NCBI GenBank assembly: GCA_021787535.1
Contig: JAJYLR010000001.1
Location: 449,687 to 490,320 of the forward strand
Reading direction: 5' to 3'
Length of the DNA: 40,634 bases
Source: a bacterium
Lineage (GTDB): Bacteria; Patescibacteriota; CPR2; UBA1875; JAJYID01
Shown here: positions 1-40,634 of the stretch, piece by piece
Position numbering within the stretch: the stretch's first letter is position 1
Layout of the letters: every line of letters begins with the position of its first letter
Notes under the pieces: model-generated
What the model was told of the DNA's origin: nothing
What the model saw: only the letters and a program-made list of their open reading frames with translations
Database searches by the model: none
Position numbers and translations under genes: made by a program

Positions 1-1
1 A

Positions 2-1060
2 CTCCATGTTATCGGAAGTGAGCGCCATGAAGCAAGGCGTATCGACAATCAGCTTCGAGGCCGTTGCGGACGCCAGGGCGATCCCGGATCTACGCAGTTC
101 TACGTATCTCTTGAGGATGATCTTATGAGAATTTTCGGCTCAGACAGGATCGGTGGAGTTATGGAAAAGCTCGGTTTACCGGAAGACCAGCCCATCCAGC
201 ATAAAATGATTTCCAAATCTCTGGAAAGCGCTCAGCGCAAAGTAGAAGGACATAACTTTGACATACGAAAACACTTAGTCGAATACGACGATGTAATGAA
301 TAAACAGCGCGAATATGTCTACGGGAAAAGACGAATGATCCTAGAAAACAGCGATTTAAAAACAGAAATCCTGGAGCATTTCAACGAAGCTAGCGAATAT
401 TTGGTCAATGAAAATATCAATGCCCAGACAGAGGAGTTTAATGCGGATGATTTTATAAAAACTTTTGAAGCTATCGTCCCGACAGATAATACTTTTAAGA
501 AAAAGATTCAAAAAGAAGATCCGGATAAAATAGTTGATCAAGCTATTTCCCATATCAAAAAACAATATGATGCTAGAGAAAAAGAGTTTACACCTGAAAT
601 AATGAGAAATATCGAACGATCGGTATACCTTCACATTATTGATACGCTATGGATTGACCATCTAGACGCTATAGATCACTTGAGGGAGGGGATAGGGCTT
701 CGAGCTTACGGCCAGATGGAGCCCCTGGTCGAATACAAGAAAGAATCTTACAGAATGTTTCAGCAATTTTTGGCAGGCATAAGAAGTGAAATAGTAAATA
801 TGATATTCAAAGTGCATCTCCAGAATCCGGAAGCAGAAGAAAAGACTCGGCTCGAAAAACTGTCTGAAAACTCTGTAGAACAGGGGGCTGAGAACCAAGC
901 AAATTCGAAAAACCAATCTCAAAACGCAAATATTATGCGCCGAGAAGCAGCCGGACAAGTCGAAAAAAATCAGACCGTTCAAAAGAATAATAAAGTCGGA
1001 CGAAACGATCCATGTCCATGCGGGTCAGGCAAAAAATACAAAAAGTGCTGCGGAAAGTAG
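2..1060 (+). CDS. secA: Preprotein translocase SecA, C-terminal part (5' end lies outside the window)
   Basis: Frame is open from base 2: LHVIGSERHEARRIDNQLRGRCGRQGDPG (SecA helicase motifs V/VI), then QRKVEGHNFDIRK, LREGIGLRAYGQ and the C-terminal SEC-C motif GRNDPCPCGSGKKYKKCCG. Confidence 0.98.
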   Translation, partial: LHVIGSERHEARRIDNQLRGRCGRQGDPGSTQFYVSLEDDLMRIFGSDRIGGVMEKLGLPEDQPIQHKMISKSLESAQRKVEGHNFDIRKHLVEYDDVMNKQREYVYGKRRMILENSDLKTEILEHFNEASEYLVNENINAQTEEFNADDFIKTFEAIVPTDNTFKKKIQKEDPDKIVDQAISHIKKQYDAREKEFTPEIMRNIERSVYLHIIDTLWIDHLDAIDHLREGIGLRAYGQMEPLVEYKKESYRMFQQFLAGIRSEIVNMIFKVHLQNPEAEEKTRLEKLSENSVEQGAENQANSKNQSQNANIMRREAAGQVEKNQTVQKNNKVGRNDPCPCGSGKKYKKCCGK

Positions 1061-1061
1061 T

Positions 1062-1090
1062 TCGACAATATAAAGTTTTTATGGTATCAT
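1062..1090 (+). promoter_or_regulatory. Sigma70-like promoter of small-peptide operon 1
   Basis: TCGACA-N17-TATCAT with TG upstream of the -10, ahead of GGGAGG and ORF 1138. Confidence 0.5.
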
Positions 1091-1137
1091 AATGCCTTGA
1101 GTTTTTAAAAACGTGTTCCTTCAACAAGGGAGGAAGT

Positions 1138-1329
1138 ATGTGGATACTTAATCTGATATTTCTGACCCTACTTTTTGTCTTATCTTATGTTCTCTGTTTG
1201 CCAGTTTCGGTCGTTCGAGCACTGAAAAAATGGAAAAAGGGAGCAACTGCACCAGTCGTGTTTTACACAACCTTTGAAATTCCGGGTAAGATTACTCTAT
1301 CCATTCTCAAAGTTATCGTAAAAAGCTAG
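1138..1329 (+). CDS. Small membrane protein, 63 aa
   Basis: SD AAGGGAGG; N-terminal hydrophobic helix followed by basic KKWKK. Confidence 0.65.
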   Translation: MWILNLIFLTLLFVLSYVLCLPVSVVRALKKWKKGATAPVVFYTTFEIPGKITLSILKVIVKS

Positions 1330-1342
1330 GAAGGAGAGATAA

Positions 1343-1480
1343 ATGAAAAAACTCATACTGGCCGCTACGGGTATAGCAGCAATCATATGGGTATTTCGAG
1401 ATAACATCTCGATATTCTTACAAAGTTGCGATGAACACATGTGCAAGGTTCTCGGTGTTCACTACACAGGAAAAATCTAA
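1343..1480 (+). CDS. Small membrane peptide, 45 aa (MKKLILAATGIAAIIWVFRDNISIFLQSCDEHMCKVLGVHYTGKI)
   Basis: Translated by hand (below the ORF-track cutoff); SD AAGGAG; single hydrophobic helix. Confidence 0.65.
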   Translation: MKKLILAATGIAAIIWVFRDNISIFLQSCDEHMCKVLGVHYTGKI

Positions 1481-1504
1481 GTAATATCCAGGGAGGTGAA
1501 TATT

Positions 1505-1663
1505 TTGCACAAGTTCAAGATTTTCAGCTGGATGTCCATCTTAATCCTTCTTGGCTGGATTTGCCGGGATGAGATTCGCGAACATCTAGAAACACGCCGC
1601 AACCATCAAAGATACTCTGATGACTGGGGTAGAATGGAAGGTGCTATGCTGCACTGCCGATAA
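1505..1663 (+). CDS. Small membrane peptide, 52 aa, TTG start (MHKFKIFSWMSILILLGWICRDEIREHLETRRNHQRYSDDWGRMEGAMLHCR)
   Basis: Perfect SD GGAGGTGA 5 nt before TTG; TM helix then WxxRDxI, as in the preceding peptide. Confidence 0.6.
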   Translation: MHKFKIFSWMSILILLGWICRDEIREHLETRRNHQRYSDDWGRMEGAMLHCR

Positions 1664-1681
1664 AAAGCAACACAAGAGGCG

Positions 1682-1743
1682 GGAACTCCCAAATTTTTGG
1701 GAGTTCCAATCGCGGCTCGAAGAAGATCTTCGAGTCTTTTTTT
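1682..1743 (+). terminator. Double hairpin / intrinsic terminator
   Basis: GGAACTCCCAAA/TTTGGGAGTTCC stem, then CTCGAAGA/TCTTCGAG stem followed by a T run. Confidence 0.75.
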
Positions 1744-1817
1744 GTATAAACAACCATTTAAGAAAAAACGATTCTGCATTAGTATTTCACCTAGCAACTT
1801 ATTAACTAACCAACTAT

Positions 1818-2261
1818 ATGGAGCTTACAAGTCCCGCATTTGAAAACGATGAAACAATACCTGCAAGATATACTTGCGACGGCGAAAATATCAGCCCGCC
1901 TTTTGAGATTGTCGATATTCCCGATCATACCAAATCATTTGCTATGACTATGATCGACCCTGACGCGCCAAACGGCACCTTTATTCACTGGACACTCTGG
2001 AATATTTCACCAATTACCACCTTTATTGAGGAGGACGCTGCGCCGCCGGAAGCGATTCAAGGAAAAAATAGTGCCGGCCAATCAAAATATATGGGTCCCT
2101 GCCCGCCACAAGGTGCAGAACATCGTTACGTTTTCACTCTCTATGCCTTAGACACGGCAATACATCTGGCCGAGGATGCTGCTATAGAAAAACTTGAAGC
2201 ATATATTGAAAACCACAATCTGGCAGAAGCTGAACTTATAGGAAGATATGGGAGAACATAA
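1818..2261 (+). CDS. YbhB/YbcL family (PEBP, Raf kinase inhibitor-like) protein
   Basis: LTSPAF, YTCDGENISPP, DPDAP..F.HW, Y.GPCPP...HRY.FTLYALD. Confidence 0.93.
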   Translation: MELTSPAFENDETIPARYTCDGENISPPFEIVDIPDHTKSFAMTMIDPDAPNGTFIHWTLWNISPITTFIEEDAAPPEAIQGKNSAGQSKYMGPCPPQGAEHRYVFTLYALDTAIHLAEDAAIEKLEAYIENHNLAEAELIGRYGRT

Positions 2262-2654
2262 ATGAAAAGTCTGATTATCCAAACAAAACAGAAAAAAGAA
2301 GTGGCAGACATAACCGCCGTTATTGATGAAGCGATAGAACTTGAAAATAGCGAAAATGCCTATCTTTGCCACATCTTTATAACCCACACTACAGCTTGTC
2401 TCGCCACTTGTGATCTCGATCCTGGCACAGATCTCGACATGCTCGATGCTTTTGATAAAATAATTCCTAAGTTAAACTATCGCCATCCGCATGACCCGAG
2501 CCATGTTCCCAATCATATTTTATCCTCAATAATCGGTGCATCTGTGACAATTCCGGTTGTCAAAGATAAGCTTTTTCTCGGCCGCTGGCAAAGAGTGGTT
2601 CTCGTCGAACTCGACGGCCCGAAAGACAGAGAAGTGATAATTAATCTGATTTAA
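2262..2654 (+). CDS. yjbQ: YjbQ/UPF0047 family protein
   Basis: HTTA, YRHPH..SH, LFLGRWQRVVLVELDGP.R motifs. Confidence 0.9.
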   Translation: MKSLIIQTKQKKEVADITAVIDEAIELENSENAYLCHIFITHTTACLATCDLDPGTDLDMLDAFDKIIPKLNYRHPHDPSHVPNHILSSIIGASVTIPVVKDKLFLGRWQRVVLVELDGPKDREVIINLI

Positions 2655-2665
2655 GCACGATAAGA

Positions 2666-2694
2666 TTGACAAAATCTTCATTTTCATTTATAAT
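2666..2694 (+). promoter_or_regulatory. Perfect consensus sigma70 promoter
   Basis: TTGACA (2666-2671)-N17-TATAAT (2689-2694). Confidence 0.85.
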
Positions 2695-2731
2695 CTCTAA
2701 GTCCTGAAATTTTTTCAACCAGGGGAGGTTG

Positions 2732-2896
2732 ATGCACATGCTTCGGAAATCAATATTTATCATTGGCATAATATGTTTACTGCTAGCTTTGAAATTAGTC
2801 AGCAGACATATTAACAGGAGGAAAACAAGCAATCCTAGAATTCATTTTGCCGGATTTTTCGATCCGGGCTGGGGCTATATTAAAAAGGAGAGTTGA
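2732..2896 (+). CDS. Small membrane peptide, 54 aa (MHMLRKSIFIIGIICLLLALKLVSRHINRRKTSNPRIHFAGFFDPGWGYIKKES)
   Basis: Follows the consensus promoter; SD GGGGAGGT; one TM helix; its TGA overlaps the next ATG (TGATG). Confidence 0.65.
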   Translation: MHMLRKSIFIIGIICLLLALKLVSRHINRRKTSNPRIHFAGFFDPGWGYIKKES

Positions 2897-3363
2897 TGCA
2901 CATGAACCACAAAAGCGTTCTGGGAGTATTACTGGGAGTTTCATTGGTTATCATCGGAATTTTGGAAGTTTTTGCCAGGGCTCCGGAGGCAAGAAATGCG
3001 GTCGGGTATCTTTTCATGATACTTTTATGTATCATCGGAATCGTGATCATGGGAGTTGTGATATTCCGGGATAAAGAAGTATACGAACGGTTTTTCCTGG
3101 GCGGCATCGGAGTAATGACTCTGGTTATCCCGATATTACTCACAATATTACTTCTTCCGTGGAAAAACGCAGATGTAGGAATATTGGCGCTCATTATCGC
3201 TATCTTTCTTGCAGGGCTTTTCATGCTCCTGCAAGGAATAGCTCTGAGCAGACCGGTAAAACTAACATTAGATGATTTCAATGATCCTTATTGTCCAGTC
3301 TGCGACAACATATTTCCTTTCGCAAACAAGGATGATAATTGTCCAAATGGCTGTTTGCCATAA
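2896..3363 (+). CDS. Hypothetical 4-TM membrane protein with C-terminal zinc-ribbon-like Cys motif
   Basis: Four hydrophobic segments; CPVC...CPNGC at the C-terminus; SD AAGGAG. Confidence 0.75.
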   Translation: MHMNHKSVLGVLLGVSLVIIGILEVFARAPEARNAVGYLFMILLCIIGIVIMGVVIFRDKEVYERFFLGGIGVMTLVIPILLTILLLPWKNADVGILALIIAIFLAGLFMLLQGIALSRPVKLTLDDFNDPYCPVCDNIFPFANKDDNCPNGCLP

Positions 3364-3380
3364 ACCACTATTCAAGGACA

Positions 3381-3409
3381 AAAGGGACGGCCCCGCGCTG
3401 TCCCTTTTT
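3381..3409 (+). terminator. Intrinsic terminator
   Basis: AAAGGGACGG..CTGTCCCTTT stem plus T run. Confidence 0.7.
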
Positions 3410-3487
3410 CATTTTCATGTTTTTGAACATATTAAAACTGTTTTGATTTTCATATATTAGTATTGTTGTTAAATTAAGGGGGTCAAG

Positions 3488-3853
3488 ATGCCAAAGGTTA
3501 TACATTTTGAATTCGGAGCAGGCGATCCGAAAAGAGCTATAAAGTTCTATGAAGACGTTTTTCAATGGAAAGCCACAAAATACCCGGGTAATGTGGATTA
3601 CTGGCTAATCAAAGCCGGGGATGACAAAGAGATGGGCATAAACGGTGCGATTACTCCAAAACAGAAGGGTTGGAATATCTCAAATAGCATAGCCGTTCAT
3701 TCAGTCGACGAATTTATTGAGCGAATAGAAATGCATGGCGGGGAAGTGACGACAGAAAAAATGGCTATTCCCAAAATGGGCTATATGGCATATTTCAAAG
3801 ACACAGAAGGAAACACATTGAGTATTTTTGAAACTGACCCGAACGCCAAATAA
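3488..3853 (+). CDS. VOC / glyoxalase-bleomycin resistance family protein
   Basis: VIHFE...D..RA..FY..VF.W, GINGAI, G.MAYFKDTEGN. Confidence 0.92.
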   Translation: MPKVIHFEFGAGDPKRAIKFYEDVFQWKATKYPGNVDYWLIKAGDDKEMGINGAITPKQKGWNISNSIAVHSVDEFIERIEMHGGEVTTEKMAIPKMGYMAYFKDTEGNTLSIFETDPNAK

Positions 3854-3922
3854 CTTAAATTTTTGTATTAAACGAGTGATGGGTTTATAATTGCGTTTTC
3901 AAAGTACCTTAGGAGGTAGAAG

Positions 3923-4267
3923 ATGCTTTCTCTTGCGCATCCGGCAGTCCATATTTCGAGCTTTGTAAAAGACAGAAATGTTGCTGAAATTTTTACCATA
4001 AAAGAGTTTAGCGAAACCTTGACCGGCAAAAAATTCTGGACATTGGATATCCTACATGGCTTTATCAAAGACAAAAATTTCTTGAAATCAGCCAATCGGG
4101 ATCGCAAAATACTCATTGATCTCCTTCATATTGAAGAAGTTCAAGAGATATCATTCCGGCGCAATATTCTTTCAGTGCGTGTTTCGAGTAGTGAAAAATG
4201 GAATGAGGTTTTGCCACAAATTGACGAAATTATGAAAGAATATCAGATCAAACTGAGATACCGATAG
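3923..4267 (+). CDS. Hypothetical protein, C-terminus resembles Nfu/NifU N-terminal scaffold domain
   Basis: SD AGGAGGT; LLHIEEVQEISF...LSV......W.EV.PQI pattern recalls Nfu_N (by eye only). Confidence 0.55.
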   Translation: MLSLAHPAVHISSFVKDRNVAEIFTIKEFSETLTGKKFWTLDILHGFIKDKNFLKSANRDRKILIDLLHIEEVQEISFRRNILSVRVSSSEKWNEVLPQIDEIMKEYQIKLRYR

Positions 4268-4319
4268 GCGCGCTTTTTACAGGCGCGCCTATCGCCTGGC
4301 CCTAGACGGGCTTTTTTTA
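4262..4319 (+). terminator. Double hairpin terminator
   Basis: CGATAGGCGCGC/GCGCGCCTATCG stem, then a GC stem ending in GGGC and T7. Confidence 0.7.
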
Positions 4320-4409
4320 TGCTTATTTTTATGTTACAATATTTCTGCCGGAGGTGAGATTTCCTCTGGTATTTTGATAAATGCAACGCGAACAAAAGGA
4401 CGTGAAAGC

Positions 4410-5015
4410 ATGAACCTTTATAACATTATAATATTCATTCTGGGAGCATATCTTCTGGGTTCAATCCATTTCGGGCTGATAGTCGGAAAGACTAAAGGGA
4501 TCGACATCCGAAAAGACGGAAGCGGTAACGTCGGAACAACAAATGTCTTCCGACTGCTCGGCAAAGGATGGGGGACAGTCGTTTTCATTTGCGACACGCT
4601 GAAGGGTTGGATACCGGTTTTTCTGGCGCTTCACTTGACCGGATCTGTAACTTTAGCAGTTCTGACAGCCGGTGCTGTTATCCTCGGACATACTTTTTCC
4701 GTTTTCCTGAAGTTCAAGGGTGGGAAAGGAGTGGCAACTGGACTGGGAACTATCATCTCGCTTATGCCTCTCCTGGCAGCAATCGTATTTATCGAGTTCT
4801 TTGTCATATTCTACCTCGGCAGAATAGTTTCTCTAGCTTCTCTATCAGCTATAGGAACACTGTTAGTTTTGGTTTTTGCGACTAAACAACCTCTAGCACT
4901 CGAAATATTTGTATCACTCAGCACACTGCTCATCTTTTATGCACACAGATCAAACATTGTCCGTCTATTTAAAGGCACTGAAAACAAATTCGGAAAAGCA
5001 AGGAGAACAACATGA
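4410..5015 (+). CDS. plsY: Acyl-phosphate glycerol-3-phosphate acyltransferase PlsY
   Basis: YLLGSI, DIR..GSGNVGTTN.FR, D.LKG, GH.FS.F..FKGGKGVAT, H.SNI.RL..GTE; ATG 4410 preferred over TTG 4374. Confidence 0.95.
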   Translation: MNLYNIIIFILGAYLLGSIHFGLIVGKTKGIDIRKDGSGNVGTTNVFRLLGKGWGTVVFICDTLKGWIPVFLALHLTGSVTLAVLTAGAVILGHTFSVFLKFKGGKGVATGLGTIISLMPLLAAIVFIEFFVIFYLGRIVSLASLSAIGTLLVLVFATKQPLALEIFVSLSTLLIFYAHRSNIVRLFKGTENKFGKARRTT

Positions 5016-5341
5016 GAGAAGCAATGAAAGAAATGGCGCAACAACTTTCTGATCTTAGAAATATCGCGTATATAAAAGGCAGCGATCAAAGCTCAGATGA
5101 TTGCGAGTACTGCATGGCCGCCGCCGCCGTAACAATGGTTATCGAGCATGAGCTTGATGAGATGTATCTAGAAGACAAGGTAGATCATTCGCGTCTTAGA
5201 ATACTTGTCGAAGCCCTAGGCGCAATAACCGAACCTATTTCTGACCCTGAAATCAAGGAACTGACTGAGAAAATCACCAGTTCTCGGTATAAGATAGCAA
5301 CTCGATACCAACCTTTACCTGCCCATCAGGAGCCATCATGA
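5012..5341 (+). CDS. Hypothetical protein
   Basis: ATGA overlap with plsY, SD AGGAG, contains CEYC. Confidence 0.7.
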   Translation: MREAMKEMAQQLSDLRNIAYIKGSDQSSDDCEYCMAAAAVTMVIEHELDEMYLEDKVDHSRLRILVEALGAITEPISDPEIKELTEKITSSRYKIATRYQPLPAHQEPS

Positions 5342-5751
5342 TCAATGCTATTTCTCACATAGCAGATATACTGATGATTCAAAGAAGCGCAACAGAGTTC
5401 ATGAATGACCGGATAGTTTATTTGGTCACTCAGGAAGCACCTATAGCGAATTTCTATTTCCTGGATAGCTTGATAGTCTTTGAACGAAAAGGCAAGTGGC
5501 AAAAAGGGGAAATAGAAATTCTAGAAAAGGCCTTGCATAAAATAGGCATTGATGAGCCGATGAAAGTACATCAAACGGCTCTTCCTATTGATCCACAGAC
5601 CGGACAAGATCTTCTGCTAAAAAGAAATGAGCTGTCAACAAAACTCAAAAAATGGTTTGAATGGATCATCCCTCTTTCGGTTTCTGTTTCAATCTTAATA
5701 TTTGTTGAGGGCTTCATCATCTATGATACATTAACCGGAATGAATAAATAA
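5338..5751 (+). CDS. Hypothetical protein with C-terminal TM helix
   Basis: ATGA overlap, SD AGGAG; hydrophobic C-terminus. Confidence 0.7.
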   Translation: MINAISHIADILMIQRSATEFMNDRIVYLVTQEAPIANFYFLDSLIVFERKGKWQKGEIEILEKALHKIGIDEPMKVHQTALPIDPQTGQDLLLKRNELSTKLKKWFEWIIPLSVSVSILIFVEGFIIYDTLTGMNK

Positions 5752-5754
5752 AGA

Positions 5755-5782
5755 AGGGCCGAACACCGACGATTCGGCCCTC
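5755..5782. terminator. Hairpin between convergent genes
   Basis: AGGGCCGAA/TTCGGCCCT stem. Confidence 0.6.
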
Positions 5783-5804
5783 TAAGACCACATATTTGGT
5801 CTTT

Positions 5805-6011
5805 TTATTTTTTATTAATATACTTCCAGAGAGCAATAATTGCCATAATGAGCACAACAATAACTAGGATATAAACTATCCATATAAAGACAAAAGCGAA
5901 GCCGGAGTTTCCGCCCGTCATATTCTGTACGTTATCATAGTTCATCATCGGCATACCGTATAAACCGTCTCCATGAGCGAGTATTGCACTGCCTAATGCT
6001 AAATAATTCAT
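5805..6011 (-). CDS. Small membrane protein, 68 aa, Met-rich N-terminal region with an AHGD motif
   Basis: ATG at 6011 with SD GGAGA; MNYLALGSAILAHGDGLYGMPMMNY..., C-terminal TM and KK tail; divergent from dsbA. Confidence 0.7.
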   Translation of the reverse strand: MNYLALGSAILAHGDGLYGMPMMNYDNVQNMTGGNSGFAFVFIWIVYILVIVVLIMAIIALWKYINKK

Positions 6012-6079
6012 TTTAAATCTCCATTTTGATGCAACAACGTTAACATACATTCCAAAAGAAGCAAACCTTAACAAAAATC

Positions 6080-6108
6080 TTGACCTTTTGCCGAATACAA
6101 ATTAGCAT
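6080..6108 (+). promoter_or_regulatory. Promoter of dsbA-like gene
   Basis: TTGACC-N17-TAGCAT; shares GAATACAAAWTAGCATT with the promoter at 7001. Confidence 0.65.
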
Positions 6109-6140
6109 TTAATTTAATCAATAATGGAAGGCGCAAAATA

Positions 6141-6908
6141 ATGGCAGAAGAAAAAAATCAAAAGAATGCATCTGCAAAGAAAAAATCTTCACAGCAAGGA
6201 TTCCTCTATGGCGTAATTATTGCGCTTTTAATCATGATGGGTATTCTTTTATTTATAGTTTTAAATGACCGAAACGCAGGCGTAAAGAGCAACTCAGACC
6301 AGGGTACTCAAGGCACGGACACCGCGCAGCAGGCACCCAGTCAAAGTGCAGATATTTCCAAGGTGGATACAAAGGGTGAACCATTTATCGGCAATCAGGA
6401 TGCGCCGGTAACTATGGCCTACTGGTTTGATTACCAGTGCCCGTACTGCAAAAAGTTTGAAACTGATACTTTACCGGAACTGAAGAAGAAATATATAGAT
6501 ACCGGAAAACTTAAGGTGGTTTTCAAAGATTTTCAATTTCTAGGACCAGACTCTCAAACTGCAGGAGCTGCCGCCGAAGCTGTCTGGGAACTTTACCCGA
6601 GCAAATTCTTTGATTGGCAGACCGCAATTTTCAATGCCCAGGGTACGGAGAATAGCGGTTATGATTCTAAAGATAATATTATCAAACTCACAAAAACTAT
6701 ATCAGGAATTGATGCCGATAAAGTATCAAATTTAATGGATCAGAAGAAATCAGATATTCAAACAGAGCTTGATGGAGATAAAACAGAAGGAGAAGGTATG
6801 GGAGTTGAGTCTACTCCGGCGTTCATCATAGGAAAACAGCTGATTAATGGCGCCGAATCGGCCAGTACGTTTGAAAAAGCAATCGACAGCGAACTCAACA
6901 AAAAATAA
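6141..6908 (+). CDS. Membrane-anchored DsbA/BdbD-family thiol-disulfide oxidoreductase
   Basis: N-terminal TM; G..DAPVT....DYQCPYCKKF; cis-Pro loop GVESTPAF.IG. Confidence 0.93.
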   Translation: MAEEKNQKNASAKKKSSQQGFLYGVIIALLIMMGILLFIVLNDRNAGVKSNSDQGTQGTDTAQQAPSQSADISKVDTKGEPFIGNQDAPVTMAYWFDYQCPYCKKFETDTLPELKKKYIDTGKLKVVFKDFQFLGPDSQTAGAAAEAVWELYPSKFFDWQTAIFNAQGTENSGYDSKDNIIKLTKTISGIDADKVSNLMDQKKSDIQTELDGDKTEGEGMGVESTPAFIIGKQLINGAESASTFEKAIDSELNKK

Positions 6909-6929
6909 AGATTGGCCAAATATTAAGCG

Positions 6930-6969
6930 AACAACCCTTAAGTGAATCATCCGAGGGTTGTTTTGTTTT
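6930..6969 (+). terminator. Intrinsic terminator
   Basis: AACAACCCTT/GAGGGTTGTT stem plus T-rich tail. Confidence 0.6.
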
Positions 6970-7000
6970 GGTATTGAAATAATATTTTAAAATAAAATTC

Positions 7001-7053
7001 TTGACACGCTTTTGAATACAAAATAGCATTAAAATATTCAAAAAACTGAATAT
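7001..7053 (+). promoter_or_regulatory. Promoter with downstream palindromic operator
   Basis: TTGACA-N17-TAGCAT (7001-7029), then ATATTC-N8-GAATAT (7034-7053). Confidence 0.7.
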
Positions 7054-7073
7054 AAGCTTAACTATTTTAATCA

Positions 7074-7562
7074 ATGCCAAAAAAATATATCATCTTAGGT
7101 TTTGTGGTACTCCTCGTGATTATTGTGATTTCTGTTTTTGCAGCGTCAAACAGTACGGTAAAAACTGTTTCGCCGGATGACCCAAACAGACCTATAGCAA
7201 AGGTGGAAGAAACTAGCTTCGATCTTGGCAAAATGAATGAAAAAGACACCAAAGACCATGAGTTCAAAATCACAAATACCGGCAAAAGTAATCTTGTTCT
7301 AAGCGAGATGTCCACCTCCTGCATGTGCACATACGGCTACATCATAAAAAGCGATGGCACCAAAAGCCCGCAGTTTTCTATGCATGGCGGCTTTGATAAT
7401 AAGACAGAAGTGGCACCGGGTGATTCTGTGATGGCACAGGTGATATACCAGCCATCGCTTATGCCCGTCGAAGGACCCGTTGAAAGGTATGCATCCATCG
7501 GCACCAATGATCCGAATATGCCCAAGGTAGAACTGGAAGTAAAAGCGGATGTTGCAAAGTAA
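7074..7562 (+). CDS. DUF1573-domain exported protein
   Basis: Signal/TM; FDLG.......HEF.ITNTG...L.L....TSCMCT...VAPG; TNDP. Confidence 0.85.
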   Translation: MPKKYIILGFVVLLVIIVISVFAASNSTVKTVSPDDPNRPIAKVEETSFDLGKMNEKDTKDHEFKITNTGKSNLVLSEMSTSCMCTYGYIIKSDGTKSPQFSMHGGFDNKTEVAPGDSVMAQVIYQPSLMPVEGPVERYASIGTNDPNMPKVELEVKADVAK

Positions 7563-8233
7563 TGAATCCCATTGCTCTTTTTGTGGCCGGTCTAACTGAC
7601 TCTTATAACCCCTGTAGTATCGGAGTACTTTTAGTGTCATTAACTTTTTTAGTGGGTCTTGGCAAAAGAAAACTTATTAGCATCTTCGGACTCAGTTATT
7701 TATCTTTAATATTTCTAACTTATTTCTTGATCGGGCTTGGAGTGCTGCGAGCCTTTCACATCTTCGGCATCCACGGATTTTTTGCTTATGCGGCGGGAAT
7801 AGTCTTAATAGTCGTGGCGATCATCCATGTGCTTCCAATGTACTTAAAGCGGATGCCGATCTTTGCGTGGTTTAACCGCTGCCACATCCCGGCCCGGCTT
7901 GATCAGCACCTTGATAAAGGGGTTTTTATCGCCGGCGCAATTCTCGGCTTTCTGATGGGACTCTGCACCGTCCCTTGCGCGGGAGGAATCTATATGGGGG
8001 CAATAGCGCTAGTTTCTGCTAGCATGACTTTCTGGCAGGGAGTAGCCGGAATTTTTATCTTCAATGTCGGTTTTATCCTTCCCCTTGCTATAATATTCGT
8101 ACTGGCATCCAGGAAAACAATGCTTGAAAAAATGAAAAAAATCAATGTGCGCATTACGGCCTACAGCCCTTACATTATTTCAGTTATAATGATTCTGATG
8201 GGACTGGCACTTATTTATACAGCGAAGATGTAA
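7562..8233 (+). CDS. CcdA/DsbD-like transmembrane disulfide interchange protein
   Basis: About 6 TM helices; DS.NPC in TM1 and CTVPCAGG.Y in TM4. Confidence 0.8.
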   Translation: MNPIALFVAGLTDSYNPCSIGVLLVSLTFLVGLGKRKLISIFGLSYLSLIFLTYFLIGLGVLRAFHIFGIHGFFAYAAGIVLIVVAIIHVLPMYLKRMPIFAWFNRCHIPARLDQHLDKGVFIAGAILGFLMGLCTVPCAGGIYMGAIALVSASMTFWQGVAGIFIFNVGFILPLAIIFVLASRKTMLEKMKKINVRITAYSPYIISVIMILMGLALIYTAKM

Positions 8234-8255
8234 TTTATAGGTTTTTTAGATTCAT

Positions 8256-8275
8256 ATATTCTAAACATTGAATAT
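8256..8275. promoter_or_regulatory. Palindromic operator upstream of arsR-like gene
   Basis: ATATTC-N8-GAATAT, same geometry as 7034-7053. Confidence 0.6.
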
Positions 8276-8302
8276 ATTTTTATGTGGGTGTAATATATTT
8301 TT

Positions 8303-8800
8303 ATGACGCTTACAATTTTCGATCTGCATTCAGATATTTTCAAAATCTTGGCCAATCCTAAGAGGTTGGAAATAATCCATTTAATTCGAGATTGTGAACT
8401 TACAGTCAGCGAACTTGAGGAGATGCTGGATATGCGCCAAGCAAATATTTCTCAGCATCTTATGGTGCTTAGGGAAAATAATCTGGTAAAATCCAGAAGA
8501 GAAGGAACACATATTTATTATTCTTTGGCCGACCCTAAAATACTTGAAGCAAGCGATCTCATCCGCGAAGTCCTGCAGAACAAGTTCAAAGGGGCAAAGC
8601 ACATCACCGGACTCATCGATAACGATATGCATATGGAAGATTATCTTAAAGAACATAAAGATCCGGTGTGCGGCATGATGGTCAGCGCCAAAACAGCCGC
8701 CGATCATACAAAATATAAAGGTAAAGATTATTTCTTCTGTGCTAGGGGCTGTAAGGAAAAGTTTTTGAGAGAAAATGTAAATCAAGAGGAGATAAAATAA
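8303..8800 (+). CDS. ArsR/SmtB transcriptional regulator fused to a C-terminal YHS (TRASH) metal-binding domain
   Basis: FK.LA.PKRL.I..L, SQHL..LR...LV..RREG..IYYSL; KDPVCGM.V......Y.GK.YFFC..GC...F. Confidence 0.92.
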   Translation: MTLTIFDLHSDIFKILANPKRLEIIHLIRDCELTVSELEEMLDMRQANISQHLMVLRENNLVKSRREGTHIYYSLADPKILEASDLIREVLQNKFKGAKHITGLIDNDMHMEDYLKEHKDPVCGMMVSAKTAADHTKYKGKDYFFCARGCKEKFLRENVNQEEIK

Positions 8801-8887
8801 ATGGATAAAATAGTTGTGTTAATTTTAGGCATAACAGCAATTATCTTTATTTTATGGTTTTTCTTAGGGAGAAAATCCATAAAATGA
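8801..8887 (+). CDS. 28-aa single-TM mini-protein (MDKIVVLILGITAIIFILWFFLGRKSIK)
   Basis: ATG directly after the arsR stop, SD GAGGAG; recalls the N-terminal anchor of CupA-type cupredoxin copper chaperones. Confidence 0.6.
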   Translation: MDKIVVLILGITAIIFILWFFLGRKSIK

Positions 8888-8989
8888 CTACTTAAAAATT
8901 CCTAATGTTCAAATTTGAAAATTAACTAATTACTGCATTCATTGGAAATTGGGACTTGAAAATTGAAAATTTATATTTAACTAAAGAAG

Positions 8990-11257
8990 ATGAACAAAGA
9001 CAACGAAAAAGAATCTAAGAAAATAAAAACTACCCTGAAAGTCAAAGGTATGCACTGCGCCGGATGCGCTATGAATATCGAGCGAAGCTTAAATAAGCTG
9101 CCAGGCACAAAAGCTGTCGTTAACTTCGCCAGTGAAAAGGTTGTGGTCGAACATCCTGAAACAGTTGCCAGAACTGACATTATCCAGTCTATCCGCGACA
9201 CCGGCTACGACGTTTATGACGATGACGATGAGTCAGGATCTTCTGCTCCGATACTTGCAACGGGTACTTCTCCGGAAGAGGAAGGAAAGAAAAAAGAAGT
9301 TAGGGAACTGAGGATAAAAGTAATAACCGGAGCTACTCTTTCTGTTATTATTCTAATGTTAGGAAACCTGCATTTCATACCTGCTCTCAAGGATATTTTC
9401 GGCAATTTTATAAATGTAATTCTTCTATTCCTCGTTCTTCCTGTTCAGTTTTGGGTAGGTAGGAATTTTATCACCGGATTTATAAACGGGCTGAAGCACA
9501 GAAATGCCAATATGGATTCCCTTGTGGCTATCGGCACGTTGACCGCTTTTTTCTTTAGCACAGCCGTAACTTTCCTTGAACTTGCCGGGTTTAAGATCCA
9601 AAGTATCGGCACCTATTTTGACGTCTCGGCCATGGTTATAACTCTTGTCCTTCTAGGAAAATACTTTGAAGCACGGGCAAAGGGTCGTGCCAATACTTCC
9701 ATCAAAAAACTGGCAGGCCTCGGAGCCAAAACTGCTAAAGTAATCCGAAATGGGAAAGAAATAGATATTCCCATCGAAACAGTAAAAGTCGGTGATGAAA
9801 TAATAGTCCGACCGGGCGAGAAGGTGCCGGTAGACGGCACAATTGTTTCCGGCCAATCCTCTATAGACGAGTCTATGGTCACGGGAGAGTCAATTCCGGC
9901 TGACAAATCCAAAGGCGATAAAGTTTACGGCGCAACTATCAACAGATCCGGGTCATTCAATTTTAAAGCGGAAAAAGTAGGCAAGGACACATTGCTTGCC
10001 CAAATCATAAAACTGGTCGAAGAAGCTCAAGGATCTAAAGCTCCGGTTCAAAAGCTAGCCGATGTCATATCAAGTTACTTCGTGCCGATCGTTATTTCTA
10101 TAAGCATCGCAGCGTTTGTTGTCTGGTATATCTTTGCCGGCCTCACCATAGCCCTTCTTGCTATGGTGGCCATAGTCGTCATTGCCTGCCCCTGCGCTCT
10201 CGGTTTGGCAACTCCGACAGCTATAATGGTAGGTACAGGCAGGGGCGCTGAAAACGGTATTTTAATAAAGGACGCAGAAAGTTTGGAAAAGTTTCAAAAG
10301 ATAAATGCCATTTTGCTTGACAAAACGGGTACTATTACAAAGGGGGAACCGGAAGTTGTAGATGTGTACAACATATCAAATTTATCCGAAAATGATTTTA
10401 TTAAATTTTCAGCGGCAACTGAAAAAAGAAGCGAACATCCTTTGGGCCAAGCCGTGGTTAAAGAAGCTGAGAAACGAAAAGTTGTACTGGATGAACCTAA
10501 AAACTTTCAATCTATATCAGGCCAGGGCGTAAAGGCGGAGATCGGGGATAAAATAGTAGTGAAAGGTAGTGAGAAACTCATGAAAAAAGAAAAGATTCAA
10601 TTGCCTGAAAATCTAATAAAAAAAGCGGAAGTTTTTGCCAAAGAAGGGAAAACCCCGGTGTTTACAGCTATAGACGGTAAGGCCGCCGGAGTGATAGCCA
10701 TTGCAGATACGATAAAAAATGACTCAAAAGAGGCAATTCAGCGCTTTGAAAACACTGCTATAGATGTCTATATGGTGACCGGCGACAATAGATATACCGC
10801 CGAAGCGATCGCCAAAAAAGCAGGCATTCCCGGCAAAAATGTCTTTGCCGAAGTGGCGCCGAAAGATAAAGAGAAAAAAGTGAAAGAGCTGCAGGAAAAG
10901 GGACTGTCTGTCGCCATGGCGGGTGACGGCATAAACGACGCCCCTGCGCTTGCCGCGGCTGACATCGGAGTGGCAATGGGCACGGGCACGGATATAGCCA
11001 TGGAAGCTGGACAAGTGACGATTATGAACGGTAGTTTAGACACTACATATAGCGCTTTGGAGCTATCGAAAGACACTATGAAGATCATTAAAGAAAATCT
11101 TTTCTGGGCATTTGCCTATAATGTGATTTTGATACCGGTAGCCGCAGGCATTCTTTATCCCTTTACCGGATTTATCTTAAACCCCATCATCGCCGGGGCA
11201 GCCATGGCATTTAGTTCTGTGACGGTGGTTACGAATTCACTACGGCTCAGAAGATAG
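8990..11257 (+). CDS. copA: Copper-translocating P1B-type ATPase
   Basis: GMHCAGC HMA domain, [31 protein letters not shown] and MAFSS Cu(I) ligands. Confidence 0.97.
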
Positions 11258-11348
11258 AGATTATAATTCAATGACTGGCTTTCAATCCAATCTGAAGTGT
11301 TTTTGATATATTAAGAATACAAAAATTTTATATAACTGAAAGTCTAGC

Positions 11349-11377
11349 TGGACATTTGTAAATTTTTATGATATAAT
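11349..11377 (+). promoter_or_regulatory. Promoter of small-peptide operon 3
   Basis: TGGACA-N17-TATAAT with extended TG. Confidence 0.7.
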
Positions 11378-11420
11378 GTTAGCTAAGTAAGTTTTTCCAT
11401 TCAACTACGGAGGTACCTTT

Positions 11421-11600
11421 ATGTGTATTCCTTTTTTACCGGATGACGCACCTGTCTTCCGGCTCGTCCGAGAAAAGTCCCAGAATGGCAAAAGAGTACC
11501 TAAGGTGAGATTGCGGGATCGCTGCAGAATACGCAGCAAGGCACAGCTATCATCGCATCCCCATGTAGCGGTAAACTGCTATTGGGGGAAATATGTTTAA
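11421..11600 (+). CDS. Small basic protein, 59 aa (MCIPFLPDDAPVFRLVREKSQNGKRVPKVRLRDRCRIRSKAQLSSHPHVAVNCYWGKYV)
   Basis: SD GGAGGT 6 nt upstream; first ORF after the promoter. Confidence 0.5.
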   Translation: MCIPFLPDDAPVFRLVREKSQNGKRVPKVRLRDRCRIRSKAQLSSHPHVAVNCYWGKYV

Positions 11601-11709
11601 CGGTTTATCGAACAACATTTTCGGGTTCGCTGAGATGATTGCATCTATGACCATCATCGCGACGGTTGGGAAATGGATGGCCAAGAAGTTCTTTGCACAT
11701 ATCCTTTGA
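11593..11709 (+). CDS. Small hydrophobic/amphipathic peptide, 38 aa (MFNGLSNNIFGFAEMIASMTIIATVGKWMAKKFFAHIL)
   Basis: 8-nt overlap with the upstream ORF; GGGGG upstream. Confidence 0.55.
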   Translation: MFNGLSNNIFGFAEMIASMTIIATVGKWMAKKFFAHIL

Positions 11710-11754
11710 AACCATTCCAAATGCAAAGGATTTCAAACAGTGGAGGGGAAAAGA

Positions 11755-11847
11755 ATGAAAAGAAAACTCACCATCATAGCCGGTGTCTTTGTTGCACTGG
11801 CAGCACTGGTAAAACTCTATAACTGGATTGATGAGACTAGCTGTTGA
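11755..11847 (+). CDS. Small TM peptide, 30 aa (MKRKLTIIAGVFVALAALVKLYNWIDETSC)
   Basis: SD GGAGGGG; basic N-terminus then hydrophobic helix; followed by a terminator. Confidence 0.6.
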   Translation: MKRKLTIIAGVFVALAALVKLYNWIDETSC

Positions 11848-11869
11848 CTAATCCGAATTAGTGTTTTCG

Positions 11870-11897
11870 GGGCTCTCTGCGGGGAGCCCTATTTTTT
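11870..11897 (+). terminator. Intrinsic terminator
   Basis: GGGCTCTC/GGGAGCCC stem plus TATTTTTT. Confidence 0.8.
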
Positions 11898-12013
11898 GTG
11901 CAAAATACTTGTGTTCAATGTAAAATCAGTTTATTATTTGTGATAACTCACAATTAAAGAAAAGTGTTTTTGTTTTAGAATAAGGGCGAAATGGCCCAAG
12001 CAGGGAAAATCAC

Positions 12014-12042
12014 TTGACAGACAAAAGTGTTTATGATATATT
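12014..12042 (+). promoter_or_regulatory. Promoter with long structured leader
   Basis: TTGACA-N17-TATATT with extended TG. Confidence 0.65.
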
Positions 12043-12246
12043 CATATATCAACCATAAACGTTGATGAACGTTGATTGCATTGGAGGGTCAGGAGAGACC
12101 TTCCTTTGTATTTTAAAATAAAAAAAGGCAGGACATTGGGCTTAAACTATTGAGCTCAAGATCATGCTTTTTGCAGGCACTTTAAAAATAGCTGTCTTTC
12201 TCTGGGGAAAGGCAGAAAAAATATATAGTACCGCAAGGGGGTTAAG

Positions 12247-12348
12247 GTGAGACACTGGAATACACTAAAGAAAAGTCCAGAGTTTTGGTATTGGTTTGCC
12301 TTGGCAAGTTTAGCTATCGCTATGATATACCTGGCAGCCAAACTCTAA
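12247..12348 (+). CDS. Small TM peptide, 33 aa, GTG start (MRHWNTLKKSPEFWYWFALASLAIAMIYLAAKL)
   Basis: AAGGGGG upstream; C-terminal hydrophobic helix. Confidence 0.5.
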   Translation: MRHWNTLKKSPEFWYWFALASLAIAMIYLAAKL

Positions 12349-12370
12349 ATTCAAAAACACAGAAAAAGAG

Positions 12371-13243
12371 GTGAGACCCATGACAGTAACAAGGAAAACC
12401 TTGTTAAAGGCGGTTCTTGGAGTCATCGTGCTTGCCGCCTTGACAGTGACGATTGGAGTATTGACACACAGGCAAGATGCTTATGCAGCAACCACTGGCA
12501 AGGGCGGACAAAGCGGACCGGTTGCTGGTTGTACTTTGCCTAGTAACAAGGGTGAGGCAAGAGCATACGCCAAGTGTGTCAAGGCACATGACGATAGCCA
12601 GCGCCTAGACTTTGATCATAAGCTCAACGGAGATCAAAGCTTTGTGGGAGATATCAAGCTTGAGCAAGAGGTCAGAGAACTGGTGGAGAAATGTCAGGTT
12701 TGCGTGGTGGAATTGCCTCCGGCAAATCCTGCACCAATCCTCACTGAACTTCAAATCCCCAATATCCAAGGGGATGACAGCGCTCCACTGTCTGATGCCG
12801 ATCGTGCAGCTATAGATAATATGGAAGAGATACACAATACCAACCAGGAGAACGCTTGGGCATATCTTATGTACTTCGAGCAGCGTATAGATTACTATAC
12901 GCACCCGAGGATAGAATGCCCTCCGGTTGTCGGAGCACCGCCAGTAGTATGCACAACATGTGTCACACCGCCGGTGATTACTCCATCTCCCGGTCCTGGT
13001 CCTGGCCCTGGTCCTGGTCCAAGTCCTTGTCCGCAAAAAATTTGCGGCGGGGCGCAACAGGGTAACCAGAGCGCACCGAAAAACGGATCACCCATACCTA
13101 ATCCCCCGGCATTACCGCCGGGTTCGGGCGGAGCCAGTAAAGGTACGCCTTCGACCGGCACAGCGCCAGGCGACTCATCGCAATCCGGCTCACCTACCGG
13201 TCCTGGTGCACCCGGAGTTGTTCATGATCCAAACAAAACCTAG
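12371..13243 (+). CDS. Secreted Pro/Gly/Cys-rich hypothetical protein
   Basis: Signal peptide ending AYA; CQVC, CTTC, CPQKIC; PG repeat; start may be ATG 12380 (SD GAGGTGA). Confidence 0.8.
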   Translation: MRPMTVTRKTLLKAVLGVIVLAALTVTIGVLTHRQDAYAATTGKGGQSGPVAGCTLPSNKGEARAYAKCVKAHDDSQRLDFDHKLNGDQSFVGDIKLEQEVRELVEKCQVCVVELPPANPAPILTELQIPNIQGDDSAPLSDADRAAIDNMEEIHNTNQENAWAYLMYFEQRIDYYTHPRIECPPVVGAPPVVCTTCVTPPVITPSPGPGPGPGPGPSPCPQKICGGAQQGNQSAPKNGSPIPNPPALPPGSGGASKGTPSTGTAPGDSSQSGSPTGPGAPGVVHDPNKT

Positions 13244-13321
13244 ATTCAGATCCCAGAAGCTGAATCTAAATCCCCCGCAGGGACCTGAGCGAGTACACCT
13301 CGTTCAGGTCCCCTCGCGGGG
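13241..13321 (+). other. Two stable intergenic hairpins
   Basis: TAGATTCAG/CTGAATCTA and a long CCCCGC.GGGACCTGAGCGAG/CTCGTTCAGGTCCC..GCGGGG stem; no U tract. Confidence 0.6.
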
Positions 13322-13389
13322 ACAATCAAGCTACTATTTCATATTAATCAATAATTAATAATAACAAGAGAGAAAGGCAGTAAAAAAAA

Positions 13390-14562
13390 ATGAAAAAAAT
13401 TAAGCTAAAAAAGAAAATCATGGGAATACTCTCAGTTCTCATACTGGCAGCGGGTTTGACAGTACCATTTATTGCAAACCCAAAACCGGCGCAGGCCTGG
13501 GATTGTAAAAACAGAAATGTAATAACATGCGGTGTGAACAGCCGCGCTGAGCTAGTAAATGATATCAGAAGCGATGCCAACTTAAACCATATCTTTGACG
13601 GTATCGGAATCTACGCAGATGATGTAGCTAGCCAAGATGCCGTACCCGGTGTCGTAAAAAAAGACGGCAGTGTCTGGGTAGGCAGCACTCAAGTCGCTTC
13701 CAATACAGTGATGGGACAAAGAGGAACTGAAGGAATTGAAGGGATTAACACTTATTGGTCAGGACTCAACTGGGCTTTCACAACTCACATGTTCAGCCCG
13801 ACTATTGATCAGCAAGGAGCTTTCGTTTATATGCGAAACGGCCAATTCCTCTATGCTATCATTCTTTCTTGCGGAAACCCTGTGTTAACACAACTTAGCC
13901 CATTTCCTCCGTCAATCTCTCTAAATAAAAACGTTCGAGATCTCACAACGGATCCTAATAGCAGCTTCGCTAAAAGCGTCACTGCTAAATCCGGCGACAC
14001 CATCGAGTTTAGATTGGAAATCAAAGACATCAGCCAGGTAACTGATGAACAAGTTATCGCCTGGGATACTTTGCCGTCACACATGACACTCATCCCCGGA
14101 AGCGCACATGCTCGAGCAATGGTTTGGACAGGAAGCGAATGGCAAGAGCAGGATATTAAAATTTCTGACAGTGAAATAGCATCAGGGAAAAATCTTGGAG
14201 ATCTTCGCCCCGAACAAAACAGCTTTGTTTACTTGGAAGCCAAGGTTAATGATGATTTGCCGTCCGGCTGCAGCAATCTAGTCAATACCGGATTTACCAA
14301 GTCCAGTCAGATCCCAACTATATCATCTACAGCAAGTGTTAATGTTTGTGTTACACCGACTCCTCCTCCAACACCTACGCCCACACCAACACCAACACCC
14401 ACTCCTACACCTACACCAACACCTACGGCACCGACATCTCTGCCTGTATCAGGACCGGTTGATGCAGCCGGCGGAGTAATGGGTACCGGTCTTCTCGGCT
14501 ATGCAGGTTATCTCTGGCGCAGAAGTAGAAAAGGGCTTCTAAAGTCACTGAAAAACAAATAA
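13390..14562 (+). CDS. Secreted DUF11-like domain surface protein with PT repeat and LPxTG-like sorting signal
   Basis: Signal peptide (AQA); K.V....V.AKSGD.IEF.LEI...DTLP...T.IPGS (DUF11-like); (PT)n linker; LPVSG + hydrophobic segment + RRSRK tail. Confidence 0.85.
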   Translation: MKKIKLKKKIMGILSVLILAAGLTVPFIANPKPAQAWDCKNRNVITCGVNSRAELVNDIRSDANLNHIFDGIGIYADDVASQDAVPGVVKKDGSVWVGSTQVASNTVMGQRGTEGIEGINTYWSGLNWAFTTHMFSPTIDQQGAFVYMRNGQFLYAIILSCGNPVLTQLSPFPPSISLNKNVRDLTTDPNSSFAKSVTAKSGDTIEFRLEIKDISQVTDEQVIAWDTLPSHMTLIPGSAHARAMVWTGSEWQEQDIKISDSEIASGKNLGDLRPEQNSFVYLEAKVNDDLPSGCSNLVNTGFTKSSQIPTISSTASVNVCVTPTPPPTPTPTPTPTPTPTPTPTPTAPTSLPVSGPVDAAGGVMGTGLLGYAGYLWRRSRKGLLKSLKNK

Positions 14563-14579
14563 AGAAACTAAATAACTTT

Positions 14580-14608
14580 CAAAAAGAGCTGGATATCAGC
14601 TCTTTTTG
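14580..14608 (+). terminator. Intrinsic terminator
   Basis: CAAAAAGAGCTG/CAGCTCTTTTTG. Confidence 0.8.
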
Positions 14609-14773
14609 TTATGTCGGAATTGTGGAATCGTTTCACCTGCGGGAATTGTTTTTTCCTTGCATTCCTCATTTCCAGCAACTCCCGCATTTCCAACTCCCTC
14701 AAGCTTGACTAAAGACTTCACTCCTGTCAAAATTCCCTTCGTCAAGGACTCGTTTCCTTGATATAATGAACCT

Positions 14774-15868
14774 ATGAAAGAAATAGAAGAACCGTTAAAG
14801 CAAATTCTTGAGCGAATTAAGAAAGCCAAACAAACTTTGGCTGTTCCCCAAATGGAAAAAGAAATCAAAGAACTGGAAACCAAGTCAGCTGAAGCTCGCT
14901 TTTGGGATAACAGGGAAGAAGCAACTAGAGTCACCACAAAACTTGCTGATATGAAAAAAGAAGCCGCTATATGGAATGATTTGGAAAAAAAATCTAACGA
15001 TCTTTTGGAAATGGCAAAGATTGTAGACGAGCATGATCATGAAATTATCCGGGAAATCAAAGACGGCGCCGAAAAAATTCTCATAGATCTGAACAAACAG
15101 GAATTTTCAATGCTCTTTAGCGGCCCTTATGATAAAAACAACGCTATTTTGAGCATCTATGCCGGATCAGGCGGAGTTGACGCCCAGGACTGGGCTGAAA
15201 TGCTGCTTCAGATGTATCTAAAGTTTGCCGAGAAACACGAGTTTAAGACCAATATTTTGTCAATTTCCAGCGGTGATGAAGCCGGCATTAAAAGCGTAAC
15301 GGTTGAGGTAGAGGGAAGATGGGCGTACGGCTACTTAAAAAGCGAAGCGGGGGTACACCGGCTGGTGCGGCTTTCGCCCTTTGACGCCGATCATGCCAGA
15401 CACACGTCATTTGCCCTTGTTGACGTCATTCCGGAAATAGAGACAGAGACAGAAGTCATAGATGAAGCTGATCTGAAAATAGAGACATACAAGGCTTCCG
15501 GCCATGGCGGACAAGGAGTAAATACCACTGACAGCGCGGTCAGAATTACTCATGTCCCGACAGGTCTGGTTGTGACATGCCAGAAAGAAAGAAGCCAACT
15601 TCAAAACAAAAACCAAGCAATTAAAGTTCTGTCATCACGGCTGAAACTTCTGGAAGAAAAGAAAGCGAAAAGTGAAATTGCGGAAATCAGAGGTGAGACT
15701 ATTTCAGCGGAGTGGGGAAACCAAATTCGTTCATATGTTCTGCATCCATACAATATGGTAAAAGACCACAGAACAGGCACAGAGACTTCAAACACCAAAT
15801 CAGTATTGGAAGGCAATATCGATGAATTCATTGAAAGTTATTTAAGGGATAGTATTGCGAGATATTAG
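14774..15868 (+). CDS. prfB: Peptide chain release factor 2
   Basis: GGVDAQDWAEML, GVHRLVRLSPFD (SPF), GGQ, WGNQIRSYV; continuous frame. Confidence 0.98.
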   Translation: MKEIEEPLKQILERIKKAKQTLAVPQMEKEIKELETKSAEARFWDNREEATRVTTKLADMKKEAAIWNDLEKKSNDLLEMAKIVDEHDHEIIREIKDGAEKILIDLNKQEFSMLFSGPYDKNNAILSIYAGSGGVDAQDWAEMLLQMYLKFAEKHEFKTNILSISSGDEAGIKSVTVEVEGRWAYGYLKSEAGVHRLVRLSPFDADHARHTSFALVDVIPEIETETEVIDEADLKIETYKASGHGGQGVNTTDSAVRITHVPTGLVVTCQKERSQLQNKNQAIKVLSSRLKLLEEKKAKSEIAEIRGETISAEWGNQIRSYVLHPYNMVKDHRTGTETSNTKSVLEGNIDEFIESYLRDSIARY

Positions 15869-15980
15869 AAACTTTGCTAACCTAGGGAATGTTGGAAATA
15901 TCTGAGATGTAGGAGATAATAGGATTATCCGTTCTAACAAGTACAACGACATAACAATTCCCGCAATTTTAACAAAAATC

Positions 15981-16667
15981 ATGATTTATTTAGAAAACAT
16001 CACAAAAATCTACGATAAAAGCAAAAAGAAAGCTCTGGACAATATCAGTGTTCATATAAAACCGAAAGAGTTTGTTATTTTCGTGGGTCTATCCGGCGCC
16101 GGCAAATCAACACTCACCAAACTTATTACCAGAGAAGAGCAGCCGACTAGCGGTAAAATCGTTGTCGGCGGCATTGATTATGCCAAACTCAAAAAAAGAG
16201 ATATACCGTATCTTCGCCGAAAAATTGGCGTAGTTTTTCAGGACTTTAAGCTTTTACCGAAGAAAACGATCTATGAAAATATTGCCTATGCGCTCGAAGT
16301 AGCTGGAATCAGCGGAAAAACTATTCGGCAAAGAGTGCCGCAAATTTTGAAAATGGTTGGTCTGGAAAATAAAAAAGATGACTTTCCGAAAATGCTTTCA
16401 GGCGGAGAAATGCAGCGAGTCGCAATAGCCAGAGCCCTGGTTCATGAGCCAAAGATTCTGATAGCCGATGAGCCAACCGGAAACCTCGATCCGAAAAATG
16501 CCTGGGAAATTATAGATTTGCTTCTCAAAGTAAACGAATATGGCACAACTGTGATTTTAACCACTCATAACAGAGAGATTGTCAATACACTGAAAAAGAG
16601 AGTCATTACTTTAAGAAACGGAAAATTGATAAAAGATCAGGAAGTCGGGAGGTATGCGCTGCAATGA
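15981..16667 (+). CDS. ftsE: Cell division ATP-binding protein FtsE
   Basis: GLSGAGKST, IPYLRRKIGVVFQDFKLL, LSGGE, ADEPTGNLDP. Confidence 0.96.
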   Translation: MIYLENITKIYDKSKKKALDNISVHIKPKEFVIFVGLSGAGKSTLTKLITREEQPTSGKIVVGGIDYAKLKKRDIPYLRRKIGVVFQDFKLLPKKTIYENIAYALEVAGISGKTIRQRVPQILKMVGLENKKDDFPKMLSGGEMQRVAIARALVHEPKILIADEPTGNLDPKNAWEIIDLLLKVNEYGTTVILTTHNREIVNTLKKRVITLRNGKLIKDQEVGRYALQ

Positions 16668-17590
16668 TGTTCACAACGCTTTATAGATTAATAAAAACGG
16701 GCTTTAAAAACTTCCTTCGAAACGGGTGGCTGTCAATTGCATCAACTATCATTATGACGCTGACGCTTTTCATTATTTCAATTTTCCTGATCGGAAATAT
16801 TGTTTTGAGCCAAGGAATACAAACTATCCAGGATAAGATTGATATCAGCGTTTATCTAAATGATAACGTGCCGGGACAGACAGTTCTAGACATGCAAAAA
16901 GAGCTTTCTGACAATCAAAATGTCAAGATAGTAAGATATGTTTCGAAAGATGAAGCAAAACAGAAGTATGAAGAAAAATTTGCAAGCAACAAACAACTGA
17001 AAGAGTCGCTTGATGATAGCGGCGGCAATCCTTTGCCGGCAAGCTTAGAAATTAAAACCTACGACCCGAATAAGATTAGTTCGCTGCTGCCGATATTCAA
17101 CGAGAATAAATACAAACCCATAGTTAGGAAAGTAAGCTACCAGGAGAATAAAGATACTATTGATCGGCTGGTCAAGTTTACGCAGTTTATTAGAACAGTC
17201 GGCTGGAGCGTGGCCGCGCTCTTAATCATTACATCGCTGATTATTATCTACAACACTATCCGGACAGCCATATACACCCATAAGGATGAGATAGAAATCA
17301 TGAAACTTGTAGGTGCAAATCCCTGGTTTATTAAGGGACCATTTCTGGTTGAAGGCATAATGTATGGTGTTTTTGGCACTGTTGCATCTCTCGCAGCTCT
17401 CTATGTGATGCTTCGGCTCCTAGTCAACTTTTTGAACGGTTATTTTGGCACTGGCAATATTGGAAATGGCGTCTTCGGCTTTTTACTCCAAAATCTCGGT
17501 ACTTTAATAATACTTCTCCTTGCTACCGGTATTATAATCGGCGGTACATCATCTACTGTGGCTATCCGAAAATATCTCAAAAAATCCTAG
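16664..17590 (+). CDS. ftsX: Cell division permease FtsX
   Basis: RNGWLS, YVSKDEA, NPLPAS, I.NTIR..I.....EIEIMKLVGA..WFI.GPF..EG. Confidence 0.96.
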   Translation: MMFTTLYRLIKTGFKNFLRNGWLSIASTIIMTLTLFIISIFLIGNIVLSQGIQTIQDKIDISVYLNDNVPGQTVLDMQKELSDNQNVKIVRYVSKDEAKQKYEEKFASNKQLKESLDDSGGNPLPASLEIKTYDPNKISSLLPIFNENKYKPIVRKVSYQENKDTIDRLVKFTQFIRTVGWSVAALLIITSLIIIYNTIRTAIYTHKDEIEIMKLVGANPWFIKGPFLVEGIMYGVFGTVASLAALYVMLRLLVNFLNGYFGTGNIGNGVFGFLLQNLGTLIILLLATGIIIGGTSSTVAIRKYLKKS

Positions 17591-17796
17591 ATTTCAATTC
17601 TCAAATTACAATTTCCATTGAGTGTTTCAATTGATTAATTTTCAAGTTTTGATTGGCTATTGTAAATTGGTGACTAGTCATTTTCCTTTATCCCCCTCAT
17701 GCTTGACTTGGATTCCTTCATTTGAGAGAATGCGCAAGATTACCTAGAATCAAATTCGCTAAAAAGGTAATTTGTCGTCATAAAAAAGAGGAAATT

Positions 17797-18981
17797 TTGA
17801 GTACCGGTAGAACGAGTACAGACTCGCCTAGCAAAAATTTTATAGCCAAAATGAGAACATTGGCTGCGCGAGGTAAAAATCTAAAAAGATATTCAAGAAG
17901 CAGGAAATATGAAGCGCAAAAAGCTATTGTAGTTTTAGGCCTATTGAGCATTGTCCTATTTTCTGTACCATTTAACACGAAACAAACCGAGGCCGCTTCA
18001 CTCAATGATATTAACAGCCAAATAGACCAAGTATCCAAGCAACTTGACGCTAAAAGGGGAGAGGCGCAGACCATCCAGAATCAGATCGATATAATAAACG
18101 GTCAGACTCAAGAGTTGGAGCTTGAGATGCAAGCCACTCAGATGCAGATCGACCAAACTGTTGCGGCTATAAATGATTTAAACCAGCAGATTGCCGATGC
18201 ACAAAATAAACTTCACAAGCAACAGTTGATTCTAGGAGATTATTTAAGGGTCATATACGAAGAATCGAATGTTTCACCTATAGAACAAATTGCCGGAGCA
18301 AACAGCTTTTCTGACTTTGTCGACCAGAGCGAATATCTCCAGACTATGCAGCAAAAAGTAAAGGATACTCTAGAACAAATCAAAAAGCTTCAGGACGAAC
18401 TAAAGGCAAAAAAAGCTGATCTCGATAAAAAAAAGGCAGGTCTGGACGACTTACAGAAACAGCAGGCCTTAAAGAAACAAAGCTTGGATGCTCAAACCGC
18501 GCTTAAAAACCAACTTCTCGCTCAGGCCAATGCCGACGCAGCCGGCCTGCAAGGAAAGTTAAATGACCTCTATGCCCAAAAAGCAGCCATGTCGGCCTCA
18601 TACGGCGAAGCTGTCATGACCGGCGGTTCCAGCTATCCATACGGCAATCCTCCGCCAAGAAACTTAATAGACACGCCTGATGCTTACGGATATTTAATAG
18701 GTGAATGTACGTCATATGTCGCTTGGAAGAGAGCTTCTATAGGCCGGCCCGTTCCTAGAGCCATGGGTAATGCGCGTGATTGGGCGTCTCATGCAAACGG
18801 CGGACCTCACGCCGGTGCGGTCGCGGTATTTCCATACATCGGCGGCTACGGCCACGTGGCCTATGTTGAGGCAGTTTATGGAAACGGTACAATCTTGATC
18901 TCAGAATACAACTGGGTACCGTACTCATACTCATCCCGCGTCATCAACCCCTACAACTACGGCGCCGTCTTCATCAACTAG
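17797..18981 (+). CDS. PcsB/CwlO-like coiled-coil protein with C-terminal CHAP domain (copy 1)
   Basis: TM/signal, long coiled coil, GECTSYV...GNARDW...YGHVAYVE...ISEYN; start uncertain (TTG 17797 after GAGG, or ATG 17851). Confidence 0.88.
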   Translation: MSTGRTSTDSPSKNFIAKMRTLAARGKNLKRYSRSRKYEAQKAIVVLGLLSIVLFSVPFNTKQTEAASLNDINSQIDQVSKQLDAKRGEAQTIQNQIDIINGQTQELELEMQATQMQIDQTVAAINDLNQQIADAQNKLHKQQLILGDYLRVIYEESNVSPIEQIAGANSFSDFVDQSEYLQTMQQKVKDTLEQIKKLQDELKAKKADLDKKKAGLDDLQKQQALKKQSLDAQTALKNQLLAQANADAAGLQGKLNDLYAQKAAMSASYGEAVMTGGSSYPYGNPPPRNLIDTPDAYGYLIGECTSYVAWKRASIGRPVPRAMGNARDWASHANGGPHAGAVAVFPYIGGYGHVAYVEAVYGNGTILISEYNWVPYSYSSRVINPYNYGAVFIN

Positions 18982-18986
18982 CTCTG

Positions 18987-19017
18987 CAAGTTCGACCCGC
19001 TTGGCGGGTCGAACTTG
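18987..19017. terminator. Perfect hairpin terminator
   Basis: CAAGTTCGACCCGC-TTG-GCGGGTCGAACTTG. Confidence 0.75.
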
Positions 19018-19121
19018 TTTAACAGGTCATTCCCAAACTTTCTTAAAAATTTGTAACTTTAACCATAAAAATCTTGACACAGCAGTGGTAATTGTTATGA
19101 TGTTATAGGTAAGGAGGGGGA

Positions 19122-20408
19122 ATGACTTTCAAAATTAAAAGTCAGACATCAAAAATCAAAATAAAAAACATTCTATTAAGCCAAGTTTATAGAGCTGTTT
19201 GTATTATGGCTCTTTTTATGTTGGTTCTGATACTTATTCCTACTTCCAAAACTCCAAGCTACGCCGCCAGTCAGGCGGATGTGGATAACCTTAACACTCA
19301 AATTGCCGAACTGCAGACTCAACTGGATGTCAAAAAGAAAGAGGCCAACACTTTCGCCGACGAAGTTGCCGTATACGATGGCCAGATTAATTTAGTTCAG
19401 CTGCAAATCAATGCCACCCAAGCCCAGATTGATACCCAAAACGCTCAAATTACAAATATCAACGGACAGATTGCCGACAATGAGGCGAAACTGGCGGTGC
19501 AAAGAGCATCACTGGCTGAACAGCTTCGGGTGATTTACGAGAACTCCAATACCTCAACTCTGGAGCTTATTGCCGAGTCAAACAGCTTATCCGACTTTGT
19601 CGACCAGAGCGAATATCTGCAAACGATCCAGTCAAAAACCATTAGCACGATTAACTCCATAAAAAATCTCAAACAGCAGCTGGCTGACAATAAGAAAAAT
19701 ATCGAGCAGAAAAAAGAGCAGATCGCCTCGCTTCAGCAAACCCAGCTAAACCAGAAGACGGATCTCGACAAACAAAGATATGCCAAACAAATACTCTTAA
19801 ATCAAGCAAATACAGAGAGCGGACAATATCAAAATTCAATTCAAGCCAAAGAAGCCGAAAAAAAGAAAGTGGAAGATGTTTTGAATGCACCACCTCCGCC
19901 TCCACCCTCCGCAACGCCAGTTTATACAACTCCGACAGGCGGGAACCCTTCTCAAGGGAAAACTGTCCCTCAGCTTTATCAAACAGATTCTAGGTGGGAG
20001 TGGACACATATCAATGGCACTAGTTCTCTTGTCCGAGATTACGGCTGCAAACTAACGAGCTTAACAATGATATTCAACTATTACGGGTATATGGTAAATC
20101 CAGGCGATGTGGCAACCAACTCACACTACTTTATTGATGACCTTTTGTATTGGAGTGGCGTTAGAGCGTACAGCGGATTTCCAATTGACTGGCCTGATAA
20201 TAATTATTCAAAAGCTGACCAATGGGCATCTATGGGCAAGCCGTTTATAGTTTCCGGTGATATTTTCCATATTGGATATGACCATTCTGTAGTTATAGTC
20301 GGTAAAACTGCAAGCGGACAATGGGTAATGAACGATCCCATCCAAGGGCCCAATAAGTTATTCCCATTATCTCCGGGGCAAATTACGGATTATGTTTTTG
20401 TAAATTAA
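19122..20408 (+). CDS. PcsB/CwlO-like coiled-coil protein with C-terminal C39-like peptidase domain
   Basis: Own promoter (TTGACA 19074, TGnTATGAT) and SD AAGGAGG; coiled coil, Pro-rich linker, LYQTD.RW...YGCKLTSLTM...HSVV...NDP (Cys-His-Asp). Confidence 0.88.
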   Translation: MTFKIKSQTSKIKIKNILLSQVYRAVCIMALFMLVLILIPTSKTPSYAASQADVDNLNTQIAELQTQLDVKKKEANTFADEVAVYDGQINLVQLQINATQAQIDTQNAQITNINGQIADNEAKLAVQRASLAEQLRVIYENSNTSTLELIAESNSLSDFVDQSEYLQTIQSKTISTINSIKNLKQQLADNKKNIEQKKEQIASLQQTQLNQKTDLDKQRYAKQILLNQANTESGQYQNSIQAKEAEKKKVEDVLNAPPPPPPSATPVYTTPTGGNPSQGKTVPQLYQTDSRWEWTHINGTSSLVRDYGCKLTSLTMIFNYYGYMVNPGDVATNSHYFIDDLLYWSGVRAYSGFPIDWPDNNYSKADQWASMGKPFIVSGDIFHIGYDHSVVIVGKTASGQWVMNDPIQGPNKLFPLSPGQITDYVFVN

Positions 20409-20432
20409 AGCGAAAGTGTTATAATACTTCTC

Positions 20433-21503
20433 GTGGTAAAGAAATTTAAAAAACTGGCCGCAAAATCTTTTGTCAAAGCATCTGTCATAGTTGCGATTTT
20501 TGCTTTGTCACTAGTTTTTCTGCCAGCGACTATGAGGGCAACTACTTGTTCAAGTACAGCAGATTGCGATAATCAAATTAATACGGCAAAAAACCAAGCG
20601 CAAAGTTTGCAAGATGAAATTGCCGGTTTTGATAGTCAAATCCAACAGTTAACAAACAAAATACAATCAACTCAAAACGATATCAATATTACAAATCAAC
20701 AAATACAAGAAACTCAGGATAATATCAAACAGGCAGAAGATGAACTGCAAGTCAAAAGAGAAGCTTTAGGTGAATACCTGAGAGTGATTTATGAGGAGTC
20801 AAATGTTACACCCCTTGAACAGATTGCCAGCGCCAACAGTTTCTCTGACTTTGTAGACACCAGTGAATATTTACAAACCCTGCAAGCCAAAATAAAAGAT
20901 ACTGTCGATAATATTAAAATTTTAGAAGCACAGCTTAAGCAGAAAAAAAGAGATCTCGAAGACAAGAAAGGTAATCTCGATACTATGATGAGCCAGCTTT
21001 CTCTTCAAAATAGCGCGCTCAACAGCCAAAAAGCGGCAAAAGATGCATTGCTGAGCCAAACTAATGACCAAATCAATACATTGGCAGCTCAAAGAGCTGA
21101 ATTAGTAAAGATTTTTAACGAGATGATGGGTGGCGGATCAAGCGGTTATCCATATGGCAACCCGCCATCTCAAGATCAGGTCGATACACCTGATGCGTAT
21201 GGATATTTAAAGGGTGAATGTACATCTTATGCTGCATGGTGGAGAGCAGCTCATGGTAAACCGGTACCTAGAAATCTTGGTAATGCAAAAGATTGGGCAA
21301 GTATTGCCAGTAGTGACGGTCCTAGAGTGGGCGATGTTATGGTATATCCGCATATTGCACCATACGGGCATGTTGCAATTGTAGAAGCAGTAAATAGCGA
21401 TGGAACAGTAGATACTTCAGATTATAACTGGAACTTGGACTGGACTTTTCATACACACTCAAATGTGAATCCTGAAAACTGGGGCGCGGTTTTTATCCAT
21501 TGA
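20433..21503 (+). CDS. PcsB/CwlO-like coiled-coil protein with C-terminal CHAP domain (copy 2)
   Basis: Leaderless GTG 7 nt after TGnTATAAT; GECTSY...GNAKDW...YGHVAIVE...SDYN. Confidence 0.9.
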   Translation: MVKKFKKLAAKSFVKASVIVAIFALSLVFLPATMRATTCSSTADCDNQINTAKNQAQSLQDEIAGFDSQIQQLTNKIQSTQNDINITNQQIQETQDNIKQAEDELQVKREALGEYLRVIYEESNVTPLEQIASANSFSDFVDTSEYLQTLQAKIKDTVDNIKILEAQLKQKKRDLEDKKGNLDTMMSQLSLQNSALNSQKAAKDALLSQTNDQINTLAAQRAELVKIFNEMMGGGSSGYPYGNPPSQDQVDTPDAYGYLKGECTSYAAWWRAAHGKPVPRNLGNAKDWASIASSDGPRVGDVMVYPHIAPYGHVAIVEAVNSDGTVDTSDYNWNLDWTFHTHSNVNPENWGAVFIH

Positions 21504-21585
21504 TATTTTCTCCAAAACGCTGATTGATTTTTGGAACACGAGAGCATAGAATAGTATTTGTTATGTGTTAATAATGTTTCTGTAG

Positions 21586-21619
21586 GGAGGTCCAACCTCC
21601 ATGAGAGGTCGGGTCTCTT
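21586..21619. repeat. Short palindromic REP-like pair
   Basis: GGAGGTCCAACCTCC and GAGAGGTCGGGTCTC adjacent imperfect palindromes. Confidence 0.4.
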
Positions 21620-21642
21620 TAAGAAAATAATTTGAGAAATTT

Positions 21643-22830
21643 ATGAAAAATAGGAAACAAATCATTGGTGCCATTATTATCGCTTTTGTGATTTTCTCAG
21701 GCGGTTATGTGATGGGCTATAACAGGACTCTTCCGACCGGAAATCTTCTGCCGCAGATTACAAATAAATACTCAAGCAAATCGATAGATTTCGGCGAGTT
21801 CTGGAATGTTTGGGATACTATTACCGCTAAATTTGACGGCAATCTTGACATGCAGAAAATGCTTTACGGCTCTATTTCCGGCATGGTTCAGGCGACAGGC
21901 GATCCGTATACTGAGTTTTTCACGCCTGATCAGGCAAAACAGTTTGAAAACGAACTCTCCGGCACATTTTCCGGCATCGGCGCGGAGATTGGCATTAAAA
22001 ATAATAAACTCACTGTCATCGCTCCTATTCCCGATTCGCCGGCAGACAAAGCCGGACTAAAAACGGGCGATCAAATCAATAAAATTGATGGGGAAAACAC
22101 CGCCGGCATGTCACTCGACACAGCTGTTTCAAAGATTCGAGGGAAAGCGGGTACTGAAGTGACACTCGCTATTGAAAGAGACGGAACTGAAAAAGACTAT
22201 AAGATTCAAAGGGCCGAGATCGACGTCAAAAGCGTGAAATACAAAATAGAAAATGGTATTCTCGTCATTACAGCTTCCCGGTTCGACTCAGATACGGCGA
22301 GTTTGATCCAAGAAGCGGAAAATGCCGGCATTGCAAAGAATGTTCACGGGATAATCCTAGATTTGAGAAACAATCCCGGGGGCCTCCTCGATAGCGCCAT
22401 AGATGTGTCAAGCGAATTTATCCAAAAGGGAACTATAGTGATTGAGAAAGATGTGAAACATGGCAAAAGCCAGACATTCTCTGCAAGCGGAAATGGAAAG
22501 ATGACCGATAAGGATAAATACCCTATGGTAGTTCTAGTCAACGGTGGTTCGGCCTCGGCTGCGGAAATAACAGCCGGCGCTCTCCATGATAACGGCCGAG
22601 CCCAGCTCATCGGCGAAAAAACTTTCGGTAAAGGTTCGGTACAGGAAGTTGAAAATCTGCCGGACGGCTCTGAGCTAAAGGTTACAGTTGCCCACTGGTA
22701 CACGCCGAACGATGTGAATATTAATAAAACCGGTATCAATCCTGACATAACAGTGAAGTTGACAGATGCCGACTTTAACGCCGGCAAAGATCCGCAACTG
22801 GATAAAGCTATGGAGCTGCTGGCAAAGTAG
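21643..22830 (+). CDS. ctpA: Carboxyl-terminal processing protease (S41 family, PDZ domain)
   Basis: DPYT, FSGIGAEI, ILDLRNNPGG, NGGSASAAEI, KTFGKGSVQ, GI.PD. Confidence 0.95.
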   Translation: MKNRKQIIGAIIIAFVIFSGGYVMGYNRTLPTGNLLPQITNKYSSKSIDFGEFWNVWDTITAKFDGNLDMQKMLYGSISGMVQATGDPYTEFFTPDQAKQFENELSGTFSGIGAEIGIKNNKLTVIAPIPDSPADKAGLKTGDQINKIDGENTAGMSLDTAVSKIRGKAGTEVTLAIERDGTEKDYKIQRAEIDVKSVKYKIENGILVITASRFDSDTASLIQEAENAGIAKNVHGIILDLRNNPGGLLDSAIDVSSEFIQKGTIVIEKDVKHGKSQTFSASGNGKMTDKDKYPMVVLVNGGSASAAEITAGALHDNGRAQLIGEKTFGKGSVQEVENLPDGSELKVTVAHWYTPNDVNINKTGINPDITVKLTDADFNAGKDPQLDKAMELLAK

Positions 22831-22984
22831 AATGTGGAATAATTGAAGAGTAGAATAATCGAATGAGAATAAAGAATATAGGATACAAACTTCTTATTCT
22901 GCATTCAAAATTCCCATTCCATTATTCAATTATTCGACTATTCAAGATTCAATCTAAAATGAACTAACAGAAAGGAGAAACAAA

Positions 22985-23431
22985 ATGGTTCGCGTGATTT
23001 TTCTGGAAAATATTGAAAATAATAAGGTCGGGGATATAAAAAACGTTCCCGACGGTTATGCTAGAAACTACCTTTTCAAAAAGAACCTGGCCGTGCTCGC
23101 AACAGACAAGGAGGTAACGAAGATAGAAGCCAGGATGTCAAAAATACAAAAAGAAGAGGGGAGAAGAGTAGCCGAAGCGGAAAAACTAGCGGAAAAACTT
23201 GCCGGAAAGAAAATAAAGCTTGAGATGCAAGCAGGCGATGAAGGTAAGCTCTTCGGATCTGTGACAAATAGAGATGTTGCAGAAAAATTGGCAGAAATGG
23301 GATTTGAGATAGACAAAGCAAATATCGAATTCCCCGAATCTATCAAGGAAAAAGGTGAACATATGGCGCATGTGAAGCTAGGACATGGAGTGGGGACAGA
23401 TATTATAGTGGAAGTGGTACAGGCAGTTTAA
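22985..23431 (+). CDS. rplI: 50S ribosomal protein L9
   Basis: V.DGYARNYL, GKLFGSVT. Confidence 0.97.
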   Translation: MVRVIFLENIENNKVGDIKNVPDGYARNYLFKKNLAVLATDKEVTKIEARMSKIQKEEGRRVAEAEKLAEKLAGKKIKLEMQAGDEGKLFGSVTNRDVAEKLAEMGFEIDKANIEFPESIKEKGEHMAHVKLGHGVGTDIIVEVVQAV

Positions 23432-23539
23432 AAAGAATCTTGAATTTAGAATTTGGTATTTAGAATGAGAATAGAATTAAGAATTACCAATATCCCATAA
23501 ACAATTCTAATTTGGATGGAACTTGGCAATTAAAAGCAA

Positions 23540-23585
23540 AGGGATTTCTCTATTCGCCACTAGCGTGGTGTCAGTCGAAATAACA
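23540..23585 (-). repeat. TGTCATT/GGAATC-type REP-like repeat copy
   Basis: Reverse complement reads TGTTATTTCGAC...GAGAAATCCC, matching the copy at 24114. Confidence 0.6.
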
Positions 23586-23598
23586 CAAGCCCTATTTT

Positions 23599-23627
23599 AA
23601 AATCCGATCATATTTGATCGGATTTTT
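23599..23627. terminator. Bidirectional terminator between rplI and rpmA
   Basis: AAAATCCGATCA/TGATCGGATTTT. Confidence 0.75.
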
Positions 23628-23920
23628 TATTTCTTAGTTTTTTCAACCGGTTCGATATTTATAATAGTTTTTCTTTTGAGTTTTCCGGTAAACTTCCTAA
23701 GTTCTTGGCTCGTAAATTTCACATGACCGTCAACTTTAGCATACAGTGTATCATCTTTGCCGCGAGCGATATTTTCGCCCGGTTCCCATTTTGTTCCGCG
23801 CTGCCGTACTAATACTTCTCCGGCACGAGCAAACTGGCCGCCAAAAAGCTTCACTCCAAGCCGCTTGCCCGCACTGTCTCTCCCTAGTCTAGTTGAACCC
23901 CCCGCCTTTGTTTTTGACAT
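23627..23920 (-). CDS. rpmA: 50S ribosomal protein L27
   Basis: [34 protein letters not shown]. Confidence 0.98.
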
Positions 23921-24082
23921 TTGAGTCTTACATTAATTAGTGGTAATTGTCGGATGTGCTGGATCACTTCGCTCGTGGAAATTGTTTTTCATTTCTAACA
24001 TTTCCTACATTTTCCACAACTCCAACGTCTCTCATTATCCAAAATATTATATTACCTAATCGGGCAAAGGTCAACATTTTTT

Positions 24083-24277
24083 AAACCGTGAATTCAAAAA
24101 CCCCGCCCATATTTGTCATTTCGACCGACATCACGTTAGTGACGAGCGGAGAAATCCCTTAAACTGTACTTGAATTTAATTTTTTAAAGGGATCCCTCGA
24201 CTCCGCTACCGCGGAGTTTATCTTGAGCTTGTCGAATGGGCTCGGGATGACAGAGGAGGTTTTTAGATTCACGGTTT
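24083..24277. repeat. Nested palindromic element (REPIN/MITE-like)
   Basis: Outer 20-bp IR (AAACCGTGAATTCAAAAACC / GGTTTTTAGATTCACGGTTT, 2 mismatches) encloses two inverted REP-like copies (24114-24160 and 24187-24252). Confidence 0.7.
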
Positions 24278-24429
24278 TTAAAAATAAACCCCATAAAAAA
24301 TCAAAATACGCGAATATTTTGATTGTGAATTTTCCTATTGCAATAGACATCAGTTTTCAGGATAATAGCATTAGAGTTAATAAACGCCGAAAACAAAGTT
24401 TCGGTAAAATAAAGAAGGGAGGTGAAAAA

Positions 24430-24795
24430 ATGGCAGAGGCAAAAAAAACAGGATCAGGACTTGAACCAAATGTCGCAGCACTGCTCGCATATCTTTTGGG
24501 AATTATCGGGGGTATCGTATTCATACTTATAGAGAAAGAAAATAAATTCGTAAGATTCGCTGCTATGCAGTCAATCTTCTTAAGTGTCGCAATGTTCATT
24601 ATTTGGTTCGTCTTAATGTTTCTTATTCCGACATTGGCGATTGCCACGGGAGGATTTGCGGCAATACTTGCGCTGCTCATACCGCTCGTTTGGCTCGGCT
24701 TCCTAATCATCTGGATTATGCTTATGGTCAAAGCATATCAGAATCAGGAATGGGAGCTGCCGATCATCGGCAAAATGGCAAAAAAATATGTCTAA
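24430..24795 (+). CDS. DUF4870-like small membrane protein
   Basis: ATG 24430 after GGAGGTGA; GLEPNVAALLAY, FVRFAAMQS, KAYQ...W.LPIIG. Confidence 0.88.
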   Translation: MAEAKKTGSGLEPNVAALLAYLLGIIGGIVFILIEKENKFVRFAAMQSIFLSVAMFIIWFVLMFLIPTLAIATGGFAAILALLIPLVWLGFLIIWIMLMVKAYQNQEWELPIIGKMAKKYV

Positions 24796-24814
24796 TCTTT
24801 GATTAGATTAAGAC

Positions 24815-24858
24815 AAAAACTTAAAAAGACATCTGTGCAGGTGTCTTTTTAAGTTTTT
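24815..24858. terminator. Long terminator hairpin
   Basis: AAAAACTTAAAAAGACAT/GTGTCTTTTTAAGTTTTT. Confidence 0.75.
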
Positions 24859-24891
24859 GAAATCTCATCCTCATGTTTAATATATAAAGAA

Positions 24892-24917
24892 GGAGCGCCG
24901 CTTTTTAAGCGGCGCCC
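24892..24917 (-). terminator. Terminator of minus-strand cassette
   Basis: GCGCCGCTT/AAGCGGCGC stem with U-rich tail on the minus strand. Confidence 0.65.
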
Positions 24918-24951
24918 ATTTAAACAAAGTCGAGTAAGCTAGAGGTATAAA

Positions 24952-25323
24952 CTACATGGCAACAAACAGCGGCATACCTCCGACAACAATGTCTTTCAGT
25001 TGTCGAAACCTGCTTGGCAAAAGAGGTTTGACCGACGCCTTGGTTTTAGGGAAAATACCCATTCCGGGAGGAATGATTACCACATCTCCTTTTCGAAGTT
25101 TAACGATCCCTTTGAGGTAATTTCTCCAACATCTGATATCACCAAGCGCACAGTCCACATTTTTCGTAAAGTGAACTAAGATGTCGGTCTTCTCCCCAAA
25201 CTCATCCATAATAGCCCTGAGTTGCTCACTTGTTAAATCAGATGAAGCAACCAAGATCACCCTTTGCCCCCTATACCTTTTTATGCTTGTCTGTTTTTCA
25301 GTTCCTGCCTTATTTTTCTTCAT
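24952..25323 (-). CDS. Hypothetical protein, 123 aa
   Basis: SD GGGAGG, extended -10 TGTTATAAT near 25379-25387, own terminator. Confidence 0.7.
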   Translation of the reverse strand: MKKNKAGTEKQTSIKRYRGQRVILVASSDLTSEQLRAIMDEFGEKTDILVHFTKNVDCALGDIRCWRNYLKGIVKLRKGDVVIIPPGMGIFPKTKASVKPLLPSRFRQLKDIVVGGMPLFVAM

Positions 25324-25472
25324 GTTATCCTCCCGACAGGCAATACTCGACTTTGCTTTTTTAACGTACGAGTTTTCATTATAACAGTTATGCCGTCTTT
25401 CGAAAAGTTTTTAATAAAAAAAACAGTCTAAATAAGGCTGCGAAATAAGAATTAAATTTAATTCCGTCAATT

Positions 25473-25559
25473 TGGTGCCCGCGGTCGGGATCGAACCGAC
25501 ACGAAGTTGCCTTCACAGGATTTTGAGTCCTGCGCGTCTACCAGTTCCGCCACGCGGGC
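25473..25559 (-). tRNA. tRNA-Leu(CAA)
   Basis: Reverse complement GCCCGCG...GGCGGAACTGGTAGACGC, anticodon arm CAGGA-CTCAAAA-TCCTG, long variable arm, GGTTCGATCCC, encoded CCA. Confidence 0.97.
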
Positions 25560-25717
25560 AAATCATTATATATTTCAGAAGATAACCCGATATCATTTTA
25601 AAGTTTCTATGATAAAATTCAGATAGTTGAAATTATACCTTAATTCTAACCATTTATCAACGAAATCATAGTAAAAATTATTGACTTTTCATATTATTTA
25701 TGTTAGAATAATAAATC

Positions 25718-26911
25718 ATGGTTGAGAATCGCAAGCACAAGCAGAGCAAAAGAACTTACGAGCCAAAGATAACAGAAATAGAAAGGATGGTTTGTGCTTT
25801 TCGTGATGCCCATGGCCATGAAAAAATAATGAGGGTAATAAAACAGATTACGAAAAATATAGATACTCATGAGCCACTGCAAACAAAGCAGGTGAAATCC
25901 CAAAAAAATCAAAAAGAACCGAAGATTGCTGAACTTGAAAAAATTTTTAGATTATTTGAGCGAGACCACGGCCGTGAAAAGCTAATGCATTCCCTGAAAG
26001 AAGCTGCCGGTTCTTCTGAATATAATAAAAAATCTGCACTGCCTGAACATGTTATCTATAACGGAAACGAAACGATTGCCACTGCGACCTCTAAAATAAA
26101 GCGCTTTTTGAATACCTTAAAAACGGTCAAGAATTTAGCGGCCAGATATTTCAAAGGATGTAAAAATGCCATGAAGAAGAGGCGATATCGCTATCCAGTG
26201 GGAATCCTGAGCCTTTTTCTTATCATTTACATTCTTTTTAATATACCAGTAATCTATAGCAGGATAAGTTGGCATAAGCCGGAGGATACGCAAAAACTTA
26301 TTGTGACAACACAGGAGGTAGTCCAGGAAAAAATGGCGGACTCCGCCGCCTTGGCTCCTGGAGAAGCCATCCCAAACCAAAGTACTATCATAATTCCAAA
26401 AATAAGTGTCAGGGCGCCGATTATTTATGCGGATACTACAGATGAAAACAAGGTACATGATGAGCTCCATGATGGGGTTGTACATTATTCCGGCACCGCC
26501 ATGCCGGGTGAGGTGGGCAACTCTTTTATTACCGGCCACAGTTCGAACTACTGGTGGGATACGGGAAAATATAACTATATTTTTGTGAATCTGGATCGGC
26601 TTGAACCTGGCGACAAGGTTATTACTTATTACAATGGGAAAAAGTTTGTCTACACTGTAAGAGATAAAATAGTGGTTGAACCGACGGATATGAGTGTCCT
26701 AGCGTCTGCAGACACTCCTGTCTTAAGTCTTATGACTTGCACGCCTCCGGGAACAAGCTGGAAACGCTTAGTAGTACGTCTTGACCTCACTGATCCTGTC
26801 TACCATAAACCGACAACCGTCACAAAAGAAAAGGTTGTGGAAGTACCGAGACCTAAGGAACAAAAAAAGGGTCTCCTGGGCCAGCTTCTTTCCCTAATAT
26901 TACCTAATTAG
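25718..26911 (+). CDS. Sortase with extended N-terminal cytoplasmic region
   Basis: IIIPKI.V.API, GVVHY.GT..PGE.GN..ITGHS, LMTCTPPG....RLVV (His/Cys/Arg); promoter TTGACT-N17-TAGAAT. Confidence 0.93.
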   Translation: MVENRKHKQSKRTYEPKITEIERMVCAFRDAHGHEKIMRVIKQITKNIDTHEPLQTKQVKSQKNQKEPKIAELEKIFRLFERDHGREKLMHSLKEAAGSSEYNKKSALPEHVIYNGNETIATATSKIKRFLNTLKTVKNLAARYFKGCKNAMKKRRYRYPVGILSLFLIIYILFNIPVIYSRISWHKPEDTQKLIVTTQEVVQEKMADSAALAPGEAIPNQSTIIIPKISVRAPIIYADTTDENKVHDELHDGVVHYSGTAMPGEVGNSFITGHSSNYWWDTGKYNYIFVNLDRLEPGDKVITYYNGKKFVYTVRDKIVVEPTDMSVLASADTPVLSLMTCTPPGTSWKRLVVRLDLTDPVYHKPTTVTKEKVVEVPRPKEQKKGLLGQLLSLILPN

Positions 26912-28320
26912 AACTTTACCTTATACCTGGATAGTTCGGACTGATTATTGGCGATTTTTGAAAAAAATAAAATATCGCCGTTATCAGAGGAAAAGAAGGG
27001 ACGAATGTTCGCGTCAGCATTACCAAGCGTTACACAATTTGTCTCATCAAAATCCATGACAACAATGTGACTGCCTTGCTCACCTAAAATATGGCGCGAG
27101 TCATACCACATTAGATTATGATATGAACCCTCTGGCATAATATATTCAGTGCTTGATTTTTGAATATCATTATTTTCAAAAACAGTCACCTTACCGTTTC
27201 CAATATATAATAGGCGGCTGCCATCCGGCGACCATGAAAAATCAGAAACGTTTTTGGCAAATGTAATCAGCATATTTTTACCCTCTGTACTCGTAATCAG
27301 ATACAAAGTATTATCAGCTGTTTTGAGAGCAACTTGCTGGCTCTGCGTTTCAATCTTTGCTGCATAAGACGGGCTGGAAGGAATACTGTCTGCCAGAATA
27401 TTTTTCCCGCTTAAGTCGCCATTGGCCTGTAGAAATGATCTTTGTCCGGAATTATCTTTAACATAATAAATTTTGCCGTCATCACCAAAAGCAAAATATA
27501 GAACTTGAGTTTCCATGATCGTCGAAACTGTATTTGTCCGCAAATTAATATTGACCAAAGATCCGCCGGACAAGCCATACAAAAGATCGCTATTTGCCGG
27601 GTCAAAGGCCAGTTGGTCAAATTTGTCAGCGGTAATAGCCGATAAATCCAGCAAACTTTTCGAATCAGTATTTAAAACGAATAATTTATCCTGTCCGCCA
27701 ACTTGGCCTTTAAAAAGCACCAGCCGCTTGTCTTTGGACCAATCAAGCAGCAAAATTCCCGTAATTTTTTTGTCGGGAGTGAGAGCGGCCGTATCAAAGA
27801 TTTTTTTGTTTTCGCCTGTTGAGTCGTTAAAAAGCGAGAAAGTATATGTATCGCCCGCCTGAGTCAGAAAAAACTGAGCTTTGCTATCTTGAGAGGTTAA
27901 ACTGCCGGCAAGATTTCCTTGAATACTTTTACTTTCGACTACCGGATTTTTAGGAAAAAGCAAAACGTAGTTAGCCCATGTAACCATTTCCGGCTGTATT
28001 AAAACATCCTTTTCCCATGAGAAATAGCCGTCTTTTGTGAGCTTCAGATGATATTTTTTCTTCCACAGATGGTCTAGTTTAACCGAAAAGAATCCTGTCG
28101 TTTTACCCGTATCTTTAGCGTTCAGAAAAATCTTGGAGCCCGTAGGTTTTGAACTTATGATCAACATCCCTGTTCTCTGAAATGTAATGCCATCAAGTCC
28201 AAAGCTTATAGCATAACCCTTAGCAGAAAGGATGAAGAAAAAGCTCAATAATACAAAAAAAACTGCCGCCAAAGGATATATTAAAAACCAATAAATTTTT
28301 CGTCTTTCAACCTTAATCAC
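26908..28320 (-). CDS. Membrane-anchored PEGA-domain protein with beta-propeller-like repeats
   Basis: N-terminal TM; TG.L.ISSKP.G.KIFLN...Y.L.L.KDGYFSW.K.V; WSKD and FSWSPDG propeller motifs. Confidence 0.85.
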   Translation of the reverse strand: MIKVERRKIYWFLIYPLAAVFFVLLSFFFILSAKGYAISFGLDGITFQRTGMLIISSKPTGSKIFLNAKDTGKTTGFFSVKLDHLWKKKYHLKLTKDGYFSWEKDVLIQPEMVTWANYVLLFPKNPVVESKSIQGNLAGSLTSQDSKAQFFLTQAGDTYTFSLFNDSTGENKKIFDTAALTPDKKITGILLLDWSKDKRLVLFKGQVGGQDKLFVLNTDSKSLLDLSAITADKFDQLAFDPANSDLLYGLSGGSLVNINLRTNTVSTIMETQVLYFAFGDDGKIYYVKDNSGQRSFLQANGDLSGKNILADSIPSSPSYAAKIETQSQQVALKTADNTLYLITSTEGKNMLITFAKNVSDFSWSPDGSRLLYIGNGKVTVFENNDIQKSSTEYIMPEGSYHNLMWYDSRHILGEQGSHIVVMDFDETNCVTLGNADANIRPFFSSDNGDILFFSKIANNQSELSRYKVKF

Positions 28321-28448
28321 AGAGGCAATTATACATCGAATGAGCTAATTTGTAAACGCGGGAAGGCATAAAAACTTTAGAAAATAAATCTACCAGCCGG
28401 AAAACATATGTGCTATAATCAGTCCTGTTTAAATAGGAATTTCACTAA

Positions 28449-29705
28449 ATGTCTAAACTTCAAATAAATGGCCCTGCTAGGTTAAAGGGAGAAGTAAAGA
28501 TTAGCGGCTCTAAAAACGCCGCTCTTCCCATTATTGCCGCAACTCTTTTAACTCGAGGCAAGAATATAATTGAAAATATACCTGACATTACCGATATTCA
28601 TGACCTTTTAAAGATTGTCGAAAAGCTCGGCGGAAAAATTAAATTTCAAAATAACATACTAGAAATCGATAACAGTTTGATTAACGGCCACGATCCTGAC
28701 AAAGACCTGGTGCGAAAAATTCGCGCCTCAGTCTTACTGCTCGGACCGCTCCTTGCCAGAAATAAAAAAGTAAAAATGTCCGCGCCGGGCGGATGTTTTA
28801 TCGGCAACAGGCCGCTTGATGATATTTTTAATCTCTTTGAACAGTTCGGCGCAACAATTCAAGAAAAAGGAGACATTTATGATTTTAATGTTAAAGCATT
28901 AAAAGGGGCTGATATTATTCTCCGGCACATGAGTGTCACGGCAACTGAGAATGCCATTATGGCCGCGGTAATGGCTGAAGGAAAGACGATCATTCGCTTG
29001 GCAGCCTGCGAACCCCATGTCCGGGATTTATGCAGATTTTTAAATAAAATGGGAGCGAAAATTTCCGGCATCGGAACAAATGAACTGAAAATAGAAGGCG
29101 TTAAAGACTTGAAGCCGGTAAGATATAAGATCGTTTCCGATGAGATAGAAGCAGCTACATACATCATAGCCGCTGCAGCGACAGGCAGTGAAATTACAAT
29201 AAAAAATATTGAAACTGCTACAATCGAGTATTCAATATTCTCGAAGTTTAAAGAAGCCGGTGTAATTTTGGAGATAGGTAAAGACTTTATTCATGTCAAA
29301 AGGAGTACTCGCATCGTGCCGGTCAAGAAACTCTGGACCGCTCCTTGTCCGCATTTCCCGAGTGATCTCCAAGCGCCTTTTGCCGTACTTATGACCCAGT
29401 CAGACGGCTCAACCTTGGTTCATGAGACAATGTATGAAGGACGGCTGAACTATATTAAGGAATTAAAGAGAATGGGAGCAAATGCCTCTATACTTGACCC
29501 GCATCGAGCAGTTATAATAGGGCCAACCACTCTTTACGGCAAAAAAATTACCAGCTTAGACTTAAGAGCCGGTGCCACCTTAATCATCGCCGCCTTGGTT
29601 GCAAACGGTCAGAGTGAAATTATCAATGCAGAAATCATCGACAGAGGTTATGAAAATATTGTAGAAAAGTTCCAGAAACTTGGAGCTATCATAAAGAGGA
29701 TGTGA
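28449..29705 (+). CDS. murA: UDP-N-acetylglucosamine 1-carboxyvinyltransferase
   Basis: ISGSKNAALP, RAS, PGGCFIG.RP (active-site Cys), SVTATEN, FPSDLQ, DLRAGA, IDRGYE. Confidence 0.97.
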   Translation: MSKLQINGPARLKGEVKISGSKNAALPIIAATLLTRGKNIIENIPDITDIHDLLKIVEKLGGKIKFQNNILEIDNSLINGHDPDKDLVRKIRASVLLLGPLLARNKKVKMSAPGGCFIGNRPLDDIFNLFEQFGATIQEKGDIYDFNVKALKGADIILRHMSVTATENAIMAAVMAEGKTIIRLAACEPHVRDLCRFLNKMGAKISGIGTNELKIEGVKDLKPVRYKIVSDEIEAATYIIAAAATGSEITIKNIETATIEYSIFSKFKEAGVILEIGKDFIHVKRSTRIVPVKKLWTAPCPHFPSDLQAPFAVLMTQSDGSTLVHETMYEGRLNYIKELKRMGANASILDPHRAVIIGPTTLYGKKITSLDLRAGATLIIAALVANGQSEIINAEIIDRGYENIVEKFQKLGAIIKRM

Positions 29706-29709
29706 TTAA

Positions 29710-30711
29710 ATGTTACAAAGCAGAATAGGAATAGATCTAGGGACAGCCAATGTACTCGTTTATGTTCCCAAAAAGGGAATAGTTATAAACGAGCCGTCTG
29801 TCGTGGCGGTAAGCGAGGATAATAAGATTCTTGCAGTAGGAGAAGAGGCCAAGGAAATGGTAGGCCGAACTCCGGAGTCAATCACTGCTTACCGTCCGCT
29901 TCGAGACGGAGTGATTGCCGACTACCGCGTCACCGAGTCTATGATCCGCCATTTTATAAACAAAGTTTCCGGCGGCGTGCGACTTTTCCGCCCTGAGGTG
30001 ATGATAAGCGTTCCGGCCGGCGCTACATCTACAGAAAAAAGGGCGGTAATAGACGCCACCAAACAAGCCGGGGCTAAGGCCGCATATATTATCCCGGAAC
30101 CGATCGCGGCGGCTCTCGGTGCTGAAATACCTATAGATACACCGGCCGGAAATCTCATAGTCGATATCGGCGGGGGAACTACGGAAGTGTCAATATTATC
30201 GCTTGGCGGAATAGTTGCTTCAAGTTCTGTAAGAGTAGGAGGCGACAAACTTGACCAAGCCATTTCTGACTACATTCGAAAAAAATACGGTCTCGCTGTC
30301 GGCGATAAAACGGCCGAGGAAATTAAAATTGCTATTGGCAGCGCCGTACCTCTCAAAAAAGAAAAAGAATACGAAATCAGAGGCCGTGATATGCTTCAAG
30401 GTCTACCAAAAACCATTACCGTTAACTCAACCGAAATTACAGAAGCCCTGCAAGTCCAGCTCGAGAAAATAATATTGTCTATCCGAAGCGTGCTTGAGAA
30501 AACTCCTCCGGAACTGGCGAGCGATGTTCTGGATCGCGGCATGATTATGACCGGCGGCAGCTCTCGGCTTAAAAATCTTGATAAACTTATTTCGAAGGCC
30601 ACCGGCGTAGCTGTAGCTATCGCCGACGAATCTCATCTCTGCGTAGCCAAAGGCACCGGTCTGGCCCTCGAAAACCTGGATGATTACAAAAAAAGCTCTT
30701 TGTGGAAATAA
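29710..30711 (+). CDS. mreB: Rod shape-determining protein MreB/Mbl
   Basis: IGIDLGTAN, INEPSVVA, RPLRDGVIAD, VDIGGGTT, EKTPPEL. Confidence 0.97.
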   Translation: MLQSRIGIDLGTANVLVYVPKKGIVINEPSVVAVSEDNKILAVGEEAKEMVGRTPESITAYRPLRDGVIADYRVTESMIRHFINKVSGGVRLFRPEVMISVPAGATSTEKRAVIDATKQAGAKAAYIIPEPIAAALGAEIPIDTPAGNLIVDIGGGTTEVSILSLGGIVASSSVRVGGDKLDQAISDYIRKKYGLAVGDKTAEEIKIAIGSAVPLKKEKEYEIRGRDMLQGLPKTITVNSTEITEALQVQLEKIILSIRSVLEKTPPELASDVLDRGMIMTGGSSRLKNLDKLISKATGVAVAIADESHLCVAKGTGLALENLDDYKKSSLWK

Positions 30712-30718
30712 CACCCTC

Positions 30719-30746
30719 TGTCATTCCCGCCCACCGGGAATCCAGG
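30719..30746 (+). repeat. REP-like repeat copy
   Basis: TGTCATTCCCG...CGGGAATCCAG. Confidence 0.6.
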
Positions 30747-30774
30747 AATTTAGCTGAATAAACGAGTAAAAAAG

Positions 30775-31434
30775 ATGAAATTAATATTAGCTTCTCAAGG
30801 ATTAAATAACCAAACCATAGCAAATTCATTATTTGAACTGGCCGGAAAAAAGCCGGAAGAAATTAAACTTTCATTCGTGCCAACCGCCGCAAATCTTTAT
30901 AATGGCGGGAAAAGCTGGTTTATAAAAGATTTAGCCAATATAGACAAATATGATTTTGCAGAGATCGATATTGTAGATATCTCTGCTTTACCGAAAAAGC
31001 TCTGGAAGCCCAGACTCGAAAAGGCAGATATAATCTTTGTTGAGGGAGGTGATCCATTTTACTTGATGGGATGGATTAAGAAAACAGGTCTAGACAAACT
31101 ACTCCCAGAGCTCTTAAAAACTAGAATTTATGTCGGCAGCAGTTCGGGAGGAATTGTACTGGGCCAAAAAATCCCGGAAAAATGCAGAGAACTATATGAA
31201 AGTGACCCCCAAAATCAGGGCAATATTGATGGCCTTGGTATAGTAAATTTGACTTTCCTATCACATTATTATGAAGAAGGATTTCCACTTACTTTGACTA
31301 ACGAAGTTGCAACAGAATTAGCGAAGGAACTAGGCACCGAAATTTACGCAATTGACGACCAAACTGCAATTGTAATAAACGGAGACCACCTCAAAGTAGT
31401 CACCGAAGGTAAGTGGAAAAAGTTTTCACCTTAA
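30775..31434 (+). CDS. Peptidase E (S51) family protein
   Basis: L.LAS.G, FVPTA, DIIFV.GGD, YVGSSSG nucleophile elbow, GLG.V, HY, YAIDD.TA. Confidence 0.88.
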   Translation: MKLILASQGLNNQTIANSLFELAGKKPEEIKLSFVPTAANLYNGGKSWFIKDLANIDKYDFAEIDIVDISALPKKLWKPRLEKADIIFVEGGDPFYLMGWIKKTGLDKLLPELLKTRIYVGSSSGGIVLGQKIPEKCRELYESDPQNQGNIDGLGIVNLTFLSHYYEEGFPLTLTNEVATELAKELGTEIYAIDDQTAIVINGDHLKVVTEGKWKKFSP

Positions 31435-31457
31435 AACTCTAAACTGAATTTACTGCT

Positions 31458-31549
31458 ACTACACTAATACAGTTTAGCGTAGTGAATTTTCTACATTAAA
31501 TTTAACTAAGCAGAGATTGATCTGGTACACTAAACCAGTTTAGTGTACC
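31458..31549. repeat. Two related palindromes
   Basis: TACACTAATACAGTTTAGCGTA and GGTACACTAAACCAGTTTAGTGTACC. Confidence 0.6.
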
Positions 31550-31621
31550 GGCCTGCATAAAACTCGATTAAAAAATTGTTAACTGTTTACTGTTATCTGT
31601 TATTTTTCTATAATAAGAATT

Positions 31622-32599
31622 ATGAAAAAACTTTTTGTGGAAGATTTGAAGGCCGGCGACAGTGTTTTCGGCGAACTCTTTGCGGTAAAAAATTATAAAA
31701 AAACCGCCACCAGAAACAACCGACCATATATCGACATCACACTTTCCGACAAAACCGGATCTATCAAAGGCAAAATCTGGTCTGACGACATGCCAAACTG
31801 CGAGAACGTGGAAGAAGCTGATGTGGTAAGCGTGTCAGCCAGCATCGAAGACTTTAACGGCGCGCCGCAGGCCAAGATCACAAATATGAGCAAGGTGGAT
31901 AAATACGATCTCACTGATTTCCAGCCGTCAACCGACAAAGATATAGAGAAAATGTTTGCCGAAATTACGGATGCGGCAAACGGCATCAAAAACCCGCAGC
32001 TGAAAAAGCTGCTTCAGGAATTTTTGAGCGACAAAGATACGGTTGAGAAATTTAAGCGCGGCGCAGGGGGATATACCGTTCACCATGACTATCTGGGCGG
32101 ACTTCTGGACCACACTACTGAGATGCTCAGTTATGTGCCGGCCATTACCAAAACTCATCCGAAAATTAACAGAGACATACTAGTTACCGGAGTTATCCTT
32201 CACGACATCGGCAAAATCCATGAGTATGAAGTCTCGACATCAATTGTTATTACACCAAAACTGAAACTTCTGGGACATATTTTTATGGGCGCCGAGATGG
32301 TCAAAAGATATGGCGAGAAGGCAGGAGTAGATGAAGATCTGCTTGATGAAGTTTTGCATATGATCCTGGCTCATCAAGGGAGAATAGAGTTCGGAAGTCC
32401 CGTACTTCCCAAAACCCCCGAAGCTATGGTACTCTATAGATTGGATGACATGTCGGCCAAACTAAATACTGCTTTTAAGCTTCTGAAATCCAGTGAAGAA
32501 AACGACGATCTTTTTACAAGTTTCCAGCGCAACTTAGAGACAGAACTGTATAGATCGCCTTACAGCGACGATTTAACAAACGAAGATATACCTTTCTGA
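31622..32599 (+). CDS. yhaM: YhaM-like 3'-5' exoribonuclease (OB-fold + HD)
   Basis: L.DKTG.I..KIW; HHDY.GGL..HT, LHDIGK..EY, L.GHI, HMILAH.G..E.GSP..P.TPEA. Confidence 0.92.
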   Translation: MKKLFVEDLKAGDSVFGELFAVKNYKKTATRNNRPYIDITLSDKTGSIKGKIWSDDMPNCENVEEADVVSVSASIEDFNGAPQAKITNMSKVDKYDLTDFQPSTDKDIEKMFAEITDAANGIKNPQLKKLLQEFLSDKDTVEKFKRGAGGYTVHHDYLGGLLDHTTEMLSYVPAITKTHPKINRDILVTGVILHDIGKIHEYEVSTSIVITPKLKLLGHIFMGAEMVKRYGEKAGVDEDLLDEVLHMILAHQGRIEFGSPVLPKTPEAMVLYRLDDMSAKLNTAFKLLKSSEENDDLFTSFQRNLETELYRSPYSDDLTNEDIPF

Positions 32600-32673
32600 A
32601 AATTTTCAATTTCTAATCTTTAATAAAATTCCAATTTACTAATTTAAGATTCCGAACAAGCCAGAAAGGATAA

Positions 32674-33360
32674 ATGGAGGGCAGGTTGTACTGCGATAAA
32701 TGCAAAAAAGAACAGGAAACGATCACTATAGCCGGCAAAACATATTGCGCGAGCTGTTCTACTGTTTTAAATGAAAAAAAAATTCCATCAGAAGATCTGC
32801 CGAAACATAAAACGCCGAAACCTGAGGCAACTGCAAATGGGATTAAGACTGAGTATCCAGAAAACTATCGGCAGAAAATTGACCCAGAACTAAAAAACTA
32901 CGCCAAGACCTTACCGGTTACTCCGGATCAGAAAGATGAGCTTGAAGGAAGCGCGATCTTGCTTGATATTTTAAAAGATAACGCAAAAGAAAAAACCGAT
33001 GAAAAAACCTTAAATCAGGATAAAAATCTAGAAGAAGCAAGTGATGCCGTACTGGATATTTTAAGTTCTCCCGGACAAGAAAGGCCAAAGGAAAAGAGAT
33101 CTTTTACGCCCAAACCGAATGGCATAGCAATGAATGATATCAGACCTAATGATCAATTAAGAAATAAGGAACATTTACAGAAAAAACATAAGGAAATTTT
33201 GAGATCAGCAGAAGACGAGATTAAAGACGAAGCTGAGCAATTTGCCAGGATAGTCTCGAGCCAAAGCGGTTATACTAGAGAATACGATATGATGATTATG
33301 ACTATAGCTATAGCAGCACTTGCCGCGATAGTTATGGCAATTTATTTAACATTTAAGTAA
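32674..33360 (+). CDS. Hypothetical protein with N-terminal zinc ribbon and C-terminal TM anchor
   Basis: CDKC...CASC; charged low-complexity middle; hydrophobic C-terminus; SD AAAGGA. Confidence 0.75.
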   Translation: MEGRLYCDKCKKEQETITIAGKTYCASCSTVLNEKKIPSEDLPKHKTPKPEATANGIKTEYPENYRQKIDPELKNYAKTLPVTPDQKDELEGSAILLDILKDNAKEKTDEKTLNQDKNLEEASDAVLDILSSPGQERPKEKRSFTPKPNGIAMNDIRPNDQLRNKEHLQKKHKEILRSAEDEIKDEAEQFARIVSSQSGYTREYDMMIMTIAIAALAAIVMAIYLTFK

Positions 33361-33458
33361 ATGCGAAAGATGAGGAATTGTATAAAATGTTAGAAATAAT
33401 AAACAATTCCATCAAGTGAGACAATCAAACAACTCTAACGTTTACAACGGAGCTAATA

Positions 33459-33812
33459 ATGACTGATGAAAAGTGGGAAGATTTAAAGGAAAATATCAGA
33501 GAAAAGTTTAAGGTACTGGAAGAAAAAACAGAGCCGGATATTATGACAGATGATATTGGCAATGAAATAAAGGGTGAGAAGGACATCATAATCTTCGAAG
33601 GGCCGGCCGGCAAAATGAAAGTAACTAAAACAAAGCGTCCGGTTATTCTAGATAAAAAATCTCATTATCATAAAACTCAAGCCGGCAAAGCTTTGATCGA
33701 ATATATCGTCTCAGACACAGAGTTTACGAACAAGCTTGAAGTGTTCTCGTGGGATGAACTCGCACAGAAATGGAAAGAAATCGACACTCGAGGCGGCAGT
33801 ATAAGTTTCTAA
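33459..33812 (+). CDS. Hypothetical protein
   Basis: 117-aa ORF with SD GGAG and normal composition. Confidence 0.75.
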   Translation: MTDEKWEDLKENIREKFKVLEEKTEPDIMTDDIGNEIKGEKDIIIFEGPAGKMKVTKTKRPVILDKKSHYHKTQAGKALIEYIVSDTEFTNKLEVFSWDELAQKWKEIDTRGGSISF

Positions 33813-33995
33813 TAAAAATAAATTCAGGAATCTTTGATACTCTACTTGTTTTTGTAATATTTTTGGTTCTAAGATTATGCGAAAATCGTTCGGTTTTGGC
33901 TATCACCTTTTGTAAACAAGCAATATTAGACAAAAAATGTTAAAATAGAAAATAGCGAAATCGAAATTAGTTTAAATAATAAATAAAGGAAAAAT

Positions 33996-34496
33996 ATGAA
34001 AAATCCAAACCAACGCATAGCAATTTTTATAGATGTACAGAACCTATATTATTCAGCCAGAGCTTTGTATGAGAAAAAGGTAAACTTCGGTGAAGTATTA
34101 AAGCTGGGAACAGCCGACCGCCAGCTCATCCGGGCTATCGCCTATACCATCCGAGCTGAGTCACCGGAAGAACAGTCATTTTTCGATGCTCTTGAAAAGC
34201 TAGGATTCGAAGTGAAATCGAAAGACCTGCAAACCTTTGCCGGCGGGCATAAAAAAGGCGACTGGGATGTAGGCATAGCCGTAGACATGCTGAAAATGGC
34301 GCCCAAACTCGACGCTGTTATTCTGTGCTCCGGCGACGGCGACTTCGCAGACCTTCTGCATCACACAAAAGCCGAGGGTTGCCGGGCCGAAGTTATTTCA
34401 TTCGGACGAAGCACTTCACAAAAGTTGATTGATGAAGCAGACGACTTTACAGATCTTGACCAGATAAAACAAAAAGTATTATTAAACAAACGATAA
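33996..34496 (+). CDS. NYN domain protein (LabA/DUF88 family)
   Basis: IFIDVQNLY, KGDWDVGIAVD, SGDGDF, L...AD.F.DL. Confidence 0.93.
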   Translation: MKNPNQRIAIFIDVQNLYYSARALYEKKVNFGEVLKLGTADRQLIRAIAYTIRAESPEEQSFFDALEKLGFEVKSKDLQTFAGGHKKGDWDVGIAVDMLKMAPKLDAVILCSGDGDFADLLHHTKAEGCRAEVISFGRSTSQKLIDEADDFTDLDQIKQKVLLNKR

Positions 34497-34503
34497 TATC
34501 TTC

Positions 34504-34592
34504 TGTTATCCTGAACTTGACTGAAGGATCTATATAAAAAACTGGATTCCGGATCAACTGATTATAATTTAAAAGAATAGTCCGGAATGACA
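34504..34592. repeat. Inverted pair of REP-like repeats
   Basis: TGTTATCCTGAACTTG...GGATCT followed by TGGATTCCGGATCAA...GTCCGGAATGACA. Confidence 0.6.
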
Positions 34593-34596
34593 ATCA

Positions 34597-36057
34597 ATGA
34601 TACACAATACACAATACACAATACACAATACTGTTAAGACACGTTTTGCACCATCACCCACAGGAAAACCGCATGTTGGAAACATACGGACGGCTATTTT
34701 TAATTATCTGCACGCAAAGGCAAAAGGAGGCAAATTTATCCTTCGCATTGAAGACACTGACCGTGAAAGATTTATCCCTGATGCGATTAACTATATTGAG
34801 AAGTCATTAAAATGGCTGGGGCTAGTTTGGGATAATGAAGAAAAAATCCATCAGTCCGAGCGGCTGGATATTTATCAAAAACATGCCGATCAGCTGCTTA
34901 AAGCAGGAAAGGCATACAAATGCTTTTGCTCGAAAGAACGGCTAGCAAAGCTTCGCGAAGAGCAGGCGGCAAAGAAAGTCGCGCCGGGTTACGACGCCTG
35001 CTGCCGAAAACTAACGAAAGAAGATATCGGGAAATTAGAACAAGAGGGTAAAACCTCGGTTATCAGATTTAAGGTACCGGACAATCCAAAAGAAGTGATC
35101 TGGGACGATACTATCCGTGGCAAGGTTTCTATCCGCACCGACATCCAGGAAGATTTTATTATCTTGAAGTCCGATGGATATCCGACATATCACTTCGCAA
35201 ATGTTATCGATGACCATCTCATGGAGATATCTACAGTCATAAGAGGCGAAGAGTGGATACCTTCCACACCAAAGCATATCCTGCTTTATATGTCCTTCGG
35301 TTGGCAGCCGCCGGAGTTTGCCCATATGCCGCTCATTATTGGGAGCGATGGTAAAAAACTCGGCAAAAGGCACGGCGACACGGCTATTATGGATTATCTG
35401 GACAAAGGATATCTTGCCGACTCAATGCTAAACTTTCTAGCGCTCCTCGGCTGGAACGACGGAACAACGCAGGAAATTTTCACCCGCGAAGAACTTGAGA
35501 AAAAGTTCGACTTGGGAAGAGTGGGCAAGGCGCCGTCTGTCTTTGATATTGAAAAATTGAATTGGATAAACGGCGAGAAAATCAGAGCTATGCAAATCGA
35601 CGATTTAGTGAAAGAAGTGGCAAATTTCGATCCCGTCTTTATGAAGAATAAAGATACAAACCTGTTTCAAAGAGCGCTGGCTGTTATGCAAACAAGAATG
35701 GTAACATTAAGAGATTTTACTGAAAATTCCAATTACTTTTTTGCAATACCAAAGTACGACCCCGGACTTTTAGTCTTCAAAAAATCTGACAAGGGTCTGA
35801 CCCTTGCAGGGTTGAAGGGTGTCTTGGAATTTTTGGGACAAACCAAAGAAATAAAGAGTCCCAAAGACGCAGACAAGATTATGAAAGAAGCAGTTGACTC
35901 ACAGAATTTATCAAACGGCGATGTTTTCTGGCCGGTGAGAGCCGCGCTTTCCGGCCAAGAAAAGAGCCCTTCTCCGGGAGAAATCATGTGGGCGCTGGGT
36001 CAGGAAAAATCAAAAGAAAGGTTGGAGACAGCTATTAAAATGCTGAAAAATCCATGA
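34597..36057 (+). CDS. gltX: Glutamate--tRNA ligase
   Basis: TRFAPSPTG.PHVGN, LRIEDTD, YKCFC, D.IILKSDGYPTY, KKLGKR (KMSKS-like). Confidence 0.98.
   Translation: MIHNTQYTIHNTVKTRFAPSPTGKPHVGNIRTAIFNYLHAKAKGGKFILRIEDTDRERFIPDAINYIEKSLKWLGLVWDNEEKIHQSERLDIYQKHADQLLKAGKAYKCFCSKERLAKLREEQAAKKVAPGYDACCRKLTKEDIGKLEQEGKTSVIRFKVPDNPKEVIWDDTIRGKVSIRTDIQEDFIILKSDGYPTYHFANVIDDHLMEISTVIRGEEWIPSTPKHILLYMSFGWQPPEFAHMPLIIGSDGKKLGKRHGDTAIMDYLDKGYLADSMLNFLALLGWNDGTTQEIFTREELEKKFDLGRVGKAPSVFDIEKLNWINGEKIRAMQIDDLVKEVANFDPVFMKNKDTNLFQRALAVMQTRMVTLRDFTENSNYFFAIPKYDPGLLVFKKSDKGLTLAGLKGVLEFLGQTKEIKSPKDADKIMKEAVDSQNLSNGDVFWPVRAALSGQEKSPSPGEIMWALGQEKSKERLETAIKMLKNP
34600..34631 (+). repeat. (ATACACA)4.5 tandem heptamer within the gltX 5' end
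   Basis: Four perfect units plus ATAC directly after the ATG. Confidence 0.9.
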
Positions 36058-36665
36058 GTGAAGGGAAAAACTCTAATAAAAATATTTATGCAGTTTTCGC
36101 GCACGCCATAACTTATGTCACTTCACCGGCCATAGTTGGCGGGTTTCTTCTCTTTTATACTCTCTATATTTTCAGTCCAAATGAAAGACTTTTTCTAGAG
36201 ACTTTCGGGGCTATTTTTTTCTTTTCGATTATCTTACCGGTACTTTTCACATTCTATTTAATGAGAAAAGAAAAGGTTGGCAACTTTCATATGAAAGAAA
36301 GGGAAGAGAGAACTATGCCTTTTGCTTTCGCCATGATCGCATCGGCCATCTCACTCCTCGCCGTCAAACTCCTGGGAGTAAACCATGAGTTTTTCAGAAT
36401 AGTCATCACTTTCTACCTCATGGGGCTCGGCTATGTCGTCATAAATATCTTGCGATTTAAAATAAGCGGCCACATATTTGTCTCTACTGCTTCACTGCTG
36501 ATTTTGACTTTCTTTGTCGATGTCCGCTTCGTCTTTTTGGCTCCGCTGATTATTCTAATTGGCTGGTCTAGGGGCAAACTAAAAGAACACTCGTTCGGCG
36601 AAGTCGCAGGAAGCCTAGCCTACTCCCTAATCTCCTTCATCATTTTCTCGTTTTTATTTCAGTAG
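36054..36665 (+). CDS. PAP2-superfamily-like membrane protein
   Basis: Multiple TM helices; KISGH and SRGKLKEH match PAP2 motifs 2 and 3. Confidence 0.75.
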   Translation: MSEGKNSNKNIYAVFAHAITYVTSPAIVGGFLLFYTLYIFSPNERLFLETFGAIFFFSIILPVLFTFYLMRKEKVGNFHMKEREERTMPFAFAMIASAISLLAVKLLGVNHEFFRIVITFYLMGLGYVVINILRFKISGHIFVSTASLLILTFFVDVRFVFLAPLIILIGWSRGKLKEHSFGEVAGSLAYSLISFIIFSFLFQ

Positions 36666-36667
36666 GC

Positions 36668-36697
36668 TGTCATTCCGAGCAAAGCCGAGAAATCCCT
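36668..36697 (+). repeat. REP-like repeat copy
   Basis: TGTCATTCCGAG...CGAGAAATCCC. Confidence 0.6.
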
Positions 36698-36749
36698 TTA
36701 TGAACAATTGAAACCAAGTGCTCTAACTGGTATAATAAACGAGTTATTT

Positions 36750-36823
36750 TCGGGAGTAGCCAAGTGGTAAGGCAACGGGTTTTGGTCCCGTGATCGCAGG
36801 TTCGAGTCCTGCCTCCCGAACCA
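36750..36823 (+). tRNA. tRNA-Gln(TTG)
   Basis: Acceptor stem TCGGGAG/CTCCCGA + A + CCA; anticodon arm ACGGG-TTTTGGT-CCCGT; GGTTCGAGTCC; promoter TTGAAA-N17-TATAAT (36708-36736). Confidence 0.97.
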
Positions 36824-36869
36824 ATACGAGCAAGTTACCTAATGCGCATCATAGAATAGAAGGTATATC

Positions 36870-37376
36870 ATGGAAAATTTTATTAAGTCACTCCATAAGG
36901 CAATTAAGAATTGTAATTGGTATGCCGCATTATTTATAGCTATCTCTTTACCTGATATTTGTGGCAAGATTGAATACCCTCGTAAGGAGTCTAGCGTGAG
37001 ATATGCCGATTGGTTTGATAAATATTTGAAGTCATATAAAGGATTCCTATCAGGGAAAGATTGCTATGCTCTTAGATGTGCCTTATTACATGAAGGAAGC
37101 GCAGATATCACAAATCAAAAAATAAGAGAAGTCTTGGAATACTTTGTGTTTTTGCCAAAAGGACCTCACTGCAATTTAATTAAAAATTGTGTCATTTATG
37201 GTAAAAATCAATCCTTTTTACAACTCAGGGTTGATACTTTCACTTCTGATTTGGCTAATGGTGTTGAATCTTGGCTCCAGGACATTAAAGATAATGAGAT
37301 AATAATAAAAAGATGTGATGAAACAATTAAGATTTATGAATCTGGTTTCACAGTCGGTGGAATACATTTTTGTTGA
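36870..37376 (+). CDS. Hypothetical protein with HEPN-like Rx4H motif
   Basis: Helical protein, ALFIAISLPDICG...YALRCALLHEG; AT-rich, directly after tRNA-Gln. Confidence 0.7.
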   Translation: MENFIKSLHKAIKNCNWYAALFIAISLPDICGKIEYPRKESSVRYADWFDKYLKSYKGFLSGKDCYALRCALLHEGSADITNQKIREVLEYFVFLPKGPHCNLIKNCVIYGKNQSFLQLRVDTFTSDLANGVESWLQDIKDNEIIIKRCDETIKIYESGFTVGGIHFC

Positions 37377-37424
37377 GTCCTGGGATTCTTGAGCGGAGAG
37401 CTGAACCAAAAAAGGAAGGTAAAA

Positions 37425-37907
37425 ATGAAAAAAGACAAATTAGTTTTCGAAAGTGATAATTTTAATTTAACATCAGTCGAGTATCCTCACGTAACCAGAA
37501 CAGATGGAGGACATTTAAAAATTACTCCCAAAGTCCACTATGCCGATAGGCTTGAGTTATCACCAGAGTTAGCAGTAGAAATGGCTTGGATTACAATGCT
37601 AGCCGGCGAAGCCATGACAACAGCTCTCAAGAATAGAGGTATTGATATAGGTCTCATTAATTATCAGGACAATAAGAACTGGAGTGTCTTTAAACCGGAA
37701 GGCCCTTATTTGCATATTCATTTATATGGGAGAGCGAAAGATGCAAAAATTCATAAATATGGAGATGCATGCCAGTTTCCGCATCGAGAAACCGGTTTTT
37801 ACGATAAGTTTGAACCATTGAACGATGGGGATATAAAAGAAATTCAAAAACAGATTCAAAAACTATTAAAACAAAATAAATATCAAAAAGAGAATTGGCA
37901 TCTTTAA
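37425..37907 (+). CDS. HIT-like family protein
   Basis: PH....GGHL.I.PK.H and LHIHLYGR; ATG 37425 after AGGAAGG. Confidence 0.7.
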   Translation: MKKDKLVFESDNFNLTSVEYPHVTRTDGGHLKITPKVHYADRLELSPELAVEMAWITMLAGEAMTTALKNRGIDIGLINYQDNKNWSVFKPEGPYLHIHLYGRAKDAKIHKYGDACQFPHRETGFYDKFEPLNDGDIKEIQKQIQKLLKQNKYQKENWHL

Positions 37908-39280
37908 TGACAAAGAAAACACATTACCATTTCATTGGAATAGGGGGGATTGGGATGAGCGCGCTGGCTCAGATACTTTTGGAACGGGGATACAAAGTCA
38001 GCGGTTCGGACTTAGTTGAAAATCCTATTACTAAAAATCTGCAGAAAATCGGCGCTCGAATATTTATAGGCCATAATGAGAGAAATCTTACTAAGGATAC
38101 CAATTTTGTCATTATAAACGCGGCGATCACTGAAAAAAATCCGGAAATAAAAGCCGCAAAAAAACTGGGTATTCCTATTATGACCCGCGGAGAACTGCTG
38201 GGTCGTCTCATGGATGAAAAAGTGGGGATTGCGGTCACCGGCACTCATGGTAAAACTACTACCTCAAGTTTGCTGGCAGAAATATTTGAATATGCGAAGC
38301 TCGACCCGGATATCGCTGTCGGCGGAGAAGTGGGAAATATCGGTGGAAATGCCAAAAGCGGGAAAGGGAAGTATTTCATCGCCGAAGCTTGCGAGTACAA
38401 AAGATTTTTTGCAGATATCAGTCCGCACATCGCTATCATTACAAATATCGAGGAGGATCATCTCGACTATTACAAAGATCTGAATGATATTAAGTCAGCA
38501 TTTTCAGACTTCACAAAAAATATTAAAAAAGACGGCTTCCTTCTGGCATGCTTTGACGATGAAAATACCAGAGAAGTAGCCGAAGATTTTGATGGCAAGG
38601 TGATTTCCTACGGTATCTCTAAAGAAGGATTAAACTATCGAGCTTGCAATATCAAAGTTGAAGACCATCTGCAAAAGTTCAGTGTCTCAAAAAACGGATC
38701 GGATCTGGGCGAGTTTGAGCTTAAAGTACCCGGCATCCACAGTATTTTAAATGCCACGGCAGCCATCGCAGTATCTCTGGAGTGCGGTATCAAACTCGGA
38801 TCAATTAAAGAAAGTGTGGCAAACTTCGACGGTGTGATACGGAGAATGCAAACAAAGGGAGAACTTGATGGAATAACAGTAATCGATGACTATGCCCATC
38901 ATCCGACAGAAATAAATGCGACACTGCAGGCACTCAAAAGCTTTTATCCAAAAAGGAAAGTCTGGTGTGTTTTTCAGCCGCACCAGCACTCCAGGACCAG
39001 AATGCTCTTGGATAGTTTTGTCAGCTCTCTATATCTGGCAGACGAGATTATTATCCCGAAAATCTATCCGGTCCGTGATACGCCGGAAGATATCGCAAGC
39101 ATTTCAGGGGACAACGTAGTGAAACTTCTAAAAAAACAAGGCAAGTCCGCAAAATATATTCCTGACTTTAAAGATACGGTCAAGGAACTCAGAGCCAATA
39201 CTAAAGAAGGTGATATTATTCTCACTATGGGAGCCGGCCCGGTCAACAAAATCGGAGAAATGTATTTGAGTATTGAATAG
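37907..39280 (+). CDS. murC: UDP-N-acetylmuramate--L-alanine ligase
   Basis: HFIGIGGIGMSALA, V.GTHGKTTT, TNIE.DHLD, DDYAHHPTEI, FQPH, TMGAG; TAATG overlap. Confidence 0.97.
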   Translation: MTKKTHYHFIGIGGIGMSALAQILLERGYKVSGSDLVENPITKNLQKIGARIFIGHNERNLTKDTNFVIINAAITEKNPEIKAAKKLGIPIMTRGELLGRLMDEKVGIAVTGTHGKTTTSSLLAEIFEYAKLDPDIAVGGEVGNIGGNAKSGKGKYFIAEACEYKRFFADISPHIAIITNIEEDHLDYYKDLNDIKSAFSDFTKNIKKDGFLLACFDDENTREVAEDFDGKVISYGISKEGLNYRACNIKVEDHLQKFSVSKNGSDLGEFELKVPGIHSILNATAAIAVSLECGIKLGSIKESVANFDGVIRRMQTKGELDGITVIDDYAHHPTEINATLQALKSFYPKRKVWCVFQPHQHSRTRMLLDSFVSSLYLADEIIIPKIYPVRDTPEDIASISGDNVVKLLKKQGKSAKYIPDFKDTVKELRANTKEGDIILTMGAGPVNKIGEMYLSIE

Positions 39281-39329
39281 TCTATTTTCGACTATCGCGG
39301 TTCGAAAAAAGAGGATGAACCGAATGAAT

Positions 39330-39567
39330 ACTTTGAAAAGACCGCTTGTCTTTAGTCCGACTGAAAGGAGTTTGGTTTTTCAAAGATGAATGAGTTGAAA
39401 TCCGACATTTCGAGAAGCCGCCTAGCCGGCAGTTTTTGCCAAACTTTTTGCTGTCAAAAAGTTTGATAAGAAATGACTTTTTCTAAAAAAGTAGATTTCC
39501 AATTCTACAAAAACGGAGAGGTAATCAAAGATAACGAAGGAAAGATTCTGGACAAGCCAGAATGACA
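39330..39567. repeat. Cluster of intergenic palindromes / repeat remnants
   Basis: CTTTGAAAAGACC/GGTTTTTCAAAG stem, CAAACTTTTTG/CAAAAAGTTTG stem, and REP copy AGATTCTGG..CCAGAATGACA. Confidence 0.5.
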
Positions 39568-39575
39568 ATTCTAAC

Positions 39576-39633
39576 TTATCCCCACTTTATCCACAATAAA
39601 GATATTGACATAGCTTTTCTTTACCTATAATAT
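39576..39633 (+). promoter_or_regulatory. DnaA boxes and sigma70 promoter
   Basis: TTATCCCCA (39576), TTATCCACA (39587), TTGACA (39605)-N17-TAATAT. Confidence 0.65.
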
Positions 39634-39639
39634 TTTTAC

Positions 39640-39776
39640 AACGTTCCTTTTTGAGAGGGACAGGAACGACAGAGGTCTGTGGATAAATAATTATACATGT
39701 GTATCCCTTCAGACAGCTGAAAAAATTAACTCTCAATCACCCCCAAACAAAAAACGCTCGCAAGAGTGTTTTTTGT
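39640..39776 (+). ncRNA. Candidate structured ncRNA (6S-like rod)
   Basis: No evident ORF/SD between promoter and GCAA-loop terminator (39747-39776); nested pairings TTGAGAG/CTCTCAA, CAG/CTG, GTCTG/CAGAC, GGATA/TATCC around an internal bubble. Confidence 0.45.
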
Positions 39777-39797
39777 ATTTTATGATATACTTTTTTC

Positions 39798-40634
39798 ATG
39801 ATAATCAAAGATGAAATCTATGGAGAAGTTGAAGTAAGAGATTCTATCCTTTTAGAACTTATGGATTCAGATTCACTTAAAAGACTAAAGGGAATTTCCC
39901 AATACGGTGTGCCTAACCAATACTACTTTAAGAAAAATTTTAATCGATTCGATCATAGTATAGGAGTAATGCTGCTTTTAAAGATATTGGGCGCTCCTTT
40001 GGAAGAACAAGTCGCAGGACTTTTGCATGATGTAAGTGTCACATCATTCTCACATATTGCAGACTGGGTTCTATCTGAAGGACATTCAGGCAAGGAAGAT
40101 TATCACGATTCAATTCACGACACTTTTGTCAGAAAAACAGATATACCAGATATTCTAAAGAAGCATAAATTTTCAACTGAAAGAATACTTGACGATAAAA
40201 ATTTTCCCCTGCTTGAAAATAATTTGCCTGATATTTGCGCCGATAGAGTTGATTACGCTTTAAGAGAAATTTTTTATACTTATAATCCGGAACTAATCAA
40301 AGAATTTTTGCCTACACTGACTGTCGACAAAAATACAATTGTTTTTTGCAAACTCTCGGCTGCTAGTTTATTTGCTAATAAGTTCCTGGATCTCCAAATC
40401 ACCCACTGGGGGTCGAAAGAAGCTGTGAAGAGATATTTTTTCTTTTCAAATGCACTAAAGAGAGGAATTAAATTAAATATTTTATCGCCTGACGATTTCT
40501 GGAAAAGTGAAAGAGAAATCTTGCATATCATAGAAGCTAGCAAAGACCAACAGATTAAAGAGATCTTAAAAGCTTTATCAAATGATAATATGAAAAAAAT
40601 AGGAGAAAGGGTTTATAAAAAGTTCAGATACATC
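39798..40634 (+). CDS. HD-domain phosphohydrolase (3' end outside the window)
   Basis: MIIKDEIYG...LKRLKGISQYG...RFDHSIGV...AGLLHDVS..SFSH...CADRVDY; no stop in the window; leaderless. Confidence 0.88.
   Translation, partial: MIIKDEIYGEVEVRDSILLELMDSDSLKRLKGISQYGVPNQYYFKKNFNRFDHSIGVMLLLKILGAPLEEQVAGLLHDVSVTSFSHIADWVLSEGHSGKEDYHDSIHDTFVRKTDIPDILKKHKFSTERILDDKNFPLLENNLPDICADRVDYALREIFYTYNPELIKEFLPTLTVDKNTIVFCKLSAASLFANKFLDLQITHWGSKEAVKRYFFFSNALKRGIKLNILSPDDFWKSEREILHIIEASKDQQIKEILKALSNDNMKKIGERVYKKFRYI

Follow-up and report, generated by a model that had tools for sequence, protein, structure and literature searches.

In bacteria, KdpF, CydX, AcrZ, MgtS, and PmrR are small membrane proteins with accessory or regulatory roles, and small membrane proteins in general are systematically under-annotated. 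Short hydrophobic single-helix peptides encoded in short stand-alone units are also known from type I toxins, like Hok/Mok, Fst, TisB, Ldr, and Ibs, and runs of small membrane-protein genes with a fast turnover occur in phage holin/lysis cassettes and two-peptide bacteriocin loci.

In the window, i.e., the whole stretch of 40,634 nucleotides that was analyzed, which belongs to a tiny uncultivated bacterium of the Patescibacteria type, three consecutive genes for small membrane proteins (ORF1, ORF2, and ORF3) were identified downstream of secA. They resemble KdpF, CydX, AcrZ, MgtS, and PmrR in their length (30–65 aa), in having one hydrophobic helix and signals for efficient translation and, probably, in acting on a larger membrane protein to which they bind. 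However, a sequence relation to these proteins was not found in Pfam, NCBIfam, PHROGs, and PADLOC. In contrast to the KdpF/CydX type, ORF1–3 follow one another in a separate transcription unit instead of lying in the operon of a partner, and their divergence is far more rapid than that of the conserved families. No Pfam family was matched by ORF1–3 at E ≤ 0.1, and nothing better than E 0.02 was obtained with them and their homologues in PHROGs, PADLOC, and NCBIfam, with no PHROG at E < 0.005. The best library match was a MokW-like family (E 0.23), which was hit by one homologue only. In these comparisons the three ORFs appear to match no known family, and a full-text literature search, judged mainly by abstracts, gave no description of such small membrane-protein operons. 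The peptides had been called unannotated, which holds for ORF3, as it was not found in the predicted-protein collection; ORF1 and ORF2 are contained there, and the homologue in G008 is an NCBI “hypothetical protein.” In the following, G000 denotes the genome under study, G001 a congeneric genome, G005 and G007 genomes of the sister genus and G008 a genome of a third genus.

The features of the locus and of three further regions with a similar layout (cassettes 2–4) are listed in Table 1. The unit at 1062–1743 is composed as the original prediction had claimed. Its promoter P1 reached a score of 10/12 in the sigma-70 consensus scan, in which the best four matches within positions 1–14000 start at 2666, 11349, 12014, and 1062, precisely the places given in the original prediction. 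The site scan found no terminator-like site at 1000–1100, between secA and the unit, which makes read-through from secA into the unit possible. As P1 begins directly behind the secA stop codon without an intervening terminator, the operon could be transcribed in two ways, either from P1, which is a strong promoter, or by secA transcripts that run on into it, and the double hairpin would end both transcripts. The predicted folding energy of this terminator is -37.6 kcal/mol, and the two-hairpin layout is also present in G005 and G008. The hairpins of the cassettes, including this terminator, are single-copy in the genome according to blastn-short, which rules out dispersed palindromic repeats.

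Table 1. Coordinates of the features at the secA-downstream locus and in the further cassettes.
Feature	Position	Strand	Description
secA, 3′ end	2..1060	+	Pfam SecA_SW, P-loop_SecA, SEC-C
Whole unit	1062..1743	+	Promoter, three SD-led ORFs (63/45/52 aa) with a hydrophobic helix each, double-hairpin terminator
Promoter P1	1062..1090	+	TCGACA-17-TATCAT, extended -10 TG; begins 2 nt past the secA stop
Leader motif	1120..1133	+	TTCAAC-N2-GGGAGG; contains the SD of ORF1
ORF1	1138..1329	+	63 aa; GGGAGG 4 nt 5′ of ATG
ORF2	1343..1480	+	45 aa; AAGGAG 6 nt 5′ of ATG
ORF3	1505..1663	+	52 aa from TTG; GGAGG 8 nt before; GTG at 1496 overlaps the SD
Double-hairpin intrinsic terminator	1681..1743	+	Hairpins 1681–1707 and 1714–1736, then T7
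Cassette-2 promoter and leader	2666..2728	+	Promoter 12/12; TTCAACC..GGGGAGG
c2_o1	2738..2896	+	52 aa; coding score 0.06
c2_o2	2902..3363	+	153 aa; four TM helices, C-terminal Cys4 knuckle
Cassette-2 terminator	3380..3408	+	Site scan, fold
Cassette-3 promoter and leader	11349..11420	+	TTCAACTACGGAGG at 11400–11413; 78% identity in G001, hexamer altered there
c3_o1	11421..11600	+	59-codon frame; basic, not hydrophobic; coding score -0.14
c3_o2	11593..11709	+	38-aa membrane micro-protein; coding score 0.37
c3_o3	11755..11847	+	30-aa membrane micro-protein, coding status less certain; coding score 0.65
Cassette-4 RNA element	12007..12114	+	Promoter TTGACA-17-TGATATATT, transcript of ~70 nt
c4_o1	12247..12348	+	33-aa membrane micro-ORF, 3′ of the conserved RNA

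Over 15 residues, the maximum Kyte-Doolittle hydropathy is 2.73 in ORF1, 2.52 in ORF2, and 2.19 in ORF3. In the intergenic gaps of G000, 19 SD-led TM-like ORFs of 25–99 aa were counted with a 17-residue window and a cut-off of 1.9, just under which ORF2 (1.76) and ORF3 (1.86) remain, compared to 1.9 ± 1.1 in 30 mononucleotide shuffles and four in a reversed control. Runs of such ORFs were found in only two of the 421 intergenic gaps. Among 863 long ORFs, a 5-nt SD core is present at the first start in 18% and within the first 40 codons in 28%, compared to 2.4% of internal control sites, while 40% have no SD-like triplet at the first start. The statement that many genes of this genome lack a strong SD is thus broadly correct; strong SDs are, however, not confined to the cassettes. 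The stretch was found in three DNA runs of one mine-drainage study, one of them possibly the source, and in no listed RNA run; the contigs carry near-identical DNA with three single-contig differences at low depth, too little for an analysis of population variation.

ORF1 has a gapless homologue of likewise 63 aa in G005 and G007, which are near-identical to each other and not independent observations, with an identity of 43%. The adjoining gene in both genomes is a homologue of ORF2 (57% identity). A comparison of nonsynonymous and synonymous changes with relatives had been proposed together with the original prediction; it gave a pN of 0.33 and a pS of 0.73 for ORF1 and a pN of 0.27 and a pS of 0.83–0.87 for ORF2. 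The resulting pN/pS ratios of 0.45 and 0.32 are in both cases the lowest among the six frames, the annotated frame is the only one without stop codons, and the differences are codon-periodic (28/18/35 in ORF1 and 16/11/27 in ORF2 for the three codon positions). Both genes are kept in frame in the sister genus under purifying selection and very probably encode real proteins, as had been claimed for the small membrane-protein genes of the unit. Their dicodon coding scores are 0.20 (ORF1) and 0.09 (ORF2), and that of ORF3 is 0.04, where true 50-codon gene fragments have a mean of 0.53 (sd 0.24) and decoy ORFs of -0.23 (sd 0.30).

The ORF1 family comprises two further members, P0007 (E 8.6e-4 among 1.84 billion representatives) and the G001 gene directly after secA. 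The family profile search in these representatives returned four matches at E ≤ 1e-3, one of which (687 aa, repetitive) was judged spurious, and a word-indexed protein search with ORF1 alone returned ORF1 only. With ORF1 as query, 4 of 28 genomes of the order were found including G000, one of them by a spurious match inside a larger ORF. In the alignment of G000, G005, G007, P0007, and G001 the family members are about 62–63 aa long (80 aa in G001). Their N-terminal TM helix ends with L-P-[VI]-S-x-x-[RK]-A, and past a loop of basic character lies the second helix, which contains P-G-x-[IV]...L-[KN]..V-K with V-K at its end. The AF2 model (pLDDT 71) comprises helices at residues 2–33 and 38–62, so that ORF1 is predicted to form a two-helix membrane hairpin with a short basic loop. 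Nothing in the PDB matched this model in Foldseek at E ≤ 0.001, the top hit having an E-value of 5, and in the ESM Atlas the best feature score was 0.78, with structure rows that carry no family. A role of ORF1 as a substitute for SecG or SecE was rejected, since G000 has genes for both at other places (SecG with 55.7 bits, SecE with 64.8 bits); ORF1–3 also gave no match to the SecE and SecG profiles (PF00584 and PF03840).

ORF2 consists of MKK, a TM helix, the sequence WVFRDNI and a tail of 25 aa, and is of the single-pass type like ORF3, in which WICRDEI lies just past the TM helix. The post-TM motif shared by two of the peptides, which had been noted before, is thus present and can be written as W-x-x-[RK]-[DN]-x-I, followed by a tail of 25–30 residues; both proteins have a basic N-terminus. 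By the positive-inside rule the N-terminus would be cytoplasmic and the tail would face outward. A paralogy of ORF2 and ORF3 is weakly suggested (BLASTP E 0.006, hhalign probability 11.5%). ORF2 was found in 3 of 32 genomes of the class and ORF3 in 2 of 28 genomes of the order. The single weak homologue of ORF3 is the third small ORF of a similar three-ORF operon in G008 (57 aa, WICKDEI), with an E-value of 2.4e-4 per genome and 2e-4 in BLASTP; the match rests on about 25 residues and comprises the TM helix and W-I-C-[RK]-D-E-I, which is kept. The homology appears weak but is supported by its context, and ORF3 is probably a real protein as well.

The region downstream of secA holds small hydrophobic genes in other genomes of the family, too. 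In seven of eight readable genomes, a count that leaves out G004, one to three SD-led small hydrophobic ORFs were found at this place, each with a well-spaced SD core of 4–5 nt. In G007, secA is followed by a gene for 115 aa, ORF1, ORF2, c2_o2 and the glyoxalase gene, and in G002 by three ORFs of the MKK-TM type, c2_o2 and the glyoxalase gene. Three SD-led TM ORFs follow secA in G003, and in G008 the order is secA, genes for 683 aa and 230 aa, three small ORFs, arsR/YHS, and copA. In G006 no such small ORF was detected within the 950 nt read downstream of secA. The C-terminal parts of SecA in the measured family genomes are 76–91% identical to that of G000, compared to 43% for ORF1, and neither G002 nor G003 has peptides that can be aligned with the ones encoded in G000. 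The contents of this slot thus seem to diverge or to be replaced quickly, while its position is conserved. Because of the unalignable peptides, the same slot could also mean independent births instead of one diverging operon. A metagenome scan with the C-terminal part of SecA kept 80 loci, all with an identity of at most 50%, of which none encodes a relative of the nine peptides.

The best explanation, which is given about an even chance, is that 1062–1743 is a real operon with a promoter and a terminator of its own, encoding three lineage-specific small membrane proteins with a likely role as accessory subunits. It would occupy a positionally conserved small-ORF slot, which relatives fill with one to three SD-led hydrophobic micro-ORFs. 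Its products would be abundant micro-proteins embedded in the membrane, which assist or modulate larger envelope proteins as their subunits, and the four-helix Cys4 protein c2_o2 would be the first candidate partner. This function by itself is put forward tentatively, and complex formation and the partner are conjectural as well. A complex prediction for ORF1 with ORF2 (score 0.00, mark 0.32) speaks neither for nor against a complex of the two. In G001, G002, G005, and G007, a homologue of c2_o2 is flanked by the small ORFs on one side and by the glyoxalase gene on the other, and in G005 and G007 c2_o2 forms a separate transcription unit behind a terminator. Only five clusters were found in the predicted-protein collection, and the AF2 model, with a pLDDT of 60, was not good enough to search for similar folds. 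The protein is conserved, fast-evolving and lineage-specific.

It is unlikely that the locus is instead a membrane-active conflict module of a toxin/immunity, holin-like, superinfection-exclusion or bacteriocin-immunity-like type, whose small hydrophobic peptides would harm or shield membranes and evolve in an arms race. The fast turnover at a fixed place, seen in ORF1 against SecA and in the unalignable peptides of G002 and G003, would fit such a module, as would the patchy distribution of ORF1–3, the insulation by an own promoter and terminator, and an integrase/IS fragment that abuts the locus in G001. However, the excess of pS over pN indicates purifying and not diversifying selection, and PADLOC and PHROGs gave no match, the MokW-like hit of one homologue being the closest. 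A type I system would need a promoter on the opposite strand, and the sigma-70-type scan found no minus-strand promoter-like site in 1062–1743. Furthermore, type I toxins are under tightly repressed translation, whereas a near-consensus promoter and strong SDs would be self-defeating for a toxic peptide, and ORF1 is a predicted two-helix hairpin of 63 aa. Unlike holin and bacteriocin loci, the unit has no endolysin, spanin or C39-peptidase exporter. Endolysin and phage genes as well as ABC/C39 genes are missing among its neighbors, no holin PHROG was matched, and the peptides have no double-glycine motif but start directly with the hydrophobic helix or with MKK and the helix. The neighboring genes, secA, PEBP, UPF0047, glyoxalase, Nfu-like, PlsY, DsbA-like, ArsR-YHS, and CopA, belong to housekeeping and metal homeostasis. 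For the host-contact effector or toxin function that had been considered originally, none of the tests run gave a result in favor.

A second alternative, which is quite unlikely, is that most of the ORFs are young or neutral. An AT-rich and strongly transcribed slot would then spawn hydrophobic micro-ORFs again and again, of which a few, namely ORF1 and ORF2, would have acquired a function, with ORF3 and c2_o1 being proto-genes without a role. This is in line with the contents of the slot, which vary between genera, with the decoy-like coding scores of ORF3 and c2_o1 and with the history of c2_o1. The latter sits on some 165 nt of inserted DNA specific to G000, which contain a duplicated RBS and start (12 identical nt) and a 27-nt copy (26/27) of part of the dCTP-deaminase-like gene; c2_o1 is absent from G001, G002, G005, and G007 and is probably a young ORF from a recent insertion or duplication. 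The frame of c3_o1 is disrupted in G001. On the other hand, ORF1 and ORF2 are clearly constrained, ORF3 shares its seven-residue juxtamembrane motif with the homologue from another genus and, more loosely, with ORF2, and every ORF of the runs has a well-spaced SD core, which is rare at the internal control sites.

Improbable, too, is a dedicated and strongly expressed renewal slot after secA, in which this family of ultra-small and probably host-dependent bacteria would replace outward-facing micro-proteins, possibly together with the likewise fast-evolving c2_o2, in an arms race, for example of phage exclusion or of host-surface recognition and protection. If true, this would make it a hypervariable envelope locus of a new type, made of micro-proteins.

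The architecture of the unit had been reported to recur at 2666–3409 and 11349–11897 and partly at 12014–12348, and a dispersed, co-regulated system had been derived from this. At the first of these places the promoter, the SD leader and the terminator were found again, but the second ORF encodes the four-helix protein of 153–156 aa and not a micropeptide; in G001 the promoter and leader of cassette 2 lie directly 5′ of the 153-aa gene. In cassette 3 the leader and two micro-ORFs recur, whereas the first ORF (59 aa) is basic and its frame is broken in G001, where a 1-nt deletion leads to a stop after 28 codons at a nucleotide identity of still 72%. With a fold z-score of -1.9, c3_o1 is probably not a 59-aa protein but a leader RNA or a short uORF. 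The following c3_o2 has an equal length in G001 with a pS of 0.57 vs. a pN of 0.18; in c3_o3 the first 10 residues are identical and pN (0.30) exceeds pS (0.19). At the last place a near-consensus promoter and one micro-ORF are present, but the promoter is followed by a conserved hairpin RNA without the leader motif. According to structure prediction, an invariant linker connects a 7-bp hairpin of this RNA to the hairpin of its terminator, which has 17 bp. Promoter and RNA together are found with 76–81% nucleotide identity in nine of nine family genomes. The covariance model scores 80–81 bits with G000 and G003, and a search of 151 genomes of the phylum brought up no credible match beyond the family. 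Cassette 4 thus seems to be a conserved leader or sRNA and not a peptide cassette. Its micro-ORF c4_o1 is in frame in G001 despite a 3-nt indel (pS 0.62 vs. pN 0.31).

That the four units form one dispersed system, which is co-regulated through the TTCAAC…GGAGG leader, is very improbable. The sequence TTCAAC-N2-4-GGAGG is indeed present in the three leaders as claimed (at 2714–2728 in cassette 2), all within 10.3 kb, and a shared hexamer 2–4 nt before the SD is unlikely by chance for three given leaders. All four units have near-consensus promoters, and G001 retains the cassette-2 copy. However, the genome-wide scan that had been suggested yielded five copies vs. about 1.2 expected, of which two are irrelevant, namely one in a tRNA T-arm and one intragenic, and TTCAAC ranks 36th among the hexamers preceding GGAGG, so that the motif is not enriched. 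It has been lost in the leaders of cassettes 1 and 3 in G001 and is missing from the orthologous ORF1 leaders in G005 and G008. No sequence similarity was seen between peptides of different units, their histories differ, and the fourth unit is an RNA element without the motif. A boxA-like element of rRNA leaders was rejected, since in the rRNA leader of this genome the hexamer occurs only 5′ of the promoter and outside the transcript.

A leader-peptide attenuator was ruled out as well, as the three ORFs comprise 45–63 aa under amino-acid constraint and the gene after the double terminator in G000 is unrelated and missing at that place in relatives. A non-coding RNA with accidental ORFs, as the predicted strong promoter, short transcript and strong terminator and the modest coding scores might suggest, is highly unlikely in view of the codon-periodic substitutions, the annotated frames being the only ones open in both genomes, and an Rfam search over 1000–3500 and 11300–12400 that gave only tRNAs and noise, both with the gathering threshold and with E-values of up to 10 allowed.

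Among the families enriched in CPR bacteria, 76 of 106 have at least one TM helix, and most lineage-enriched families are membrane proteins of unknown function (PMC6744442). The locus described here is a concrete example with two micro-protein families under constraint, that of ORF1 and that with W-x-x-[RK]-[DN]-x-I. It pairs a positionally conserved slot with a rapid turnover of its contents, and c2_o1 was probably caught soon after its birth. The promoter with the hairpin RNA of cassette 4 may be a more tractable lead than the micro-operon. Taken alone, the locus opens no long-standing question, but it can be used as a case study of the birth and turnover of small genes in reduced genomes.

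Downstream of secA, an operon of three small genes (ORF1, ORF2, and ORF3) was identified, in which every element of the originally predicted architecture is present: a promoter, three SD-led hydrophobic ORFs and a double-hairpin terminator. The SD cores are of the GGAGG or AGGAG type, located 4–8 nt before the start, and each ORF contains one strongly hydrophobic stretch. The promoter follows the secA stop codon after 2 nt. A consensus scan found no terminator-like site between the two, therefore read-through from secA into the operon would be possible. The four promoter sites named in the original prediction were recovered as exactly the four top matches of a consensus scan in the first 14 kb. 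The window corresponds to C2:449687–490320 of the genome, which has a size of 945 kb (97% complete, 7 contigs); those of its relatives range from 0.5 to 1.3 Mb, and all sequencing runs containing the DNA of the window are labelled as mine-drainage metagenome.

Features of the window and their positions
Feature	Position	Remarks
secA, 3′ end	window start	Pfam SecA_SW, SEC-C
Promoter TCGACA-17-TATCAT	1062–1090	extended -10 TG; consensus scan
ORF1	1138–1329	SD-led
ORF2	1343–1480	SD-led
ORF3	1505–1663	SD-led; TTG start
Terminator, two hairpins, then T7 run	1681–1707, 1714–1736	folds at -37.6 kcal/mol
c2_o1 (cassette 2)	2729–2896	52–55 aa
c2_o2 (cassette 2)	2902–3363	153 aa
arsR-YHS	8303–8800	
28-aa ORF	8801–8887	SD-led
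copA	8990–11257	
First frame of cassette 3	11421–11600	59 codons
Conserved RNA element	12007–12114	
Near-consensus promoter of the RNA element	12014–12042	conserved in family
Second conserved hairpin	12120–12175	

From composition alone, the coding status of the three ORFs appears ambiguous, with dicodon scores of 0.20 (ORF1), 0.09 (ORF2), and 0.04 (ORF3) against means of 0.53 (sd 0.24) for true 50-codon fragments and -0.23 (sd 0.30) for decoy ORFs; it is the comparison with relatives that decides. A DNA search of 41 relatives gave matches in two genomes of the sister genus (G005 and G007). Their homologues of ORF1 (63 aa, 43% identity, gapless) and ORF2 (46–51 aa, 57% identity) are located between secA and a glyoxalase gene and are followed by a terminator and a homologue of c2_o2, the larger protein encoded in cassette 2. 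Conservation and selection in these relatives bear out both proposed peptides: the frames are kept, and pN is below pS for ORF1 (0.33 vs. 0.73) and ORF2 (0.27 vs. 0.83–0.87; Nei-Gojobori). When all six frames of the gapless alignments are compared, pN/pS is lowest in the annotated one (0.45 and 0.32, respectively), which is also the only one that is stop-free in both genomes. Between G005 and G007, ORF1 and ORF2 are nearly identical (1 and 4 codon changes); the c2_o2 homologues are very unlike in sequence and in their Cys4 end.

A profile search with ORF1 in 1.84 billion representatives (E ≤ 1e-3) matched four proteins, namely ORF1 itself, the G005 type, the 62-aa protein P0007 (E 8.6e-4), in which both L-P-V-S..R-A and P-G are preserved, and a 687-aa protein with a repetitive sequence, which was judged spurious. 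In the congeneric genome G001, an 80-aa ORF1-like gene directly follows secA. The only genome in which a homologue of ORF3 was found is G008, which belongs to a third genus (E 2.4e-4 per genome, BLASTP 2e-4). There the homologue is named hypothetical protein by NCBI and comes third in a closely similar unit of SD-led hydrophobic ORFs (35, 47, and 57 aa) ending in a two-hairpin terminator. Both proteins carry W-I-C-[RK]-D-E-I at the same position behind the helix, and ORF2 and its homologues share W-V-F-R-[DN]-[ND]-I. That ORF2 and ORF3 are paralogous is no more than a suggestion (BLASTP E 0.006, hhalign probability 11.5%). None of the curated families searched (Pfam, PHROGs, PADLOC, NCBIfam) covers ORF1–3, and literature searches turned up no account of such small membrane-protein operons. 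Two of the three are already contained in predicted-protein collections, and they are ordinary in kind, i.e., lineage-specific hypothetical small membrane proteins.

Genome-wide, the 421 gaps of at least 90 nt (127 kb) between 865 long ORFs contain 107 SD-led ORFs of 25–99 aa; 30 mononucleotide shuffles gave 37.0 ± 5.5, a reversed control 49. A TM-like 17-residue window was present in 19 of the 107 (1.9 ± 1.1 in shuffles, 4 in the reversed control) at a cut-off of 1.9, slightly above ORF2 (1.76) and ORF3 (1.86). Encoding small membrane proteins is thus a general trait of this genome. The arrangement of three in a row is rare in it, as hydrophobic SD-led micro-ORFs form a run in only two gaps: the operon behind secA and C2:190698–191300, outside the window on the same contig (C2), where two TM-like ORFs of 63 and 84 aa precede a 48-aa Cys-rich ORF.

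The recurrence of this architecture at two further sites (cassettes 2 and 3) calls for correction. In G001, the cassette-2 promoter and leader, including TTCAACC..GGGAGG, lie directly upstream of the 153-aa gene, c2_o2. Its product, with four helices predicted and a Cys4 knuckle at the C-terminus (pLDDT 60), is kept in G001, G002, G005, and G007 but diverges quickly; the protein collection contains no more than five clusters of it. At this site, the genome studied here carries a genome-specific insertion of ~165 nt with c2_o1. The insertion begins with a copied RBS/start region (12 identical nt) and includes a 27-nt stretch with 26 positions identical to a conserved stretch of a dCTP-deaminase-like gene (C2:386563–386589). 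Since the insertion with its copied start is absent from G001, c2_o1 is likely a very young, genome-specific ORF. The first frame of cassette 3 is basic and scores as non-coding (dicodon -0.14). Its counterpart in G001 shows 72% nucleotide identity over 180 nt, yet a 1-nt deletion breaks the frame, and agreement is limited to the first 11 codons, bar one P/S change. The region, whose fold z-score is -1.9, could represent either a short uORF or a leader RNA. A 38-aa ORF of the same cassette is constrained (pS 0.57, pN 0.18 against G001), and a 30-aa ORF is ambiguous.

The leader motif TTCAAC-N2-4-GGAGG, from which, in part, a dispersed and possibly co-regulated system had been deduced, gave no sign of a regulon. 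Five copies were found in the genome (~1.2 predicted from composition), namely the three cassette leaders, one tRNA T-arm and one intragenic site, and TTCAAC ranks 36th among hexamers preceding GGAGG. The motif is lacking in front of the ORF1 homologues in G001, G005, and G008; in G001 it is changed in the cassette-3 leader and kept in that of cassette 2. One hexamer common to three neighbouring leaders is unlikely to be due to chance and may reflect local copying of promoter-leader modules.

The fourth unit, regarded as a partial micropeptide cassette, turned out to be a family-wide conserved promoter with a hairpin RNA. The promoter and the next ~70 nt show 76–81% identity in nine of nine family genomes, exceeding the flanking genes in conservation. 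In the folded ~70-nt transcript, an invariant linker connects a 7-bp hairpin to a 17-bp terminator hairpin, and the element is located 360–470 nt upstream of a proline-rich anchored protein in every family genome. A covariance model scored 80–81 bits in this genome and in G003. Among 151 sampled genomes of the phylum, it otherwise matched only in one other family, at ~30 bits and on both strands; no Rfam match was obtained. The element is followed by a second conserved hairpin. A 50-nt piece (12105–12154) has a 77% copy at C2:524556–524605 and also in four relatives, and by eye the part at 12065–12090 (TTGAATACAAAGGAGGG in relatives) looks similar to the beginning of the rRNA-operon leader (TTGAATACAAAAAAGGAGGGG, C2:263222–263247).

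Small hydrophobic ORFs near the 3′ side of secA were found in seven of eight readable genomes, G005 and G007 being nearly identical, with one or two larger genes intervening in G005, G007, and G008, and with peptides in G002 and G003 which cannot be aligned to those described here; G004 was left out, as its contig ends 99 nt past secA. In G002, the space between secA and the c2_o2 homologue contains three ORFs of the MKK-plus-helix kind (40, 59, and 48 aa). In G003, secA is immediately followed by three hydrophobic, SD-led ORFs of 59, 54, and 26 aa, and in G006 no such ORFs occur in the 950 nt read. In G008 the order is serS, hpf, secA, two extra genes, the three small ORFs, arsR-YHS, cupredoxin and copA; in the genome studied here arsR-YHS and copA follow 7 kb further on. 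The C-terminal part of SecA in G001, G003, G004, and G006 is 76–91% identical to that of the genome studied here, compared to 43% for ORF1 against G005. This leaves two readings: a single operon in very rapid divergence, or a slot that is refilled again and again.

In G001 (locus L116, G001:C6 1–770), a different secA C-terminal end, an out-of-gene remnant of SEC-C coding sequence and an integrase/IS-type fragment behind the ORF1-like gene, at the contig end, point to a rearrangement at this spot. Between copA and the RNA element, G002, G003, and G006 (L103, L105, L107) carry one or two 60–67-aa single-helix ORFs at the position of cassette 3, which are not obviously alike except in G003 and G006, so that this seems to be a second slot with changing micro-ORFs. 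In G008, the position of the 28-aa ORF between arsR-YHS and copA is taken by a cupredoxin-like protein of 118 aa (PF13473), whose N-terminal membrane anchor the ORF matches; the ORF looks like a truncated remnant.

In the model of ORF1, helices 2–33 and 38–62 form a hairpin (pLDDT 71) with a basic loop. ORF2 and ORF3 each combine a basic N-terminus with a single helix and a polar tail. The well-established positive-inside rule would place the loop of ORF1 and the N-termini of the other two on the cytoplasmic side. Because of the strong promoter, the strong SDs and the tight spacing, the three would be abundant, co-produced membrane proteins. Most characterized proteins of such size act by binding larger membrane proteins, and together with the presumed abundance this favours ORF1–3 as accessory subunits of larger membrane proteins, with the adjoining c2_o2 as first candidate partner. 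The main rival is a conflict module of toxin, immunity or exclusion peptides, kept because of the sequence turnover in the slot; however, pN is below pS in ORF1 and ORF2, a consensus scan found no antisense promoter in 1062–1743, and the PADLOC and PHROGs searches were empty. A substitution of SecE or SecG by ORF1 was rejected, since both are encoded elsewhere in the genome. Most worth following are the evolutionary pattern of a fixed slot whose content turns over quickly, and the conserved RNA element.
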